NCBI GenBank assembly: GCA_040373665.1
Contig: JBEICA010000001.1
Span: 1 to 57,746, forward strand
Direction: 5' to 3'
Source of the DNA: Burkholderiales bacterium
GTDB taxonomy: Bacteria; Pseudomonadota; Gammaproteobacteria; Burkholderiales; Ga0077523
Length of the DNA stretch: 57,746 nucleotides
How positions within the stretch are numbered: position 1 is the first letter of the stretch; each line of letters opens with the position of its first letter. The notes beneath the pieces are model-generated. The model did not search any database. It saw nothing but the letters and a program-made list of their open reading frames with translations, and was not told the DNA's origin. Of this stretch, positions 1 to 57,746 are shown piece after piece. A program made the translations under genes and the position numbers.

Positions 1-333
1 ATGCAGTTCTAGCCTGGATATTTCATCAGGCCACGGGATGATGGCGAGGCTCGTTGCGAGGCAGGCCGCGCATCCCGCGCCAAGCCAATAGCCGAGCCTA
101 TTGGCGCGAAGCGGGGGCGCGGGATGACCGCAGGGCGCCAGCCAGCGCCCGTGGAGGCCGACAGACAAAATCGTGCCGACGGCCAATTCGCCGCAAACCC
201 CATGAATATCCGTGTGCAGCCCATTTTCGGGGCCGACCTGGTGAAATTTGCGGGCTAGCAACGCGGGCTGGCGGTGCGGCACAACACTACCGCTTGATGA
301 CCTGATCATGCGCTCCGGTTTTCGGAGGCAACC

Positions 334-1542
334 TCAAGTCTGATGTAGCGGTTCCGGCCTGGCTCCAACAGGCGACGCTCGGCAACACCCTCGTCGCGCG
401 GCAAAACCCAGCAAGCCCAGACCCGAGAGCAGCATGGCCCATGTTCCGGGTTCGGGAATGGCCGGGGTGAGCAGGAAGACGCTCGTCGCACCCGAGTAAG
501 TACCCAATCCGATGATCTGTCCCTTTTCGTTGACATCAAGGGCTTCGGTCAGCGTGCTCCAGGAACTGCCGGACGGCAGGAGTTCGTTCAGGTAGGTCTG
601 TGTCCACCCGCTGCCAGAGTTGGTCCACATCGTTGCCCGATGATCGTAGCCCGCATACCAGACGCCGCCGACCACGACTCCGCTGTCGTTGATCCCGTTC
701 GCGAAGCCATTGATGCCGCCGCCCGGCGTGGTGACCGGAAGCAAGCTTACGCTGCCCATCGTCCAGACGAACGGCTTGTATTCAGCCGCATAGCTGGTCG
801 ATGGGTTTGCTCCGCCGACGACTGTGCCGGCATCGTTGATGGCCTTGCCGATGAAGACACATTGTGTGTCCAGGCAAAAGTTTGCGGGGCGCAGATCGGG
901 CTGGGCGCCGAGCGGATCGCGGCTGTCCGTTCCCGAAACGACCGTGGTACCTGTCGGGCCGGAGCGGGCGGCGTTGTAGTAGGGCCAGATCTGGTTGATC
1001 AATGCGGTACCGCCGTTGTTGATGCCGACGCCCGGTCCGGTCGCATAACTGGTGGCGCTTCCGTTCATGAGAAAGCCCAGTTGGCTGGGGTCATGGCCAC
1101 CCGCTCCGTTCGGATCCCAGCGCACGCCTCCCCAGAGGGGGCCACCCCCGATGCTGCCGGCGATCTGGCCGGCGTCATTGATCGCGAATGCCTGTGAGCC
1201 GACTGAGCCGTCCGGCATGGGGAGGGCGGACGCAGCTGCGCCGCCGGACCAGACCATGCCTGCGTTGTTGTTCATGTCCATGCCAACGGCGACATTGGCA
1301 TTGTTGATGCCGCGGAACTGCAGGATGTTGGAGACCGTTTGCGTCTGATACACCCCGCCGGCGCCGGGTGACATGACCTTGTTGCCGAACACGACCCAGC
1401 CGTTGTCGTTGATGGCCATCGGCAGGCCTTCGGAGTAGCCGGTATGGGGGCCGAGATCGGTGATGGTCCAGCCAGCCGCCTGGACGCTGCCCGCACACAA
1501 GGCGAGCGCCGCTTCTGCGACAAGAGGGAGTCGTCGTTTCAT
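334..1542 (-). CDS. PEP-CTERM-anchored secreted protein with HAF-type (INDxG) repeats
   Basis: Part of ORF 334..1752. Internal ATG at 1542 gives MKRRLPLVAEAALALCAGSVQA, a signal peptide. AINDNG/AINDAG/GINDSG-type motifs repeat. C-terminus IPEPGTWAMLLSGLGLLGFAARR is a PEP motif plus TM helix plus Arg cluster. Confidence 0.8.
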   Translation of the reverse strand: MKRRLPLVAEAALALCAGSVQAAGWTITDLGPHTGYSEGLPMAINDNGWVVFGNKVMSPGAGGVYQTQTVSNILQFRGINNANVAVGMDMNNNAGMVWSGGAAASALPMPDGSVGSQAFAINDAGQIAGSIGGGPLWGGVRWDPNGAGGHDPSQLGFLMNGSATSYATGPGVGINNGGTALINQIWPYYNAARSGPTGTTVVSGTDSRDPLGAQPDLRPANFCLDTQCVFIGKAINDAGTVVGGANPSTSYAAEYKPFVWTMGSVSLLPVTTPGGGINGFANGINDSGVVVGGVWYAGYDHRATMWTNSGSGWTQTYLNELLPSGSSWSTLTEALDVNEKGQIIGLGTYSGATSVFLLTPAIPEPGTWAMLLSGLGLLGFAARRGCCRASPVGARPEPLHQT

Positions 1543-1754
1543 GATGGTCTCCGGAAGGTTGGCGAGCGGAAGGCAGGGGCGCGAGCATCCTGTTCTTATT
1601 CTTCTTTGAAACAATGATCGCCCCTCGTGAGCCCACGCAGCATGACCGGGATCAAGAGGACAGGCATTTCCAACGGCATCTTTCGTCCGGTTGGGCCTGC
1701 ATCCCCGATGCTCCGAGACGTCCACTGCGGTCAATCGGGTGCTCTGCATCACCT

Positions 1755-1913
1755 CTACAGTCGCCCGATGACCACCATCACGAGCAGGAGGATGAGCACG
1801 AGGCTGAGAACGCCGATCGGAGCGTAGCCCCAGGCACGGCTGTACGGCCAGGCGGGAATCGCGCCTACCAGCATGAGCAGCACGACGATCAGCAGGATTG
1901 TCCCGAGGCTCAT
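1755..1913 (-). CDS. DUF3309 family small membrane protein (52 aa)
   Basis: C-terminal part of ORF 1755..2156: MSLGTILLIVVLLMLVGAIPAWPYSRAWGYAPIGVLSLVLILLLVMVVIGRL. The WPYSR-WGY core flanked by two hydrophobic helices is typical of DUF3309. AAGGA lies about 9 nt upstream of the ATG at 1913. Confidence 0.7.
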   Translation of the reverse strand: MSLGTILLIVVLLMLVGAIPAWPYSRAWGYAPIGVLSLVLILLLVMVVIGRL

Positions 1914-2242
1914 GGGGCGCATTCCTTCTTGATGGCGACGGTGTCCGGACGGTGCTGTCGCCAACGACGCCATGCGCACCTTCCTGGGGCTCCGAACGTA
2001 CCGCCGTGGGTGGGCGCCAGTCCGTGCGCTACCGAACCATCGCCCTGTGAGCGCGTCCCCCGGCCATGCGCATGGCGTTCCACCAGACCGCCTCCTGCAG
2101 GCGATGGCGACCGTGGCGTCGCGACGGTTTGGATGCCGTCCCGTGCGCCACCGCACCGACAGGGGGCGAAGCGGCTCGCATGCTGATCTCTCAGTGGCTG
2201 CGCACCACCTTCCCTATCCGAGGCCGGGCGCAGTGCGACCAA

Positions 2243-2827
2243 ATGAAGTCAGGCATGCACACACGCAACGCAGTGCACGGCGCCGCCTTCTTCGCGTCCA
2301 CCTTGCTGGCCAGGTCCGTCCGCGTAGTGACGCGCGACCAGGAGATCGTCGGCGCCGATGTGGAAGACAGCGTCATCACCGCGGAGGTGAAGCGGCGCCT
2401 GGCGAGCAACAAGGCAGTGGATGCCTCGAGCATCAGCGTCGAGACCCGACGCCGAATCGTGATGCTGCCCGGCTTTGCCCAGTACGCCGCGGAGCGCACT
2501 ACCGCCGAATGTCTGGTCTGGAAGGTCAAGGTCGCCAAGGCAATGCGATGGCTGCAGGACGCCGTCTGCAGCCGCGCCAGTGGAATCTCCGCCCCCGCGT
2601 GTGCCGGCTGGGTCGTGCCCTGCCATTGCACCCGTTGGCCCCTCGGCGAGGGCCTCCGATGGCCTCGAGTCCTTGTCAGACCCGTCACGCCGGCGAAGCC
2701 GGGCGTCCGACGATTTGGTCAGGCGCCGTTGCGTCGCCGGCGTCGCTGGACGGCGCCAAACACCAGCGCAGCGCCGCAGCCCAGCAACAGCGCGCTGGAC
2801 GGTTCGGGGATCGGCAGGCTGGTGTAG
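2243..2827 (+). CDS. BON-domain (OsmY-like) protein; 3' end doubtful, possibly degraded
   Basis: Within ORF 2066..2827. DSVITAEVKRRLASNKAVDASSISVETRRRIVMLPGF matches the BON domain pattern. The signal peptide is poor. After about residue 110 the sequence is Arg/Pro-rich and overlaps the convergent gene 2719..3636. Confidence 0.4.
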   Translation: MKSGMHTRNAVHGAAFFASTLLARSVRVVTRDQEIVGADVEDSVITAEVKRRLASNKAVDASSISVETRRRIVMLPGFAQYAAERTTAECLVWKVKVAKAMRWLQDAVCSRASGISAPACAGWVVPCHCTRWPLGEGLRWPRVLVRPVTPAKPGVRRFGQAPLRRRRRWTAPNTSAAPQPSNSALDGSGIGRLV

Positions 2828-3636
2828 TCGTGTCCGCTGGCGCTGCTGAGCGTGACCCCGGGCGTCATGACCTCGATCCAGAAGCCGGCCGTATTTGCTG
2901 CATTGGCGGTGGCTTCGGACCACGCGACGTAGTTGCCTCCCGCGGTCTGACGGCCGGCCCAGGCACTCGCACTGGCGCCCAGACTGGCGTCGATGTCGAA
3001 GACGCCCCACTGGAAGCCGCCTGCGCTTCTTTCGGTCTGTGCCATGCCGCTCACGAGATCGCCGCCGGTGAGTTGCATGGCGATGTCGAGGCCCGGATAG
3101 CGCGGGTGATCAACGAACAGCCAGGCATTCACCGCAGCCTCGCCGGCGCCGCTGACCGCCGTGCTCCCGCTCAACTTCAGGTGGAAGTTGAGCACCACGT
3201 TGGGCACGTAGCCGATGGACATGTTGACCGTGATCGTGTCGTGCCAGTGGGACGTCGCCTGCGCCTCGGACTGGGCCAGATACACGTTGTCGACCTGCCG
3301 GGTCTCGCCCTGTTCGTTGACGTAGACATAGGCCATCGGGTCGGAACTGGCGCGTGCCCGGGCGTAGGCGTGCAATGCCCCGCCGCCCCCGGATGCGCTC
3401 GCGCCGGCGAGCGCGCCCTGGCTGAAGCTGAAGCGGCGGCCTTCCTCGGCGTCGACGTATACCGTCCCGCTGGAGGTGGCCAGATCGCTGCAGTTGCCTG
3501 CGAAGCTGTTCGACGCGCCGCCATCGGCACGCGTGCTCCCGGTAGCCGTACAGGTACCACCGGCAGCGCCCGCGGCCGGGGCGAGCATGCTCATCAGCAG
3601 TGCAAGCCCCAAGGCCGTGCCTGCCTGCAGCTTCAT
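2719..3636 (-). CDS. PEP-CTERM sorting-domain secreted protein
   Basis: Part of ORF 2719..3930. Start MKLQAGTALGLALLMSMLAPAAGA (signal peptide) at 3636. C-terminus LPIPEPSSALLLGCGAALVFGAVQRRRRR is a PEP-CTERM signal. Confidence 0.8.
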   Translation of the reverse strand: MKLQAGTALGLALLMSMLAPAAGAAGGTCTATGSTRADGGASNSFAGNCSDLATSSGTVYVDAEEGRRFSFSQGALAGASASGGGGALHAYARARASSDPMAYVYVNEQGETRQVDNVYLAQSEAQATSHWHDTITVNMSIGYVPNVVLNFHLKLSGSTAVSGAGEAAVNAWLFVDHPRYPGLDIAMQLTGGDLVSGMAQTERSAGGFQWGVFDIDASLGASASAWAGRQTAGGNYVAWSEATANAANTAGFWIEVMTPGVTLSSASGHDYTSLPIPEPSSALLLGCGAALVFGAVQRRRRRNGA

Positions 3637-3843
3637 GTTTGTCGTCACGGCGACTCCGCTGTGTAGAGGAAAGTGATCGGTGGCCATTGCACCATCGACT
3701 CCGATGCCCGGCGTTGATCTGGCGCAATGCCGGCGTCGTTTTCCGCCGCGGCCTCGCGACGCCGGCGTGCCAGCACGCGGGGTTGAATCGAGGCTATGCA
3801 GTGGGCGCTGTCGAAGGCCGGGCGCTCGCCCGTCGACCGGTGG

Positions 3844-3885
3844 AAAAGAGACGCGCGGTGTCGGTGTCGCGGGACCCTGCGTCTC
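3844..3885 (-). terminator. Possible intrinsic terminator closing the xmo/cop operon
   Basis: Minus strand reads GAGACGC-(24 nt)-GCGTCTC followed by TTTTCC, immediately after the PCu(A)C stop codon (3887-3889). The stem is only 7 bp and the loop is large. Confidence 0.35.
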
Positions 3886-3886
3886 G

Positions 3887-4411
3887 TCAGTGCTTGTGCC
3901 CGGACGGGTGCTTGCCGTGGGGGGCAGCACCGCCGGCCGTGCAGCCCTTGCCGGTCTGGCCGGCCGTCTCGATCATGAAGCTGATGCGGGCGGCGCCGGC
4001 GCGTTCGAACTGCAGCGCACCCGGCACCGCCGCGCCCTGCCGCAGGTCCCTGGACGCCTGCGGGAACTCGATCACGTGCGCCGGGGGCATGAGGCTGGCG
4101 CGTCCCCCGGCCGGCAGGTCGACCCCCGCCACCGGCTGTGGCACACCCCCGCCGGACCGGGGCAACGCCAGGATCCTGCCCCACGGCCCGTCTCCGAGTT
4201 GCGCGCCCACCAGCCGGTCGGGCTGACCGCCCTGGTTGACGAGCAGCATCACGTAGGCCTTCGTGACCGGACCGTCGCAGGCGCTGTCCACCCGGACGAA
4301 GGGATGTGCGATGGTGATCGGGCCGTGCCTGAAGTCGTGTGCCCAGGCTGACGATGCCGACAGGCAGAGCAGCGAGGCGAGGGCGATGCGTACCGGGGCG
4401 GTCATGGACAT
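3887..4411 (-). CDS. Copper chaperone PCu(A)C (DUF461 family) with His-rich tail
   Basis: Signal peptide ...SASSAWA then HDFRHGPITIAHPFVRV...AYVMLLVNQGGQPDRLVG, the typical PCuAC N-terminal pattern. C-terminus is HGKHPSGHKH. Confidence 0.8.
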   Translation of the reverse strand: MSMTAPVRIALASLLCLSASSAWAHDFRHGPITIAHPFVRVDSACDGPVTKAYVMLLVNQGGQPDRLVGAQLGDGPWGRILALPRSGGGVPQPVAGVDLPAGGRASLMPPAHVIEFPQASRDLRQGAAVPGALQFERAGAARISFMIETAGQTGKGCTAGGAAPHGKHPSGHKH

Positions 4412-4429
4412 GGGGTTCTGCTCGTGGGA

Positions 4430-5293
4430 TCAGGGGTCGGGAACGGGGCGGGCCCCGGCGAGCGCGGCCTGCAGGCGCTCGGTGAATCGCGCAGGCCGCC
4501 TGGCGTGGCTTTCGGTGCCTGCGCAGAACTCCACGCGTGCGCCGGGAGCGCAGTGCTCTGCGACGCTGCAGGTGTCGGCGCCGACGCCGGCCGGCAGCGG
4601 GGCGCAGGAGAAGCAGCGTGCCCACCAGTGAGCGGCACCCTCGCCATAGCCGGGAAAATGCTCGTCCGTGCCGGAATGCAGGATGGTCACCGACAATGGG
4701 GCCGGGCAGGTTTCGCGGGCCAGATCCTCGGCGCGGATCCCGGCGGCGCTGGCGACGATGGCAGCGGGTTGCACGGCGTCCGCCGCTCGGCGCAGTACTG
4801 CTCCCTGTGACATCGACCCGCCGTCCGAGTGACCGGCGAAGACCACGCGCCGCGTGTCGATGCACCAGCGTCCTGCGACCGTGGCGGCGACCTCCGACTG
4901 GCGCTGGACAGCGAGAGCCGACAGCGGCAGCGGGGCGCTCAGCGCCACGACGAAGCCGGCCGCGGTTGCCTCGGCCGTGACGTCGTAGAAGCGCTCGGCT
5001 GCCGATGGGGCGAAGCCGGCGGGCGGGAACAGCACCAGCAGGCCGTAGCGCCGATCTGCACGGTAGTCGGTCGGCGTGACGACGCTGATCTCCAGGCCGT
5101 GAGGGGTGCTGGTCTCGCTGCGGCCGGCCGGTCCGGGTGCCGGCGCCTCGCACATGCCCGCCGACTGCGGCCCGGCGGGACGCGCCTCGGGAGAGGGTTG
5201 CAGCAGGGTGCGGCCGAACAGGATGGCCAGCGACAGCACGAGCAGCCACGGCGCCACGCGGGCTACGCGCGTGAGGGTCTTGCCGCCCGTCAC
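4430..5293 (-). CDS. Alpha/beta-hydrolase esterase (PHB-depolymerase/LpqC-like), Cys-rich
   Basis: N-terminal TM/signal helix. GHSDGG nucleophile elbow (G-x-S-x-G). Overall layout resembles COG3509-type esterases. Confidence 0.6.
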   Translation of the reverse strand: MTGGKTLTRVARVAPWLLVLSLAILFGRTLLQPSPEARPAGPQSAGMCEAPAPGPAGRSETSTPHGLEISVVTPTDYRADRRYGLLVLFPPAGFAPSAAERFYDVTAEATAAGFVVALSAPLPLSALAVQRQSEVAATVAGRWCIDTRRVVFAGHSDGGSMSQGAVLRRAADAVQPAAIVASAAGIRAEDLARETCPAPLSVTILHSGTDEHFPGYGEGAAHWWARCFSCAPLPAGVGADTCSVAEHCAPGARVEFCAGTESHARRPARFTERLQAALAGARPVPDP

Positions 5294-5344
5294 GGCGTGC
5301 CTCTTCCAGCGTGGCGATCGGCCCCGCGCGCGGTGACCGGCGGT

Positions 5345-7231
5345 TCAGCGCGGACCATGGATATCGGCATCGCGGATCCGCGGCTCGCGCGCGAGCCCTG
5401 CGACCATCGCCGCCACCTCGTCGACGCCCGGAAGCGGAGTGGTCGCGGTCCAGCGGGCGCGCACGAAGCCGAAGCGGTCGATGAGGAACAGCAGGCCGCC
5501 TGCGCTGACGCGTTCGTCGTCGAAGTCGGGATCTTCCAGCGTGCGCCGGTACAGCGCCCACGCAGCGGCCACGTCACCGGTCTCGTCCACCACCGCATCC
5601 CAGCCCGGTGGCCGCGCGGACGTGGCTGCAGCAGGCGAGAGAACGGCGACCGCTTGCACGCCGGCCTGCGTCCGCGCGTCCGCCAGGGCGCCCAGCCGCC
5701 GGGCCTGCGCGGGGTCGTCCGCGAAGGCCAGCAGCACCGGCTGCTCCTGCCTGCGCCACCCGGCGAGGCTGCGCAACTCGTTGGTGGTATCGGCATGGCG
5801 CAGGTCGATGGCAGGCAGCCAGGGATCGTTCGGGATGATGCGGCCGGTCACCGGCCGCGCCTCGTGGCCCAGGGACAGGGCTGACAGGTAATTGAGCAGC
5901 TGCCAGCGCTCGTCCGCGGACAGGCGGTCGCGGAATCCGGGCATGCCGGAGCGGCCCATGCCCTCGGACAGCCACCAGTAGAGATCGCCGTGGGTGTGCC
6001 ACTGGACGTGCGGTTCCGTGAGGTTGGCGGCGCGCACCGGCAGCTGGCCGGCGAGCGGGCCGTCGCCGCGACCTTGCACGCCGTGGCAGTCCACGCACCA
6101 CTGCCGATACAGCCGCGCCCCGGCGGTCACCGAGCCGGTGTCGTAGGGCACGGGTGAGTGCAGGTAGGTGGTCGGATAGGCGTCCACGGAGAGCGCCGGG
6201 ACGGCCAGTGCGATGCCGGCGACCAGTCCGGTGGTGGCGATCGCGCCTGCCTGCCAGGCACTGCGGTGGCGGCGTCGCCAGGCGAGCAGCGCGCCGGTCG
6301 CCGCCGGGATGGGTGCCAGCAGGGCAGGCCACAGCGCCGTCCAGCTGCTCTGGAGCCATGCCGCGGTCGGCGCAATACGGAACGGGAAGGGCCAGTCGAT
6401 GACGTCGTGGGCGGCGGGGATGGTGGTCGCCACCTCCACCGCCGCTGCGACGATGAGCACGCACAGGGCGCTCTCCAACGCCAGCCATGCGGCCGCCCGG
6501 CCATGGTCCGCCGAGGTGCCGCGCGCCAGCCAGCGCCGCAACCGGCCCGCGCAGAAAAGCGCGGCGACGATGCAGCCGAGCTTGGCCAGCAGCCAATGGC
6601 CGTAGGGTGTCGCCAGCAGCGCCGCGCCCGAGGCGACGGTGCGATCCGCCAGCAGCACGCCCGTGGCCAGCAACAGCACCATGCCGCGCAGGGCCCAGGG
6701 CGAGAAGGCCTGCAGGACGTCGCGCCAGCGGCCGCCGAATCGACCGCGCGCCTCCAGGGCGCGGCAGGTGACAAGGGCCCCCAGACCCGCGACCCACAGG
6801 GTGGCGAGCGCAAGGTGCACTACGGCCGCGATGTCGAGGACCCCGCCGTCCCCCGACGCGATCACATGGCCTCGCAGTGCCCCCCCGGCGGCCGCCGCCA
6901 GCGCCAGACCGGCCGCCACCCGTGTCCAGCCGCCGATGGCCAGACTGACGAGCGCGAGGGCTGCGCACAAAGCCTGGGCAACCAGAACCCGGCCGATCCA
7001 GGTGGTGAGCGCCGCGCCCATCCTTTCCGAAAGCGGCTCGTCCGGCAGCAGCATCCGCGCGTGGCCTGCCAGCATGAGACCGGCGGCGACGACGCACAGG
7101 GCGAGGGCGCCGCCGGCGATGCGTCCCAGCCGCGCCCGGGTGCAGTCGTCCAAGCGGTCCGGGGGCAACAGGCGGAGGCCGAGCAGGCCGGCTGCCAGGG
7201 CGGGAAGAAGTAGTTGAGCGGCGCGCAGCAT
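5345..7231 (-). CDS. copD: CopD-family copper-resistance membrane protein fused to a cytochrome c domain and a thioredoxin-like C-terminal domain
   Basis: About 330 aa of multiple hydrophobic helices (CopD-like). Then YRQWCVDCHGVQGRGDG (CxxCH haem c motif) ...MPGF. Then PVLLAFADD...GLLFLIDRFGFVRARW, a Trx/redoxin-like fold with no CxxC. Confidence 0.75.
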   Translation of the reverse strand: MLRAAQLLLPALAAGLLGLRLLPPDRLDDCTRARLGRIAGGALALCVVAAGLMLAGHARMLLPDEPLSERMGAALTTWIGRVLVAQALCAALALVSLAIGGWTRVAAGLALAAAAGGALRGHVIASGDGGVLDIAAVVHLALATLWVAGLGALVTCRALEARGRFGGRWRDVLQAFSPWALRGMVLLLATGVLLADRTVASGAALLATPYGHWLLAKLGCIVAALFCAGRLRRWLARGTSADHGRAAAWLALESALCVLIVAAAVEVATTIPAAHDVIDWPFPFRIAPTAAWLQSSWTALWPALLAPIPAATGALLAWRRRHRSAWQAGAIATTGLVAGIALAVPALSVDAYPTTYLHSPVPYDTGSVTAGARLYRQWCVDCHGVQGRGDGPLAGQLPVRAANLTEPHVQWHTHGDLYWWLSEGMGRSGMPGFRDRLSADERWQLLNYLSALSLGHEARPVTGRIIPNDPWLPAIDLRHADTTNELRSLAGWRRQEQPVLLAFADDPAQARRLGALADARTQAGVQAVAVLSPAAATSARPPGWDAVVDETGDVAAAWALYRRTLEDPDFDDERVSAGGLLFLIDRFGFVRARWTATTPLPGVDEVAAMVAGLAREPRIRDADIHGPR

Positions 7232-7309
7232 CCCGGCTCCAGCGCGGAGATCTCAGCGGCCTGCGGGATGATGGCGGGGCGCGTGGGGACCCGGTGAGCC
7301 CATGAGCTT

Positions 7310-7672
7310 TCAGCGCGGTGCGACGCTGAACGCGAGTTCACCCTTGGTCCGGTGGCCGTCACGCGCGACGATGGACCAGGCCAGGAGACACTCTCCAGCC
7401 GTGCCGGCTGGCAGTTGGATCGTCACGGTACGGCCGTCGGCTGACGCGCTGGTCCCGAGCCGCCCCTGCACCGGCTTGCCGCCGCAGCGCAGCGTGGCCC
7501 TGGCGAAGGCGGGCTCCACCGGCTCGGAGAATTGCAGCCGGACCCGGGACGGCGGCGCACCCAGCGCCGCCCTGTGCGGGGGATCGCTGGCCACCACGTA
7601 GGCATGGGCGAAGCCCGTCGACGGCAGGAGCGCCAGGGCGGCGCAGATCATCGCGGGGCCGCAGGGCTTCAT
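7310..7672 (-). CDS. copC: CopC-domain periplasmic copper-binding protein
   Basis: Part of ORF 7310..7780. MKPCGPAMICAALALLPSTGFA then HAYVVASDPPH...RVRLQFSEPVEPAF...WSIVARDGHRTKGELAFSV is the CopC pattern. Its ATG overlaps the upstream stop (ATGA at 7669-7672). Confidence 0.85.
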   Translation of the reverse strand: MKPCGPAMICAALALLPSTGFAHAYVVASDPPHRAALGAPPSRVRLQFSEPVEPAFARATLRCGGKPVQGRLGTSASADGRTVTIQLPAGTAGECLLAWSIVARDGHRTKGELAFSVAPR

Positions 7673-8232
7673 GCGTCGCCCGAGGTCGCGATCGAGCGCT
7701 GCAGGCGATGCCGGCCGAGCAGGTATCCCCCGGCACCGAGGAGCAGCAGCGCGATGGCGCCACCGGCAAACAGTGGCCACGCGGCGCGGTCCTTGCCCAC
7801 CGAGAAGGGAAACACGGCCGTGTGCTGGCGCTTCTCCCCGGCGTACACGACCCCGACGAAGTCGCCCGGCTCCTGGAAGTGGTAACGCAGTGTCAGCGTT
7901 CCCTTGGGGTAGACCTGGGGCGGCAGGCGGTAGGCGACATCGCTGGCATCGTTGACGTCGGCCCGGCGACGCGCGATCACCACCTCGATGGGCATGTCGC
8001 GCAACACGCTGTCGACGGCGTCGAGCACGATGATGGTTTCACCGGTGCGCGGGATGTCCTCGCAGAACTCGGAGCGCTGGGCGTCGAGCTGGTAGCCTGC
8101 GAAGTGCATCTGGTAGGGACCGAGCGTCAGCTTGCACTGGTCCTGGTCCATCGCCAGTCCGCCGTGGCCGTGGGCCGCCGGTGCGAGAAGGGTCGCGGCG
8201 AGCACCGCGACCCGGGCGATGCCGAGGCTCAT
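7669..8232 (-). CDS. PmoD/AmoD-like protein: signal peptide, about 130-aa periplasmic domain, C-terminal TM helix
   Basis: Part of ORF 7669..8370, starting at MSLGIARVAVLAATLLAPAA. Position directly after subunit B, the architecture and a Cys...MH motif (CKLTLGPYQMHF) resemble PmoD/AmoD. C-terminal helix is WPLFAGGAIALLLLGAGGYLLG. ATGA overlaps on both sides. The family assignment is tentative. Confidence 0.5.
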   Translation of the reverse strand: MSLGIARVAVLAATLLAPAAHGHGGLAMDQDQCKLTLGPYQMHFAGYQLDAQRSEFCEDIPRTGETIIVLDAVDSVLRDMPIEVVIARRRADVNDASDVAYRLPPQVYPKGTLTLRYHFQEPGDFVGVVYAGEKRQHTAVFPFSVGKDRAAWPLFAGGAIALLLLGAGGYLLGRHRLQRSIATSGDA

Positions 8233-9488
8233 AGCCGGGTGAAGGTCGGCAGGATGGGGCCGCCGATCTCCGTGTGCTGGCGCTCGCCGGTGGGCGTCAC
8301 CGTGAACAGCAGACCGCCGAACTTGGAATCCACGTCGGTGAGGAAGCTCACCAGACGCTCCAGTTCCCACAGCACGTCGCTCGCCTCCAGGGCGATCTCG
8401 CGGGTCTCGCCGGGGCCGATCGGGCTGGCATCGGACAGGACCAGGCCGCCGGGGGCGATGGTGTCGGTGGGTGATCCCGCGAGCACCGCCTTGTCGGCGC
8501 CGGGCGCCTGCCGGTTGATGAAGCGCAGGTTGGCCGTGGTGAACTCCAGCACCTGCAACGGCTCGTTGCCGGTGTTGGTGATCTTCGCCTTGATGCGCAT
8601 GGCGCGGCCCGGCACGTCGTAGGTCGCGTCCAGCACCTTCACCTGGACCGTCGAGGGCTGCGCGGGCAGCGGGTCTACCTTGCTGGTGCCTGCCTGGAGC
8701 GGCACCACGTACGGGTAGCTCTTCCTCGCGTAGGCGTAGCCGCCGAGGGTGAGTCCGATCACGGTGATGCCCAGGGCGATGCCGACCATCAGGTCCCGGC
8801 GGGTCACAAGGAGATCCTCGCGGCCCTTGTTGAGCGCGATCCAGCGCGGGATCAGCAGCGGTCGCACCAGCCAGAAGGCGAGCCAGAAGGCAGCCAGCGC
8901 GAGCCAGACGCCGTACCAGCCGAGGGCCCGTGACACGCCGTAGTCCTCGAGGTTTTCGATGGTCTCGCCGGTCATGGTCTTGACCTCGTGGCGGAAATCG
9001 GCGCGCGCACCCGTGACCTCGATCCAGACCCCCGGGCCCACCAGGGGGCCGGAGCCCTTCACCGAGAGCATCGGGTGGATGTGGTGGCTGCCCGGCACGC
9101 GACCCTTGAGCACCAGCCGGAACTCGTAGTCGCGCCCGAGCTGGAAGTCGGCGAAGGACTGTCGCGCCGGGACGCCGTTGACGTAGCTCTCCACGCGGGT
9201 GATGACGGGGCCCGGCGAGTAGGCCGACATGTACACCGTCTCAGGCAGCGAGACCGCGTCCGGCCAGTCCTGCATCAGGCGGAAACGCCCGGTGATGGTG
9301 AACTCTTCGTTGACCGCGATCTTGGAACGGTCGAACTGCACGTCGTAGAACTGGACCGTGCGGGTGCGCAGGTAGGGCTCCTGGGCACGTTCCCCGTGGG
9401 CGAGGACGTCGAGGGAGGCCAGCAGCGCAAGGCAGGCCAGGGGCAGCAGGGCGAGGCGGCGGAGCGCGCCGCGGAGCATGTTCGTCAT
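8229..9488 (-). CDS. xmoB: Copper membrane monooxygenase subunit B (PmoB/AmoB family)
   Basis: Part of ORF 8229..9605. Start MTNMLRG at 9488 with AGGGGA upstream. Signal peptide then HGERAQEPYLRTRTVQFYD. GSHHIHPM (CuB His ligands). Two TM helices, then a C-terminal cupredoxin-like domain. Confidence 0.9.
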   Translation of the reverse strand: MTNMLRGALRRLALLPLACLALLASLDVLAHGERAQEPYLRTRTVQFYDVQFDRSKIAVNEEFTITGRFRLMQDWPDAVSLPETVYMSAYSPGPVITRVESYVNGVPARQSFADFQLGRDYEFRLVLKGRVPGSHHIHPMLSVKGSGPLVGPGVWIEVTGARADFRHEVKTMTGETIENLEDYGVSRALGWYGVWLALAAFWLAFWLVRPLLIPRWIALNKGREDLLVTRRDLMVGIALGITVIGLTLGGYAYARKSYPYVVPLQAGTSKVDPLPAQPSTVQVKVLDATYDVPGRAMRIKAKITNTGNEPLQVLEFTTANLRFINRQAPGADKAVLAGSPTDTIAPGGLVLSDASPIGPGETREIALEASDVLWELERLVSFLTDVDSKFGGLLFTVTPTGERQHTEIGGPILPTFTRL

Positions 9489-9499
9489 GGTGGTTCCCC

Positions 9500-10354
9500 T
9501 CAACCCGCAGTCTTCTGGTCGACCTTGACGCCCATCATCGCCATCACCTTCCTGTTGTTGGGCAGGAAGGTGGCGCTGGACATGAGCATGCCGAGCTTCC
9601 ACCATCCGTAGTGCATGAACATGCAGATGAAGCCGGAGAACAGCGCGGACACCCAGCTGGCGGAGTCACCGAAGGTGCGCAGGGTGCCGCGTTCGATGAT
9701 GCGGATGTATTCCGGGGTTGCGGAGCGCGGATAGACGTAGCCGATGAGGTCCGCCATCGAGGCCATCATGCCCTGGTGCGCCGCCGGCACGTAGTAGGGG
9801 GCCAGGATGATGTAGTTCGATGGATAGAACAGGAAGGCGAAGGCGAAGCCGCCGAAGATGGCCGTGAACAAGGCGTTGCGGAAGATCAGCAGCATCACGT
9901 CGAGCACGAGGGCCCCCGCGATCATCTGGGCGGGGAGCACCAGGTTGAGCGGGTAGTCGGTCCAGAGCATGAACTGCATCGGCCGGGTGATGGACACGGC
10001 CAGCATCAGGCACACGGCACCCACGGTGGCGCCGATGGGCAGACGGAAGTAGTTCCAGAACACCGCCTGCAGGGCGCCGGGGAACATGATCATCACCACG
10101 GGCATGACCAGCGGCCAGTACTGGCGATCCTTCCAGTCGATGAACATGTCCCAGTCGCCGGCCAGCAGCATGACGTGGAGGTGGATCGCCCCGGTGAACA
10201 GCAGCACCACCGCGATGACCACCAGCAGGTCGAACAGTCGCGAGGTGCGGGCGGCGGCAGGCGACAGGCCGGCGGCCTGGACCACGGGTGAGAAGGAGCC
10301 GGAGACGATGTCGCCGGCGCGGGGCGCAGCGGAGGCACTGTGTGTGGAGTTCAT
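9500..10354 (-). CDS. xmoA: Copper membrane monooxygenase subunit A (PmoA/AmoA family), extended termini
   Basis: Part of ORF 9500..10375. ATG at 10354 is preceded by GAGGAA. Motifs: HLHVMLLAGDWDMFIDWKDRQYWP, TPEYIRIIERGTLRTFG. 284 aa. Confidence 0.9.
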   Translation of the reverse strand: MNSTHSASAAPRAGDIVSGSFSPVVQAAGLSPAAARTSRLFDLLVVIAVVLLFTGAIHLHVMLLAGDWDMFIDWKDRQYWPLVMPVVMIMFPGALQAVFWNYFRLPIGATVGAVCLMLAVSITRPMQFMLWTDYPLNLVLPAQMIAGALVLDVMLLIFRNALFTAIFGGFAFAFLFYPSNYIILAPYYVPAAHQGMMASMADLIGYVYPRSATPEYIRIIERGTLRTFGDSASWVSALFSGFICMFMHYGWWKLGMLMSSATFLPNNRKVMAMMGVKVDQKTAG

Positions 10355-10480
10355 CTGGACATTCCTCGCGTGCACGACCCCACCGGGGCCGGCGCAGTGC
10401 GCCCCGTCGGGTCGTGTCGGTTCGTTCAGGGGCCGGGTCCCGACCTGCAGGCCGGGACACGGGGCAGGGCTGCCGGCGTC

Positions 10481-11263
10481 TCAGGTGGCGGCTTCGCCCT
10501 TGAAGACCTGCGGCAGCAGCTCTCGCATGCGCGCGATGATCTGCATCAGCACGCCGGCCAGGGCGAGGGCGTTCCAGCCCAGCACGACGAAGCCCCAGTG
10601 CAGCGGATGGGAGAAGATCTCCTCGGTCAGCCAGTAGGCGTGGCCCCACTCGTTGTAGCCGAGATTCGGGAGGATGAGGAACGGGCCGACCACCGCGAAC
10701 ACGTGCATCAGGGAGATGCCGCGGCAGAAGGCGGGGATGCGCGTCATGGCGTAGACGAAGCTGCCGACGCCGAACAGCAGGTAGATCGGTATGCAGGCAT
10801 AGAACAGCACGATGTGGCTGGGCGTGATCGGGGTGTCGCGCAGCACGGTCTGGTGCCAGTTGCCATCCCCTTCGGCGAAGAAGCTGCCGGTCCAGTAGAA
10901 GGTGAAGGTGTACACCACGAGCCACATGGTGAGGTAGAAGTAGCGCCGCAGCTCGACCGCCGGGGCGACGTTGTCCATGTCGCGCTCACGGGTGGCGATC
11001 AGGTAGACCTGGACGGCGGCGGCGATGCCGAACAGCACCGGCATCTGGATGTAGAACAACCGCATCCAGACGGCCTCGAAGGCCGGGTCCGTGGAGTCCA
11101 GGCCGACGGTCATGCCGTGGGCCTGCTGGTACATGCGATAACCGACATACACCGCAGAGAGGATCACCAGAGAGACCAGGAACATCGTGTAGTTGAGCCC
11201 GAACTTCTTCGCCTTGGCGGCCGGCGTCGACTGCGCCGGCAGGGCGGCCTGTGCGTTTGCCAT
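10481..11263 (-). CDS. xmoC: Copper membrane monooxygenase subunit C (PmoC/AmoC family)
   Basis: FFAEGDGNWHQTVLRDTPITPSHIVLFY and NEWGHAYWLTEEIFSHPLHWGF, the PmoC metal-site motifs. GAGGAG RBS 8 nt upstream of the ATG. Confidence 0.9.
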   Translation of the reverse strand: MANAQAALPAQSTPAAKAKKFGLNYTMFLVSLVILSAVYVGYRMYQQAHGMTVGLDSTDPAFEAVWMRLFYIQMPVLFGIAAAVQVYLIATRERDMDNVAPAVELRRYFYLTMWLVVYTFTFYWTGSFFAEGDGNWHQTVLRDTPITPSHIVLFYACIPIYLLFGVGSFVYAMTRIPAFCRGISLMHVFAVVGPFLILPNLGYNEWGHAYWLTEEIFSHPLHWGFVVLGWNALALAGVLMQIIARMRELLPQVFKGEAAT

Positions 11264-11676
11264 GCTCGTGTCTCCTCAGGGGGTTGGTGTTGCCGGATCA
11301 GGGATGTGGCGCCGCCGCGTGGCCGGCGCGAACCGGATCGGGCGGGCTGTTGATTCGGACCGATGGAAGGCGGGGCGGGGCGCACTGGCCGATGTCGGAG
11401 CGGGCGCCGGGCCCCGGGAGCCTGCAGGCATGGCGTCGCCTCGCCGCGGATGCGCGGCCGGCGCCGGATGCGGCACCGCGCCGCCCGGACCCGGGCCTGA
11501 ACGACTGTCCTGTGCGACCACCGTTTCCAAATGCCACCCCTCCACGGGCCTGCACCTGCTCGTCGATGCGCGATGCGCTGTTCGACGTGCGATCCGGTCG
11601 GATGCTGTGCCGACAGGTCCCGGTGGCCGCCTTCATCGGGCGGGCGTCGTCCCGGGACGAAATTGCATTGGGAAGC

Positions 11677-11706
11677 AGTCTAGGCCGCGCGTTTTCGGGG
11701 CGTCAA
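11677..11706 (-). promoter_or_regulatory. Candidate sigma70 promoter for xmoC (would give an approximately 400-nt leader)
   Basis: Minus strand reads TTGACG-18 nt-TAGACT, in the only AT-enriched patch of the 640-bp region upstream of xmoC. Identified by motif only. Confidence 0.25.
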
Positions 11707-11901
11707 GCTGCGCTGCAACACAATGGTCCATGGGTCCGTGAGCAACGCGCCCATATGGTGTCTGGAGAAACGACGCGCGGGTCTCCGGGGAGGGGGGGCG
11801 CTGCCCTCGGGCAAAGGCGGCTCTGTTCGCCACGCCCTGCGGTGCGGCAGTGCGCAAAACGGGTGGCGCGCGCCTGTCGGACGGGGCGGCAGCGCACCGA
11901 C

Positions 11902-12738
11902 TCAGTCCCGTCGGTGCGCCACGATCTCGACCGGCTCGATGGCGCCGTCCGCCAGACCACGCGCCACGTTGGCCATGGCAGGCTTCGCCAGCGCCTGGTG
12001 GATGAGCATCACGGAACGGTGCGGGGGCTTCTCACCGCGTTCTGCCATTGCCCGCGAGCGGGCGCCGAACGCGAGGGTGGCCTCGCGCGTGCTGCGCATG
12101 GCCAGCACGTCGAAGCCGGCCTGTTCCAGTCCGCGCCGGGTGTCCTCGGGCGTCGCCAGGAAGCTGGTTGCCTGGGACGAGGCCCACGGCGTCGGGTAGG
12201 ACAGTGTGCCGGTCGCGCCGCGCGCGATCTCGGACAGGATCAGCCAGGCGCCGGGCTTCAGTACGCGGTGGATCGCCGCATACAGGCCGGCCTTGTCGGC
12301 GATGTTCATCGACACGTTCATGGAGTACGCGCCGTCGAAGGTGCCGGGCGGGAAGGGCATGGCGAGCGCGTCGCCGACCTCGAACGTCACGCGGTCCTGG
12401 AGGCCGGTGAGCTGCGTGAGGTGGGCGGCGAGCTCGCAGAATTCGGGTGTGAGGTCGATGCCCGTGACGTGGCAGCCGAAGCGGTCGGCGAAGAAGCGGG
12501 CCGGCCCGCCGATGCCGCTGCCGATGTCCAGCAGGTGGTGGCCCGGCTGCGCCTCGATCAGGGTCGCGAGCTCGAGCGTGGCCTCCAGGCCGCGTCCGTG
12601 GAACTGGTCGTAGGGCGCCAGCGCCTCGAGCGTCGGGTGGTCGGGGTCCGCGCCATCGTCCATCAGCGCCTCGCGCAGGCGGCTGCGCAGGTCCCCGGCG
12701 TGCACGTAGTGGCGGGTGATGTCACGGCTGTCGGTCAT
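11902..12738 (-). CDS. Class I SAM-dependent methyltransferase
   Basis: LLDIGSGIGGPARFFA (motif I), VTFEVGDA, VLKPGAWLIL. Confidence 0.8.
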   Translation of the reverse strand: MTDSRDITRHYVHAGDLRSRLREALMDDGADPDHPTLEALAPYDQFHGRGLEATLELATLIEAQPGHHLLDIGSGIGGPARFFADRFGCHVTGIDLTPEFCELAAHLTQLTGLQDRVTFEVGDALAMPFPPGTFDGAYSMNVSMNIADKAGLYAAIHRVLKPGAWLILSEIARGATGTLSYPTPWASSQATSFLATPEDTRRGLEQAGFDVLAMRSTREATLAFGARSRAMAERGEKPPHRSVMLIHQALAKPAMANVARGLADGAIEPVEIVAHRRD

Positions 12739-12901
12739 GGAGGCGTCTGTCCGGGCGGGGGAAAGATGGGGACAGGCGCGCGGCAGGGCGCGCCGGACCG
12801 CCAGAGCGACCCAATGTATCGGCCGGCCTCCCCCGGGTCAAACCGCACCGATGCCGGGCGGGACCCCACCCTGGAGCCACTCGTGACGCCGGAGGCCGGC
12901 G

Positions 12902-13207
12902 TCAGGCCTTGCCCGGAGGCGGGCCGTAGTAGCCCTTGCGGTCGGTGATCTCGCGCAGCAGGCGCGCGCCCTCGACGACGTGGGCGTGCAGGCCTTCGCC
13001 GCCGCCGTCGATGTGGCGCAGCAGGGCTTCCCGCATGCGCGGATCCCAGTAGGTGCGCAGGTGGTTGCGGATGCCCTCGGCACGTCGCCCCGGGGGATAG
13101 GGGGCGAAGAAGTCACCGATCTGGTTGGCCATGGTGATCATGCGAGACATGGCCAACACCGGCGTGTCCGCGTCGCGCCCGGCGTGGGAGTCGGTCACGG
13201 TGCTCAT
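12902..13207 (-). CDS. fdsD: Formate dehydrogenase delta subunit (FdsD family)
   Basis: MANQIGDFFAPYP...IRNHLRTYWDPRMREALL matches the FdsD pattern. Its ATG overlaps the fdsA stop (ATGA at 13204-13207). Confidence 0.75.
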   Translation of the reverse strand: MSTVTDSHAGRDADTPVLAMSRMITMANQIGDFFAPYPPGRRAEGIRNHLRTYWDPRMREALLRHIDGGGEGLHAHVVEGARLLREITDRKGYYGPPPGKA

Positions 13208-16072
13208 GCGTCCACCGCCTCGGGGGTCGCGCGCTCTGCCGCGGCGCGCCCGGAAGCGGCCTGCCCGACCAGCGAGACTTCCACCGCCGTGACCTTGTAC
13301 TCGGGGCAGTTGGTGGCCCAGTCGGAGAGGTCGGAGGTGACCACGTTCACCCGTGTCTCGGCGTGGTGGAAGGTGGTGTAGACGATGCCCGGATTGACCC
13401 GCGGCGAGATCCTGGCGCGCAGCTGCGTGCGACCGAAACGGCTGGTGACCCAGACTCTGTCACCGTCGCGGATGCCCCGCGTCGCCGCATCCCCGCTGCT
13501 GATCTCGAGCACGTCCTCGGGGTGCCAGCGCGAGTTGGCGGTGCGGCGGGTCTGGGTGCCGACGTTGTATTGGGTGAGGATGCGGCCGGTGGTCAGCAGC
13601 AGTGGCAGCTGGTCCGAGGTGCGTTCCCGCGTGGGCACGTATTCGGTGAGCATGAAGGTGCCGCGGCCATTGGCCCGGGGGAAGCGCTCGGTGTGCAGCA
13701 CCTCGGTACCGTGCGGGGCGCGCTCGTCACAGGGCCACTGCGCCGAGCCGATCTCGTCGAGGAGGGCGAAGCTCAGTCCGCGGTAGGTCGGCGACAGGCG
13801 CGCGATCTCGTCGAGGATCTCGCCGGCGTGCTGGTAGTGAGCGGGGTAGCCCATGGCGTTCATGAGCTTCACCACCACCTCCCAGTCCTGGTAGCCCGCC
13901 AGGGGCTCCACCACCTTGCGCACGCGGTTCACGCGCCGCTCGGCACTGGTGAAGGTGCCGTCCTTCTCCAGCGAGGAACTGCCGGGCAGGAAGACGTGGG
14001 CGTACTTCGCCGTTTCGTTGAGGAACAGGTCGTGGACGATCACGCAGTCCATGGCCTTCAGCGCCTCGATGATGTGGCTCTGGTTCGGGTCGCTCTGCAC
14101 CGGATCCTCGCCCATGATGTACATGCCGCGGAAGTGCCCGGTGAGCGCGGCGTCGAACATGTTGGGCAGGCGCAGGCCGGGTTCCGCGTCCAGCGGCACC
14201 CCCCAGTCCGACTCGAAGCCGGCGCGCACCTCGTTGTCGGTGACGAAGCGGTAGCCGCTGAACACGTGGGGCCAGCTGCCCAGGCAACTGCCGCCCTGGA
14301 CGTTGCCCTGTCCGCGCAGCGGGTTCACCCCCACCCCCTCGCGGCCGAGCATGCCGCAGGCGAGCGACAGGTTGCCCAGGCACATGACGCCGGTCGATCC
14401 CTGGGAGTGCTCGGTCACGCCCAGGCCGTAATAGATGGCGCTGTTGGGCCCGCCGGCGTAGAGCCGCGCGGCACGGCGGATGTCCGCGGGGTCGAGGCCG
14501 GCTTCCGGGCCGATGACCTCGGGGGTGTAGCGGTCCGAGCCGACCAGGTCACGCCAGACCTCGAACTCGTCCCATTCGCAGCGCGCGCGCACGAACGCCT
14601 CGTCGAACAGCCCTTCGCGCACGATGACGTGGGCGATGCTGTCCAGCACGGCGACGTTGGTGCCGGGTCGCAGCGCGAGGTGGACGGAGGCCTCGACGTG
14701 GGGCGAGCGCACGGTCTCCGTGCGGCGCGGGTCGATGACGATGAGCTTCGCCCCCTGCCGGATGCGGCGCTTGAGCAGGGAGCCGAAGACGGGGTGGCCT
14801 TCGGTGGGGTTGGCGCCCACCACCATGATGACGTCGGCCTTCAGGATGGAGTCGAAGTGCTGGCTGGCCGCGCCCCAGCCCACCGTGGCCGACAGGCCGA
14901 ACTGGGTGGGCGAGTGGCAGATGCGGGCACAGTTGTCGACGTTGTTGTTGCCGAACACTGCGCGAGCGAGCTTCTGCACCAGCCAGATCTCCTCGTTGGT
15001 ACACCGTGAACTGGAGATGGCACCGATCGAGCGCACGCCATGGCGCGCCTGAATGTCCTGCAGACGGCGCGCCGCGAAGCGGAACGCCTCGTCCCAGCCC
15101 ACCTCGCGCCACGGCTGGTCGATGCTGTCGCGGACCATGGGGGTGCGAATCCGGTCCGGGTGCTGGTAGTAGTCGAAGGCGAAGCGGCCCTTGATGCAGC
15201 TGTGGCCGTGATTGGCCTTGCCTTCCTTCCAGGGGATCATGCGCACGATGCGGCCGCCGGCGGTCTGCGCCTTGAAGCCGCATCCGACGCCGCAGTAGGC
15301 GCAGGTGGTGACCACGCTGCGATCCGGCTTGATCGGATTAGCCACGCTGGTACTCCGTTTCGAAGAGGCTTTTTTCCACGAGGGCCTGCGTCGGACAGGT
15401 CTGGACGCACGCACCGCAACTGACGCACTCGGACTCGAAGAAGGGTTCGTCCTGTCCCGCCGCCACCTTGGACTCGAAGCCGCGTCCCTGGATGGTCAGG
15501 GCGAAGGTGCCCTGGATCTCCTCGCAGGCGCGGACGCACCGGCTGCAGACGATGCACTTCGCCGGGTCGAACAGGAAATACGGGTTCGACAGGTCCACCG
15601 GGCTGTCGCGGTGGTCCTGCCCGCCGTGGTAGGGATGGCTGTGGACGCCGACCTCGGCCAGCACCTCGTGCAGCTCGCTCCACCCGTCGGGGACATCGCC
15701 TGCAGGGAAATCCGACAGGTAGAGCTCGAGCACGCCCTTGCGCAACCGGGTCAGCGCCTCGGAGCGCGTGCGCACCACCATGCCCTCGGCCACCAGCGTG
15801 GTGCAGCTCGCCGGGTAGCCCCGCATGCCATCGATCTCGACCAGGCAGACGCGGCAGCTCCCGAAGGCCTCCAGCGTGTCGGTCGCGCAGAGCTTCGGCA
15901 CCGACCGCCCGGCGCGCGCGGCTGCCAGCATGATGCTGCTGCCGCGGGGCACGGATACGGGCACGTCGTCCACGGTGAGCTGCACGAGATCGCCCGACCT
16001 CGGCGGTGTTCCGAGGTCCGCGTCGTCGGAGAGGTTGCGCAGCTCTGCCCACATGGTTCGCTTTTCCTGCAT
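13204..16072 (-). CDS. fdsA: NAD-linked formate dehydrogenase alpha subunit (FdsA), frameshifted as assembled (fragments 15338..16072 and 13204..15414)
   Basis: N-terminal fragment carries 2Fe-2S/4Fe-4S motifs (LCATDTLEAFGSCRVCLVEIDG, CIVCSRCVRACEE, CVSCGACVQTCP) and ends at TAA 15338-15340. The second frame continues with VVTTCAYCGVGCGF..., the Mo-bisPGD catalytic domain. Confidence 0.85.
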
Positions 16073-16475
16073 TCAAATCACTCCTGCCGCGGGCGCCCGG
16101 TGCCGGGTCGTGCGGTGGCAGCGCATCCGTCATTGCACGCCGCGGGAGGGGGCGGCTGCCGGAGGGCCGTGGCTCTGGTGGGAGGACGTCGGGCTTGGTG
16201 CGTGACCGGGAACCGGCTCGTCGCTGACGCCTTCCTCGGATGGGGGAGGTTAACCAAGCCCCTCGGAGGAGGAAAATTGTTTTTCCTCTCTGCGGGTATA
16301 GTGATTCTTCTATCCCTCGTTTTCAAGGGGGGACTTCCGGGGAGGCGGTGGCGTGTGAAACCATCGCTCCGGGCGCCGCGGGAAGGTCCTGCGGGCCGTG
16401 CCACCGTGGAAACGGGCCCGGCGGCTGCACGGCTGCCGGAGCGCGGGCCATGCCCTCCCGACAGGCGGAACACTC

Positions 16476-17558
16476 ATGGATACACCAGACTGCCGCGATC
16501 CCTCGGACGAACCGGTGATGCCGCACGGGGGGCAGCGGCGCACGCTGCTGCAGGGTCTCGGTGCCGTTCTCGCGGCCGCCTCCGTGCCCGGGACGCTCCG
16601 GGCGCAGCCGGAACGTCCCCGTGTGCGCCTCGCGGTCGGCGGCAAGGCCACGCTCTATTACCTGCCGCTGACCCTGGCCGAGCGCCTCGGTCATTTCCGG
16701 GACGAGGGCCTGGAGGTGGAGATCAGCGACTTTCCCGGCGGGGGCAAGGCGTTGCAGGCCCTGATCGGCGGCAGCGCCGACGTGGTCTCCGGTGCCTACG
16801 AACACACCATCACCATGCAGACCCTCGCCCAGAAGGTCCAGGCTTTCGTCCTGCAGGGCACCAACCCGGGCCTGGAACTGGGCGTCGTCCGGGCCAGGGC
16901 GGCAGGGTATTCCTGGCCCAAGGATCTCAAGGGCATGCGCATCGGCGTGTCGGCGCCCGGGTCCAGCACTCACATGTTCGTCAACCACCTTCTGGCATCG
17001 GTCGGGCTGACACCGGATGACGTGGCCATCGTTGGTGTCGGCACCGGCGCCTCGGCGGTTGCGGCCGTGCGCGGCGGGCAGATCGATGCCCTGTCCTCGG
17101 TGGAGCCGGTGATCAGCCTTCTGGAGCGCAGCGGCGACATCCGGGTGGTGCACGAGACCATCACCGACGAGGGCACCCGGCGGGTCTTCGGAGGGCGCCT
17201 GCCCGCCGCCACGCTCTATGCCAAGGCGGCCTTCATCCGTGACAACCCGGGCACGGTGCAGGCGCTGGCCAACGCCATGGTGCGCACCCTGGTGTGGCTG
17301 CGCACGGCGAGCACGGAAACCGTCATGAATACGCTGCCGCCCGAGTACCTGCTGGGCGACCGCGGCCTCTACCAGGCCGCCTTCGAGCGCCTGCGCGGCG
17401 GATACTCTCGCGACGGTCTGTTCACCCAGAAGCTGGTGGATGCGAGCTATCAGGTGCTGCTCGCCCACAACACCGCGGTGCGCCGGGCCCCGGTGCTGTT
17501 CCTGAGCCAGACCTGGACCAACGCGTTCGCGGAGCGGGCGCTGGCCCGCTGGTCCTGA
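16476..17558 (+). CDS. ABC transporter periplasmic substrate-binding protein (NMT1/NitT-TauT type), Tat-like signal
   Basis: Part of ORF 16398..17558. QRRTLLQGLGAVLAAASVPG twin-Arg signal. LAVGGKATLYYLPLTLAERLGHFRDEGLEVEISDFPGGGKALQALIGG. The start could instead be 16518. Confidence 0.75.
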   Translation: MDTPDCRDPSDEPVMPHGGQRRTLLQGLGAVLAAASVPGTLRAQPERPRVRLAVGGKATLYYLPLTLAERLGHFRDEGLEVEISDFPGGGKALQALIGGSADVVSGAYEHTITMQTLAQKVQAFVLQGTNPGLELGVVRARAAGYSWPKDLKGMRIGVSAPGSSTHMFVNHLLASVGLTPDDVAIVGVGTGASAVAAVRGGQIDALSSVEPVISLLERSGDIRVVHETITDEGTRRVFGGRLPAATLYAKAAFIRDNPGTVQALANAMVRTLVWLRTASTETVMNTLPPEYLLGDRGLYQAAFERLRGGYSRDGLFTQKLVDASYQVLLAHNTAVRRAPVLFLSQTWTNAFAERALARWS

Positions 17559-18358
17559 TGACCGCGCTGCGGCTGGAGCGCGTGACCTGCCGCTTTCCGG
17601 GGCGGGACGGGACTGCGCACGTCGCGGTGCGCGATGCCACGGTGGTGGTGGAGGAGGGCGAGTTCGTCTCCCTGGTCGGGCCCACGGGTTGCGGGAAGTC
17701 GACGCTGCTCAATGTCGCGGCCGGCCTGCGTGCCCCCACCGAGGGCGGCGTGTCGGTGTTCGGGGAGCCCCTGCACGGTCGCAACGCCGCGGCCGGCTAT
17801 CTGTTCCAGGGCGAGGCGCTGCTGCCGTGGCGCAGCGCGTTCGACAACGTGCGCTTCGGGCTCCAGTTGCGCGGCGATCCTCCGGAAGAGGCGGCCGTCG
17901 CGGCCGGGAACTGGCTCCGGCGGGTCGGGCTGGAGGGGCACGGGTCCAAGTATCCGCACGAACTGTCCGGCGGCATGCGCAAGCGCGTGGCCCTGGCGCA
18001 GACCCTGGCGGTGGGACCGCGCATCCTGCTCATGGACGAACCCTTCTCGGCCCTGGACGTCCAGACACGCACGCTGATGGAAAACGAACTTCTTTCCCTG
18101 TGGCAGCGGGACCGCAAGTCGGTGCTTTTCGTCACCCACGACCTGGAGGAGGCGATCGCCCTGTCCGACCGCGTCGTCGTGCTCGGCGCCGGACCGGGCA
18201 GCCGGCCGGTGGGCGAGTTCCGCATCGACCTGCCGCGGCCGCGCGATGTGGCCGAGATCCGGCTCGAGCCGCGTTTCGTCGAACTGCACCGGGACATCTG
18301 GTCGACCCTGAAGGCCGAGGTCATGCGCGCGCACGCCGTCGACGCGGTGGCGCCATGA
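17558..18358 (+). CDS. ABC transporter ATP-binding protein (NitT/TauT family)
   Basis: Walker A GPTGCGKST, signature LSGGMRKR, Walker B ILLMDEPFSALD. Its ATG overlaps the upstream TGA by 1 nt. Confidence 0.9.
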   Translation: MTALRLERVTCRFPGRDGTAHVAVRDATVVVEEGEFVSLVGPTGCGKSTLLNVAAGLRAPTEGGVSVFGEPLHGRNAAAGYLFQGEALLPWRSAFDNVRFGLQLRGDPPEEAAVAAGNWLRRVGLEGHGSKYPHELSGGMRKRVALAQTLAVGPRILLMDEPFSALDVQTRTLMENELLSLWQRDRKSVLFVTHDLEEAIALSDRVVVLGAGPGSRPVGEFRIDLPRPRDVAEIRLEPRFVELHRDIWSTLKAEVMRAHAVDAVAP

Positions 18359-19131
18359 GCCGGCCGGCCCTCGCGCTCGCCCAGGTCGGTCTGCTGGCCG
18401 GCCTGTTCCTGCTCTGGCACGTGCTGGTGCGCACCGAGGTTTTGCCCGCCTTCTTTTTCGGCGAACCGCTGGTGGTGCTGGAGCGGGTGCGCGACTGGTT
18501 CGTGTCCGGGTCGATCTGGCCCCACCTCGGCGTGACGCTCCTGGAGACGGTGCTCGCCTTCGTCATCGGCACCGTGTCCGGGCTGGTGTTCGGGCTGTGG
18601 CTCGGCCTGTCGGACGGTGCCGCGCGCCTGCTCGACCCCTACATCAAGGGCCTGAACGCCATGCCGCGGGTGATCCTGGCGCCGATCTTCGCGGTGTGGT
18701 TCGGTCTGGGTGTGCTGTCCAAGGTGCTGCTCGGGGTGACCCTGGTGTTCTTCATCGTCTTCTTCAGCGTGTTCCACGGCGTGCGCGAGGTGAGCCCGGC
18801 GGTGCTGGACAACGCGCGCATGCTCGGCGCCAGCCGCCGGCAATTGCTGCGGCATGTCTATCTGCCCAGTGCCACCGCCTGGGTGTTCGCCAGCCTGCAT
18901 TCCGCGGTCGGCATGGCTTTCGTCGGTGCGGTGGTCGGCGAGTATCTCGGATCCGCCCGCGGCGTCGGCTACCTCATCCTCCAGGCCGAGGGCGTATTCG
19001 ACATCAACACCGTGTTCGCCGGCGTGCTCGTGCTCACGGCTTTCGCGCTGATGCTCGACCGCCTGGTGACCCTCGCCGAACGCCGCCTGCTGCGCTGGCG
19101 GCCGGCCGGTCCCGCGGGGCGGTCGGGCTGA
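18355..19131 (+). CDS. ABC transporter permease (NitT/TauT family)
   Basis: Six hydrophobic segments. ARMLGASRRQLLRHVYLPSA is an EAA-like loop. ATGA overlap with the ATPase gene. Confidence 0.85.
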   Translation: MSRPALALAQVGLLAGLFLLWHVLVRTEVLPAFFFGEPLVVLERVRDWFVSGSIWPHLGVTLLETVLAFVIGTVSGLVFGLWLGLSDGAARLLDPYIKGLNAMPRVILAPIFAVWFGLGVLSKVLLGVTLVFFIVFFSVFHGVREVSPAVLDNARMLGASRRQLLRHVYLPSATAWVFASLHSAVGMAFVGAVVGEYLGSARGVGYLILQAEGVFDINTVFAGVLVLTAFALMLDRLVTLAERRLLRWRPAGPAGRSG

Positions 19132-19280
19132 ACGACGGCGTCGTCGCCCCTGACGGCATGATCCGTTCGCCTCATGGGCGGCAGCGGGGGGCTGTTCTAG
19201 ACTCGCCGTGCTTCGGTCTCGTGCCGGGGGCGCCGAATCCCGGTGTGCTCCGGCTGACCCGCGTTTCCGGAACCCCCGGC

Positions 19281-19541
19281 ATGAAGGCCATCAAGAAGAT
19301 CCGACGGCAGATCATCGAGCATCCTGATGCCAGGGAGTCGTGCACTCTCGTGCGTCTGGTGCTCGCCCTGGAATCCGAGCAGGAGTTCCACCTCCAGGAA
19401 CTCTACGAGCTCGACCACACCCTGTTCCGCGTTGCCCTCGACCTGCTCGACGAGTGGCGTCTCGACCGCTACTACACCTCCAAGGGCCAGCTGCTGGACA
19501 TCGCGATGGCCGCCGCCGAGGCCCGGTCCGGTCGGACCTGA
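19281..19541 (+). CDS. Hypothetical small protein (86 aa)
   Basis: Tail of ORF 18597..19541 from MKAIKKIRRQIIEHPD... Balanced, non-Arg-rich composition, unlike the upstream part of the ORF. I recognise no family. Confidence 0.45.
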   Translation: MKAIKKIRRQIIEHPDARESCTLVRLVLALESEQEFHLQELYELDHTLFRVALDLLDEWRLDRYYTSKGQLLDIAMAAAEARSGRT

Positions 19542-19573
19542 GCCACGCCGCCGGTCCGCGGCGGTTCCGGCCC

Positions 19574-19694
19574 GAGGAAGGTCTGATCCAATCACGCGGA
19601 TCGCGTGGCCGTCGGAAACGGGCGATGGCGAGGCGGGCGGCGACGTCGAGACCGGACCTCCGTCGCGACCGCGTGACGGGATCAGACCTTCCTC
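19574..19694. repeat. 121-nt imperfect palindrome: 16-bp perfect inverted repeat plus nested 8-bp stem
   Basis: GAGGAAGGTCTGATCC (19574-19589) pairs with GGATCAGACCTTCCTC (19679-19694). Nested TCACGCGG (19592-19599) pairs with CCGCGTGA (19669-19676). Confidence 0.7.
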
Positions 19695-19750
19695 AATGGC
19701 CCGTGCGGAGCGCCGATATACTGGGTCTTCCCCATGCGGAGAAAGTCCCC

Positions 19751-20176
19751 ATGTCGGCGACACTCGCCTGGTTCCTCGCCGGTCTTCTGCTCGTCATCGC
19801 CGAACTGGTCAGCGGGACCTTCCATCTGCTCATCTTCGGCCTCGCGGCTATCGTCGGTGCCCTCGCCTCCTTTCTCGGGGCACCCTTCTGGTTGCAGGCC
19901 GGGGTGGCCGGCGTCGCGGCTCTGGCAGGCACCTGGCTGATCCATCGACGCAGGCGAACCCTCCATGGCGCCGGCCGTGGCCTCAGCATCGATCGCGGGC
20001 AGAGTGCGGTGTTCGAGACCTGGCTGGACGCGGCGGCGCGGGTGGCCCGGGTGCGTTACCGTGGCGCGCCCTGGGAGGCCGACGTCGACGAGGCCGCCGA
20101 TCCGGCTGCGGGCGCCACGCTGTATGTCACGGCCATCGACGGTGCCCGTCTCAAGGTCTCCTCCCGCCGACCGTAG
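19751..20176 (+). CDS. NfeD-family membrane protein
   Basis: Part of ORF 19340..20176. Three N-terminal TM helices, then a C-terminal beta domain (VRYRGAPWEADV...LYVTAIDGARLKV). Lies upstream of the SPFH gene. Confidence 0.75.
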   Translation: MSATLAWFLAGLLLVIAELVSGTFHLLIFGLAAIVGALASFLGAPFWLQAGVAGVAALAGTWLIHRRRRTLHGAGRGLSIDRGQSAVFETWLDAAARVARVRYRGAPWEADVDEAADPAAGATLYVTAIDGARLKVSSRRP

Positions 20177-20237
20177 ACAGCGGCAGTTATGCCGCCCGAA
20201 TGTGCGGGCAGGCAGGAAACACCCCGGGAGGGTCCGC

Positions 20238-21233
20238 ATGCTGCCGAAGCTCGTCGTCGTGTTCGTGGTGTCCGTTGCCGCATTCATGTTCCCTGCCACG
20301 CAGGGTTACGGCATTCCGATCCTGTTCCTCGGCGTGGTCATCGCGTTCGTCCTCGAGGGCGTGCGCGTCGTGCCGCAGCAGAGCGCGTGGGTGGTGGAGC
20401 GTCTGGGTCGGTATCACCGCACGCTCGAGCCGGGCCTGAACCTGATCGTTCCCTTCGTCGACCGGGTGCAGTACCGGCACTCGCTCAAGGAGGTGCCGCT
20501 GGATGTGCCGGAGCAGGTGTGCATCACCCGCGACAACACCCAGCTGGGCGTCGATGGTCTGCTCTACTTCCAGGTGACCGACCCGAAGCTGGCCAGCTAC
20601 GGCACCTCCGACTACGTGATGGCCATCACCCAGCTGGCCCAGACGACCCTGCGCAGCGAGATCGGCAAGATGGAACTGGACCGGACCTTCGAGAGCCGGG
20701 ACGACATCAACCGCCAGATCGTGGCGGCGCTCGATGAGGCTGGGCGCACCTGGGGCGTCAAGGTGCTGCGCTACGAGATCAAGAACCTCACGCCGCCGGA
20801 GTCCATCCTGCGGGCCATGCAGGCGCAGATCACGTCGGAGCGCGAGAAACGCGCGCTGATCGCCAAGTCCGAAGGCAAGCGGCAGGAGGAGATCAACCTC
20901 GCCGACGGCGAGCGCCAGGCCAAGATTCTGCAATCCGAGGGCGAGAAGACGGCGGCCATCAACAAGGCCGAGGGTGAGGCATCGGCGATCCGCATGCTGT
21001 CCGATGCCCAGGCCCAGGCGGTCCGCGCCGTTGCCAATGCCCTGGGCTCGGAGGGCGGGCTCAACGCCGCCAACCTTCGTGTGGCGGAATCCTATGTGGC
21101 AGCCTTCGCCCAGCTCGCCAAGGCCGGCAACACCCTGATCATCCCCTCCAATCTGTCCGATCCCGCCTCCATGGTGGCCAGTGCCATGACGGTGCTCGCC
21201 CGCATGCGCAGCCAGTCCGGCCAGACGCCCTGA
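20238..21233 (+). CDS. SPFH/Band 7 (stomatin/paraslipin-like) protein
   Basis: Part of ORF 19965..21233. VVPQQSAWVVERLGRYHRTLEPGLNLIVPFVD, ITRDNTQLGVDGLLYFQV, a coiled-coil tail. GGGAGG RBS. Confidence 0.9.
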   Translation: MLPKLVVVFVVSVAAFMFPATQGYGIPILFLGVVIAFVLEGVRVVPQQSAWVVERLGRYHRTLEPGLNLIVPFVDRVQYRHSLKEVPLDVPEQVCITRDNTQLGVDGLLYFQVTDPKLASYGTSDYVMAITQLAQTTLRSEIGKMELDRTFESRDDINRQIVAALDEAGRTWGVKVLRYEIKNLTPPESILRAMQAQITSEREKRALIAKSEGKRQEEINLADGERQAKILQSEGEKTAAINKAEGEASAIRMLSDAQAQAVRAVANALGSEGGLNAANLRVAESYVAAFAQLAKAGNTLIIPSNLSDPASMVASAMTVLARMRSQSGQTP

Positions 21234-21402
21234 GGCGGCACGCGGGCCGGCACCCCGGCAAGACGCCCGGTCATTTCCTGGGCCCGACCGCGGGCCATGA
21301 GTTACACTCGCCGCCACTCCGGCAGGGTCGCCAGATGTCGGAGGCGGGCGCGACGCGAACCTGTCTCCGAACGGCTTCGACGCTCCTGGCTGGAGCATCG
21401 AA

Positions 21403-22443
21403 GTGCCGGGTCAACCGGCCGGAGGATCGGATCCCGTGTTTGCGTTGTCGAGAGCCCTCGCAGGGCTGGGCCTGCTCGTGGGGGCAGCCGCGCCGGCGGC
21501 ATTCGCCGCCGTGCCCGAACTGGACGTCGAGTACGTCATCGCCAATCCGCGGCCGCGGGTGGCCGAAGTGGGCTACGTCGAGCCCGAGACCTTCGACCCC
21601 TTCACCGACCGCCTCTACCAGGGCGGCTTCCGTTATGGCGGGCCTCCGGTGGAGATCCCCGACAACGTCAAGTACCTGACCGCGCTCGGACGGGCCAAGG
21701 CGATGAAGCGTATCCTCGCCTGCGCCGACGCCTGGTACTACCCGTTCTCCCACACGGCGCCGAAGGCCGAGCCTCCCGGCATCGACATCGAGATCCTGGG
21801 CCGCATCGCGCAGCGCAACGGCTGGGAGTTCTCCATCATGTGGGCCAACACCGGTGTCTACCGGGGGGGGCTCAACCTCGCGTTCCGGCAGACGGTCAAC
21901 CGCGGCTTCTGCGATGTCTTCCTCGGCCTGGTGATCACCGGCGAGGATGAGCACATGACCAAGAATGCCATGGCCTTCACCAAGCCCTATCTCGGCATCG
22001 GTTTCGTGCTCGTCGGCAATGGCAAGGTGCCGAAGGCGCGCACCCTGGCGGACCTCAAGGGCACGGGTGTCAAGGTCGGTGTGCCCGCCTACTCTCCGAT
22101 GTACGACAACGCCGTCGCGCTCGGCATCCCGGTCGAGACCTACTTCCAGAACGCCCGGGTGATCGACGGCCTGCTGCGCAAGGAGGTGGACGCCATCATG
22201 GTGTGGGGTCCGTCCATCCCCGTGGCCAACCGCGAGAAGAACGTGGAGCTGGCGATGTCGCCCGGCTTCCAGCCCCAGCCCGGTCAACGCTTCAACGGCG
22301 CCTGGGGCGTGAAGGCCAAGGAGACCGATTTCAAGCAGCTCATCGACGAGGCCTTCACCGAGATGCTCGCCAATGGCGAGATCCGGGCGATCGTCGAGAA
22401 GTACGGCGTGCCGTTCTTCCGCCCCTTCCCGGAAGGGCAGTGA
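21403..22443 (+). CDS. Periplasmic substrate-binding-fold protein (SBP family 3, MoxJ-like)
   Basis: Signal peptide ALAGLGLLVGAAAPAAFA. ILACADAWYYPFS resembles the MoxJ/quinoprotein-associated SBP motif. GTG start is uncertain. Confidence 0.55.
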   Translation: MPGQPAGGSDPVFALSRALAGLGLLVGAAAPAAFAAVPELDVEYVIANPRPRVAEVGYVEPETFDPFTDRLYQGGFRYGGPPVEIPDNVKYLTALGRAKAMKRILACADAWYYPFSHTAPKAEPPGIDIEILGRIAQRNGWEFSIMWANTGVYRGGLNLAFRQTVNRGFCDVFLGLVITGEDEHMTKNAMAFTKPYLGIGFVLVGNGKVPKARTLADLKGTGVKVGVPAYSPMYDNAVALGIPVETYFQNARVIDGLLRKEVDAIMVWGPSIPVANREKNVELAMSPGFQPQPGQRFNGAWGVKAKETDFKQLIDEAFTEMLANGEIRAIVEKYGVPFFRPFPEGQ

Positions 22444-22510
22444 CGCCGGTCGTTCCCGTGCCGGCGCATGCGCATCATTCCCCCAATCACCAGACCCGAA
22501 GAGAAACGAC

Positions 22511-23137
22511 ATGTGGAATACATTCATCGAACTGAGCACGCTCTCCATGGGGGTGATTCCCGTGCTGGTGGTGATCTTCACCGTGGCATTCGCGGTGGTG
22601 ATCGAGCGGCTCTGGTTCTTCCACCGGGTACTCGGCCAGGGTGCCGCCATCGAGCGTGACCTCAAGGGCACGGCCTATCGCGACCTCGATGGCCTGCGCG
22701 GCATCGCCGGGCGTTTCGGAGGCGCGATGCAGTCCGCCCTGGTGAACGCCGGTCTCGAGTCGAAGGCCACGGACGCCGAGTCCGCCGAGCGCCACATCGA
22801 CGAGGCCATCCTGGAGGCGGTGCCAGTGATGGACCGCAACCTGTGGGTGCTGGACACCGCGGTCACGCTGGGCCCGCTGCTCGGCCTGCTGGGCACCATC
22901 TTCGGCATGGTGAAGACCTTCAACGTGCTGGGCAGCGAGGGCATGGGGGCCGGGGCCGGCGCCGTGACGGGAGGCATCGGCGAGGCGCTGGTCGCGACCG
23001 GCGTGGGTCTGTTCATCGCCATCGTGGGCCTGATCTTCCTGAATTACTTCAACAAGCGGGTGCGCCTCGGCGTGCAGCAGATGGAGCTCATCAAACTCAC
23101 CGTGGTCAACCGCCTGCACGGCGGTGGCGCGCGCTGA
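22511..23137 (+). CDS. exbB: MotA/TolQ/ExbB proton-channel protein
   Basis: Part of ORF 22373..23137. LGPLLGLLGTIFGMVKTF and GGIGEALVATGVGLFIAIVGLIFLNYF. Confidence 0.85.
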   Translation: MWNTFIELSTLSMGVIPVLVVIFTVAFAVVIERLWFFHRVLGQGAAIERDLKGTAYRDLDGLRGIAGRFGGAMQSALVNAGLESKATDAESAERHIDEAILEAVPVMDRNLWVLDTAVTLGPLLGLLGTIFGMVKTFNVLGSEGMGAGAGAVTGGIGEALVATGVGLFIAIVGLIFLNYFNKRVRLGVQQMELIKLTVVNRLHGGGAR

Positions 23138-23150
23138 GGAGACCGCAGCC

Positions 23151-23606
23151 ATGCGCTCCCGCACCAGCCGTTACTTCGAGGTCGACAAGCCGCGCATCGA
23201 AGTGATCCCGATGATCGACATCATGATGTTCCTGCTGGTGTTCTTCATCATGATCACGATCGACACCATCGCCGGCAGCGGCATCGCGCTCGATCTGCCT
23301 GGCGCGAAGACCACACAGGCCCTGAAGGACACGCAGATCACCATCGGCGTGCAGAAGGACGGCGCGCTGTTCGTGCAGGGCAAGCCGTTCACGCCGGAAC
23401 AGCTGACCGCCCGCCTGAAGGCCGACAAGGAGAAAGGCAAGGTCGACGTCGTGATTGCCGGTGACAAGGAAGTGCCGCTGCAGAAGCTGCTCGATGTCAT
23501 GGACATCGTGCGGGGCGAGGGCATCCAGTCCGTCGGCATCGCCGCCTCGAAGAACGCCCAGGCGGCTGGCGCCGCGCCGGCGGCAGGAGCCGCACCCGCG
23601 CGATGA
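23151..23606 (+). CDS. exbD: ExbD/TolR biopolymer transport protein
   Basis: IEVIPMIDIMMFLLVFFIM TM helix and a periplasmic domain. GAGGA lies 10 nt upstream of the ATG at 23151. Confidence 0.85.
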   Translation: MRSRTSRYFEVDKPRIEVIPMIDIMMFLLVFFIMITIDTIAGSGIALDLPGAKTTQALKDTQITIGVQKDGALFVQGKPFTPEQLTARLKADKEKGKVDVVIAGDKEVPLQKLLDVMDIVRGEGIQSVGIAASKNAQAAGAAPAAGAAPAR

Positions 23607-24315
23607 GCGAGTCAACCCCCCCGCCGTCGCCGCCGCTGCGCGACGACGGTCGCCAACGGCGCCTGCTGCCCTTCCCGCGGGCGCTTGCCATCGCCGTCGG
23701 TCTGGAGGCCGCGGTGCTGTTGTACGCGACGGTCAACTGGAGCGCGCTGTTTCGCCGCCCGAACCCGAACCCATGAAGGTCGAGTTCGTGAAGCTGCCGG
23801 AGCCGCCACCGCCACCGCCACCACCACCGCCGCCGCCCAAGCCCAAGCAGAAGAAGCCGGAGCCGCCCAAACCGCCCGAGCCGCCCAAGCCGGAGGAGAA
23901 GCCTCTGCCGGCGCCGGAGCCCGAGCCGCCGCCCGAGCCGGAACCTCCTCCGCCGCCGCCACCACCACCGCCGCCGCCCCCTGACCTGCCACCGCCGGAC
24001 AAGCGCGCCAAGCCGGTGAAGAAGCCGCCCGCGGTCTACCCCAAGGACGCGCTGTCCCAGGGCATCGAGGGGCGGGTGCGGGTGCGGCTGCTGGTCAGCG
24101 GGACAGGCAAGGTGCTCAAGACCGAGGTCATCGAATCGGAGCCGCCGGGCGTGTTCGACTACTCGGCGACCAAGGCGGCCAAGCAGTACCAGTTCCCGCC
24201 GGACGAGAACGGCGTCGAGGAGTTCCAGATCGACCAGGTGTTCGTCTATCGCATCGAGGACGACCGTTTCGGTCCGCAGGCGGGCACGGGCAAGGCACCG
24301 ACGGCGCCGAAATGA
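23603..24315 (+). CDS. tonB: TonB-family energy transducer, frameshifted as assembled (TM anchor 23603..23776; Pro-rich spacer and C-terminal domain 23773..24315)
   Basis: The ATG at 23603 overlaps the exbD stop (ATGA) and encodes MSES...ALAIAVGLEAAVLLYATV, a TM helix, stopping at 23774-23776. The other frame encodes PEPPPPPPPPPPPPKPKQKKPEPPKP... and a TonB C-terminal domain (YPKDALSQGIEGRVRVRLLVSGTGKV). Confidence 0.75.
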
Positions 24316-24367
24316 GGCCGGCGGCCCGCCCGCCGGGGGGCACCTCGCACGTTGGGAGGGAGGCAAG

Positions 24368-26074
24368 ATGCACGATCTGGTGATCCGCAACGCCACGCTG
24401 GTGGATGGCACGGGCGCGGCGGCGCGACGGGCGGACATGGCGGTGGACGGTGCCGTGATCAGCGCCGTTGGCGCCGATGTCGGCGCGGGGCGTCGTGAGA
24501 TCGATGCCGATGGCCTGCTGCTCACGCCCGGCTGGGTGGACATCCACACCCACTACGACGGTCAGGCGATCTGGGATCCCCAGCTCACGCCATCGTCCTG
24601 GCACGGCGTGACCACCGCCCTGTTCGGCAACTGCGGCGTGGGTTTTGCCCCTGTGCGGCCTGGCAGCGAGCGCTATCTCATCAACCTGATGGAAGGGGTG
24701 GAGGACATCCCGGAGACGGTGCTGGCCGAGGGCATCGACTTTCGCTGGGAGAGCTTCGAGCAGTATCTCGACGTTCTGGACGCGGCGCCGCACGTCATCG
24801 ACATCGGCGCCCAGGTGCCGCACGGGGCGCTGCGCTTCTACGTCATGGGCGAGCGTGGTGCCGACCACGGCGAGGTGCCCACCGCGGCCGAGATCGCGCG
24901 CATGGGTGGACTGCTCGAGTCCGCCCTGCGCGCAGGCGCCCTGGGTTTCAGCACCTCGCGCACGAGAAAGCACCGCGCCCGGGACGGACGCTTCACGCCC
25001 GGCTTGAGCGCCACGGACGTCGAGCTGGCCGGCATCGCCCATGCGATGCGGCGTGCCGGGGCCGGGGTCATCGAGGTGAACTCGGACTTCGGCGACGGCG
25101 ATTTCGAGCACCTGCGGGATGCGGCCCGTATCGCCGGCCGGCCGCTGACGGTGCTGCTGCTGCAGGTCCACAACGCGCCGGACCTGTGGCGCGACACGCT
25201 CGCGCGCATTCACGCCGCTCGGGCCGAGGGTCTGGAGGTGACCGGACAGGTGGGCTCACGGCCGATCTGCGTGAATTTCGCCCTCGAAGGCAGCATCCAT
25301 CCCTTCATCACCCATCCCCTGTGGCAGGGCCTCCAGGATCTCCCGCCGGCGCAGCGTGTGGCCCGACTCCGGGCCGACGCCGGGCTCCGGCGCCGACTCT
25401 GGGCCGAGCGACCCGACGACGCCACGACGCGCTGGATCGCCGACATGCTGCCCCGCACCTTCCGCCTGCGGGAGCCGGTGGATTACGAACCCGACATGGC
25501 GACCTCGGTGGCTGCGGTGGCCGCGGCCGACGGGCGGGACCCCTTCGAGGTGGCGCTGGAGTGGCTGCTCGAGGACGACGGCAAGGCGATGTTGCTGCAC
25601 ACCTTCGAGAACTACTTCGACGGTGACCTCGAGGTGGTGCGTACCCTGATGGAGGACCCCGCCACGGTGATGGGCATCGCCGATGCAGGGGCGCATGTCG
25701 GCTACATCTGCGATGCCAGTTCGGCCACGGGCGCGCTCATCCATTGGGCGCGGGACCGGCATCGCGGTCCCCGGCTGCCGCTCGAACTGCTGGTGCGCAA
25801 GCAGACGCGCGACACCGCGGCGACCTACGGGCTGCACGACCGCGGCGTGCTCGCGCCCGGCTACAAGGCGGACTTCAATCTGATCGACTTCGAGCGCCTG
25901 CGCCTGTTCAGGCCCGAGGTGATCTATGACCTGCCGGCTGGCGGGCGCCGCATGGTCCAGCGCGCCGAGGGCTACCGGCACACTTTCGTGTCGGGCACCG
26001 AAGTCATGCGCGACGGCGAGCCCACAGGACCGTTGCCGGGGCGGCTGGTGCGCGGAGCGCGCCCGGCGCCCTGA
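24368..26074 (+). CDS. N-acyl-D-amino-acid deacylase family amidohydrolase
   Basis: VIRNATLVDGTG...LLLTPGWVDIHTHYDGQ, LFGNCGVGFAP, GALGFSTSR, IADAGAHVGYICDAS. Confidence 0.85.
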   Translation: MHDLVIRNATLVDGTGAAARRADMAVDGAVISAVGADVGAGRREIDADGLLLTPGWVDIHTHYDGQAIWDPQLTPSSWHGVTTALFGNCGVGFAPVRPGSERYLINLMEGVEDIPETVLAEGIDFRWESFEQYLDVLDAAPHVIDIGAQVPHGALRFYVMGERGADHGEVPTAAEIARMGGLLESALRAGALGFSTSRTRKHRARDGRFTPGLSATDVELAGIAHAMRRAGAGVIEVNSDFGDGDFEHLRDAARIAGRPLTVLLLQVHNAPDLWRDTLARIHAARAEGLEVTGQVGSRPICVNFALEGSIHPFITHPLWQGLQDLPPAQRVARLRADAGLRRRLWAERPDDATTRWIADMLPRTFRLREPVDYEPDMATSVAAVAAADGRDPFEVALEWLLEDDGKAMLLHTFENYFDGDLEVVRTLMEDPATVMGIADAGAHVGYICDASSATGALIHWARDRHRGPRLPLELLVRKQTRDTAATYGLHDRGVLAPGYKADFNLIDFERLRLFRPEVIYDLPAGGRRMVQRAEGYRHTFVSGTEVMRDGEPTGPLPGRLVRGARPAP

Positions 26075-26105
26075 GGGACGGCCGGGGCGGCACTCCGGCG
26101 CCGCG

Positions 26106-26837
26106 TCAGGCGTCGGCGGCGGGGTGGTGCAGCACCACCATGCCGTCGCCATCGTCCTCCACGTAGCCGCTGGCGCGGAAGTCCCTGAGTATCCCGGCGA
26201 CGACCTCCGAGGTGGCGCCGACCTGCTCCGAGATTTCCTTCACCGGCAGGCGCTGGTCGATGATCAACCGACCGTCGTCCTCGACCGCCATGCCCAGCAG
26301 AACGTGGGCGACGCGACCGTAGATGTCGAGCATCTCCAGGCTGCCGACGGTGCGGGTGAGGGCACGCACCCGCCCGATCAACATGCGCAGCATGGCCAGC
26401 GCGATGTCCGGGTGCGCGGCGAGGTGCTGTTCGACCTGCTCGCGCGTCAGCGCCGCGAACACGCACTCCTCGGCGGTCACGACCGACGCCGTGCGCAGGC
26501 CGTGGTCCAGCATCATCTCGCCGAAGTGTTCCCCCGGTCCATGCACGTTGAGCTCGATCCGCCGGCCGTCATCCTGCTCCCGGAAGACCCGCACCGACCC
26601 CTTGACGATGACGTACAGGGTGTGTCCCCGTTCGCCTTCGCGGATGACCAGCACGTTCGGCGGCCAGGTCTCGAGCGTGCCCAGGTTGGCGAGCGATGCC
26701 ACGCAATCATCGGGCAACTGCCAGATCTCACGGCGCTCGGCAAAACTTTCCACAGTCGACTCCGCAGGGTTGGCCGGTGGACTGCAAGTGTCCTTCGGTG
26801 AAGCCGCGCTTATGCCTCCTGGCGCCTGCGACGTCAA
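26106..26837 (-). CDS. Crp/Fnr-family transcriptional regulator
   Basis: cNMP-binding fold (LVIREGERGHTLYVIVKGSVRVF...HFGEMML) and a C-terminal HTH (LPVKEISEQVGATSEVVAGILRDFRASGYV). Confidence 0.8.
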   Translation of the reverse strand: MTSQAPGGISAASPKDTCSPPANPAESTVESFAERREIWQLPDDCVASLANLGTLETWPPNVLVIREGERGHTLYVIVKGSVRVFREQDDGRRIELNVHGPGEHFGEMMLDHGLRTASVVTAEECVFAALTREQVEQHLAAHPDIALAMLRMLIGRVRALTRTVGSLEMLDIYGRVAHVLLGMAVEDDGRLIIDQRLPVKEISEQVGATSEVVAGILRDFRASGYVEDDGDGMVVLHHPAADA

Positions 26838-26860
26838 CTGCGGCGCGATCGCGGAATGTG

Positions 26861-27361
26861 TCAGGGCACGTTCTGCTCGGGCACGACATCGAACAATTCG
26901 ATCTCGAACAGCAGGGTCGAGTTGGGCGGGACCTCACCGTAGGCCAGGCGGGTGCCATAGCCCAGCTTCGGCGGCACCAGCAGGGTCCGCTTGCCGCCGA
27001 CCCGCATGCCGAGGATGCCGCGGTCCAGGCCGGTGATCATGCGGTTGACACCCACCAGCACCGAGAGTGTCTGTCCGCGGTCCCGGGAACTGTCGAACTT
27101 CACGCCCTTGCGGTCCGGTGCCTTGAGATCGTGGACCCAGCCTTCGTAGTGGATGACGACGAAACGTCCCCGGATGGCTTCCTCTCCGGTGCCCACCACC
27201 TGGTCCACGGCCACGGTCCGGGCGCCCGCGGCCTCGGGCAGGACGTCGGCCCGTTCGACATACTGGCTCTGCGCCGATGCCGTGGTGGCGGCGCTCGTCA
27301 GGAGCAGACACAACGCGCAGATGCGCATGAAGGAAGCCACGGATGCACCTCGAGGTCTCAT
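26861..27361 (-). CDS. FKBP-type peptidyl-prolyl cis-trans isomerase, secreted
   Basis: Part of ORF 26861..27763. Signal MRICALCLLLTSAATTASA. VVIHYEGWV...FDSSRDRGQTLSVLVGVNRMITGLDRGILGMRVGGKRTLLVPPKLGYG. The start is 27361 or 27328. Confidence 0.85.
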   Translation of the reverse strand: MRPRGASVASFMRICALCLLLTSAATTASAQSQYVERADVLPEAAGARTVAVDQVVGTGEEAIRGRFVVIHYEGWVHDLKAPDRKGVKFDSSRDRGQTLSVLVGVNRMITGLDRGILGMRVGGKRTLLVPPKLGYGTRLAYGEVPPNSTLLFEIELFDVVPEQNVP

Positions 27362-27525
27362 GAAGGTGGCGAAGGATACCGTGGCCACCGGCCGTGCGCC
27401 TCGGCCCGGCGCGGACGGGAGTGTCGACGTGCTCGAAGGATCGCGCCGGCTCGCATAGAATCGGGGGTCCTTTCGTCGCGCGGCGTTCCGGCGACGGCCC
27501 GATTCCCCATCCCTGGAGAGTTTCC

Positions 27526-27672
27526 ATGTCCGACAGGCAAGACACCACCGCGCGCACGCTGGGCGCCGGAGACAAGCGCACCCGCCGCGGCAAGATCGCC
27601 GTGAGCAGCTACGGCAATTCCCGGCCGCACAAGCCCCGCAAGGCGCCGGCCAAGCCGACCCGCCGGCGCTGA
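27526..27672 (+). CDS. 30S ribosomal protein THX (48 aa)
   Basis: Tail of ORF 27394..27672: MSDRQDTTARTLGAGDKRTRRGKIAVSSYGNSRPHKPRK. GD(K/R)RTRRGKI...SYG..RP is the THX signature. GGAGAG RBS. Confidence 0.7.
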   Translation: MSDRQDTTARTLGAGDKRTRRGKIAVSSYGNSRPHKPRKAPAKPTRRR

Positions 27673-27682
27673 CCGATGCGCT

Positions 27683-27732
27683 GCGATCACCGGGTCGGCA
27701 CCGGGGGTGCCCGGTGCGGTCTGCGTGATCGC
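27683..27732 (+). terminator. Nested stem-loop downstream of the THX gene (terminator-like, no U-tract)
   Basis: GCGATCAC...GCACCGGG-ggtg-CCCGGTGC...GTGATCGC: two 8-bp stems separated by a 7-nt internal loop on each side. Confidence 0.3.
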
Positions 27733-27761
27733 GTCGTGAACTCGGCCGGGTCAGGCCACAC

Positions 27762-29441
27762 ATGAGTGCCTACCTGCGTCACGAGGCCCTGGGGGAGGCG
27801 TTGCAGGCTCTCGTTGCCTCCCACCCGGGTCTGTTCACGCTCGAGTCGATCGGCCGCAGTCACGAGGGCCGTGACATCTGGCTGGTCACCGCGACCAGCG
27901 TCGCCTCCGGGGCTGCGGGCGACAAACCTGCCCTGTGGGTGGACGGCAACATCCACGCGTCCGAAGTGGCGGGTTCCGCGGCCTGCCTGCACTTCCTCAC
28001 GCAACTGGCCCATGGCTACGGCATCGACGCCGACATCACCCGTGCCCTGGACACGCGTGCCTTCTACGTCTGCCCCCGGCTCAACCCCGACGGCGCCGAA
28101 CTCGCGCTGGCCGACCGGCCGCGCCTGATCCGCTCCTCCACCCGCCCGTATCCCCACGAGGACGAGCCCATCGGAGGCCTGGAGCGCCAGGACATCGATG
28201 GGGACGGACGCATCCTCAGCATGCGCATCGCGGATCCGAACGGACCGTGGAAAGTGTCCGATCAGGACCCGAGGCTGATGGTGCGGCGTGAGCCGACCGA
28301 GGTCGGGGGACGCTACTACCGCGTGCTGCCGGAGGGCCTGATCGACCGCTACGACGGCTTCACCGTGCACATGCGCGCGCGGCGCGAGGGACTGGACCTC
28401 AACCGCAACTACCCTGCCAACTGGCGCCAGGAGCACGAGCAGCAGGGGGCCGGTCCCTATCCTGCCTCCGAGCCGGAGGTGGGGGCCGCGGTGGCCTTCA
28501 TCAGCGCCCACCGCAACATCGTCGGCGGCGTCGCGTTCCACACCTACAGCGGCGTGCTGCTGCGGCCCTATTCGCACAAGGCGGACGATACGCTGCCCCC
28601 TGAGGATCTCTGGACCTACCAGAAGATCGGCGAGCGCGGCACGGCCCTGACGGGCTACCCGAACATCTCGGTGTTCCACGATTTCCGCTACCACCCCAAG
28701 GAAGTCATCACCGGCGCCTTCGACGACTGGATGTACGACCACCTGGGCGTCTTTGCGTGGACGGTCGAGATCTGGAGCCCGCAGCGCGAGGCCGGCATCA
28801 CCGACTACAAGTTCATCGACTGGTATCGCGAACACCCGCTGGAGGACGACCTCAAGCTGCTCGCCTGGAACGACGAGGTGCTGGGCGGCGAGGGTTTCGT
28901 GCGCTGGTATCCGTTCGAACACCCGCAACTGGGGCCGGTGGAACTCGGTGGATGGAACGCCATGACCACCTGGACCAACCCGCCGCCTGCACTGCTCGAG
29001 CGCGAGGTCGACAGGTTTCCGCGCTGGCTGGTGTGGCAGGCGCTGATCTCGCCCCGCCTCGAGTGGCTGTCCACGCGTCTCGAATCGCTCGGCGGGGACG
29101 CGTGGCGGGTCGAGGCGGTGGTGGTCAACACCGGCTGGCTTCCCACCAACGTGACCCGGCGGGCGCGTGACAACCGGCTGGTGCGCGGCGTGGTGGTCGA
29201 GATCGGCCTGCCGGCCGGGGCCACGCTGGTCTCGGGAGAGCCGCGCGTGGATCTGGGGCAGCTCGAGGGCCGTGCCTACAAGGGGCCGTCGCCCTCGTCA
29301 TGGTCGGGCTGGGGCGGTGACGAGACCGACGATCGCGTCCGCACCGAGTGGGTCATCCGCGCCCCGGCTGGCGCCCGCATCGACCTGAGTGCCCGGCACG
29401 ATCGCGCCGGCGTGCTGCGCGCCACGCTCGTCACCGGCTGA
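27762..29441 (+). CDS. M14-family zinc metallocarboxypeptidase
   Basis: GRSHEGRDIWLV...ALWVDGNIHASEVAG (HxxE zinc motif), NPDG, LDLNRNY, GVAFHTYSG. Confidence 0.85.
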   Translation: MSAYLRHEALGEALQALVASHPGLFTLESIGRSHEGRDIWLVTATSVASGAAGDKPALWVDGNIHASEVAGSAACLHFLTQLAHGYGIDADITRALDTRAFYVCPRLNPDGAELALADRPRLIRSSTRPYPHEDEPIGGLERQDIDGDGRILSMRIADPNGPWKVSDQDPRLMVRREPTEVGGRYYRVLPEGLIDRYDGFTVHMRARREGLDLNRNYPANWRQEHEQQGAGPYPASEPEVGAAVAFISAHRNIVGGVAFHTYSGVLLRPYSHKADDTLPPEDLWTYQKIGERGTALTGYPNISVFHDFRYHPKEVITGAFDDWMYDHLGVFAWTVEIWSPQREAGITDYKFIDWYREHPLEDDLKLLAWNDEVLGGEGFVRWYPFEHPQLGPVELGGWNAMTTWTNPPPALLEREVDRFPRWLVWQALISPRLEWLSTRLESLGGDAWRVEAVVVNTGWLPTNVTRRARDNRLVRGVVVEIGLPAGATLVSGEPRVDLGQLEGRAYKGPSPSSWSGWGGDETDDRVRTEWVIRAPAGARIDLSARHDRAGVLRATLVTG

Positions 29442-29470
29442 TCCCTGGTCCCGCGGCGGCGGGCGCGCCC

Positions 29471-30790
29471 TCAGGCGGCGGCGTGGATGGTCTCCAGCAG
29501 CGGGGCGACATTGCCCTGGGCATCGAAACGCCAGGCGCGTGGCGCCTCCAGGATCTCGAAGCGGTCCGGCCGCGCGCGCACTTCCCCGAGCATGGGCGCC
29601 GACACTTCGATCTCGCCCAGGTGCAGGGTGTTGCGGATGCGAACGATGCGGCAGTCCTCGGGCTTCACCCGCACCACGGTCTTCACCGCGAGGGCGATGG
29701 CATCGTGGTCGTCGTTCATGATCATCGGGATGGTGGCGCCGTCGAGATTCATCGACGTGATGATGTTCGCGTAGGTGGAGGGGATGTCGAGCTCGCGGTA
29801 GAGCCGCATGGTGATGACGTCCGCCGATCCGAGGCCGGTGGCGTTGCCGTGCGTGACCCGTGTCAGGCCGAGCACCACGATCTTCTTCACCATCGGCTTC
29901 GCCGGCCACTTGACGATGCGTCGGTTGCGGCCGGTGATGTTGGGGTCGAAGCCGGCGCCGGAGATGTTCTTGCCCATCTCGTCGATGACCAGCACATCGA
30001 TGTCGTCGAAGAAGATCTGCGGCATGTTGAGCTTGGCCATCGCCTGCAGCGCGGGCTCGCGGGTGGCGAGCAGCTCCGACGGCACGATCTCCACGTGCGC
30101 GGTCTCGTCGTAGGCATTCTCGACGATGCCGACGCCGAAGAGCACGTTGCGGGCGCTGCAGTTGACGGCACACACCTTGGGCAGCAAGTCGGGGAAGGCG
30201 TCCATGCCATGGGTGTGATATGTGGCCGCGCCGACGATCTTGCCGATGCCGATGGCGAGCATCTTGGTCAGGCCGCTCTCGGTCGCACCGCGAAAACCGG
30301 TGTGCGGCTTGATGCGGTTGATCACCACGATGGCGTCGGCCTCTGCCGCATGACGGTCCATGTGGACCGGAGTGCCGTCGTCGAGCTGGCCGACGATGAC
30401 CGTGTCCATGGTCGCCCGGATCGGCACGCCCGTGGCCTCCTCGGTGATGCCGTAGGTCTCGAGCACCTTCTTCTGACCCTCGGCCGTGCCGGCGCCGTGG
30501 CTGCCCATGCAGGGAAACACGAAGGGCTTCGCGCCCAGGGCCTTCAGTTCCTCGATCACCGTGCATGCGATCAGGGCGACGTTGGCGATGCCGCGGCTGC
30601 CGCAGCCGACGGCGATGCTCTGGCCGGGCTTGATGCGGGAGCGCACTTCCGGTCGCGTGAACTCGGCGCGGATGGCGCCGGCGATGTCCTCGAGGCGGGT
30701 GGGGTCGAACTTCTGCCGCACTCGCGCCATGGGAGGCAGCGGCACGTCCAGGCCACCTGCGATGTTCACTTCGATCCGGTCGGGAATCAT
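29471..30790 (-). CDS. LarA-like (DUF2088, lactate-racemase N-terminal domain) protein
   Basis: SIAVGCGSRGIANV...FPCMGSHGAGTAEGQ...INRIKPHTGF...GLTKMLAIGIG resembles the DUF2088 family. Confidence 0.6.
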   Translation of the reverse strand: MIPDRIEVNIAGGLDVPLPPMARVRQKFDPTRLEDIAGAIRAEFTRPEVRSRIKPGQSIAVGCGSRGIANVALIACTVIEELKALGAKPFVFPCMGSHGAGTAEGQKKVLETYGITEEATGVPIRATMDTVIVGQLDDGTPVHMDRHAAEADAIVVINRIKPHTGFRGATESGLTKMLAIGIGKIVGAATYHTHGMDAFPDLLPKVCAVNCSARNVLFGVGIVENAYDETAHVEIVPSELLATREPALQAMAKLNMPQIFFDDIDVLVIDEMGKNISGAGFDPNITGRNRRIVKWPAKPMVKKIVVLGLTRVTHGNATGLGSADVITMRLYRELDIPSTYANIITSMNLDGATIPMIMNDDHDAIALAVKTVVRVKPEDCRIVRIRNTLHLGEIEVSAPMLGEVRARPDRFEILEAPRAWRFDAQGNVAPLLETIHAAA

Positions 30791-30890
30791 GCGGCCTCCT
30801 GCGGGTTCTTCCTGTGAGTATTGTGCCTGAGCCCCGCGGTTTCATCAGGCCGGGGGATCATGGCGGGGCCTCGACGATGCCGGCCGGGAC

Positions 30891-33125
30891 TCAGCCGTCC
30901 TGCCGGGATCGCAGCCACTCGAGCATGACCTCGGCCGGCTGCGGGGGCGAATACAGGTAGCCCTGCGCGAAGTCGCAGCCGAGGTCCGTAAGACGCAGTG
31001 CCTGGGCGTCGCGTTCGACGCCTTCGGCGACCACCTTCCTGCCCGACCCGGAAGCCAGCCCGATGACCCCGCGGACGATGGACTGGGCCTGGTCGTCCTC
31101 GATCATGTGCTCGATGAAGGAGCGGTCGATCTTGAGTGCCGAGGCGGGCAGGGTCTTGAGGTAGGTGAGGGTGGAGTAGCCGGTGCCGAAATCGTCCAGG
31201 GCAAACTCCACGCCGAAGGCCGTGCAGGCCTCCATGGTCGAGGACACGGCGGCGATGTCGGCCAGGGCCGCGCTTTCCACCACCTCGAACTTCAGCCGGC
31301 CCGGGCTCACGTCGGGGTGTGCGTCCAGGGCGTGGCGGACGGCGGCGGGAAAGCCGGGGTCGTGGAGCCAGCGCGCCGAGACGTTGACGTTGACGCCGAG
31401 CACCACACCGCGGCGCGCCCATCCGGCGCAGTCCGCCAGCGCCGCGCGCAGCACCCAGGCGTCCAGTTCCAGCATCACCGGGTCGTCCTCGATGGCGCCG
31501 AGCCAGTGCGCGGGAGGCAGGGGCCGGTGCCCGGGACGCTGCCAGCGGATCAGGGCTTCCACCGAGCGCACCTGGCCCGAACGCAGTTCCACGATGGGCT
31601 GGTAGTGCAGCACCATGTGACCCTGCTGCAGGGCTGCGGCCACTGCCGACGCCTGTTCCCGCCGCGCCGCGATGCGTCGGTCGTGCTCGGGATTGAAGCG
31701 CACGGCACTGCCGCGGGCGTCGCGCTTGGCCGAGTAGAGCGCATGTTCCGCCTGACGCAGCAGCGCATCGGGATCCCTGTCCTCCGGCCCGACGATGCGC
31801 ACGCCGATGCTGGCCGTGAGTCCGAGGTCGACGCCGGTGGCGAGCCCCAGACCATGGGAGGTCGCCACCCGCAGCAGCTCGAGGATCTGCTCGATCTCGT
31901 CGTCGGAAGACAGGTCCTTGACGAGGACGGCGAAGACGTCGCCGCCGAGACGGGCCACGGTGTCGATCGAGCGAACCGTGGCCTGCAGCCGGCGCGCCAC
32001 CTCGACCAGGATGCGATCGCCAGTCTCCCGGCCCAGGGTGTCGTTGACCGACTTGAACCGGTCGAGGTCGAGCACGCAGATCGCCACGCGCGTGCCGTTA
32101 TCGCGCGATGCCGAGAGCGCCTGCTCCAGCCGGTCCGACAGCAGGGCCCTGTTGGGCAGGTGAGTCAGCGCATCGACGTGGGCGAGGCGGTCCAGCCGCA
32201 GCTGCTGCTCGCGCAGCGCGGTGACGTCCGAGAAGGCGCAGACATACCGCAGCCCCGAACCGTCGAGGGCGTCCACCGCGGTGACGGCGGCGTCGGCAAG
32301 GAACAGGGAGCCGTCCTTGCGGCGCTTCCAGACCTCCCCCTGCCAGGGGCGCCCCGCCCGGATGGAGGCCCACATGGCCGCATCGACGTGCCGATCCTGC
32401 AGGCCCGAGGCGAGCAGCTTGCCGGTGTGGCCGGTCGCCTCCGCGGGGTCGTAGCCGGTGATGCGGGTGAATGCCGGGTTGACCGAGACGATGCGGCCGT
32501 GGGAGTCGGTCACGAAGACGCCTTCGCGCACATGGTCGAAGACCGTCCTGGCCAGAGACAGACCGGCGGTCAGGCGGTGACGCTCGAGGGCCTGGGCGAT
32601 GGCGGCACCGGCCAGCTGCAGCAGCGGGGCGAGTTCAGGCGCCCAGGCGCGGTCGGGTTGCACGAACTCCAGCAACAGCAGGTCGCGATCGGCGCCCGGG
32701 CTGCTCACGCTCACCAGTGCCAGCGCGTGCGACACGCGCGCCTCCAGGAAGCCGCGTTCCGCGGTCGCTGCCGAGGGCAGTCCGGCAATCGTGGTGGCCG
32801 GCGCCGGCTGGTCCGGCGCGAGGCGGGCGAGCCACCAACCGAATGCGCTCAGCGGGGTACCGGCCAATCCTGTCCTGGCCGTGGGCAACCCTGGTTCCGA
32901 CCACTCGTGCACGACGCCGACGTTGCGGCCGCCCGGGGTCGGCCGACACAGGCTCATGCGGTCGGCGCCGCAGGCCTGACCGAGTTCGCCGAGGAACTCC
33001 GCCAGCCGGCCGTCGAGCTCCTGCGGCGCCATCGTGGCAAGCTCGCCCGCGATGCGGGCCACCGACCGCGCGGTCGCGCCGATGTCTGCCGATGGTACGG
33101 GGGGCGTCCCGGCGGCGGTGCTCAC
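30891..33125 (-). CDS. GAF-PAS-GGDEF-EAL signalling protein (c-di-GMP turnover)
   Basis: PAS (SVNPAFTRITGY), GGDEF domain with a GGDVF motif (RLGGDVFAVL), EAL domain (VEALIRW, DDFGTGYSTL, KIDRSF). Confidence 0.85.
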   Translation of the reverse strand: MSTAAGTPPVPSADIGATARSVARIAGELATMAPQELDGRLAEFLGELGQACGADRMSLCRPTPGGRNVGVVHEWSEPGLPTARTGLAGTPLSAFGWWLARLAPDQPAPATTIAGLPSAATAERGFLEARVSHALALVSVSSPGADRDLLLLEFVQPDRAWAPELAPLLQLAGAAIAQALERHRLTAGLSLARTVFDHVREGVFVTDSHGRIVSVNPAFTRITGYDPAEATGHTGKLLASGLQDRHVDAAMWASIRAGRPWQGEVWKRRKDGSLFLADAAVTAVDALDGSGLRYVCAFSDVTALREQQLRLDRLAHVDALTHLPNRALLSDRLEQALSASRDNGTRVAICVLDLDRFKSVNDTLGRETGDRILVEVARRLQATVRSIDTVARLGGDVFAVLVKDLSSDDEIEQILELLRVATSHGLGLATGVDLGLTASIGVRIVGPEDRDPDALLRQAEHALYSAKRDARGSAVRFNPEHDRRIAARREQASAVAAALQQGHMVLHYQPIVELRSGQVRSVEALIRWQRPGHRPLPPAHWLGAIEDDPVMLELDAWVLRAALADCAGWARRGVVLGVNVNVSARWLHDPGFPAAVRHALDAHPDVSPGRLKFEVVESAALADIAAVSSTMEACTAFGVEFALDDFGTGYSTLTYLKTLPASALKIDRSFIEHMIEDDQAQSIVRGVIGLASGSGRKVVAEGVERDAQALRLTDLGCDFAQGYLYSPPQPAEVMLEWLRSRQDG

Positions 33126-33277
33126 CGATGCCGCTCCGCGACGGAGGCAGGACGTTCGTGACGATCACGGTTGGCAGGTTGCGTCCCTGCGAGCCAGGCG
33201 GCTGTGTGGATTCTCATGGGTGCTGCGCGTTTCTCCCTTAGGAGAAATCTGCCATACATCCAGCACGTTTGTCATGC

Positions 33278-35542
33278 TCAGCGCCGGAGGCCTCCGTGTC
33301 GCGCCCGCCACTCAGCTGCGCGTGCGGCCAGATGCGCAAGCGCCTCCGACACCTGGTCGATCAGGATCAGGCAGACTTCTCCGGGCAGCAGATGGTCCAG
33401 CGCACGGTCGATGGCGACGAACTCGCCGCGGATCTCCTCGATGTCCGACACCCGGGCGGCATCGCGCATCCCCTGGCGCAGCAGGGCCATGACCTCGCCG
33501 TCCGCGCGCCCGCGCTGGGCGGCGTCCTGGTAGAGCAGCACACGGTCGAAGGCGGCACCGACGATGCGCCCCTGCGCGACGATGTCCTCGTCCCGCCGGT
33601 CCCCGGCGGCGCTGATGACGATGCTGCGGCGGGTCGCCGCCATGCCGTCCAGCCCCTGCACCAGGGCGGCCAGCGCGTCCGGATTGTGGCCGTAGTCGGC
33701 GAACACGGTACCACCGCCGATGTGAAATTCGTTGAAGCGCCCGGGTACGCTCGACGGAGTGGCGTCGAAGTCGGCGAGCGCCGTCTCGATGGCCGTCCAG
33801 GGCACGCCAGCCGCCCAGGCCGCCGCGGTCGCGGCGAGGACGTTCTGCACCTGGAAGCCCAGGATGCCGCCGCGGGTGACCGGGATGGCGCCGAGGGGCA
33901 TGCGCCAGGAGACCGCTTGACCTGCCATGGCGCTCACCCGACCGTCGGCCGCGTGCACGCATCGCCCGCCGCGCGCGCGATGTTCCACCATGCCCGGGAG
34001 CATCGGATCCGCGGCGAACAGGATCACCTCCCCTGGACAGGTCCGTGCCATGGCCGCCACCAGCGGATCGGCGGCGTTCAGCACTGCGGCGCCGGTCGGT
34101 GCCACGTTCGCGACAATCACCTGTTTGACCGCGGCCAGATCCTCCAACCGGTCGATGTGGTCCAGTCCCAGATGGTCACCCGTGCCGATGTTGGTGACCA
34201 CGGCGACACTGCAGCGATCGAATCCCAGACCCTCACGGAGGATGCCGCCGCGCGCTGTTTCGAGAACCGCGGCATCCGCATCCGGGTGAAGCAGCACACT
34301 GCGCGCACTGCGCGGACCGCTGCAGTCGCCGCTGTCGGTCTGCCGCCCGTCGACGAACACGCCGTCGGTGTTGGTCATGCCGACGCGCAGGCCGGACGCC
34401 GCGAACATGGCCGTCGTGAGGCGTACTGTCGTGGTCTTGCCATTGACTCCGGTGACCGCGACGACAGGGATCCTGCCGTCCTCTCTGGGGCCGAAGAGCG
34501 TGCCGAGGATTGCGTCGCCGATCTGACCTGCCCGGTTGGCGGCCGGAGGCAGGTGCATGCGCAGATCCAGGTCCGGATCGACCGCAACGACCGCGCCGCC
34601 CTGGCGCTCGAGCGGCTGGCACAGGGTCTGGCACACGAGGTCGATGCCGCAGACGTCGAGGCCGACCACGCGGGCGGCTTCGACGGCATGCGCCACCACC
34701 TGCGGATGCACGTCCTCCGTGAGATCGCCGGCCGCGCCGCCGGTGGCTGCGACCACTCGACCGCCGGCCACGAGAAGCCGGTGGAGGTCGCCGGGCACCA
34801 GGTCCGGAGTCGGCGTCTCGTCGCCCGGTGCCACGGCCGCATCGACCGCGGCCTCCGGCACGACCTGCCCGGCCCCGGCGGGGCGCGCTTCCCCCGGCAC
34901 CGGGATGCCGGCGGCAGCGAGCAGCCGCCTGCACAGGGCCGCGTCCCGGGTGATGGCCGCGGCGATGGCGCTGGAGCGGTCGCTCGCGGTGCCCCGGATG
35001 CGCCGTTGCCGACTGCCCCAGCCGAGCTGGATCAGGTCGCCGGCCCCGATGGGAAGCGACGGAATGCCCCGCGCCGTCGCGGCCTCGACGATCGCCTTCG
35101 CGCCCGGCCCGGGGCGGCGCTCGGCGGCGAGCGACTTCAGGCGCCCGACGGCGCCCGCGAGGTCGAACGGCGCATCCTGCAGCACCGTCTGGTGGAGCGT
35201 GCAGGCCAGTTCGAAGGCGAGACGACCCACCGCCTCTTCGGTGTACTCGACCACCGAGCGATATACGGCCGGGTCGCTGGTCGGTGCCTCCCGGCAGAAC
35301 CCGACGGGGCATCCGGCCGCCATCTGCAGTCGAAGGGTGGCCTGCGCCAGAAGCAGCGCCAGCGAGCCCGGGACATCCCCTGTCGCGGTGCACCCCTGTC
35401 CGGGCGTCGGAAGACGCGCATCCAGCCGGTGCGTGGTCGTGATGGTCCGCTCGGCCGGGTCCAGGCGCATGATGACTTCCAGCGCGGTGCGCCGGGTCCA
35501 GATGTTGGGGCCCCGGAGGGCGCGTATGCGGGTGATCTCCAT
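33278..35542 (-). CDS. Cyanophycin synthetase paralog with degenerate ATP-grasp (G) domain and intact Mur-ligase-like (M) domain
   Basis: Part of ORF 33278..35647. Start MEITRIRALRGPNIW (CphA N domain). The G domain lacks the KP-DGN-G-GV loop and about 80 aa before DVHP, and EVNAAPG is replaced by AVDPDLD. The M domain is intact: TGVNGKTTT, LETARGGILREGLGFD, GDHLG, NAADP, PGRFN, DYGHNP, GDRRDEDI. Confidence 0.85.
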   Translation of the reverse strand: MEITRIRALRGPNIWTRRTALEVIMRLDPAERTITTTHRLDARLPTPGQGCTATGDVPGSLALLLAQATLRLQMAAGCPVGFCREAPTSDPAVYRSVVEYTEEAVGRLAFELACTLHQTVLQDAPFDLAGAVGRLKSLAAERRPGPGAKAIVEAATARGIPSLPIGAGDLIQLGWGSRQRRIRGTASDRSSAIAAAITRDAALCRRLLAAAGIPVPGEARPAGAGQVVPEAAVDAAVAPGDETPTPDLVPGDLHRLLVAGGRVVAATGGAAGDLTEDVHPQVVAHAVEAARVVGLDVCGIDLVCQTLCQPLERQGGAVVAVDPDLDLRMHLPPAANRAGQIGDAILGTLFGPREDGRIPVVAVTGVNGKTTTVRLTTAMFAASGLRVGMTNTDGVFVDGRQTDSGDCSGPRSARSVLLHPDADAAVLETARGGILREGLGFDRCSVAVVTNIGTGDHLGLDHIDRLEDLAAVKQVIVANVAPTGAAVLNAADPLVAAMARTCPGEVILFAADPMLPGMVEHRARGGRCVHAADGRVSAMAGQAVSWRMPLGAIPVTRGGILGFQVQNVLAATAAAWAAGVPWTAIETALADFDATPSSVPGRFNEFHIGGGTVFADYGHNPDALAALVQGLDGMAATRRSIVISAAGDRRDEDIVAQGRIVGAAFDRVLLYQDAAQRGRADGEVMALLRQGMRDAARVSDIEEIRGEFVAIDRALDHLLPGEVCLILIDQVSEALAHLAARAAEWRARHGGLRR

Positions 35543-36237
35543 CTTCAGGGCCTCCCGGCCTGTGACGTGGCGCAGTCGGATGCGGCGCAGCGCCGCGCAT
35601 CCGCGGGACCGCGTGCCAGGGTGACAACGATGGCGCCGGGCGGGCATCCACCCTGGCGCGTGGCCCGGGGCCTGGCCCGTGAGGCAGGCTGCCGGGGGGC
35701 GGCGCGATGGCGGCCAGTATGCCAGCCGTAAACCTCCCGGCCCGCGGTTGCCCTGGCGGACGCTTCCACCTCGCCGAGACCGCGCATGCCTGGAGATTGC
35801 CTGCCCGGGGTCACGTGCCCGATCATGTTGCCTGATCGCGCGTCGCCGTCCGGGTATTGCAGGGCTGTGTGTGATCGCGCGGCCCTGCCAGGAGGGACCG
35901 GTCCACAGGATCGGGGCCCACGGTTCCAGGGTTTTCGTGTCGGCCCGGGCGTCGGGGCGGCCCCGGTGGGCCCGGCGTTCCCGTCATGCCAGGGTGTGCC
36001 GTGCCGGCGGGCCCGTCGCGGAGCCGCCGGGCGCTGCCTGCCGCGACGGCCGTTGCCCGTGTCAGCCGTCGAGTATCCTGCGAGGACCATGTTCCGGATG
36101 TCATCTGAAAGCGGGGCCCTGCCAGCCCTTGTCCCGTCGACCCGCGAATCAGGCGTCATGACCCTTTCGCGGTGCGCCGGTCGGGCCACGCCAGGTCCGT
36201 GCGACCGTCCGGATGGCCGGATGCGGGGCCCGTCGTC

Positions 36238-38484
36238 GTGAGTGCTCCCGGTTCCGCGCAACGCCCCGACCCCACGCCTTCCGTGTTGCCGCCCCTGGCG
36301 GTGGCGCGGCTCGCGCCCGGGGAACGCATCCTCGCGGTGCTCGAGACCGATCTCGACGCGCGCCTGCGCTATGCAGACGGACTTCTGGTGCTCACCGACC
36401 GACGACTCATGGCGGGCGGCGGCCGCGACCCCGCATGGCAGGACTGGCCCCTGACTCCGGACGGGGCGCTGCGGCTCTTCGAGCGTGCCGGTGTCGCGAG
36501 CCTGGAATTGTCCGAGGGTGGCGAGCGCGTGGCCGCCTGGCGTTTCACGCGCCGTCTGGTCGCGGCGGCCGCGGCCCTCGTCGAGCGTTTCGAGGCGGGG
36601 GGCGCCGGGCGTGTCGTCCCGGCGCCAGAGACCGTGGCGGCACCTGTGGCCACGGCCGAGGCCGCGCAGCCGGCGGCCCGCAGCCTCCTGCGGCTGTGGC
36701 GTTTCGCCCGGCCCTACCGGGGCCGTCTGGTGCTCGGCTTCGTTCTCACTCTTCTCTCGACCGCGGCGACGCTGGTGCCGCCCTACCTGACCATGCCGCT
36801 GATGGACCGGGTCCTGATCCCCTTCGGCACCGGGGTGCCGATCGATCAGGCACTGGTGACGCGCCTGCTCGGTGCCTTGTTCACGGCGGCGCTGCTGGCG
36901 TGGGCCCTCGGCTGGGCGCGCACCTACGTGCTCGCCCTGGTGAGCGAGCGCATCGGCGCCGACCTGCGCACCGCCACCTACGAGCACCTGCTCGGACAGT
37001 CCCTGGAGTACTTCGGCGCGCGCCGCACCGGCGACCTCATGGCGCGCATCGGGGCCGAGACCGACCAGATCTGCCTGTTCCTGTCGCTGCACCTGCTCGA
37101 TTTCGCCACCGACATCCTCATGATCGCGATGACGGCTGTGATCCTGGTGTCGATCGACCCCTCGCTGGCCCTGGTCACGCTGTTGCCGCTGCCCTTCATC
37201 GTCTGGTTGATCCACCTGGTGCGCGACCGCCTGCGCCTCGGTTTCGAGAAGGTGGGGCGCATCTGGGGCGAGGTGAACAACGTGCTGGCCGACACCATCC
37301 CCGGCATCCGGGTGGTGAAGGCCTTCGCCCAGGAACGTCGCGAGGTGGGCCGGTTCCGGGAGGCCAACCGCAGGAATCTCGCGGTGAACGACCGTGTGAA
37401 CCTGTTGTGGGCCCTGTTCTCGCCGTCGGTGACGCTGCTGACCGAGACCGGACTGCTGGTGGTCTGGGCCTTCGGCATCTGGGAGGTGTCGCGCGGGGAG
37501 ATCAGCGTCGGCGTGCTGACCGCCTTCATTGCCTACATCGGCCGGTTCTACACCCGACTCGACTCGATGAGCCGGATCGTGGCACACACCCAGAGGGCGG
37601 CGGCCGGTGCGAAGCGGATCTTCGAGATCCTGGATCACGCCTCCAGCGTCCCGGAGTGCGCGCAGCCGCGGGTGCTGGAGCACGTCGCCGGTCGGATCTC
37701 GCTGCGCGGCGTGAGCTTCTGTCACGGCAACCGCCAGGTGCTGCAGGGCCTCGATCTGGAGATCGAGCCGGGTACGATGATCGGCCTGGTGGGCCCGAGC
37801 GGCGCAGGCAAGAGCACGCTGCTGAATCTGATCTGCCGCTTCTACGACCCCGCCGGGGGCGCGGTGCTGGTCGACGGCTTCGATCTGAGGTCGGTGTCGC
37901 TGTCCTCGTACCGCCGGCACATCGGGCTGGTGCTGCAGGAGCCTTTTCTGTTCTTCGGGACCATCGCGGAGAACATCGCCTACGGCCGGCCGGAGGCGAC
38001 ACGCGAGGAGATCGTGGCCGCGGCGCGGGCGGCGCATGCCCATGAGTTCATCCTGCGGCTGCCGCACGGCTACGATTCCCTGGTCGGCGAGCGCGGCCAG
38101 GCCTTGTCCGGGGGCGAACGCCAGAGGATCTCCATCGCGCGGGCTCTGCTGATCGACCCGCGCATCCTGATCCTGGACGAGGCGACGTCCTCGGTCGACA
38201 CCGAGACCGAGACCGAGATCCAGCGCGCGCTCGAGAATCTGGTTCGGGGACGCACCACGATTGCCGTGGCCCACCGCCTCAGCACCCTGCGCCGGGCGGA
38301 CCGCCTGGTGGTGCTGGACGCCGGGCGCATCGTGGAGACGGGGACACATGAGGTGTTGATGGCGCGGCAGGGACACTACTGGCGACTGGTCCAGGCACAG
38401 GCCCGGAACCGGGAGGATGCGCCGGCGGAGCCGTTCTGGTCCGACGACGCCCTGACCTCGGCGCGCGGCGAGGACCAGACATGA
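36238..38484 (+). CDS. ABC exporter (fused TMD-NBD, MsbA-like) with an approximately 170-190-aa N-terminal extra domain; cyanophycin-locus associated
   Basis: ORF 36172..38484. Six TM helices. Walker A GPSGAGKST, LSGGERQR, Walker B ILILDEATSSVD. The start is uncertain: GTG at 36172, 36199 or 36238. Confidence 0.85.
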   Translation: MSAPGSAQRPDPTPSVLPPLAVARLAPGERILAVLETDLDARLRYADGLLVLTDRRLMAGGGRDPAWQDWPLTPDGALRLFERAGVASLELSEGGERVAAWRFTRRLVAAAAALVERFEAGGAGRVVPAPETVAAPVATAEAAQPAARSLLRLWRFARPYRGRLVLGFVLTLLSTAATLVPPYLTMPLMDRVLIPFGTGVPIDQALVTRLLGALFTAALLAWALGWARTYVLALVSERIGADLRTATYEHLLGQSLEYFGARRTGDLMARIGAETDQICLFLSLHLLDFATDILMIAMTAVILVSIDPSLALVTLLPLPFIVWLIHLVRDRLRLGFEKVGRIWGEVNNVLADTIPGIRVVKAFAQERREVGRFREANRRNLAVNDRVNLLWALFSPSVTLLTETGLLVVWAFGIWEVSRGEISVGVLTAFIAYIGRFYTRLDSMSRIVAHTQRAAAGAKRIFEILDHASSVPECAQPRVLEHVAGRISLRGVSFCHGNRQVLQGLDLEIEPGTMIGLVGPSGAGKSTLLNLICRFYDPAGGAVLVDGFDLRSVSLSSYRRHIGLVLQEPFLFFGTIAENIAYGRPEATREEIVAAARAAHAHEFILRLPHGYDSLVGERGQALSGGERQRISIARALLIDPRILILDEATSSVDTETETEIQRALENLVRGRTTIAVAHRLSTLRRADRLVVLDAGRIVETGTHEVLMARQGHYWRLVQAQARNREDAPAEPFWSDDALTSARGEDQT

Positions 38485-38951
38485 GCGGCGGAGACTGGCG
38501 CCTGACACGATCGCCCTCGGGCCGCCTGCGGCTCGAGACCGCGGCCGGCGAGGTGCACGACGGGGTGGTGGCCGTTCGGGCGTTTCCGGTGAGCGCGCCG
38601 GGGGAGGCGGTGGCACTGGTCGACACGGCCGGGCGTGAACTGGTCTGGATCGGGACGCTCTCCACGCTGCCGCATGCCGGTCGACGAATGGTCGAGGAGG
38701 CGCTGGCCGAGCGCGAGTTCCTGCCCGAGATCCAGAGGCTTGCCGCGATTTCCAGGACGGCCACGCCGAGCGTGTGGTCGGTGGAGACCGACCGCGGCGC
38801 CACGCGCTTCGTCCTGCGCGGTGAAGAGGACGTCCGGCGACTGGGCGGCGGACGCCTGCTCGTGACGGACGAGAGCGGCATCCACTATCTGATCCGGGAC
38901 GAAGCGGCCCTGGACCGGCACAGCCGCAGGCTGCTCGAGCATTTTCTCTGA
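38481..38951 (+). CDS. DUF1854-like small cytoplasmic protein, translationally coupled to the ABC exporter
   Basis: ATGA overlap at 38481-38484. 156 aa, no TM helix, ends ...RRLLEHFL. The DUF1854 assignment is from memory, based on its pairing with this type of ABC exporter. Confidence 0.6.
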   Translation: MSGGDWRLTRSPSGRLRLETAAGEVHDGVVAVRAFPVSAPGEAVALVDTAGRELVWIGTLSTLPHAGRRMVEEALAEREFLPEIQRLAAISRTATPSVWSVETDRGATRFVLRGEEDVRRLGGGRLLVTDESGIHYLIRDEAALDRHSRRLLEHFL

Positions 38952-38990
38952 GGTCCGGAAGACAGGCCCGGCAACCTCCTCACCGGGGCG

Positions 38991-41558
38991 TCAGACGCCA
39001 TCCACCCTGGCCGCGAGGCGGGCGAGACCGGCATCGACGTCGCCCAGCAGCACAACGCAGACGTCGCCGGCCGCCAGAGGCGCGAGCCCGGCGCAGAACC
39101 CGTCCGCCTCGACGGCCCCCAGATCCCCGATACGCGCCCTGCCGCCGTGCTCGACGTCGTCGCGCGCCAGGCCGCTGCGGCCGCGACGCCGCGCCCCGGC
39201 GTCACGGCACAGGAGGATGCGGTCGTAGCGGTCGGCGGCAACGCGGCCGAGCGTGCGCACATCGTGTTCGCGTCGATCTGCGGGGATACCGATGACCAGG
39301 GTCCTGCGCCCCGGCAGGGCCATGGCATCCAGGGTGTCGGTCAGCGCCAGCAGGGCGTCGGCGTTGTGTCCGCGGTCCGCCAGTACCGTCGCTCCGCGAT
39401 GGCGGAACAGGTTGAGCCGGCCCGGCAGCGTCGTGGTGTCCGCCACCGCGGCCGTGAGCGTCACCTCGACGAGGGGCCAGGCGATGCCCAGGGCCCAGGC
39501 CGCGCCGACTGCGGCGAGCACGTTGTCGACCATGAACCCGGCGGCGCCACCCAGCGTGAGCGGGATGCGGGACAGCGGGAGGCGCCAGTGCTCGCGCGGG
39601 CCGTGACAGGCCACCACATGTCCTGCCTCGACCGTCACCAGCCGCTGGCCCCGCGCCCGTTGCTCCGTCATGACCGCAACGGTGCCGTCACGCGCGAAGT
39701 GGATCACGCTGCCGGGGCAGGCCGCACGCATGGCGGCGACGTTCGGATCCGCCGCGTTCAGCACGGCGACGCCGTCGGGTCCCATGTTCTGCACGATGAC
39801 CCGCTTGAGCACGGCAAGCTCCTCGACCGTCTCGAGGTGGTCCAGGCCCAGGTGGTCGCCGCTGCCGACGTTGGTCACGATGGCCACGCCGCAGCGGTCG
39901 AAGCCCAGTCCCTCGCCCAGGATTCCGCCACGCGACACCTCCAGCACCGCGGCGTCCACCTCGGGGTGGGACAGCAGGTCACGGGCGTGTGGCGCGTCGC
40001 TGCAGTCGCCCCGGGCGAGCCAGCGCGACCCGACACGGAGCCCGTCGCTCCCGGCCATACCCACGCGTTGTCCGGTCGCAGCGAGCATGGCCGCCACCAG
40101 ATGGGCCGAGATGGTCTTGCCGTTGGTGCCGGTGATGGCGACCACCGGGATGCGCCCATCGTCGCCCGCCCCGAACAGCAGATCGACAACGGCGCCGCCC
40201 ACGTTGCGCGGATGCCCGTAGGAAGGTGCAAGGTGCATGCGCAGCCCGGGTGCGGCATTGACCTCGACCACGGCCCCGTTCTGCGCCTCCAGGGGCTCGC
40301 CCACCGAGGTGCACACCACGTCCACGCCGCAGATGTCGAGACCGACCGCGGTCGCGGCCTCGACCACGCGTCTGGCCAATTCGGGGTGGACGTCGTCGGT
40401 GACGTCGGTGGCCGTGCCGCCGGTGCTGAGGTTGGCATTGTTGCGCAGCACCACCCGGGCACCCCGTGGCGGCACGTCGTCCGGCCCGTACCCCTGGATG
40501 CGAAGCCGCGCCTCGGCGATCTCGTCAAGACGGATCCGGGTCAGCGGCGTGGCGTGGCCGTCGCCGCGCTTCGGATCCTGGTTGACGCGGTCGACCAGGG
40601 CGCGGATGGTGTGCTCGCCGTCGCCGATCACGTGCGGCGGCTCGCGCCGCGCGGCGGCGATCAGCCGGTTGCCCACGACCAGCAGCCGGTGGTCGTGACC
40701 CGGCACGAAGCGCTCGACGATGATCTCGTGCCCGAACTCCTGCGCAGCCCTGAAGGCGATTGCCAGATGCTCGGGGGTCGACACGTTCACGGTGACGCCC
40801 TTGCCCTGGTTGCCGTCGCGCGGCTTGACCGCGACCGGGCCGCCGAGGGCCTCCATCGCGCACCGGGCCTCCTCCAGGGTGGAAACGCAACGTCCGGCCG
40901 GGACCGGGATCCCGGCGGCGCCGAGCAGGCGCTTGGTGAGTTCCTTGTCCTGGGCGATGGATTCGGCAATGGCGCTGGTGGCGTCGATCTCGGCCGCCTG
41001 GATGCGTTTCTGGCGGCTGCCCCAGCCGAGTTGGACGAGGCTGCCGTCGGTCAGGCGGCGTACGGGCACACCACGATCGGCGGCGGCGCGGACGATGGCG
41101 CCGGTGCTGGGGCCGAGGCTGACGTCCTCGTCGAGGGCCCGGAGGCGGGCCAGCGCGGAGCGCAGGTCGAAGGCGGTGTCGTCGAGGGCGGCGCGGTACA
41201 GCGCCTGCGCGAGGTCCAGCGCCAGACGTCCCACCGCCTCCTCGGCATATTCGACCACCACCCGGTAGGTCCGGGGCTCGATGGTCGGGGTGCAGTGGCT
41301 GAAGGTGACTGCGCTGCCGGCCTCCGACTGCAGCCGCAGGGTGGCGAAGCGCAGTGCCTGGGCGGCGGGCAGCGGCGCCATGTGACCGATGGGGCGGATC
41401 GGTCCGATCTGAGGAAACCGTGAGCGCAGCCGCGCCTCGAAGCCCGGCATGCCATCCAGTGACTCCTCGGCCGGCTCGAGCGACACCACCAGTTCCAGCG
41501 CGGTGTGGCGTCCCCACAGGTTCGGGCCGCGCAGGGCGCGGATGCGATCGATGCGCAT
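38991..41558 (-). CDS. cphA: Cyanophycin synthetase, full-length (N, G and M domains)
   Basis: MRIDRIRALRGPNLW; VAVKPRDGNQGKGV; ANLSTGGTATDVTDDVHP; VVEVNAAPGLRMHL; TGTNGKT; LEVSRGGILGEGLGFD; GDHLG; NAADP; PGRLNLF. The DYGHNP motif is altered to DRGHNA. Confidence 0.9.
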   Translation of the reverse strand: MRIDRIRALRGPNLWGRHTALELVVSLEPAEESLDGMPGFEARLRSRFPQIGPIRPIGHMAPLPAAQALRFATLRLQSEAGSAVTFSHCTPTIEPRTYRVVVEYAEEAVGRLALDLAQALYRAALDDTAFDLRSALARLRALDEDVSLGPSTGAIVRAAADRGVPVRRLTDGSLVQLGWGSRQKRIQAAEIDATSAIAESIAQDKELTKRLLGAAGIPVPAGRCVSTLEEARCAMEALGGPVAVKPRDGNQGKGVTVNVSTPEHLAIAFRAAQEFGHEIIVERFVPGHDHRLLVVGNRLIAAARREPPHVIGDGEHTIRALVDRVNQDPKRGDGHATPLTRIRLDEIAEARLRIQGYGPDDVPPRGARVVLRNNANLSTGGTATDVTDDVHPELARRVVEAATAVGLDICGVDVVCTSVGEPLEAQNGAVVEVNAAPGLRMHLAPSYGHPRNVGGAVVDLLFGAGDDGRIPVVAITGTNGKTISAHLVAAMLAATGQRVGMAGSDGLRVGSRWLARGDCSDAPHARDLLSHPEVDAAVLEVSRGGILGEGLGFDRCGVAIVTNVGSGDHLGLDHLETVEELAVLKRVIVQNMGPDGVAVLNAADPNVAAMRAACPGSVIHFARDGTVAVMTEQRARGQRLVTVEAGHVVACHGPREHWRLPLSRIPLTLGGAAGFMVDNVLAAVGAAWALGIAWPLVEVTLTAAVADTTTLPGRLNLFRHRGATVLADRGHNADALLALTDTLDAMALPGRRTLVIGIPADRREHDVRTLGRVAADRYDRILLCRDAGARRRGRSGLARDDVEHGGRARIGDLGAVEADGFCAGLAPLAAGDVCVVLLGDVDAGLARLAARVDGV

Positions 41559-41572
41559 GATGCAGGGGGCCC

Positions 41573-43753
41573 TCAGGCAGCCGAGGCGAACCCGGTGGCC
41601 GCCGGATCGAAGCTGCCGATGCCGGCGCGGATCAGCTCCGGCGACAACCCGAGCGCCCAGGCAGCCCCGACGGCGGTGAGCAGCGGGATGGTGCCGGCGT
41701 CGAAGGTCGCCCGCGCAAGAGGGAACTCAGGCAGGGCGAGCACGGTATGCAGCCCCTGCGGCGTCGCCACCCGGACGGAGTGGCCGTCGAGAACGACGGC
41801 ACATCCACCCGCGGCGACGTGGGCGGACACCACCGGGTTCTGCATGCCTTGCGCGCTGACATGGATGACTTTGCCCGGGCAGAGCTCCGCCATGCCCGCG
41901 ACCACCTCGTCGTCCGCGTTCAGCACTGCCGTCCCCGTGGGCAGCACCACGTCCACCTGCGTGCGCAACACCTTGAACAACTGCTCCGCATCCTCGATGG
42001 GCTGCTCGGGGATCAGATCCGCGGGGTCCAGGCCTGTGACGATGCCGACCTGGCAGCCGTCGTAGGCGAGCCCCTCCATCGCCATGGTGCGAAGTCCGTT
42101 CTCCACGACGATGGCCTCGAGGCTGCGATTCATCAGCAACCGGCGCGCGGCGTCCCAGCGGGCGCAGTCCCCCTGTTCGATCAGGCGTTGCCCGAGGTAG
42201 AGACCGTCGGCGCAGGCCAGTCCGGTCGACGTGCCTCGCAACTGCAGCAGATGGGTCATCAGACGGGCCACGGTGGTCAGTCCGTGGCTCCCGGCGACAC
42301 CCACCAGCGGGACACGGCCATCGTTCCCCGCCCCGAACAGATGCCCGACGATCGCCTCGCCCACCGGGCGGCCGGCGCCCTTGGCCGGCTGCAGGTGAAC
42401 CTGCAGCCCGGGGCCGGCGTTGACCTCGACGATGGCGCCGCCCTGGTCCTGCAGCGGACGGGTGATGTCCTCGGCCACCACGTCGATCCCGGCGATGTCC
42501 AGCCCCACCACGCGCGCCGCGAGGACTGCCATGGCCGCCACCTCGGGGTGGACGCTGTCGGTGACGTCGAAGCCGACATTGCCGTTGCGCTGGATCAGCA
42601 CCCGTGTGCCGGCGGGCGGCACGGACTCGGGGGTCAGACCCTGGTGCGCGAGTTCCAGCAGGGCGACCGAGTCGACCCGCACCGGATTCAACGGGTAGTC
42701 TTCGGTGCTGCCGCGGCGCGGATCGCTGTTCAACTGGCGTTCGATCAGCTCCAGCACCGTATGCTCGCCGTTGCCCGTCACCTGTGCGGCTTCGCCCTTG
42801 GCTGCGGCCACGAGACGCCCGCCGATCACCAGCAGCCGATGCTCGTCGCCAGGGATCATGCGTTCCACCAGCACGCCCGAGCCTTCGCACGCCGCGACGG
42901 CGTGAGCCGCCTCGATCTCGGATTGCCCGGTGAGGCCGAGCACCACGCCGCGCCCGTGGTTGCCGTCGAGGGGTTTGACCGCCACCGGCACGCCGACGTC
43001 GAGGGCCGCCTGCCACGCGTCGGCGGCGCTCGTCACCTCGCGCCCGTCGGGCACGGGCACACCGCAGCCGGAGAGCAGGCGCTTGGTGAGCTGCTTGTCG
43101 CGGGAGATGCCCTCGGCGATGGCGCTGGTGCGCTCGGTCTCCGCAGTCCAGATCCGGTTCTGCGCCTTGCCGTAACCGAGTTGCACCAGATTCCCGGCAT
43201 TGAGGCGGATATGCGGAATGCCGCGGGCCTGGGCTGCCGTGACGATCGCGCCAGTGCTCGGGCCGAGGCAGAACTCGTCACTCAGTTCGCGCAGGCGCGT
43301 CACGGCTGCACCCACGTCGCAGGGACGGTCGTCCATCGCGGCGAGCACGAGATCGCGTGCGAGAAAGATCGCCTCCCGCGTCACGTCCTCCTGCCAGCAG
43401 GTGACGATGACCTTGTACACGCCGCGCTCGGCCGTGCCGCGGGCGCGTCCGAAGCCGCCCGCCATGCCTGCCAGGGCCTGCAGCTCCAGCGACACGTGCT
43501 CGAGCACGTGACCGGCCCAGGTGCCTTCTTCCAGACGCCGCAGGAAACCGCCACGCTCCTCGTAGCTGCAGCGGTGTTCCACCAGCGTCGGCATCCAGGC
43601 GGTCAGCCGCCCGGGAAACCCCGGGATGCGGTCCGAGGGGAAATCCTCGAGATCCCCGATGTCGATCAGGGCTTCCAGCACGGGGTTGCAGGTCCACATG
43701 TTGGGACCGCGCAAGACCGTGATCTTGCGGATGTCGATGTGTCTTGGTGTCAT
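41573..43753 (-). CDS. Cyanophycin synthetase paralog, CphA2-like: G domain largely intact, M domain vestigial and C-terminally truncated
   Basis: Part of ORF 41573..43804. Start MTPRHIDIRKITVLRGPNMW. VAVKPLDGNHGRGV and IVEVNAGPGLQVHL are present, but ANLSTGGTA is replaced by NGNVGF. The P-loop is GSHGLTT (Lys lost), LETARGG is VENGLRT, and there is no C-terminal Mur-ligase subdomain. Confidence 0.85.
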   Translation of the reverse strand: MTPRHIDIRKITVLRGPNMWTCNPVLEALIDIGDLEDFPSDRIPGFPGRLTAWMPTLVEHRCSYEERGGFLRRLEEGTWAGHVLEHVSLELQALAGMAGGFGRARGTAERGVYKVIVTCWQEDVTREAIFLARDLVLAAMDDRPCDVGAAVTRLRELSDEFCLGPSTGAIVTAAQARGIPHIRLNAGNLVQLGYGKAQNRIWTAETERTSAIAEGISRDKQLTKRLLSGCGVPVPDGREVTSAADAWQAALDVGVPVAVKPLDGNHGRGVVLGLTGQSEIEAAHAVAACEGSGVLVERMIPGDEHRLLVIGGRLVAAAKGEAAQVTGNGEHTVLELIERQLNSDPRRGSTEDYPLNPVRVDSVALLELAHQGLTPESVPPAGTRVLIQRNGNVGFDVTDSVHPEVAAMAVLAARVVGLDIAGIDVVAEDITRPLQDQGGAIVEVNAGPGLQVHLQPAKGAGRPVGEAIVGHLFGAGNDGRVPLVGVAGSHGLTTVARLMTHLLQLRGTSTGLACADGLYLGQRLIEQGDCARWDAARRLLMNRSLEAIVVENGLRTMAMEGLAYDGCQVGIVTGLDPADLIPEQPIEDAEQLFKVLRTQVDVVLPTGTAVLNADDEVVAGMAELCPGKVIHVSAQGMQNPVVSAHVAAGGCAVVLDGHSVRVATPQGLHTVLALPEFPLARATFDAGTIPLLTAVGAAWALGLSPELIRAGIGSFDPAATGFASAA

Positions 43754-43945
43754 TGTCGATCGCCACCGCCTGGCGCACTGGAAGCTCGCGACGGTTGCGA
43801 TCACGGCAAGATTGCTGTCCGGAGACAGTGACCTTGGGGGAGCATACCGACGGACCGGCGATTATGCTGTCGTCGACCTGACACCAACCTTTCAGACGGG
43901 GCGCGGCGGGCGTCCCGGCTCCCCGGGTCAGATGGGCGCTGCAGG

Positions 43946-43976
43946 CCGGATGGGCGCCCGGGAGGCGCCCATCCGG
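43946..43976 (-). terminator. Perfect 13-bp hairpin immediately after the fadB-like stop codon
   Basis: CCGGATGGGCGCC-cggga-GGCGCCCATCCGG. No U-tract. Lies between fadB-like (ends 43986) and the cphA paralog (starts 43753). Confidence 0.4.
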
Positions 43977-43985
43977 CAGGTCACG

Positions 43986-46085
<2,100 letters not shown>

Positions 46086-46200
46086 GGCGTCCTCCGGTGT
46101 GATCGTCTGGCGCCGCGCACGTTTGGCGACGCCGAAAGGCCGAGACTTTAACTCATCGGCCTGGCCTCTCGCGCCGCGTGGACGGGATCGGGCCGGGCCC

Positions 46201-46920
46201 TCAGATCCCCAGGTGCCGATGCCAGATGCCGTGGTCGGCGTCCAGGGTCCCGGAGTCTCCCTGCCAGACGACGCGACCGCGCTCGATGATGGTGTGGTGA
46301 TGCGCCAGCGCGATCAGCCGGGCGACGTACTTGTCGATCACGAGGATGGTCTGGCCCTCGGCGGCCAGCGTGTGCAGGCAGCGCCATATCTCCTCGCGCA
46401 CCAGGGGGGCCAGTCCCTCGGTGGCCTCGTCGAGGATGAGCAGGTGCGGATTGGTCATCAGGGCGCGCCCGATGGCGAGCATCTGCTGCTCGCCCCCGGA
46501 GAGCTGGTTGCCGAGGTTGCCCCGGCGTTCGCGCAGGCGAGGGAACAGCGCATACACCCGGTCGAGCCGCCATGGGTGGGGGCTGGCGCGGCGGTTGTCG
46601 GCGAAGGCACGCAGGTTCTCCTCCACGGTGAGGTTGGGGAACACCTGACGTCCTTCCGGCACCAGGGCGATGCCCAGGCGGGCGATGCGCTCCGTCGGCT
46701 GCGCGTCGATGCGTTCCGCGCGGAAGCGGATGCTGCCCGCGGAGATCGGGACCAGGCCCAGGATCGCGCGCACCGTGGTGGTCTTGCCCATGCCGTTGCG
46801 GCCGAGCAGGGTCGCCACCTCGCCCTGGCGGATGCTCAGATCGAGCCCGAACAACACCTCGGTGCCCGCGTAGCCGGCGTGCAGCCCGGCGATCTCGAGC
46901 AGCGGTTCCGCTTCAGTCAT
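46201..46920 (-). CDS. livF: Branched-chain amino-acid ABC transporter ATP-binding protein (LivF-like)
   Basis: Part of ORF 46201..46968, starting MTEAEPLLEI. GRNGMGKTT, LSGGEQQMLAIGRAL, LLILDEATEGLAP. Confidence 0.85.
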   Translation of the reverse strand: MTEAEPLLEIAGLHAGYAGTEVLFGLDLSIRQGEVATLLGRNGMGKTTTVRAILGLVPISAGSIRFRAERIDAQPTERIARLGIALVPEGRQVFPNLTVEENLRAFADNRRASPHPWRLDRVYALFPRLRERRGNLGNQLSGGEQQMLAIGRALMTNPHLLILDEATEGLAPLVREEIWRCLHTLAAEGQTILVIDKYVARLIALAHHHTIIERGRVVWQGDSGTLDADHGIWHRHLGI

Positions 46921-47731
46921 GTGTCGCGCCCGGGGATGGCGTGGCCGCCGGCAGGACGTCGTCGCCAAGATAGGCCTGCTTCACCAGAGGGTCCTCGCGG
47001 ATTGCCGCCGGCGCGCCCGTGGCCACGATGCGGCCCGAGACCAGCACGGAGATGCGGTCGGCGAGGCGGAACACCGCGTCCATGTCGTGCTCGACCAGCA
47101 ACAGCGTGCCGTGTCCGCGCAGCGAGGCGATGAGGTCCACCATGCGCGCCGACTCCTCGGGGCCGAGGCCGGCGAGCGGCTCGTCGAGCAGCAGCACACG
47201 CGGCCGGGTGGCGAGCGCGAGACCGATCTCGAGGCGACGCCGTTCGCCGTGCGCCAGAGCATTCGCGTCGGCCTCCAGGCGGTGCGCCAGATCGACGCGG
47301 CCGGCGAGGTGGCGTGCCTCCTCGCGCGAGCGCGGGTCGTCGTGCGCCGCCCGCCAGAAACGGAAGCTCGACCCGAGCTGGGCACTGGCGGCCAGGGCGA
47401 GGTTGTCGATGACGCTGAAGCGCCTGAAAAGCTGGGTGATCTGGTAGGAGCGCGCCAGACCGGCATTCACGCGCTCGTGCATGGACAGGCGGGTGACGTC
47501 ACGGCCCAGCAGCGTCACGGATCCCGCGTCGGGCGCGAGCGCGCCGGAGATCTGGTGAATCAGCGTGGTCTTGCCGGCCCCGTTGGGTCCGATCAACGCA
47601 TGGATCTCGCCTTCCGTGACCTCGAGCGAGACCGCGTCAGTGGCTGTCAGGCCGCCGAAGCGTTTGACCAGGCCCGACAGCCGCAAGGCCTCAGCCACGC
47701 CGCCATCTCCTGCCCAGCGTGACGAGGCCAT
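46913..47731 (-). CDS. livG: Branched-chain amino-acid ABC transporter ATP-binding protein (LivG-like)
   Basis: GPNGAGKTT, LAHGERRRLEIGLAL, LLLDEPLAGL. The start may be the GTG at 47698. Confidence 0.85.
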   Translation of the reverse strand: MASSRWAGDGGVAEALRLSGLVKRFGGLTATDAVSLEVTEGEIHALIGPNGAGKTTLIHQISGALAPDAGSVTLLGRDVTRLSMHERVNAGLARSYQITQLFRRFSVIDNLALAASAQLGSSFRFWRAAHDDPRSREEARHLAGRVDLAHRLEADANALAHGERRRLEIGLALATRPRVLLLDEPLAGLGPEESARMVDLIASLRGHGTLLLVEHDMDAVFRLADRISVLVSGRIVATGAPAAIREDPLVKQAYLGDDVLPAATPSPGATHD

Positions 47732-48644
47732 CCGGCGCGAACAGCACCACCGCCACCAGCACGGCCCCGACGAAAAACTGCCAGTGCAGCGTGTAGCCCG
47801 ACACCACCTCCTCCAGTCCCAGCAGGACGACGGCGCCCAGGGCGGGGCCGAGGAAGCGCCCCACGCCGCCGAGGATGACCATGATCAGCAGCATGCCCGA
47901 CTGGTGCCAGGCGAGCATGCCCGGGCTCGCCATGTCGTTCTGGTTCGCCGCCAGGGCGCCGGCCAATCCGGCCATCGCCCCTGCGATGACGAAGGCTGCC
48001 AGCTTGATGCGCATCACCGGAAAGCCGCTCGCCTCCATGCGCGTCTCGTTTTCGCGCACCCCCTGCAGGGCCTGCCCGAAGCGCGAATTCACCACCCGCC
48101 ACAGCAGGCCGATGGCGGCCACCACCACGACCAGGGTGACGTAGTAGAAGACGGTGTCGGACTTCAGGTCGAGGCCGGGCCAGACGGCGGACCGCGCGCC
48201 CAGCGCCAGCCCGTCCTCGCCACCGTACTCCTTCAGGGACACGAAGACGTAGAACATCATCTGGGCGAACGCCAGAGTGATCATGATGAAGTACACACCG
48301 CGGGTGCGCAGGCTGATCACCCCGATCAGTGCGGCGGCGGCCGCTGCGATCGCCATGGCCAGCGGCCAGCACAGCCAGGCCGACTGGAGTCCGTGAGTGG
48401 CTGCGATGCCGACGACGTAGGCGCCGGTACCGTAATAGGCTGCGTGCCCGAAGCTGACCATGCCGCCGAAGCCCACCAGCAGGTTCAGGCTGATGGCCGC
48501 CAGGGCGTAGATCATGATGCGGCTGGCCAGCACCAGGTAGAAGGGCTCGTCGAGCCAGATCAGCAGCGCCGGCAACAGCGCCGCGCCGGCAAGCACCGGC
48601 AGCAGCACGCCGGCGCGGACGGGATGGTGAAGCGCGGTCGCCAT
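47691..48644 (-). CDS. livM: Branched-chain amino-acid ABC transporter permease (LivM-like)
   Basis: Multi-pass membrane protein. LNLLVGFGGMVSFGHAAYYGTGAY, GVRENETRMEASG. Confidence 0.85.
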   Translation of the reverse strand: MATALHHPVRAGVLLPVLAGAALLPALLIWLDEPFYLVLASRIMIYALAAISLNLLVGFGGMVSFGHAAYYGTGAYVVGIAATHGLQSAWLCWPLAMAIAAAAAALIGVISLRTRGVYFIMITLAFAQMMFYVFVSLKEYGGEDGLALGARSAVWPGLDLKSDTVFYYVTLVVVVAAIGLLWRVVNSRFGQALQGVRENETRMEASGFPVMRIKLAAFVIAGAMAGLAGALAANQNDMASPGMLAWHQSGMLLIMVILGGVGRFLGPALGAVVLLGLEEVVSGYTLHWQFFVGAVLVAVVLFAPDGLVTLGRRWRRG

Positions 48645-48651
48645 GGTCGCT

Positions 48652-49572
48652 TCAGCCGCGGGCGGGGAACAGGCCCTGGGGGCGGAAGAACAGCACGCCG
48701 GCCATGAGCACGTAGATCAGGATCGAGGCCAGCGCCGGGCCGAGGTTGGAGGCCACCGAAGGCGGCAGCACCGCCCGCAGGGACATCGGCAGCAGCGTGC
48801 GCCCCATGGTGTCCACCATGCCGACCAGCAGGGCGCCGACGAAGGCGCCGCGTACCGAGCCGATGCCGCCGATGACGATGACCACGAAGGCGAGGATCAG
48901 CACGCTCTCGCCCATGCCGACCTGGACCGCCAGCAGCGGGCCGAGCAGGGCGCCCGCCAGGGCGCACAGCGCTGCGCCGATGGCGAAGACGAGGGTGAAC
49001 ACGAGACGCACGCGTACGCCCATGATCCGGGCCATCTCGCGGTTGGAGGCCCCCGCGCGCACCAGCATCCCCAGCCGCGTGTGCGCCACCAGGAAGTAGA
49101 GCAGCACCGCCACCGCCAGGCCGACGCCGATGATCATCAGCCGGTAGGCCGGATAGAAAAGGTCGGGTCCGAGCTCGACCGGCCCGGACAGCGCCTGTGG
49201 CGGATTCAGGCTCAGCGCCTCCGGACCCCAGATCATGCGCACCGCCTCGTTGGCCATCAGGATCAGGCCGAAGGTTGCCAGGACCTGATGCAGGTGGTCG
49301 CGCCGGTAGAGGTGCCGCAGCAGCGAACCCTCGAGCAGGGCGCCGAGCACGGCGGTGCCGGCCATGGCGGCGAGCACGGCGAGCACGAAGGAACCCGATG
49401 CCGCGGCGACGCTGGCGGCCAGATAGGCGCCGACCATGTACAGCGAGCCGTGCGCCAGGTTGATCATGTCCATGATGCCGAACACCAGGGTCAGCCCGGC
49501 GGCCAGCAGGAACAGCATCAGGCCGAACTGCAGGCCATTGAGAGCCTGCTCGGCGAGGAGGATGGCATCCAT
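48652..49572 (-). CDS. livH: Branched-chain amino-acid ABC transporter permease (LivH-like)
   Basis: LNGLQFGLMLFLLAAGLTLVFGIMDMINLAHGSLYMVGAY, RAGASNREMARIMG. Confidence 0.85.
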   Translation of the reverse strand: MDAILLAEQALNGLQFGLMLFLLAAGLTLVFGIMDMINLAHGSLYMVGAYLAASVAAASGSFVLAVLAAMAGTAVLGALLEGSLLRHLYRRDHLHQVLATFGLILMANEAVRMIWGPEALSLNPPQALSGPVELGPDLFYPAYRLMIIGVGLAVAVLLYFLVAHTRLGMLVRAGASNREMARIMGVRVRLVFTLVFAIGAALCALAGALLGPLLAVQVGMGESVLILAFVVIVIGGIGSVRGAFVGALLVGMVDTMGRTLLPMSLRAVLPPSVASNLGPALASILIYVLMAGVLFFRPQGLFPARG

Positions 49573-49624
49573 CGATCGGGAACCGTGCGCGTGCGGCGCG
49601 ACGCAACCGTCGCGCCTTCGACCC

Positions 49625-50795
49625 TCACCAGGGCTTCATGCGGCAGGCGGGGGCGTAGAAGTCCGCGTGGTTGGTGAGCACGGTCGAGACCAGCTTGTTG
49701 GTGACGCGACCGCCCGGATCGCGCCAGATCTGCCGCAGGTAGTAGCTCTGCACCGGGAAGTGGTTCACGTTGAACCGGAAATCGCCGCGCACCGACTTGA
49801 AGGGGGGCGGCGGCCAGCGCCTTGCCGAAAGCGGCCTTGTCCTCCACCCGGCCCTTGACGTCGCGCACCGCGGCGTCGAGCAGGCGGGCGGTGTCGTATC
49901 CCTGGGCCGCGTAGACCGTGGGGGTGCGGCCGTACTCCTTCTGGAAATCGGCGACGAAGCGGCGGTTCTCCGCGTTGCCCAGATCGTGCGCCCAGTGCGA
50001 GGTATTGAACATGCCGAGCATCGGGTCGCCCACGGCCTTGATGACGTCCTCGTCGGCCGAGAAGCCGGGGGTGATCAGCGTCATCTGGCGGTTCAAGCCT
50101 GCCGCCACCCACTGCTTGATGAAATTGATGCCCATCCCGCCCGGCTGGAAGATGTAGACCGCCTCGGGCTTGGCGGCCCGCACCTGGGCCAGTTCCGCCG
50201 CGAAATCCAGCTGCCCGAGCTTGGTGTAGATCTCGTCCACGACCTGGCCCTTGTAGAGCCGCTTGAAGCCGGTCAGGGCGTCCTTTCCGGCAGGGTAGTT
50301 CGGCGCCAGCAGCACCACGCTCTTGAGGCCCTTGGTGGTCGCGTAGTGGCCGGCGGCCTCGTGGTAGCCGTCGTTCTGCCAGGACACGGCGTAGAAATAC
50401 GGGTTGCAGCCCTCGCCGGAGTAGGCGCCCGGGCCGGCGTTGGCGCTCACCAGGAAGGTCTGGTTGTCCAGGATGGCTGGCGCGACGGCCAGCATCACGT
50501 TGGAGAACACGATGCCGGTGACCACGTCGACGCGGTCCTTCTTGAGCAGTCGCGAGACCAGCTGCTTGCCGGTGTCCGGGTTCATCTGGTCGTCGACCAC
50601 GATCATCTCCGCCGGAACTCCGCCGAGCTTGCCGCCGTTGGCCTTGAGTGCCAGCGCAAAGGCGTCGCGGATGTCGATCCCCAGGGCCGCGGACGGGCCC
50701 GAGAGGGTGCTCATGAAACCGATGCGGATCTGGTCGGCGGCCGATGCGGCCGAGGCGAGCCCGGCCAGCACGAGCGCGGCAATGGTCTTCTTCAT
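49625..50795 (-). CDS. Leu/Ile/Val-type ABC substrate-binding protein, frameshifted at a G6/C6 run as assembled
   Basis: ORF 49518..50795 reads well (MKKTIAALVLAGLASAASA..., signal peptide and type-I PBP fold) up to ...GKALAAAP, then turns Arg/Pro-rich. The adjacent frame from 49801 gives FKSVRGDFRFNVNHFPVQSYYLRQIW...CRMKPW*, with a stop at 49625-49627. Confidence 0.8.
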
Positions 50796-51247
50796 ACGTG
50801 TCCTCGGAGTGGAAGCCGGACCGCCGTGTGGCGGCTGCCGGTCGCCCCGGCGGCAGTCACCCCGGCGGCCGGGTCGGATGTTAACCCGGATGTTTCGTCA
50901 GGCCGCGGGATGATGGCGGGCAAGTGGGGGCGACCGTCGATGGGGTGTGGCCGACCGGATGCGGCTCATTTCTGCTGTGCTGCCGCACAAATTTTCACAA
51001 ATGCAAAGGTGGCTCCTCTCACGATATCGATGCTGCAAGGCACCATGGCGCGGCCTGGGATGGCCGGCCGGAAGCATCCCCCGGCCGCGACGCGTTTGTC
51101 GCGCTCGACACGGGTCGATGCGGGGTTTATTGTCAGGCGCCGTCGGGCTCCGGGTGATGCGGCGCAGGCCTCCGCCACAAGGGGGTGGCACGTGGCGCGC
51201 GGGCCGGGCGGGATAAATACATGTCACGACCTCTGGGAGGACTTGAA

Positions 51248-51697
51248 ATGGATGTGAAGATCAACAAGAAGGGCACCAGCTTCAATGGTGATCCGCAGAT
51301 GCCGCTCATGTGGTACCTGCGTGACGAACTCGGTCTCACGGGCACCAAGTTCGGTTGTGGTGTCGGCCTCTGCGGCGCGTGCACTGTGCACGTCAACGGC
51401 AAGGCGATCCGCTCCTGCGTCACGCCGATGAGCGAGGTCGCCGGTCAGGCGGTCACGACCATCGAGGGTCTGTCGCCGGACGGCAGCCACCCGGTGCAGA
51501 AGGCCTGGCGTGCGCACAACGTGCCCCAGTGCGGCTACTGCCAGTCCGGCCAGATCATGCAGGCGGCGGCGCTGCTCAACGCCAACGCCAAGCCCAGCGA
51601 CGACCAGATCTCCGAGATGATGGCGGGGAACATCTGCCGTTGCGGCTGTTACCAGCGGATCCACGCCGCGGTCAAGTCTGCCGCCCAGGGAGCCTGA
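51248..51697 (+). CDS. (2Fe-2S)-binding small subunit of an IorAB/aldehyde-oxidoreductase-type molybdoenzyme
   Basis: Part of ORF 51185..51697. [21 protein letters not shown] and [10 protein letters not shown]...NICRCGCY. Confidence 0.85.
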
Positions 51698-51698
51698 C

Positions 51699-54023
51699 AT
51701 GAAATTCGAACAATATTCCGATCACCCCGTTCTCGAGAACGTCAGCCGCCGCAACGCCCTCAAGGGCATCGTCTCAGGCAGTGGTCTGGTCCTCGCGGCT
51801 CAGTTCCTGCCGCTTGAAGCCATGGCCGATGGCAGCCAGGTCAACCAGTACGAAACCGGCGCGGGCGGCATGCCCGGCGGCGTCGTGTGGGATCCGCATG
51901 TCTTCGTGTCGATCGCCAAGGACGGCACCGTCACCATCGTGACCCACCGCTCCGAGATGGGCACGGGTTCGCGCACCAGCCTGCCCATGGTCGTGGCCGA
52001 CGAGATGGAAGCCGACTGGGCCAAGGTCAAGATCGTCCAGGCCCCCGGCAACGAGGCCAAGTACGGCAACCAGGACACCGACGGTTCGCGCAGCATCCGC
52101 CATTTCATCCAGCCGATGCGCGCCTGCGGCGCTGCCGCCCGCCAGATGCTGGAGAAGGCCGCGGCCCTGGCCTGGAGCGTGCCCGATACCGAAGTGCGCG
52201 CCCAGAACCACAAGGTGGTGCACGTGCCGACCGGCAAGACCATCGGTTACGGCGAACTCGCAGAAGCGGCTGCCGCGCTGCCGACGCCCAAGGCCCGCAC
52301 CCTGACGCTGAAGGACCCCTCGCAGTTCCGCTACATCGGCAAGGGCAATGTCCAGATCACCGATCTGATGGACATCACCACCGGCAAGGCGACCTACGCC
52401 CAGGACGTGCGTGTCCCCGACATGCTCTATGCCGTGATCGAGCGTCCGCCCGTGGTGCTCGGCAAGGCCGTCAAGTGGGACGAGGCCGCGGCCATGGCCG
52501 TGCCTGGCGTCAAGAAGGTGGTGTTCCTGGCCCCGACGCCGATGCCCGCCGTCTTCGCCCCCCTGGGTGGTGTGGCGGTCATCGCCAACAGCACCTACGC
52601 CGCGCTCAAGGGCCGTGCCGCCCTGAACGTGCAGTGGGAGGACGGCCCGAACGCCGACTACGACTCCGACAAGTACAAGGAGATGATGGCCGCCTCGGCG
52701 CGCAAGCCCGGCAAGGTCGAGCGCAACGAGGGTGACGTCGACGGCGCCCTGGCCGGTGCCGCCAAGGTCGTCGAGCGCGAGTACTACATCCCGCACGGTC
52801 ACCACGCGACGATGGAGCCGCCTGCGGCCGTCTGCCGCATCCAGGGTGGCAAGGCCGAGGTCTGGGCCTGCGTGCAGAGCCCTGGCGGCACGCGCGGCAG
52901 CGTGGCCGGCGCCCTCGGCATGAAGGAGGACGACGTCACCGTCAACGTCACGCTTCTGGGCGGTGGTTTCGGCCGCAAGTCCAAGTGTGACTTCGCCATC
53001 GAGGCGGCCCTGCTGTCCCGCACCATGGGTGGCCAGGCGGTCAAGGTGGTGTGGACCCGCGAGGACGACATCCAGCACGGCTTCTACCACTCCGTGTCCT
53101 ACCAGCACGTCACGGCCGGTCTGGACAAGAGCGGCAAGGTGATCGCCTGGCGTCATCGCAGCGTCTCCCCCTCGCTCATGTCCAACTTCATGCCCGATCC
53201 GAAGCGCGAGAGCGCCCTGGAGCTGGGCCTGGGCCTGATCGACACGCCGTTCAACGTCCCGAACCTGCGCCTGGAGACGGGCGAGGCCGTGGCGAAGACC
53301 CGGATCGGCTGGTTCCGCTCGGTGAACAACATTCCCCACGCCTTCGCCATGCAGTCCATGGTGGCGGAACTCGCGGCGGAACTGGGCAAGGATCCGAAGG
53401 ACTTCCTGCTCGAGATGATCGGGCCGGCCCGCATCGTCGACGCCCGCAAGGCCACCACGCAGGAACTGTGGAACTACGGCGACCCCTGGGACACCTACCC
53501 GATCGACACCGGTCGCCTGCGTGCCGTGGTCGAGCGTGCAGCCAAGGAAGCCGGCTGGGGCAAGAAGCTCCCTCCCGGCCAGGGCCTGGGCATCGCCTGC
53601 CAGCGCAGCTTCCTGTCCTACGTCGCCACGGTGGTGCACGTGGCGGTGGACAAGGACGGCACGGTGACCGTGCCGCGCGTCGACACGGCCTTCGACTGCG
53701 GTTTCTGCGTGAATCCGGAGCGTGTCCGTTCCCAGGTGGAAGGTGCGTCGGTGATGGGCCTGTCCATTGCCAAGCTCACCAACATCACCTTCAAGAACGG
53801 CCGGGTGCAGCAGAACAACTTCGGTGACTACCGGGTGCTGCGCATCGGTGAGGGTGCCATGAACGTGCACACGCACATCATGCCCCACACCATCGCGACG
53901 CCGTCCAGCGGTGTGGGCGAGCCGGGCGTTCCGCCCTTCGCGCCGGCGTTCATGAACGCCATCCACGCCGCGACCGGCAAGCGCATCCGCAACCTCCCGC
54001 TTGGCGACCAGCTGAGCGCCTGA
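51699..54023 (+). CDS. Molybdopterin-binding large subunit (xanthine dehydrogenase family, IorB-like), Tat signal
   Basis: SRRNALKGIVSGSGLVLAA twin-Arg signal. HRSEMGTGSRTSLP, GGGFGRK, GVGEPGVPP. Confidence 0.85.
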   Translation: MKFEQYSDHPVLENVSRRNALKGIVSGSGLVLAAQFLPLEAMADGSQVNQYETGAGGMPGGVVWDPHVFVSIAKDGTVTIVTHRSEMGTGSRTSLPMVVADEMEADWAKVKIVQAPGNEAKYGNQDTDGSRSIRHFIQPMRACGAAARQMLEKAAALAWSVPDTEVRAQNHKVVHVPTGKTIGYGELAEAAAALPTPKARTLTLKDPSQFRYIGKGNVQITDLMDITTGKATYAQDVRVPDMLYAVIERPPVVLGKAVKWDEAAAMAVPGVKKVVFLAPTPMPAVFAPLGGVAVIANSTYAALKGRAALNVQWEDGPNADYDSDKYKEMMAASARKPGKVERNEGDVDGALAGAAKVVEREYYIPHGHHATMEPPAAVCRIQGGKAEVWACVQSPGGTRGSVAGALGMKEDDVTVNVTLLGGGFGRKSKCDFAIEAALLSRTMGGQAVKVVWTREDDIQHGFYHSVSYQHVTAGLDKSGKVIAWRHRSVSPSLMSNFMPDPKRESALELGLGLIDTPFNVPNLRLETGEAVAKTRIGWFRSVNNIPHAFAMQSMVAELAAELGKDPKDFLLEMIGPARIVDARKATTQELWNYGDPWDTYPIDTGRLRAVVERAAKEAGWGKKLPPGQGLGIACQRSFLSYVATVVHVAVDKDGTVTVPRVDTAFDCGFCVNPERVRSQVEGASVMGLSIAKLTNITFKNGRVQQNNFGDYRVLRIGEGAMNVHTHIMPHTIATPSSGVGEPGVPPFAPAFMNAIHAATGKRIRNLPLGDQLSA

Positions 54024-54029
54024 CCGGAC

Positions 54030-54108
54030 GGGCCGGGGTGTGCCCCGGCCCGCTCGGACGAGTTTGAGATCGCTTTGCGCCCGCTCTTTCGAGAGCGGGC
54101 TTTTTTTT
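54030..54108 (+). terminator. Tandem hairpins; the second is a canonical Rho-independent terminator
   Basis: GGGCCGGGG-tgtg-CCCCGGCCC (54030-54051), then GCCCGCTC-tttcga-GAGCGGGC followed by T8 (54079-54108). Confidence 0.8.
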
Positions 54109-54241
54109 GCCCCGTCGGTGCGTGCCCGGGCAGCCTGGAACAGGCTGGTGCGGCCGATGCTGCGCTGCGCCAAACGGGCTATGATCCGGCGTCCCGCGCG
54201 AATGGGTCGGGCGGGCGCCGCCAGCCAGAAAGTCCGCCAAG

Positions 54242-57200
54242 ATGAAGACCATCCGCAGCCTGCTCGTCGCCAATCGTTCCGAAATCGCCATCCGCGTCAT
54301 GCGGGCTGCCGCCGAGATGGGCATACGCACCGTGGCGATCTTCTCCAACGAGGACCGCTTCGCCCTGCATCGCTTCAAGGCGGACGAGAGTTACCTGGTC
54401 GGGGCCGGACGCAAGCCCATTCAGGCCTATCTCGACATCGAGGACGTGCTGCGCATCGCCCAGGAAGCCGGGGTGGATGCCATTCACCCTGGTTACGGTT
54501 TCCTGTCCGAGAACCCGGACTTCGCCGAGGCCTGCGACAAGGCCGGCATCACCTTCATCGGTCCGCGGCCCGAGGTCATGCGCCTGCTCGGCAACAAGGT
54601 GGCGGCCCGGGCGCTGGCGGAGAAGATGGGGGTGCCGGTGGTGCCGGCCACAGGGGCGCTGCCGGCCGACTACGACGAGGCGCGGCGCATGGCGGCCGCC
54701 GTGGGCTATCCGTTGATGCTCAAGGCGAGCTGGGGCGGCGGCGGACGTGGCATGCGGGTGGTGGAGTCGGAGTCCGAACTGTTCCACAACCTCGAGGTGG
54801 CCCGGCGCGAAGCTCTTGCGGCCTTCGGCAACGACGAGGTCTATCTGGAAAGGCTGGTGCGGCGCGCCCGCCACGTCGAGGTGCAGGTCATGGGCGACAA
54901 GCACGGCAACCTCGTGCACCTGTTCGAGCGCGACTGCTCGGTGCAGCGCCGCAACCAGAAGGTGGTGGAGCGGGCGCCCGCGCCTTATCTGGATGACGCG
55001 CGGCGTGCGGAGTTGTGCGAGGCGGCCCTCACGCTGGCCCGCGGGGCAGGCTATACCCATGCCGGGACGGTCGAGTTCCTCATGGACGCCGACACCGGGC
55101 GCTTCTACTTCATCGAGGTCAACCCGCGCATCCAGGTGGAGCACACCGTCACCGAACAGATCACCGGCGTCGACATCGTCAAGGCGCAGATCCGCATCAG
55201 CGAGGGCGCCCGGATCGGTGATCCGGATGCCTACGTGCCGCGTCAGGAGGACCTGCGCATCAACGGTGCGGCCCTGCAGTGTCGCGTCACCACCGAGGAC
55301 CCGGAGAACCAGTTCACCCCGGATTACGGGCGGATCTCGGTCTACCGCAGCGCCGCCGGCTTCGGCATCCGGCTCGATGCCGGCACCGCCTACAGCGGCG
55401 CGGTGATCACGCCCTACTACGACTCCCTCCTGGTGAAGGTCACCGCGTGGGGCCACAACAAGGAGGAGGCGATCGCGCGCATGGACCGCGCCCTGCGCGA
55501 ATTCCGCATCCGTGGCGTGTCCAGCAACCTGCAGTTCCTGGAGAACGTCATCCGGCATCCGCAGTTCGTCAGTGGCCAATGCATCACCCGCTTCATCGAC
55601 GAGACACCGGAGCTGTTCCGCTTCGGCCAGAGGCGCGACCGTGCCACCAAGCTGCTCGGCTTCATCGGCGACGTCGTGGTGAACGGCAATCCCGAAATGA
55701 AGCGCCGCCGGCGAGAGGAGGTGCCGCCTCCACCTGCCCAGCTGCCGCGGGCACGGATGGGGGTCGAAGTGCCGCCCGGTTCGCGCGACCGTCTCAAGGC
55801 ACTGGGTGCCGAGGGCTTCGCGCAGTGGATGAAGTCCGAGCAGCGCGTGCTGCTCACCGACACCACGATGCGCGACGCGCACCAATCGCTGTTCGCCACG
55901 CGCATGCGCACCCACGACATGCTGCCCATCGCCCCGTGGTACGCGCGGCTGGCACCAGGGCTGTTGTCGCTGGAATGCTGGGGTGGGGCCACCTTCGACG
56001 TCGCGCTGCGCTTCCTCAAGGAGGATCCCTGGCAGCGTCTGGCCCTGCTGCGCCAGGCCATCCCGAACGTCTGCTTCCAGATGCTGCTGCGTTCCTCCAA
56101 TGCGGTGGGCTACACCAACTACCCGGACAACGTGGTGCGCTACTTCGTGCAGCAGGCGGCGAAGCAGGGCATCGACATCTTCCGCGTGTTCGATTCGCTC
56201 AACTGGGTGGAGAACATGCGCGTCGCCATCGACGCCGTGCGCGAGACCGGCGCGGTATGCGAGGCGGCCATCTGCTACACCGGCGATCTCTTCGATGCCT
56301 CGCGTCCGAAGTACAACCTGCGGTACTACGTCGACATGGCCAAGGCGCTGGAGCGCGCCGGGGCCCACGTGCTCGGCATCAAGGACATGGCGGGCGTCTG
56401 CCGCCCGCGTGCAGCGCGGGCGCTTGTCAAGGCCCTGAAGGAGGAAGTGGGGCTGCCGATCCACTTCCATACCCACGACACCAGCGGCATCGGAGCCGCC
56501 AGCGTCCTCGCCGCCGTCGAGGCCGGGGTCGATGCCGTCGATGGCGCCCTGGACGCGATGAGCGGCCTCACCTCCCAGCCCAACCTGGGCTCCGTGGTGG
56601 CCGCGCTCGAGGGCACGGAGCGCGCGCCTGATGTCGATCTCGAGGCACTGAAGTCGCTGTCGACCTACTGGGAGGGCGTGCGCCGTCATTACGCGCCGTT
56701 CGAGGCCGACATGCGGGCCGGCACCTCGGACGTCTATCTGCACGAGATGCCGGGCGGGCAGTACACGAACCTGCGCGAGCAGGCCAGGGCGATGGGGCTG
56801 GAGCACCGCTGGCCCGAGGTCTCACGCGCCTATGCCCAGGTGAACCGCATGTTCGGCGACATCGTCAAGGTCACCCCCACGTCCAAGGTGGTCGGAGATC
56901 TGGCGCTGTTCATGGTCGCCAACGACCTCTCCCCGGAGGACGTGCTCGACTCCTCGCGCGAGATCGCCTTCCCCGAGTCGGTGGTGTCCATGCTGCGCGG
57001 CGAACTCGGCTTCCCGGTCGATGGCTTCCCGGAGGACATCACCCGACGCGTGCTCAAGGGCGAGCAGCCCATCCAGGGGCGTGCGGCCGCCTACCTGCCG
57101 CCGGCCGACCTCGAGGCCGTCCGGGCGCAGGGGGAGCAGGCCGCCGGACGCAGGCTGAGCGACACCGACCTCGCGTCCTATCTCATGTATCCCAAGGTGT

Positions 57201-57688
57201 TCGTCGACTTCGCCCGTCATCTGCGCCAGTTCGACGACGTCTCCACCATCCCGACGCCGGTGTTCTTCAACGGCATGCGCGATGGCGACGAGGCCGCGGT
57301 GGACATCGACCGGGGCAAGACCCTGGTGATCCGGCTCCAGGGCCGGACCGACTTGGACGAGGAAGGGCAGGTCCGCCTGTTCTTCGAGCTGAACGGGCAG
57401 GCCCGCGTGGTGCGCGTGCCGAAGGCCGGGGTGGCCTCGTCGGTGAAGCAGCGGCTCAAGGCCGAGGATGGCAACGTCAACCACATCGGGGCGCCGATGC
57501 CGGGCAACGTGGTGCTGGTGCCGGTGAAGCCGGGCCAGGCGGTGAAGAAGGGCGACCCCCTGGTGTCCATCGAGGCGATGAAGATGGAGAGCGTCATTCG
57601 CGCCGAGCGTGACTGCCACGTCAAGGCGGTGCACGTGAAGGCAGGCGAGGCCGTGACGGCCAAGGACCTGCTGCTGGAACTGCAGTGA
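54242..57688 (+). CDS. pyc: Pyruvate carboxylase (single-chain, biotin-dependent)
   Basis: 1148 aa. Biotin carboxylase domain (IRSLLVANRSEIAIRVMRAA), carboxyltransferase domain (LLTDTTMRDAHQSL, FHTHDTSG), C-terminal biotinyl domain (IEAMKME). Confidence 0.95.
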   Translation: MKTIRSLLVANRSEIAIRVMRAAAEMGIRTVAIFSNEDRFALHRFKADESYLVGAGRKPIQAYLDIEDVLRIAQEAGVDAIHPGYGFLSENPDFAEACDKAGITFIGPRPEVMRLLGNKVAARALAEKMGVPVVPATGALPADYDEARRMAAAVGYPLMLKASWGGGGRGMRVVESESELFHNLEVARREALAAFGNDEVYLERLVRRARHVEVQVMGDKHGNLVHLFERDCSVQRRNQKVVERAPAPYLDDARRAELCEAALTLARGAGYTHAGTVEFLMDADTGRFYFIEVNPRIQVEHTVTEQITGVDIVKAQIRISEGARIGDPDAYVPRQEDLRINGAALQCRVTTEDPENQFTPDYGRISVYRSAAGFGIRLDAGTAYSGAVITPYYDSLLVKVTAWGHNKEEAIARMDRALREFRIRGVSSNLQFLENVIRHPQFVSGQCITRFIDETPELFRFGQRRDRATKLLGFIGDVVVNGNPEMKRRRREEVPPPPAQLPRARMGVEVPPGSRDRLKALGAEGFAQWMKSEQRVLLTDTTMRDAHQSLFATRMRTHDMLPIAPWYARLAPGLLSLECWGGATFDVALRFLKEDPWQRLALLRQAIPNVCFQMLLRSSNAVGYTNYPDNVVRYFVQQAAKQGIDIFRVFDSLNWVENMRVAIDAVRETGAVCEAAICYTGDLFDASRPKYNLRYYVDMAKALERAGAHVLGIKDMAGVCRPRAARALVKALKEEVGLPIHFHTHDTSGIGAASVLAAVEAGVDAVDGALDAMSGLTSQPNLGSVVAALEGTERAPDVDLEALKSLSTYWEGVRRHYAPFEADMRAGTSDVYLHEMPGGQYTNLREQARAMGLEHRWPEVSRAYAQVNRMFGDIVKVTPTSKVVGDLALFMVANDLSPEDVLDSSREIAFPESVVSMLRGELGFPVDGFPEDITRRVLKGEQPIQGRAAAYLPPADLEAVRAQGEQAAGRRLSDTDLASYLMYPKVFVDFARHLRQFDDVSTIPTPVFFNGMRDGDEAAVDIDRGKTLVIRLQGRTDLDEEGQVRLFFELNGQARVVRVPKAGVASSVKQRLKAEDGNVNHIGAPMPGNVVLVPVKPGQAVKKGDPLVSIEAMKMESVIRAERDCHVKAVHVKAGEAVTAKDLLLELQ

Positions 57689-57746
57689 CCGCACCCGGAT
57701 CCTGACGTCTCGCGGGGATTGAGGGGCGGTTCGGGGCGGTCCCGGC

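What the first reader, a model, noticed from the sequence alone, without database searches (positions are those of the whole stretch)
3844..11706. Divergent copper membrane monooxygenase (xmoCAB) operon with an unusually long copper-handling tail and no canonical partner pathway nearby
Seen in the sequence:
- The minus-strand order is C (10481-11263), A (9500-10354), B (8229-9488). Downstream come a PmoD-like gene, CopC, a CopD fusion, an esterase and PCu(A)C.
- All expected metal ligands are present. XmoB matures to HGE and carries HHIH. XmoC has D-x3-H-x12-H (GDGNWHQ...PSH) and N-x3-H-x13-H (NEWGH...HPLHW). XmoA has HLHVMLLAGDWD.
- XmoA is 284 aa, with N- and C-terminal extensions compared with the roughly 250-275 aa PmoA/AmoA I remember. 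Its similarity to Methylococcus PmoA looks only moderate.
- No methanol dehydrogenase, hydroxylamine oxidoreductase or sMMO gene occurs in these 57 kb. The neighbours are a formate dehydrogenase, an IorAB-type aldehyde oxidoreductase, FadB and pyruvate carboxylase.

Inference: this is a CuMMO of unknown substrate (short alkane or alkene, methane or ammonia) in a high-GC host that resembles neither a classical methanotroph nor a nitrifier.
Basis: partly seen in the sequence, partly recalled or inferred. Interest (0 to 1): 0.8.

Follow-up and report, generated by a model that had tools for sequence, protein, structure and literature searches.

The report
Burkholderiales copper monooxygenase operon, substrate unproven
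This is a real, intact eight-gene operon for a copper membrane monooxygenase, related to methane and ammonia monooxygenases, from a known but biochemically untested lineage in freshwater Burkholderiales that most likely oxidises short alkanes rather than methane or ammonia.

Summary
On the minus strand, 3887-11263 carries xmoC, xmoA, xmoB, a PmoD-like gene, copC, a copD fusion, a serine esterase and a PCuAC-like gene, tightly packed. All CuB, CuC and CuD ligands are present.

XmoA, XmoB and XmoC are only 43-49% identical to solved beta-AOB AMO and gamma pMMO. In an NJ tree the window and its 120 closest database relatives form a separate clade (83/100 bootstrap). So it does not nest in a canonical clade.

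Relatives are MAGs labelled Burkholderiales, Comamonadaceae or Methylibium, mostly from lakes, rivers and sand filters. One Lake Mendota MAG contig is 93% identical in DNA.

This lineage is already in the literature: Rochman et al. 2020 described xmoCABD in Rhodoferax and Polaromonas and linked it to ethane and propane. I could not test which of their lineages this one belongs to.

The pmoD-copC-copD-PCuAC tail is known from Methylosinus OB3b and beta-AOB, so it is not unusual. Not noted in the papers I read are two features kept across about 20 related loci: a membrane-anchored esterase, and haem-c plus thioredoxin-fold domains fused to CopD.

The substrate is inferred, not shown. Verdict: new member of a known kind, moderate interest.

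The parts
11677..11706 (-). Sigma-70-like promoter candidate (TTGACG-18-TAGACT), about 415 nt upstream of the xmoC start, in the 638-bp intergenic region
   Evidence: one consensus match against 0.3 expected from shuffles. This is weak evidence. No exact sigma-54 consensus site occurs anywhere in the window.
10481..11263 (-). xmoC, 260 aa. CuC ligands D133/H137/H150; CuD ligands N204/H208/H222
   Evidence: PF04896 at 300 bits. NF041641 at 348 bits, above its 319 cutoff. Best PDB hits are AmoC 9pxf and 9cl6 at 240-242 bits, with pMMO PmoC at 217-235 bits. Motif positions.
9500..10354 (-). xmoA, 284 aa. Conserved HLHVMLLAGDWD patch at residues 58-69; N-terminal extension of about 17 aa
   Evidence: PF02461 at 277 bits. 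NF041557 at 296 bits against a 290 cutoff; TIGR03080 at 264 bits, below its 318 cutoff. PDB hits: AMO 227-230 bits, pMMO 192-221 bits. Identity of 43-45% to the references. Close homologs of the same 284-aa length align over 99-100% of the query.
8229..9488 (-). xmoB, 419 aa. Signal peptide, mature N-terminal His31, H136 and H138 (CuB site)
   Evidence: PF04744 at 450 bits. NF041640 at 513 bits. PDB hits: AmoB 361-375 bits, PmoB 286-349 bits. Identity of 43-44% to AmoB.
7669..8232 (-). PmoD/AmoD-like cupredoxin protein, 187 aa. Signal peptide, mature N-terminus HGG, motif C33-x8-M42-H43...C57, C-terminal membrane anchor
   Evidence: PDB 6cpd PmoD at E 6.6e-15. The motif is conserved in 25 related loci. 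It is not the CuA-forming Cx7MxHxnC motif of PMC6189053.
7310..7672 (-). CopC, 120 aa. Mature N-terminal His (HAY...) and no Met-rich Cu(I) site evident on reading the sequence
   Evidence: PF04234 at 65 bits. Sequence shown.
5345..7231 (-). Three-part fusion, 628 aa: CopD membrane domain (about 1-350), mono-haem cytochrome c (CVDCH at 379-383), and a Cys-less thioredoxin-fold domain (about 470-620)
   Evidence: PF05425, PF13442 and PF00034. AF2 model with pLDDT 92.1. Foldseek matches cytochrome c552 9vr0 (TMt 0.82) and ResA, TlpA and peroxiredoxins (TMt 0.55-0.68). More distant homologs hit PF00578. The fusion is present in nearly all related loci.
4430..5293 (-). Membrane-anchored, periplasm-facing serine esterase, 287 aa. 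TM helix 4-30, triad Ser156/Asp210/His263, seven conserved Cys
   Evidence: No Pfam hit at the default threshold. GHSDG and D210 are invariant, and H263 and the Cys residues nearly invariant, in 26 homologs. AF2 model with pLDDT 91.7. Foldseek matches feruloyl esterase 8jh8 (E 2e-11) and the PHB depolymerases 8daj and 9byu. A homolog is found in about 20 related operons.
3887..4411 (-). PCuAC-like periplasmic copper chaperone, 174 aa, with a His-rich C-terminal tail
   Evidence: PF04314 at 33 bits against a 29.4 cutoff. Found only in the closest relatives: L002, L003, L018, L025 and L026.

Best explanation
[quoted passage not shown] It belongs to a clade that is widespread in freshwater and groundwater Burkholderiales and is distinct from both ammonia and methane monooxygenases.

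**Shown**
- The three subunits are intact and carry every residue that binds copper in solved pMMO and AMO structures.
- They are followed, with little or no spacing, by a PmoD-like cupredoxin, CopC, a CopD fused to a haem-c domain and a thioredoxin-fold domain, a membrane-anchored serine esterase and a PCuAC-like chaperone.
- This order is conserved in about 20 related loci.

**Inferred from what is established for pMMO and AMO**
- XmoCAB sits in the membrane as a trimer of heterotrimers. It uses O2 and two electrons from the quinol pool to hydroxylate a small hydrophobic substrate.
- CopC, CopD, PCuAC and PmoD acquire copper and deliver it to the enzyme.
- The haem-c domain on CopD could reduce Cu(II) to Cu(I) or relay electrons.

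**Inferred substrate**
- The most likely substrate is a C2-C4 alkane such as ethane, propane or butane.
- The resulting alcohol would be oxidised to the acid and enter CoA-dependent beta-oxidation-type metabolism.
- Methane or ammonia catabolism is less likely.

The role of the esterase is unknown.
For: **Identity and ligands.**

**Separate clade.**
- 43-49% identity to AMO and pMMO references.
- NJ bootstrap 83/100 for the clade; only 4/100 for a sister relation to AMO.

**Host.**
- L001, labelled Burkholderiales bacterium from Lake Mendota, is 93.4% identical in DNA over 8.3 kb and keeps the synteny.
- Other relatives are Comamonadaceae and Methylibium MAGs.

**Operon conservation.**

**Alkane reading.**
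- Rochman et al. 2020 (ISME J 14:714) is cited for alkane-utilising Betaproteobacteria carrying xmoCABD. Its content is recalled from memory, because the paper is not held.
- An acyl-CoA synthetase, thiolase, (SDR) and enoyl-CoA hydratase module lies directly downstream of the operon in three relatives: L027, L005/L032 and L033.
- A MimR_N/HTH_8 activator lies divergently upstream in L027 and L004.
- No HAO or methanol dehydrogenase lies within 10 kb in any locus whose called genes were listed with Pfam families, nor anywhere in the window.
Against: - No biochemical or genetic test exists for this clade, and PMC8630023 lists these enzymes as 'unknown function'.
- The window itself has no adjacent beta-oxidation module and no MimR-like regulator.
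- Its immediate upstream neighbour is a formate dehydrogenase, which would also suit C1 metabolism. That adjacency is seen only in the window and in L001, and the listed flanks of L025-L028 and L032 differ.
- NCBIfam's AmoA, AmoB and AmoC_BACT equivalog cutoffs are all passed.
- GROWdb authors read similar genes as a 'divergent particulate methane monooxygenase'.
- The rest of the genome is unseen.
- My tree is NJ on one subunit with few labelled references.
Confidence: 0.55

Rival explanations
1. It is a methane monooxygenase: a divergent pMMO that lets abundant freshwater heterotrophs oxidise or co-oxidise methane.
For: - All pMMO copper ligands are present.
- Formate dehydrogenase alpha lies about 2 kb upstream of xmoC, in the same orientation.
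- The GROWdb river catalogue interprets such genes in core river genera as possible methane oxidation.
Against: - No methanol dehydrogenase in the window or in the flanks of relatives.
- XmoA fails TIGR03080, scoring 264 against a cutoff of 318.
- It lies outside the pMMO clade.
- The FDH adjacency is seen only in the window and L001.
- From memory, Rochman et al. reported no methane assimilation for bacteria carrying their lineage.
Confidence: 0.1
2. It is an ammonia monooxygenase in a heterotrophic or cryptic nitrifier.
For: - AmoA_BACT, AmoB_BACT and AmoC_BACT equivalog cutoffs are all passed.
- The best PDB hits for all three subunits are AMO.
- The xmoCAB-D-copC-copD order resembles the beta-AOB amoCAB(E)D-copCD order.
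Against: - The score margin over pMMO is small, for example 230 against 221 bits for the A subunit.
- Only 43-44% identity to AmoA, and not sister to AMO in the tree (4/100).
- A single pmoD-like gene rather than the amoE-amoD pair.
- No HAO or cytochrome c554/cM552 in the window or in relatives' flanks.
- The surrounding genes are those of an organoheterotroph: cyanophycin synthetases, a FadB-like protein, a Liv-type transporter and pyruvate carboxylase.
Confidence: 0.07
3. It oxidises some other small molecule, such as ethylene or another alkene, acetone or another ketone, an ether, or a volatile abundant in lakes. The conserved esterase would then process the product.
For: - CuMMOs are promiscuous, and new substrates keep appearing, for example acetone for the verrucomicrobial PMO3 (PMC8630023).
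- A catalytically intact, periplasm-facing esterase is kept in every operon of the clade. No known alkane, methane or ammonia CuMMO pathway explains it.
- MimR-family activators, seen next to two relatives, respond to acetone in Mycobacterium. That last point is from my own knowledge.
Against: - There is no direct evidence for any such substrate.
- The esterase family also occurs away from CuMMO genes (L029-L031), so it may have a general envelope role.
Confidence: 0.2

Closest known systems
Betaproteobacterial xmoCABD of Rhodoferax and Polaromonas (Rochman et al. 2020, ISME J 14:714)
   Same: - xmoC-A-B-D order.
- Burkholderiales or Comamonadaceae hosts that are neither methanotrophs nor nitrifiers.
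- Low identity to canonical AMO and pMMO.
- Proposed short-alkane substrate.
   Different: - I could not obtain their sequences, so it is untested which of their three lineages, if any, this belongs to.
- This host is a 68-70% GC freshwater lineage.
- In the papers I could read, the esterase and the CopD-haem c-Trx fusion are not mentioned.
Beta-AOB ammonia monooxygenase operon, amoCAB(E)D-copCD (Nitrosomonas, Nitrosospira; PDB 9cl6, 9pxf, 9leg)
   Same: - CAB order followed by a PmoD-family gene, copC and copD.
- All copper ligands.
- Highest HMMER scores, and NCBIfam equivalog cutoffs passed.
   Different: - 43-49% identity and a separate clade.
- One PmoD-like gene rather than two.
- An extra esterase and PCuAC.
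- No HAO module nearby.
- Heterotrophic gene neighbourhood.
[quoted passage not shown]
   Same: The same set and order of copper accessory genes, including PCuAC at the end.
   Different: - The in-operon PmoD of alpha-MOB has the CuA-forming Cx7MxH motif, whereas here it is Cx8MH.
- No esterase is listed for the OB3b operon.
- XmoA scores lowest against alpha-pMMO (192-196 bits).
Actinobacterial hydrocarbon/butane monooxygenase (hmoCAB/bmoCAB) and gammaproteobacterial ethane/ethylene CuMMO (emoCAB, Haliea)
   Same: CuMMOs used for C2-C4 hydrocarbons in non-methanotrophs, which is the same proposed physiology.
   Different: Different host phyla or classes. No labelled reference sequences for these groups were available, so the relation to them was not tested.

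Membership tests
Copper membrane monooxygenase (CuMMO, xmoCAB) superfamily | Three subunits matching PF04896 (C), PF02461 (A) and PF04744 (B), encoded together | tested here: met
   300, 277 and 450 bits. The genes are adjacent in C-A-B order.
Copper membrane monooxygenase (CuMMO, xmoCAB) superfamily | Copper ligands: the B subunit's N-terminal His plus HxH (CuB), and the C subunit's D/H/H (CuC) and N/H/H (CuD) | tested here: met
   Alignments to solved AMO structures and motif positions.
Copper membrane monooxygenase (CuMMO, xmoCAB) superfamily | O2-dependent hydroxylation activity | not testable with these tools
   Needs expression or whole-cell assays.
Bacterial ammonia monooxygenase (beta-AOB type) | NCBIfam AmoA, AmoB and AmoC_BACT equivalog cutoffs | tested here: met
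   A 296 against 290 (marginal), B 513 against 336, C 348 against 319.
Bacterial ammonia monooxygenase (beta-AOB type) | Sequence nests within the AOB AmoA clade | tested here: not met
   43-44% identity to 9pxf and 9cl6 AmoA. A separate clade at 83/100 bootstrap, and sister to AMO in only 4/100 replicates.
Bacterial ammonia monooxygenase (beta-AOB type) | Hydroxylamine oxidoreductase with cytochromes c554 and cM552 in the genome | tested here: inconclusive
   Absent from the 57.7 kb window and from the listed +/-10 kb flanks of relatives. The rest of the genome is unavailable.
Bacterial ammonia monooxygenase (beta-AOB type) | Tandem amoE-amoD pair after amoB | tested here: not met
   A single PmoD-like gene in the window and in all related loci. 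The feature itself is as described in PMC6189053.
Particulate methane monooxygenase | Sequence nests within a PmoA clade, or passes TIGR03080 | tested here: not met
   TIGR03080 at 264 bits, below its 318 cutoff. 45% identity to 6cxh PmoA, and outside the window clade. Only one labelled pMMO reference was in the tree.
Particulate methane monooxygenase | PQQ methanol dehydrogenase (mxaF/xoxF) in the genome | tested here: inconclusive
   None in the window or in relatives' flanks. The genome is not available.
Pxm (pxmABC) | Gene order A-B-C | tested here: not met
   The order is C-A-B.
Betaproteobacterial alkane-associated xmoCABD (Rochman et al. 2020) | xmoC-A-B-D cluster in Burkholderiales or Comamonadaceae that are not methanotrophs or nitrifiers | tested here: met
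   Gene order. The host is inferred from L001 (93.4% nt identity, labelled Burkholderiales) and from Comamonadaceae and Methylibium MAG relatives.
Betaproteobacterial alkane-associated xmoCABD (Rochman et al. 2020) | Clusters with the published Rhodoferax and Polaromonas sequences | not tested
   The paper and its sequences are not held. Cluster look-ups returned no organism names.
Betaproteobacterial alkane-associated xmoCABD (Rochman et al. 2020) | Induction by, or growth on, ethane or propane | not testable with these tools
   Indirect support only: a CoA-ligase, thiolase and hydratase module next to the operon in L027, L005/L032 and L033.

The most novel reading that the evidence does not exclude
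The operon encodes a functionally new CuMMO system. Its natural substrate would be none of methane, ammonia or C2-C4 alkanes. The clade-specific, always co-encoded periplasmic serine esterase and the haem-c/thioredoxin-fused CopD would be obligatory parts of the pathway or of enzyme maturation. Because carriers are common in lakes, rivers and sand filters, this would be an unrecognised sink for some volatile compound in fresh water.
Probability: 0.12. Interest if true: 0.7.

Novelty: new member of a known kind. Interest (0 to 1): 0.38.

Why it matters
- Genome pipelines name these genes 'bacterial ammonia monooxygenase' because the NCBIfam equivalog cutoffs are passed. River catalogues read them as possible methane oxidation. 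Either reading would misassign nitrification or methanotrophy to abundant freshwater heterotrophs.
- The clade is large: all 120 listed metagenome homologs share at least 49% identity with this XmoA.
- No isolate, structure or enzyme assay for it appears in the papers I could read.
- A clean, complete operon with conserved accessory genes is a good template for heterologous expression, and for asking what the esterase and the haem-fused CopD contribute to CuMMO assembly.

Tried and rejected
- **Rochman et al. 2020.** Reading it by PMC id failed because it is not held. Its content is therefore cited from memory and from papers that cite it.
- **Organism names.** The listing of cluster members on ten XmoA relatives returned none.
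- **Sigma-54 promoter.** An exact search of the window found nothing. The sigma-70 scan gave a single weak match.
- **Rfam.** No hits in the window.
- **Pfam on accessory pieces.** At E<=10, the CopD C-terminal domain and the PmoD-like protein gave nothing. Structure prediction and a PDB sequence search resolved them instead.
- **50%-identity representative library.** It was too coarse to resolve CuMMO subgroups. Few full-length representatives were returned and none are labelled.
- **Pxm.** Rejected on gene order.
- **Recent horizontal island.** The operon's GC (0.67-0.73) and GC3 (0.85-0.93) match the flanks. Transfer within the clade is still likely, because near-identical operons sit in hosts with 52-70% GC.
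- **Esterase as a marker of the CuMMO.** Rejected, because homologs occur alone in Beijerinckiaceae MAG contigs and one other metagenome contig.

Full report
**1. What is in the sequence**

ORF listing and translation show eight minus-strand genes between 3887 and 11263, with Pfam, NCBIfam and PDB support.
- xmoC, 10481-11263: PF04896, 300 bits.
- xmoA, 9500-10354: PF02461, 277 bits.
- xmoB, 8229-9488: PF04744, 450 bits.
- A 187-aa protein, 7669-8232: no Pfam hit, but it matches the solved PmoD structure 6cpd at E 6.6e-15.
- CopC, 7310-7672.
- A 628-aa CopD/cytochrome c fusion, 5345-7231.
- A 287-aa protein with no Pfam hit, 4430-5293.
- A weak PCuAC match, 3887-4411.

Spacing runs from 4-nt overlaps to 126 nt, which fits one transcript. 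A 638-bp intergenic region precedes xmoC. It holds one sigma-70-like match at 11706-11677 and no exact sigma-54 consensus. The identical gene calls appear on a 7.7-kb public contig that is 99.9% identical to the window (L024).

**2. Metal ligands**

Alignments to solved AMO and pMMO chains and motif positions give the following.
- XmoB: mature N-terminal His31 (ALA|HGE) and H136 and H138 in HHIH, the CuB site.
- XmoC: D133, H137 and H150 (CuC), and N204, H208 and H222 (CuD).
- XmoA: the conserved HLHVMLLAGDWD patch.

XmoA starts about 17 residues before beta-AOB AmoA. Close homologs of the same 284-aa length align over 99-100% of the query. The C-terminus is longer only relative to the 247-aa PmoA.

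**3. Where it sits in the family**

- All three subunits score best against AMO structures (9pxf, 9cl6, 9leg), but only just ahead of pMMO. For the A subunit the scores are 230 against 221 bits.
- In a trimmed alignment, XmoA is 43-45% identical to two beta-AOB AmoA sequences and to one gammaproteobacterial PmoA. Those references are 48% identical to each other.
- XmoB is 43-44% identical to AmoB, and XmoC is 49% identical to AmoC.
- None of the 120 best database hits (49-99% identity) is more than 50% identical to the AMO or pMMO references.
- In NJ trees the window and these hits form a clade that excludes AMO, pMMO and the other 50%-identity representatives, in 83 of 100 bootstraps. A sister relation to AMO appears in 4 of 100.

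For B and C the evidence is identity and HMMER ranking only, since I built no tree for them.

There are limits to this tree. It is NJ on one subunit, with few labelled references, and no labelled emo, hmo or pxm sequences were available.

**4. Host**

- A scan of GTDB species genomes found 23 loci. All are MAGs.
- They are labelled Burkholderiales, Burkholderiaceae, Comamonadaceae, Methylibium, Rhodocyclaceae or Betaproteobacteria. They come largely from lakes, a creek and other waters.
- L001, a Burkholderiales bacterium from Lake Mendota, is 93.4% identical in DNA over 8.3 kb. It shares the upstream methyltransferase and formate dehydrogenase genes.

The rest of the window encodes ordinary organoheterotroph functions:
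- three cyanophycin-synthetase-like genes;
- a FadB/FadJ-like protein;
- a Liv-type ABC transporter;
- a Mo-hydroxylase pair;
- pyruvate carboxylase;
- ExbBD;
- a c-di-GMP protein.

No methanol dehydrogenase, HAO or sMMO domain was found.

**5. The accessory genes**

The order xmoCAB, pmoD-like, copC, copD fusion, esterase is conserved in about 20 loci. These span XmoA identities down to 55% and host GC from 28 to 70%. PCuAC is present only in the closest relatives.

According to Fisher et al. 2018 (PMC6189053), extended operons with pmoD, copC, copD and sometimes PCuAC are already known in alpha-methanotrophs and beta-AOB. The copper tail as such is therefore not unusual.

Three details are specific to this clade.
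- **PmoD-like protein.** It carries C-x8-M-H...C, conserved across the clade. This is not the Cx7MxHxnC motif to which CuA formation is limited in that paper. It probably binds copper but need not form a CuA centre.
- **CopD fusion.** The AF2 model has pLDDT 92.1. Foldseek matches a cytochrome c552-like domain (TMt 0.82) and a ResA/TlpA/peroxiredoxin-like thioredoxin fold (TMt 0.55-0.68). The window copy has no cysteine in that last domain. More distant homologs still hit PF00578.
- **The 287-aa protein.** It is a serine esterase.
  - GHSDG and D210 are invariant, and H263 nearly so, in 26 homologs. Seven Cys are conserved.
  - The AF2 model has pLDDT 91.7 and an N-terminal transmembrane helix.
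  - The best structural matches are feruloyl esterase 8jh8 and the PHB depolymerases 8daj and 9byu.
  - Homologs also occur away from any CuMMO genes in Beijerinckiaceae MAGs, so the family was recruited into this operon rather than being unique to it.

Its role here is unexplained.

**6. Function**

The mechanism of the core enzyme follows from what is established for pMMO and AMO. It is a membrane (ABC)3 enzyme that uses O2 and quinol-derived electrons to hydroxylate a small substrate. CopC, CopD, PCuAC and PmoD supply copper.

The substrate is inferred. The flanking genes are not conserved, but some patterns recur in relatives.
- In three relatives (L027, L005/L032, L033), an acyl-CoA synthetase, thiolase, (SDR) and enoyl-CoA hydratase set, sometimes with an AraC regulator, follows the operon directly.
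- In L027 and L004, a MimR_N/HTH_8 activator lies divergently upstream.
- No relative has HAO or methanol dehydrogenase within the listed 10 kb.

The published link of betaproteobacterial xmoCABD to ethane and propane use comes from Rochman et al. 2020. That paper is cited, and its details are recalled from memory. Together with the flanking patterns, this makes a C2-C4 alkane monooxygenase the most likely reading.

Several points count against certainty.
- The window lacks those flanking modules.
- A formate dehydrogenase alpha (TIGR01591, 859 bits) lies just upstream, though that adjacency is seen only in the window and L001.
- PMC8630023 still lists these enzymes as of unknown function.
- The GROWdb authors read similar genes as possible methane oxidation.

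**7. Comparison and verdict**

The operon works like, and is a member of, the CuMMO superfamily.
- It is not a member of the AOB AMO clade or of the one labelled pMMO reference clade, although it passes NCBIfam's AmoA, AmoB and AmoC_BACT equivalog cutoffs. This explains why NCBI names the MAG homologs 'bacterial ammonia monooxygenase' and creates an annotation hazard.
- It is not Pxm, on gene order.
- It fits the betaproteobacterial xmoCABD group described in 2020, but clustering with those published sequences could not be tested.

I rate it a new member of a known kind. It is of moderate interest, because the clade is abundant, untested biochemically, and carries two conserved accessory features that nobody has explained.

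Noticed in passing
window 13204-16072 (minus strand); L001 1056-3921: The formate dehydrogenase alpha subunit is split into two ORFs in different frames that overlap by 77 nt. One is an N-terminal 2Fe-2S/4Fe-4S piece (15338-16072), the other the catalytic part (13204-15414, TIGR01591 at 859 bits). The same arrangement occurs in the related MAG contig L001, so it is not a one-off sequencing error. The cause could be a frameshift, a later true start codon, or two separate genes.
   Followed up: partly
window 9500-11263 and 8229-9488; NCBI names: All three subunits pass NCBIfam's 'bacterial ammonia monooxygenase' equivalog cutoffs even though they lie outside the AOB clade. PGAP therefore labels these heterotroph MAG genes as AmoA, AmoB and AmoC, which risks false inference of nitrification.
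   Followed up: yes
window 33278-35647, 38991-41558, 41573-43804 (minus strand); 36172-38484 (plus strand): Three large cyanophycin-synthetase-like genes (ATP-grasp plus Mur-ligase domains) lie close together, with an ABC exporter between them. This is an unusual triple set.
   Followed up: no
window 334-1752 and 2719-3636 (minus strand): Two PEP-CTERM-motif proteins lie directly downstream of the operon. The second, of 305 aa, is also present on the near-identical contig L024. They are probably unrelated to the monooxygenase.
   Followed up: no
L003, L004, L020: Contigs carrying this Burkholderiales-type operon are binned as 'uncultured Bifidobacterium sp.' (L003) and 'Acetobacteraceae' (L004). 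L020, labelled Alphaproteobacteria, has only 28% GC yet keeps the full gene order. This points to mis-binning, or to transfer into very different hosts.
   Followed up: no
L033 5734-6732: A second, shorter Monooxygenase_B (PmoB-like) ORF of 332 aa lies apart from the xmoAB genes, between a thiolase and an acyl-CoA synthetase.
   Followed up: no
L002, L003, L018, L025, L026 compared with the window: Their XmoA is 87-90% identical to the window's protein, but the loci have 54% GC against 68-71% here, and blastn finds no nucleotide match at E 1e-20. The protein has stayed conserved across a large shift in host base composition.
   Followed up: partly
window 29471-30790 (minus strand): A nickel-pincer-cofactor-dependent isomerase (LarA family, group 22; NF052515 at 523 bits).
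   Followed up: no
L029 4241-5104, L031 1397-2074, L030 10001-10900: Homologs of the operon's esterase stand alone. In the Beijerinckiaceae and Methylocella MAG contigs L029 and L031 they lie beside YjeF, YccV and gyrA-type genes. In the metagenome contig L030 the homolog lies among other unrelated genes.
   Followed up: partly

Follow-up and report, generated by a model that had tools for sequence, protein, structure and literature searches.

The 57,746-nt stretch of DNA analysed here (the window) comes from a freshwater Burkholderiales bacterium. Besides the pair of cyanophycin synthetase paralogs that is usual in beta-proteobacteria, it contains a rare third copy. We consider it moderately probable that this lineage has its own version of the cphA'-cphA/ABC/DUF1854 cluster, with three paralogous genes, in which the role of CphA is split between protein B, which would provide the G domain, and protein A, which would provide the M domain. 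Work on cyanophycin synthetases has treated them as single proteins with two ligase sites used in alternation. The proposal draws on the pattern of domain-level loss and conservation, on its conservation in relatives and on the gene context. An earlier note on this DNA had described complementary domain decay between A and the third protein, C. The decay is real, but it is A and B, rather than A and C, that form the reciprocal pair: the M domain of B is decaying, and A has lost the catalytic parts of the G domain and kept its M domain.

The three CphA-like ORFs are all present on the minus strand where the earlier note had placed them (Table 1; the whole ORF of A is 33278-35542), and every motif that it quoted is present as written. 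Each protein matches the cyanophycin synthetase profile NF010623 (cut-off 877): B (1033 bits, profile positions 1-862 of 871) and C (987 bits, positions 1-718 of 871, C-terminally truncated) score above the cut-off, and A (765 bits) scores below it, in two stretches with the G-domain core missing. With the TIGR02068 equivalog (cut-off 850), B, C and A score 829, 701 and 617, each below the cut-off. C also matches PF18921 with 119 bits.

Table 1. Features of the three-paralog locus, with positions in the window.
Feature	Coordinates	Strand	Length or description
C, CphA'-type paralog	41573..43753	-	726 aa
B, CphA-type paralog, full-length	38991..41558	-	855 aa
M-lid subdomain of B (residues 713-855)	38994..39422	-	
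DUF1854 protein, cyanophycin-metabolism-associated	38481..38951	+	NF052234, PF08909
ABC exporter, fused permease and ATPase, cyanophycin-metabolism-associated	36172..38484	+	NF052233
Divergent intergenic region between ABC exporter and A	35543..36171	.	629 nt
A, N domain (residues 1-140)	35123..35542	-	CphA N fold
A, G-domain remnant (residues 141-350)	34493..35122	-	G-core scaffold only
A, complete M domain, core and lid (residues 351-754 and stop)	33278..34492	-	

The exporter and DUF1854 genes lie between the paralogs and thereby tie the trio to the known cphA'/cphA exporter cluster. The exporter scores 1241 bits with its profile NF052233 (cut-off 880), and the DUF1854 gene product scores 207 bits with NF052234 (cut-off 150) and 162 bits with PF08909. 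C, B, the exporter and the DUF1854 protein are orthologous to those of about 50 beta-proteobacterial loci, with 50-74% identity. The order of C and B, here 14 nt apart, is the same in about 50 loci, and the exporter gene lies beside cphA'-cphA in about 45. In the standard cluster ABC-DUF1854 is divergent from C-B, whereas here C-B is convergent with DUF1854-ABC. The locus also has a third paralog (A), divergent to the ABC gene, and a degenerate M domain in B; all three features are confined to this narrow lineage. In a literature search that was partly off target, two sources on the exporter cluster were found: an activated-sludge survey that reported two neighbouring cphA copies plus an ABC transporter (PMC10687191), and the study of Price et al. 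(bioRxiv 10.1101/072470), in which the ABC exporter was cofit with cphA/cphA' in two beta-proteobacteria, an exported amino-acid polymer was proposed from the fitness data, and a homologous pair from C. necator did not form cyanophycin, the multi-L-arginyl-poly-L-aspartate that CphA1 synthesises. A scan of window ORFs revealed no cyanophycinase.

To score the domains, residues were numbered as in SuCphA1, and columns with at least 96% conservation across 51 CphA sequences from beta-proteobacteria were taken as invariant: 145 in G, 92 in the M core and 64 in the M lid, the last two making 156 for the M domain. The most invariant columns lost by any family member are 6, 5 and 5, respectively, and 10 for the whole M domain.

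C keeps the Cx19HxxEH Zn-peptidase motif of the N domain intact, as do 100% of CphA' family members. Its ATP-grasp G domain keeps H267, K220, K261, R309, D431 and E450; it is altered by R323G and by a "large loop" that is 5 aa shorter, as in standard CphA'. In the M core, the substitutions K499L, R561L and H586L leave a site that is, judging from these residues, catalytically dead; everything past about residue 733 is absent, including the M lid. The same note had presented C as an unusual degenerate copy that mirrors CphA2, and neither description is supported in that form. A CphA' partner is present in about 50 of 50 beta-proteobacterial loci examined, the architecture of C is common to 50 family members, and dN/dS between C and its counterpart in the Lake Mendota MAG L005 (contig JBILUV010000007.1) is 0.09-0.21. 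By these characters C is an ordinary beta-proteobacterial CphA', ~726 aa long, with a dead M site and without the C-terminal lid. The cyanobacterial CphA2 (7TA5, 8FXH), which acts alone on beta-Asp-Arg, likewise has an inactive and truncated M domain and relies on its G domain. However, C is much nearer to CphA1 (475 bits) than to CphA2 (179 and 172 bits), keeps the Zn-peptidase motif that CphA2 lacks (PMC9262961), and differs from CphA2 by the shorter large loop and R323G; the resemblance is convergent.

B is full-length and has its catalytic motifs, but it is not the intact reference copy for which it had been taken. Its N domain lacks the Zn motif. All the G-domain active-site residues tested (K220, K261, R309, R323, D431, E450) are present except His267, which is replaced by Gln in B as in all beta-proteobacterial CphA; the G loop thus reads DGNQGKG, whereas it is DGNHGRG in all characterised CphA1. 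H267A inactivates SuCphA1 and TeCphA1. The invariant columns changed in B number 5 of 145 in G, 21 of 92 in the M core and 31 of 64 in the M lid, i.e., 52 of the 156 of the M domain. A family-typical M domain is therefore lacking in B and is found in A. Among the residues lost, 24 are conserved as far as the cyanobacterial SuCphA1. The M domain of B has a root-to-tip distance of 1.59 (family range 1.09-1.20), and its lid is 42-43% identical to the nearest normal CphA lids, the family median between members being ~62-64%. In a homolog search, B falls in a 98% cluster of its own, and the next match is only 66% identical. In the one close pair used for the dN/dS contrasts, the window against L005, with tens of substitutions only, the M lid of B (Nd 17.8, Sd 9.2) has a dN/dS of 0.77, for which neutrality is not rejected (p=0.35), and differs from the rest of B (22/47; Fisher p=0.0027); the M core, with 0.13, is constrained.

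As for individually known M catalytic residues, B has changed T501I and T522S only, and keeps K499, T500, E558, R561, D585, H586, R731 and H748; further M-domain changes are R504H, R566G and Y746R. Because nearly all known catalytic residues are kept and the M core is constrained, the M domain of B may still work or do something new. Neofunctionalisation would mean that the M domains of A and B are both active with different specificities and make a modified or mixed-side-chain polymer, one of them attaching, for example, another amino acid or using another acceptor. It would fit with the constrained core and retained catalytic residues of B, with the location of many of its changes in likely substrate-contact loops (539-542 GP.S to DA.H, R566G, Y746R), and with the altered G pocket of standard CphA' (R323G, short large loop), which makes non-canonical chemistry plausible. 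We nevertheless hold it to be rather unlikely: the lid of B now evolves neutrally, unlike what is expected of an adaptive burst followed by constraint, B has lost the 24 residues conserved to SuCphA1, and the M domain of A is an ordinary one.

Three deletions affect the G domain of A: 245-259, 263-281, which takes the entire P-loop-G, and 321-396. The lid, the omega subdomain and the large loop are gone as well. The Gly-rich loop and EVNAAPG are lost, as the earlier note had reported, but the missing segments add up to ~110 aa instead of ~80; the gaps and substitutions were confirmed by alignment with SuCphA1. With K220A, K261V, E450A, N452D and G456D, the Mg and ATP ligands are gone as well. 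The N domain has lost the Zn-peptidase motif (H57G, C59T, H79L, E82A, H83Q) and has a dN/dS of 0.40-0.51. Invariant columns lost in A are 76 of 145 in G, 5 of 92 in the M core and 8 of 64 in the M lid, so that the M domain, whose motifs had been described as intact, keeps 143 of 156; all the ATP-binding, Mg and catalytic residues known for the CphA1 M domain are present, among them K499, T500, T501, T522, E558, R561, D585, H586, F692, R731 and H748. An AlphaFold model of A (pLDDT 84, pTM 0.85; TM 0.78 to TeCphA1) predicts a CphA1-like fold, very confidently so for the M domain (pLDDT 90-98; N domain mostly 82-91), with residues 219-247 predicted to be disordered.

The dN/dS of the M domain of A is 0.15-0.31 against L005 (Nd 16, Sd 23; below neutral, p=2e-5) and 0.12-0.15 against a 73%-identical copy (L001) at a dS of ~0.55-0.66; this domain thus appears clearly to be under purifying selection. 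Could A be a decaying, functionally irrelevant relic of a duplicated or transferred cphA, with B and C doing all the work? The A type is very rare, its G domain is plainly degenerate, its overall dN/dS (0.36) is the highest of the locus, and one copy carries a frameshift (L003, below). Purifying selection on the M domain over such a dS, four of five copies free of stops and indels, and the number of M invariants kept all argue against this explanation, which we judge improbable; the decaying M domain is that of B.

The rarity of the M-only form, which the earlier note had surmised, was borne out: the G-deleted type forms three clusters in a set of 5.8 billion proteins, and of 185,579 GTDB species genomes a single one contains it, with the whole locus in the same order. 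In the literature searched, with a search partly off target, no description of an M-only paralog or of a natural heteromeric CphA was found. When conservation of the trio in relatives was checked, the full locus proved syntenic in L005, with 93-98% amino-acid identity (98% for the DUF1854 protein). Although the window and all its relatives are metagenome-derived or of unknown origin, errors of assembly or binning can be dismissed as the source of the A deletions or the C truncation: the same deletions in A recur in L003, L004 and L005 (independent ENA, JGI and GenBank MAG assemblies), with a related pattern in L001, and about 50 genomes have a C-type protein of 721-737 aa. The frame of A is open in four of five independent contigs, without an indel over 2.26 kb; the copy in L003 has a 1-nt insertion, at a CCCC/GGGG run at nt 432, which could be a true pseudogenisation or a homopolymer error. 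A more distant A-type protein (P0003, JGI 3300015376, of the 73% lineage) has other G-deletion boundaries than A yet shares E450A, N452D and G456D, a combination which argues that the inactivation of the G domain is old and the retention of the M domain long-lived. A metagenome scan with P0003 returned the L003 contig and ordinary cphA loci only, and no new context.

As for ancestry, A belongs by its M domain with a full-length cphA (P0022, ERZ4201039; 84% identity), and B belongs by its N and G domains with two other loci (L014 and L019; 80% identity of the G domain to L019); the G domains of P0022 and B are 65% identical. An in-lineage tandem duplication of cphA was rejected as the sole origin of A and B, given the affinity of the A M domain to P0022 and of the B G domain to L019. 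Because A and B group with different relatives, "split" names the outcome and not necessarily the history.

The N-G-M fold of CphA1 (7LG5, 7WAC, 7LGN, 7LGM) is the same in A, B and C, but its three active sites are found together in no single protein of the locus. Read from their residues, C has putatively live N and G sites and a dead M site, B has no N site, a Gln267-type G site and a degenerate M site, and A has a putatively live M site only. In the standard pair, CphA' has the N-domain Zn-peptidase site, a G domain of the His267 type and an M domain that is truncated and dead, and CphA combines a Gln267-type G domain with what would be the only live, Mur-ligase-like and side-chain-adding M domain of the pair. 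In its M domain, A has an entire Mur-ligase module (PF08245 and PF02875), as in MurE, MurC and FolC, and Foldseek matches A to MurE (E ~1e-21). Unlike stand-alone Mur ligases, A keeps the CphA N domain and a scaffold of the G core, and its identity to CphA M domains is 60-66%; by these features A is a reduced CphA and not a Mur ligase.

What the proteins catalyse, whether they form a complex and which polymer they make are matters of inference. In the three-gene version of the cluster that we favour, the G domain of B would have stayed conserved as its M domain, and most of all the lid, drifted; in A, the G domain would have lost its catalytic parts, and purifying selection would have kept the M domain canonical. 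Elongation and processing of the polymer backbone would then fall to C and B, and the ATP-dependent side-chain ligation to A, acting either within a mixed oligomer or on a growing chain handed over to it; the ABC/DUF1854 transporter would export the product. Hetero-oligomers with divided active sites, already suggested in the earlier note, are plausible by analogy: the isolated CphA1 N domain acts in trans, and engineered SuCphA1 N-G+M+/N+G-M- heterodimers are active (Sharon et al. 2022, PMC9262961). Those heterodimers are laboratory point mutants of one enzyme, whereas here the proteins are natural, domains are deleted, and G is distributed versus M as well as N. More tentatively, and as a possibility that we rate clearly lower than the split itself, the three proteins might form one three-subunit hetero-oligomeric machine, in which C carries the Zn peptidase and one G site, B the Gln267 G site and A the side-chain ligase; the Zn peptidase would generate primers, and the exported product might be an amino-acid polymer other than cyanophycin. 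If so, the lineage would offer a ready-made genetic dissection, and the Gln267 G domain of CphA would have an essential role of its own.

This lineage can be viewed as a natural experiment, in which the side-chain ligase module sits in a G-less protein and the G module in a protein with a drifting M domain. Such a pattern of survival suggests that both modules of the beta-proteobacterial CphA are needed and that the covalent link between them is dispensable. A is also a compact, naturally evolved M-only candidate enzyme, and a possible tool for decorating poly-Asp backbones. The cphA'/cphA/exporter system is widespread in beta-proteobacteria, and the trio is a variant of this known but uncharacterised system. 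Across the family, the residues place the Zn-peptidase site in CphA' only, and Gln267 and the putatively live M site in CphA only, a pattern that yields specific hypotheses about the two-gene system.

Neither the Rfam nor the tRNA scan of the window gave a match. Between 33000 and 44200, a promoter consensus scan gave no promoter-like site, and a terminator consensus scan gave a single terminator-like site, which lies inside B; shuffled controls gave more. The spacer between the ABC gene and A presumably holds the promoters of both genes; no sigma-70 consensus match and no Rfam match were found in it. It was rejected as coding sequence (no codon periodicity, no GC3 skew) and as the remains of an ancestral cphA' gene (best tblastn E ~0.3 for 111 CphA queries). 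The spacer is of equal length, without indels, in four assemblies.

The three cyanophycin-synthetase-like (CphA-like) genes of the window, A, B and C, are linked to exporter genes in one locus: an ABC permease/ATPase gene and a DUF1854 gene sit between B and A, a FadB/J-like gene lies upstream of C, and a LarA-like isomerase gene also flanks the locus. In one genome per GTDB species, A as query yielded 60 loci; a metagenome scan added 66. About 50 of these share one layout, with the DUF1854 and ABC genes on one strand and genes for a ~726-aa C-like and then a ~856-aa B-like protein diverging from them. This stereotyped arrangement is the cphA'/cphA pair plus exporter. In both Acidovorax and Cupriavidus the pair is cofit with the exporter, and it was proposed to make an exported amino-acid polymer; the C. 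necator homologues made no cyanophycin (Price et al., bioRxiv 10.1101/072470). A sludge survey recorded 'two cphA copies plus ABC transporter, no cphB' (PMC10687191), and no cyanophycinase was found among the ~30 window ORFs scanned. The locus is a rare, lineage-restricted form of this known cluster and not a novel system type.

Features of the window with their positions, strands and profile matches
Feature	Position	Strand	Remarks
C	41573-43753	-	726 aa; NF010623 987 bits, profile positions 1-718 of 871 only
B	38991-41558	-	855 aa; NF010623 1033 bits, full length
DUF1854 protein	38481-38951	+	NF052234 'cyanophycin metabolism-associated DUF1854 family protein', 207 bits (cut-off 150)
ABC permease/ATPase	36172-38484	+	NF052233 'cyanophycin metabolism-associated ABC transporter', 1241 bits (cut-off 880)
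ABC-A spacer	35543-36171		629 nt
A	33278-35542	-	754 aa; NF010623 765 bits, two pieces, mid ATP-grasp domain missing
PAS-GGDEF-EAL protein	30891-33125	-	153 nt downstream of A, same strand
M14 zinc carboxypeptidase	27762-29441	+	559 aa; no NCBIfam match
Formate dehydrogenase alpha and 2Fe-2S/4Fe-4S subunits	13204-16072	-	alpha subunit TIGR01591, 859 bits; subunits adjacent
Copper membrane monooxygenase operon	8229-11263	-	C-A-B order
AmoC-like	10481-11263	-	NCBIfam 'bacterial ammonia monooxygenase', 348 (cut-off 319)
AmoA-like	9500-10375	-	NCBIfam 'bacterial ammonia monooxygenase', 296 (cut-off 290)
AmoB-like	8229-9605	-	NCBIfam 'bacterial ammonia monooxygenase', 512 (cut-off 336)
PCuAC copper chaperone	3887-4411		

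Residues were numbered after SuCphA1 (PDB 7LG5, residues 1-864), rebuilt from HMMER alignments and verified at ten literature landmarks (H57, C59, R70, H79, E82, H83, H267, D585, H586 and W672); PMC9262961 and PMC9427784 supplied the functional residues. All motif strings quoted in an earlier note on this DNA were found as written, and its description of three paralogs was borne out for the genes, the motifs, the deletion in the ATP-grasp (G) domain of A, and the truncation and lost Mur-ligase-like (M) site of C. The latter protein, which stops near residue 733, carries K499L, R561L and H586L. Its proposed likeness to CphA2 did not hold: C scores 475 bits against CphA1 and 179 and 172 bits against two CphA2 structures, and it has the Cx19HxxEH Zn-peptidase motif that CphA2 lacks. 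As the same gene occurs in the ~50 stereotyped loci, and as its length and dead M site are common to 50/50 CphA' family members, C is simply a CphA' and not a CphA2.

We then scored 51 CphA and 50 CphA' sequences from ~50 related loci (L006-L064) plus B and C of the window. In CphA', the N-domain residues H57, C59, F67, R70, H79, E82, H83 and E87 are kept in all 50 sequences, as are the ATP-grasp ligands in the family; R323G and a large loop shorter by 5 aa are likewise invariant, the M P-loop is unconserved, the M site is dead and the lid is absent. In CphA, the N-domain motif is absent, the M-domain catalytic residues are 100% conserved, and all G-domain ligands are present, but residue 267 is Gln in all 51 sequences, in contrast to the catalytic His267 in 4/4 structurally characterised CphA1 enzymes. 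H267A lowers activity in both SuCphA1 and TeCphA1 (PMC9262961, PMC9427784) and is the mutation used by the Sharon laboratory to inactivate G in SuCphA1 (PMC9262961). By residues, a live M domain is thus found only in the CphA member, and in the ordinary pair the three known CphA1 sites are already divided between two proteins; no published description of this split was found in the literature searched.

Missing from the third protein, A, are residues 245-259 and 263-281, the latter being the whole P-loop-G, as well as 321-396, a stretch that takes in R323, the omega subdomain and the greater part of the large loop. The deletion noted earlier is present and has removed the P-loop but spans ~110 residues rather than ~80. 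Further G-domain changes are K220A, K261V, E450A, N452D and G456D. Its M domain retains K499, T500, T501, T522, E558, R561, D585, H586, F692, R731 and H748. The AlphaFold2 model is compact and CphA1-like (mean pLDDT 84, 90-98 in the M domain; pTM 0.85), with disorder confined to residues 219-247 and TeCphA1 as best structural match (TM 0.78).

Decay was measured by counting mismatches in alignment columns with 96% or higher conservation across the 51 CphA sequences. At the 145 columns of G, A has 76 mismatches and B 5 (family maximum 6); the 92 columns of the M core give 5 for A and 21 for B (maximum 5), and the 64 of the M lid 8 and 31 (maximum 5). B, described earlier as full-length with its motifs, is indeed so, but its M domain is decayed, with 52 invariant positions changed. 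These include P-loop T501I, R504H, T520A, the Mg ligand T522S, G539D/P540A/S542H, R566G, Y746R, P750A, G775A and a 2-residue deletion; at 24 of the 52 the family residue is identical to that of cyanobacterial SuCphA1. Relative to the nearest normal relatives, L014 and L019, the B lid is 42-43% and its G domain 75-80% identical, and the A lid 67-70%. Root-to-tip distances in an M-domain NJ tree are 1.59 for B, 1.23 for A and 1.09-1.20 for the family. On sequence grounds, A and B are a complementary pair, of which B is not intact.

Selection was estimated by the Nei-Gojobori method against L005, a syntenic Lake Mendota MAG contig; counts are small, with a direction consistent across every measure. 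For A, dN/dS is 0.40 in N, 0.49 in the G remnant, 0.31 in the M core and 0.15 in the lid; for B, 0.23, 0.18 (G), 0.13 and 0.77; for C, 0.09, 0.12 (G) and 0.21 (M core remnant), the lid being absent. The B lid (17.8 nonsynonymous, 9.2 synonymous) does not differ from neutral (p=0.35) and differs from the remainder of B (22 and 47; Fisher p=0.0027). The A M domain (16 and 23) departs from neutrality (p=2e-5), and comparison of A with the 73%-identical L001 copy (dS 0.4-0.66) gave 0.15 for the M core, 0.12 for the lid, 0.51 for N and 0.40 for the G remnant. Purifying selection therefore acts on the M domain of A and the G domain of B. That the M domains have been neofunctionalised and yield a mixed polymer would fit the core catalytic M residues retained by B and its constrained M core, but seems unlikely as the B lid at present drifts neutrally. 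That A is a dying relic is more doubtful still, being contradicted by the selection on its M domain.

An assembly artefact is practically excluded by four independent assemblies. A has an open reading frame in the window and in L001, L004 and L005, and four close copies show no indel over 2.26 kb except one extra G in L003, a 92% relative. This G lies at ~nt 2950 of L003, in a CCCC-GGG run at nt 432 of the A ortholog, and puts the N domain and the remainder of the protein in different frames; it may be an assembly error at the homopolymer, or the shift may be genuine and reflect pseudogenisation in one population. The ABC-A spacer is exactly 629 nt and indel-free in four assemblies 80-99% identical, without codon periodicity, GC3 skew, Rfam match or promoter consensus. 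Among 5.8 billion clustered proteins, the G-deleted architecture occurs only in clusters P0001 (99%), P0002 (92%) and P0003 (73%), and among 185,579 GTDB species in one, the Burkholderiales MAG of L005; among 219 CphA-like ORFs from 130 fetched loci, the internal G-domain deletion is restricted to A-type copies. L005 holds the whole locus in the same gene order (amino-acid identities: FadB-like 97%, C 95%, B 96%, DUF1854 98%, ABC exporter 94%, A 93%, GGDEF-EAL 95%, LarA-like 94%). A search with B gave one 98% cluster and then no match above 66%; decayed-M B-like proteins are as narrowly confined as the A type.

P0003, carried by L001, shares E450A, N452D and G456D with A and has an 83-85% identical M domain, but its deletion boundaries differ (267-301, 334-346, 355-400), so that their common ancestor was already G-dead and erosion has continued since. 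The closest full-length relative of the A M domain (84%) is P0022, a cphA with an intact G domain (3/102 invariant columns changed) only 65% identical to that of B. A run of N and a frame change at ~nt 290-300 of its contig, L002, split this otherwise normal gene, which explains why only a 636-aa fragment was called. The N and G domains of B group with L014/L019 (bootstrap 90-98%). These relationships rule out a simple recent tandem duplication as the source of A and B and place A in a distinct cphA lineage, which, either as an older paralog or by transfer from a relative, joined the resident pair before reciprocal loss. Here A lies where C-B are found elsewhere, divergent from the ABC gene, and C-B lie downstream of DUF1854, an order that speaks for a rearrangement. 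The ABC-A spacer contained no detectable relic of a second cphA'.

From these sequences we infer a division of roles in which C and B would carry out the backbone chemistry, A the ATP-dependent side-chain ligation and the ABC/DUF1854 pair product export. Such a division is plausible since the N domain of SuCphA1 works in trans and activity persists in heterodimers whose sites are spread over both protomers (PMC9262961). The tight conservation of the B G domain, although the B M domain is expendable, suggests a separate function for the Gln267 G domain.

The PAS-GGDEF-EAL gene next to A is kept in L003, L004 and L005 but did not turn up in L014 or L019, which are the nearest loci of standard arrangement; it hints at a potential connection between c-di-GMP and the putative exported polymer. 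The M14 zinc carboxypeptidase gene, convergent with the LarA-like gene and two genes from A, keeps its position in L003; a role in polymer processing is speculative.

Elsewhere, the window carries a copper membrane monooxygenase operon, with a PCuAC copper chaperone gene nearby. As the host is a Burkholderiales of ~70% GC and not one of the Nitrosomonadaceae, ammonia, methane and short alkanes are all candidate substrates; alkane-oxidising CuMMOs have been reported in Comamonadaceae. Formate dehydrogenase genes adjoin the operon.

Follow-up and report, generated by a model that had tools for sequence, protein, structure and literature searches.

The window analysed here, a stretch of 57,746 nucleotides at the start of contig JBEICA010000001.1 of a Burkholderiales bacterium, contains a gene for an ABC half-transporter that is directly followed by the gene of a small protein of the DUF1854 family, the two lying among genes related to cphA, the gene of cyanophycin synthetase, of which the locus has three in total (Table 1).

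Table 1. Features of the ABC/DUF1854 locus, in positions of the window.
Feature	Position	Strand	Description and basis
Third cphA-like gene	33278..35647	-	789 aa; NF010623 765 bits, under the 877 cut-off, in two stretches
Divergent intergenic region	35648..36171	.	524 nt; promoters presumed
ABC half-transporter gene	36172..38484	+	770-aa ORF; PH-like domain, linker, six-helix membrane domain, ATPase domain
N-terminal cytoplasmic PH-like domain (predicted)	36304..36606	+	About residues 45-145; AlphaFold2 model and Foldseek
Ala/Pro-rich linker, PH-like domain to elbow helix	36607..36681	+	Orthologue alignment
Transmembrane domain	36727..37548	+	Residues 186-459; PF00664 (ABC_membrane) 141.9 bits
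Nucleotide-binding domain	37741..38406	+	PF00005 (ABC_tran) at residues 524-673; catalytic motifs intact
ATGA stop/start overlap	38481..38484	+	ABC stop TGA overlaps DUF1854 start ATG; read from the sequence
DUF1854 protein	38481..38951	+	156 aa, soluble; PF08909, NF052234
cphA (cyanophycin synthetase)	38991..41558	-	855 aa; NF010623 1033 bits vs 877 cut-off
cphA'	41573..43804	-	743 aa; NF010623 986 bits, profile positions 1-718 of 871

The length of the ABC protein is counted from the first GTG of its open reading frame, at 36172; the gene could start there or at the in-frame GTG at 36238, which is considered because the alignment with NF052233 begins only at residue 45. This curated NCBIfam model of a cyanophycin metabolism-associated ABC transporter (cut-off 880 bits, full length including the N-terminal domain) matches the protein with 1241.1 bits, its profile positions 25-751 of 766 being aligned with residues 45-751. 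As the hydrophobic segments begin at residue 186 (the first hydrophobic 19-mer spans residues 186-204), some 185 residues precede the first transmembrane helix. The ATPase motifs, that is, Walker A (541), Q-loop (588), the signature LSGGE (645), Walker B with its glutamate (ILILDE, 665) and H-loop (AHR, 700), are all canonical and, together with PF00664 and PF00005, they confirm at the level of sequence an ABCB-type (type IV) half-transporter with an exporter-type membrane domain, as the initial annotation had proposed in describing an MsbA-like protein with an extra N-terminal cytoplasmic domain. Identity to the nearest relative in the genome collection (L005) is at most about 66-73%.

The extra N-terminal domain found no match in Pfam at E-values up to 10, PH families included, nor in a sequence search of the PDB. 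Its AlphaFold2 model (pLDDT 91.2, pTM 0.83), in which seven strands are followed by a helix at the C-terminus, nevertheless retrieved from the PDB with Foldseek overwhelmingly PH-superfold structures among the top 50 listed (TM 0.5-0.63 for the best-ranked), and a PH-like fold is thus predicted with high confidence. In 64 of 73 orthologues the linker that follows carries a zinc-ribbon-like motif, CPxC-x10-CPxC, which is missing from the protein of the window and from L005, L003, L011-L013, L020, L026, L053 and L062; since it is absent here, the motif is not universal in the family and, judging from this alignment, it is dispensable.

The 156-aa partner matches PF08909 over the whole profile (positions 1-130 of 130) with 162.1 bits and an E-value of 7.8e-48, against a Pfam cut-off of 26.8 bits, and NF052234 with 207.3 bits against the NCBIfam cut-off of 150, so that its identity with DUF1854, under the accession given at the outset, has been verified, as has the statement that databases label the pair only as cyanophycin metabolism-associated, the cut-offs of NF052233 and NF052234 both being exceeded. 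The ATGA overlap was also found as described, indicating translational coupling of the two genes. A scan for hydrophobic segments in the small protein gave none. Its AlphaFold2 model (pLDDT 85.6) consists of two beta-rich modules with a helix at the end of each, and the best results of a fold search with it, the cryptic polo box of Plk4 and the tandem PH domains of Rtt106, were weak (TM about 0.2, probability at most 0.6); a confident structural match pointing to ligand binding was looked for and not found. Thus, the earlier suggestion of PH-like folds in both accessory parts stands for the N-terminal domain and lacks a confident match for DUF1854. Common ancestry of the two was rejected, as profile-profile comparison detected no similarity (0.7% probability), and so was a solved relative of either by sequence, with nothing below an E-value of 0.09. 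A PilZ-like c-di-GMP motif picked out by eye in DUF1854 was dropped for want of Pfam support. Natural fusions of the two proteins exist (P0347, P0363), in which DUF1854 is attached at the C-terminus of the ATPase.

The gene cphA is convergent with that of DUF1854, 39 nt downstream, and upstream of it in the same operon lies cphA', a paralogue whose Mur-ligase-like M domain lacks its C-terminal portion. The third cphA-like gene is divergent from the ABC gene, 524 nt upstream; its product has an N domain together with an intact Mur-ligase M domain, where identity to cphA is 50%, no ATP-grasp domain can be recognised in it, and Pfam at E-values up to 10 returned only Cyanophycin_syn, Mur_ligase_M and Mur_ligase_C. 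A recent duplication or a mobile element behind the three copies was rejected, the repeats being only paralogous stretches of 60-74% identity. In the divergent region neither a sigma-70-like promoter nor a terminator nor an Rfam element was detected, and a search for riboswitches, promoters and terminators there and after DUF1854 gave nothing above chance. None of the scanned open reading frames of the window matches the cyanophycinase (peptidase S51) family; an M14 peptidase gene at 27762-29441 was considered as CphZ, a cyanophycin dipeptide hydrolase of the AstE/AspA-like branch, and rejected, because it resembles structures of the carboxypeptidase A/B/T type and is absent from 80 of 80 related loci. 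Genes of c-di-GMP turnover adjoin the locus (30891-33125), and are also found beside the locus L021 and near several others.

Among the 80 related loci, the ABC gene lies directly upstream of DUF1854 in 78, which excludes a chance pairing, and in 73 of these 78 the spacing is tight (ATGA in 24, another overlap in 16, a gap of at most 30 nt in 33). All-against-all clustering of the flanking open reading frames yielded four conserved families only, ABC, DUF1854, cphA' and cphA; a membrane-fusion protein, an outer-membrane factor, a peptidase or any other fifth partner did not emerge from it. The four genes are all present in 56 of the 58 loci with enough flank, the linkage to cphA thus extending well beyond one genome, and the two adjacent cphA-like genes are kept in two different layouts, which speaks for the linkage being selected. 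With this, the two findings that would have told against the initial annotation, a small protein unrelated to DUF1854 and a pair linked to cphA in this genome only, were both looked for and neither was encountered. Of 19 plasmid records with a full-length cphA, only two, both from Ralstonia, have DUF1854 alongside. The gene order of the window, with cphA' and cphA convergent downstream and the third cphA-like gene upstream, is unique among the loci seen; it is not an artefact of assembly, because an independent metagenome contig (L089) repeats an identical DUF1854 protein with a convergent neighbour of Mur-ligase type 39 nt off, and on two contigs from further samples, L090 and L091, both of them shorter, a gene in convergent orientation, without domain information, lies at an equal distance.

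Relatives of the pair also occur apart from cphA. A large sister clade in Gemmatimonadota has the N-terminal extension, the ABC protein and DUF1854 (NF052233 625 bits, full-length alignment), cphA being missing over a distance of about 6-12 kb in seven of seven loci, and two Nitrosomonas-like loci (L018, L021) have none within 10 kb. In Gemmatimonadota the neighbours are often S9-family peptidases or hydrolases, those of the S9 family being convergent, not co-transcribed, and from closely related contigs. The residues invariant in both clades are mostly structural, and the beta-proteobacterial clade has strictly conserved charged motifs, TDRG and GEEDIRR, that are absent from its sister. As these relatives have it without cphA, the pair has no intrinsic tie to cyanophycin; its location inside a cphA cluster, as first described, is correct for the window, with three cphA-like genes there, but the link as such is, on the loci compared, specific to one clade.

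The presence of an exporter beside the synthetase of an intracellular storage granule had been put forward by the initial annotation as unexplained, but it had already been raised in print by Price et al. (10.1101/072470), who in Acidovorax 3H11 and Cupriavidus basilensis 4G11 found DUF1854, ABC, cphA and cphA' to be cofit, with motility and stress phenotypes. Such phenotypes, common to all four genes, fit a product that needs to be exported in order to work, and not a detoxification. In turn, according to Sharon et al. (2023), just 2.8% of 903 beta-proteobacterial genomes with cphA1 encode a cyanophycinase, which they regarded as unanticipated for a storage polymer (PMC10206079), and they also state that cyanophycin has no known process of export (PMC9974463). 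On the basis of this cofitness, of the gene linkage and of the near-absence of cyanophycinase in the clade, the best reading, to which we give an even chance, is that the pair exports the product of CphA and CphA' across the inner membrane, and that the PH-like domain and DUF1854 recognise or gate this product; which way the pump works, what its substrate is and how long, and what the accessory parts do are what we infer from that evidence.

If we accept this, the ABC protein and DUF1854 would constitute one machine, an ATP-driven homodimeric exporter of the ABCB type (type IV) with a cytoplasmic PH-like domain on the N-terminus of each subunit, and DUF1854, produced in step with the pump, would be a small cytoplasmic protein acting at its ATPase end. 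The accessory parts are placed in the cytoplasm because the PH-like domain precedes the first transmembrane helix, and DUF1854 has no hydrophobic segment and is fused to the ATPase in the natural fusions; from there they could capture or gate the substrate. In beta-proteobacteria the pair forms with cphA' and cphA a fixed four-gene module, and the cargo would be an Asp/Arg peptide resembling cyanophycin, most likely short or soluble, whose place of action would be the envelope or the exterior of the cell and which would not serve as a storage granule. It counts against export that classical cyanophycin, large and insoluble, is an awkward cargo for a pump of this type, and that no detection of an exported polymer has ever been reported. 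The relatives of the pair that have no cphA, and the lack of a confident structural match of DUF1854 pointing to ligand binding, weigh against it as well. Transport beyond the periplasm is left unexplained by the locus, as neither a periplasmic adaptor nor an outer-membrane component is conserved nearby.

Other readings have to be weighed against export of the CphA/CphA' product. That the adjacency to cphA is a coincidence between unrelated functions is hardly credible: it has in its favour nothing beyond the few loci without cphA, and it is effectively refuted by the full module in nearly all loci with enough flank, in many genera and in three gene orders, as well as by the published cofitness. 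The pair could also be a general-purpose exporter with a different cytoplasmic cargo, for instance a peptide or a precursor of the envelope, and its link with cphA would then be secondary, through supply or removal for synthesis or through co-regulation. The Gemmatimonadota clade, with its matching architecture, its peptidase and hydrolase neighbours and no cphA, agrees with such an exporter, as do the cphA-less Nitrosomonas-like loci and the structural nature of most of the shared invariant residues; however, the S9 neighbours lose weight by their orientation and by the close relationship of the contigs, the four beta-proteobacterial genes remain together through rearrangements and share mutant phenotypes, and the charged motifs that the clade has for its own suggest a clade-specific ligand; we hold this reading to be unlikely.

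The direction could also be the reverse, with beta-Asp-Arg dipeptides or primer peptides being taken in and polymerised by CphA'. Some transporters with the exporter-type fold (YbtPQ, IrtAB, Rv1819c) do import, which equally counts against export, and the peptidase neighbours of the sister clade would suit the uptake of peptides. The M domain of CphA' is truncated, missing its C-terminal part, as is that of the cyanobacterial dipeptide polymerase CphA2 (PMC9974463). The phenotypes of the mutants, however, include motility and general stress and not nutrient use alone, neither a binding protein nor a receptor in the outer membrane is conserved in the neighbourhood, and a storage polymer built from imported units would still require the cyanophycinase that the clade lacks; import appears quite improbable. 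A further proposal, compatible with any of the substrates above and in our view distinctly doubtful, is that the accessory domains serve chiefly for regulation: the PH-like domain, DUF1854 or both would act as a switch of the pump in response to a small molecule, be it Arg, Asp or a second messenger of the nucleotide type. The C-terminal domains of MalK, MetN and ModC regulate their ABC ATPases, and it is at this position that the fusions carry DUF1854; the neighbouring genes of c-di-GMP turnover would also be consistent with it, but genes of this kind are common, and among the 80 loci they are not a conserved feature, and neither accessory part matches a known ligand-sensing domain.

The puzzle for specialists in cyanophycin is that of hundreds of beta-proteobacterial genomes with synthetases of which so few have the breakdown enzyme (PMC10206079), and it is in exactly this cyanophycinase-poor clade that the genes of the synthetases stay firmly linked to a pump of the exporter type and to DUF1854. 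If the pump moves the product of the synthetases, the polymer would be a component of the envelope or the matrix and not a nitrogen store, the cphA genes of wastewater and soil metagenomes would be read differently, and a route to secreted cyanophycin could be opened for biotechnology. A more far-reaching version, which we advance tentatively and hold to be somewhat less probable than export itself, is that cyanophycin in beta-proteobacteria is a secreted or envelope poly(amino acid); that the module is self-contained for synthesis and export, and would be the first known route of cyanophycin export; that the PH-like domain and DUF1854 form a previously undescribed adaptor for polymer recognition; and that Gemmatimonadota use this adaptor for another peptide cargo.

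Part of this is known already, as the family is catalogued and the idea of amino-acid polymer export, proposed by Price et al. (10.1101/072470), has been in print since 2016; theirs is the sole paper naming DUF1854 in our literature search, in which none settling the function was found, and it deals with mutant fitness only, without the structure of the N-terminus, the substrate or a survey of cphA-less relatives. What is new here is the predicted PH-like fold of the N-terminal domain, the four-Cys zinc-ribbon-like linker seen in the alignment of most orthologues and missing from this one, the species in which DUF1854 is joined to the C-terminal end of the ATPase, and the large Gemmatimonadota clade with the pair and without cphA; the PH-like N-terminus, the dispensable linker motif, the fusions and the sister clade are also the pointers that make the export hypothesis testable.

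Among known systems, the closest solved relatives of the transporter are MsbA, Sav1866, TM287/288 and TmrAB, of the ABCB type, with which it has in common the six-helix membrane domain and the ATPase core (aligned over about residues 160-745, with starts at about residue 160-175, E-values of 1e-88 to 1e-109), and which have neither a PH-like N-terminal domain nor a DUF1854 partner. An assignment to the lipid A flippase MsbA was rejected, the cut-offs being missed (TIGR02203 453.6 against 602 bits, NF008381 347.6 against 867). Exporters of the HlyB/PCAT type are alike in concept, as they bind a polypeptide cargo at an extra N-terminal cytoplasmic domain (C39 or C39-like), but the fold of that domain is papain-like and here it is predicted to be PH-like; a type I secretion ABC protein of this kind was likewise rejected (TIGR01846 414 against 725 bits, from residue 189 only, without conserved membrane-fusion or outer-membrane partners). 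In the O-antigen exporter Wzm/Wzt a beta-rich carbohydrate-binding domain at the C-terminus of the ATPase recognises a polymer made in the cytoplasm before its export, although this is an analogy only, given another transporter fold, a lipid-linked glycan as cargo and no match in sequence or structure. The cyclic beta-glucan exporter NdvA/ChvA is a lone half-transporter of the ABCB class that brings hydrophilic oligomers or polymers into the periplasm (its model is missed by the window protein, 387 against a cut-off of 733), and the PgsBCA system exports poly-gamma-glutamate, a poly(amino acid) made by an amide ligase, but without an ABC transporter; neither has PH-like or DUF1854 parts. The families NF052233, NF052234 and PF08909, all above their cut-offs, share with the pair of the window both the architecture and the cphA neighbourhood, from which it departs in the absent CPxC-x10-CPxC linker and the atypical gene order. 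In Cupriavidus basilensis OR16 (L004), DUF1854 is 57% and the ABC protein 67% identical to those of the window, and the four-gene module of Cupriavidus basilensis 4G11 (RR42_RS04420) and of Acidovorax sp. 3H11 is the same as that found here.

In a window whose G+C content is about 70%, the predicted half-transporter gene (hereafter ABC) encodes a protein with an ABC_membrane domain at residues 186-459 and an ABC_tran domain at 524-673 (Pfam), the ATPase motifs of which are canonical (Walker A, Q-loop, LSGGE, Walker B with its glutamate, and H-loop). The first hydrophobic segment occupies residues 186-204, so that some 185 residues precede the membrane domain, which agrees with the extra N-terminal domain proposed in the initial annotation; since the alignment with the curated NCBI equivalog model NF052233 begins only at residue 45, the true start may be an in-frame GTG at 36238. 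The coupling of the small downstream protein had also been read correctly, because at 38481-38484 the TGA stop of ABC shares bases with the ATG start of DUF1854 (ATGA). This small protein matches PF08909, the accession given for DUF1854 in the initial annotation, at 162 bits over the entire profile, and the databases do name the pair as stated there: ABC reaches 1241 bits against NF052233, "cyanophycin metabolism-associated ABC transporter" (cut-off 880), and its partner 207 bits against the equivalog NF052234, "cyanophycin metabolism-associated DUF1854 family protein" (cut-off 150).

Predicted genes and features of the cphA locus and of its surroundings in the window
Feature	Position	Strand	Remarks
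CopC, CopD (with cytochrome c domain) and PCuAC genes	3887-7780	-	after amoC-amoA-amoB
amoC-amoA-amoB operon	8229-11263	-	
M14 carboxypeptidase, A/B/T type	27762-29441	+	559 aa; 6.7 kb from ABC
LarA_N-like gene	29471-30790		
PAS-GGDEF-EAL gene	30891-33125	-	
Third cphA-like paralogue	33278-35647	-	789 aa; divergent from ABC
ABC	36172-38484	+	770 aa counted from first GTG
Linker of ABC	36607-36681	+	
DUF1854	38481-38951	+	156 aa
cphA	38991-41558	-	855 aa; convergent with DUF1854, 39 nt between cphA end and DUF1854 stop
cphA'	41573-43804	-	743 aa; same operon as cphA, upstream of it

The tie to cphA extends well beyond this genome, as the co-occurrence analysis makes clear. A scan with one genome per species gave 571 loci with DUF1854 relatives, and the best 80 of these, nearly all of them beta-proteobacterial or belonging to unclassified, beta-proteobacteria-like metagenome bins, were fetched. 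In 78 of the 80 loci ABC directly precedes DUF1854 on its strand (contig ends account for the other two), with an overlap or a gap of at most 30 nt at the junction in 73 of the 78, and two adjacent cphA-like genes are present in 56 of the 58 loci with sufficient flank. Three layouts are found: ABC-DUF1854 and cphA'-cphA run divergently in most genera (Cupriavidus, Pandoraea, Achromobacter, Bordetella, Ralstonia), all four genes point the same way in Nitrosomonas and Accumulibacter, and cphA is convergent with DUF1854 in the window. With such counts, a coincidental adjacency to cphA is scarcely credible. All-against-all clustering of the flanking ORFs returned only DUF1854, ABC, cphA and cphA' as conserved families, and no adaptor, outer-membrane protein or peptidase as a member of the module. 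A full-length cphA is present in 19 plasmid and chromid records, of which only two, both from Ralstonia, carry DUF1854 too; by these linkage counts cphA often occurs where the pair does not, and the pair is a marker of the beta-proteobacterial cphA'/cphA type.

The locus in the window contains three cyanophycin-synthetase-like genes. The match of cphA' covers positions 1-718 of the 871-position synthetase profile, and the C-terminal portion of its Mur-ligase-like M domain is therefore missing. The third gene has retained its N domain, its Mur-ligase (Arg-adding) domain is intact, with 50% identity to cphA across the M domain, and no ATP-grasp (Asp-adding) domain is recognisable in it even at E values up to 10; its codon bias is consistent with a real gene, and nothing corresponds to it at that position in any of the 80 related loci. 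Judged by domain content, these two paralogues are degenerate in opposite ways. No ORF scanned across the window matches cyanophycinase (peptidase S51). An assembly artefact as the source of this unusual layout was ruled out by metagenome contigs from independent samples (JGI 3300042866, SRR9659493 and ERR9973194) that repeat the arrangement: one (L089) carries an identical DUF1854 protein with a convergent Mur-ligase-type neighbour at 39 nt, and on two shorter ones (L090, L091) the identical protein is again followed, 39 nt downstream, by a convergently oriented gene. From this identity, the organism appears to recur across environments.

Other genes of the surroundings deserve mention in their own right. 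The LarA_N-like gene is 83% identical to positions 267-1574 of the nearest relative in the genome collection (L005, Betaproteobacteria MAG ELA176), where it adjoins cphA directly, while here it is separated from cphA by the GGDEF-EAL gene and the third cphA-like gene, which points to a local rearrangement or insertion. Genes of c-di-GMP turnover stand beside the module both here and in a Nitrosomonas-like locus (L021, GGDEF at 4681-5904), and homologues occur near some other loci, unconserved across the related set. The catalytic domain of the M14 carboxypeptidase begins at residue 13, too near the N-terminus for a signal peptide to precede it; its identity as CphZ was rejected, as it is of the A/B/T type and is present in none of the 80 related loci. 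Farther away, the products of the amo operon exceed the cut-offs of the NCBI bacterial ammonia monooxygenase equivalogs (AmoA 295.9 bits against 290, AmoB 512 against 336, AmoC 348 against 319) in a sequence of about 67-70% G+C. Cultured Nitrosomonas and Nitrosospira have a G+C content far below these values. The operon may belong to a divergent copper monooxygenase or to an unusual ammonia oxidiser.

As regards the accessory parts, the N-terminal domain was modelled over residues 38-152 from an alignment of 50 orthologous N-terminal fragments, with a pLDDT of 91.2 and a pTM of 0.83, as seven strands followed by a long helix. Among the 50 top matches listed by Foldseek against the PDB, the PH superfold is overwhelmingly represented (TM 0.5-0.63 among the best-ranked), including OCRL, the bacterial PH protein 3b77, Sin1, Lam6, talin F3 and TFIIH p62, a resemblance undetected by every sequence method tried. 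A PH-like fold, which the initial annotation had put forward as a possibility, is thus predicted for this domain. Between it and the elbow helix, a CPxC-x10-CPxC motif resembling a zinc ribbon occurs in 64 of 73 orthologous ABC proteins; the protein of the window and eight other orthologues have an acidic or Ala/Pro-rich linker instead, so that the motif has apparently been lost several times among the related loci and would be usual yet dispensable. The DUF1854 model (pLDDT 85.6) consists of two beta-rich modules with a helix at the end of each, has no confident relative by structure or sequence, and is not detectably homologous to the N-terminal domain of ABC. In two natural fusion proteins, P0347 (913 aa) and P0363 (866 aa), DUF1854 directly follows the ATPase domain, which argues that it would act as a cytoplasmic appendage of the pump.

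The most likely mechanism, in which we place middling confidence, is that a homodimeric exporter would move the product of CphA/CphA' from the cytoplasm across the inner membrane, and that at the cytoplasmic face the capture or gating of this product would fall to the PH-like domains and DUF1854. What the loci themselves present is a pump architecture with cytoplasmic accessory parts, translational coupling, fusions, and a fixed four-gene module with no other partners; within the export mechanism we infer which way transport runs, what the substrate is and how long, and that the accessory parts serve as adaptors. Export is supported from the literature by shared mutant phenotypes and absent degradative enzymes. 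The mutant fitness data of Price et al. (bioRxiv 10.1101/072470), the only work in the literature searched that names DUF1854, join it with ABC, cphA and cphA' by cofitness, with motility and stress among the mutant phenotypes, which suggests a product that needs export to function rather than a toxic by-product. A recognisable cyanophycinase was found in 2.8% of 903 cphA1-bearing beta-proteobacterial genomes, a result termed unanticipated (Sharon et al., PMC10206079); the same authors state that no export process for cyanophycin is known (PMC9974463), and neither article mentions the ABC pair. Clusters of two cphA copies and an ABC transporter, without cphB, were described in wastewater (PMC10687191), and in a Variovorax transcriptome a cyanophycin synthetase appears among the genes induced in biofilm, at 27-fold (PMC7494200). 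No later work in the literature searched settles the function of the pair.

The DUF1854 family is wider than the cphA-associated clade, with 2280 clusters (50% identity, E up to 1e-3), 188 of which reach 1e-30. By way of a distant member encoded on a plasmid of Gemmatirosa kalamazoonensis, a large Gemmatimonadota clade (2108 proteins) was reached, in which ABC has equal length and an N-terminal extension; its alignment with NF052233 spans the full length, and the score of 625 bits falls short of the cut-off. No cphA-like gene was found within about 6-12 kb of the pair in any of seven Gemmatimonadota loci, and six of them have an S9-family peptidase or alpha/beta-hydrolase within a few kb, often immediately downstream and convergent; an M14 peptidase is also near the pair in one locus. 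Two Nitrosomonas-like loci (L018, L021) likewise lack cphA within 10 kb. Given these loci, the pair predates its tie to cphA, and this tie characterises a single clade, in which DUF1854 bears the invariant charged motifs TDRG and GEEDIRR, both missing from the sister clade. Among the rival readings, export of another kind, by a generic exporter linked to cphA only secondarily, appears rather unlikely, and the clades without cphA speak in its favor. That the accessory domains are mainly regulatory, a reading compatible with any substrate, is unlikely, and that the transporter imports dipeptides or primers for CphA' is more improbable still.

In summary, the gene pair already stood in curated families, and both its link to cphA and a hypothesis of polymer efflux had been published; to this are added the predicted PH-like N-terminal fold, the usual but seemingly dispensable zinc-ribbon-like linker, the quantified four-gene module without further partners, and the cphA-less sister clade, while the missing zinc-ribbon-like linker, the convergent layout and the third, degenerate cphA are local variations of the window. 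The function of the pair is experimentally tractable. As for known transporters, the ABC core aligns, starting at about residue 160, with TM287/288, Sav1866, MsbA and TmrAB, but it scores below the equivalog cut-offs of all three of MsbA, HlyB and NdvA.
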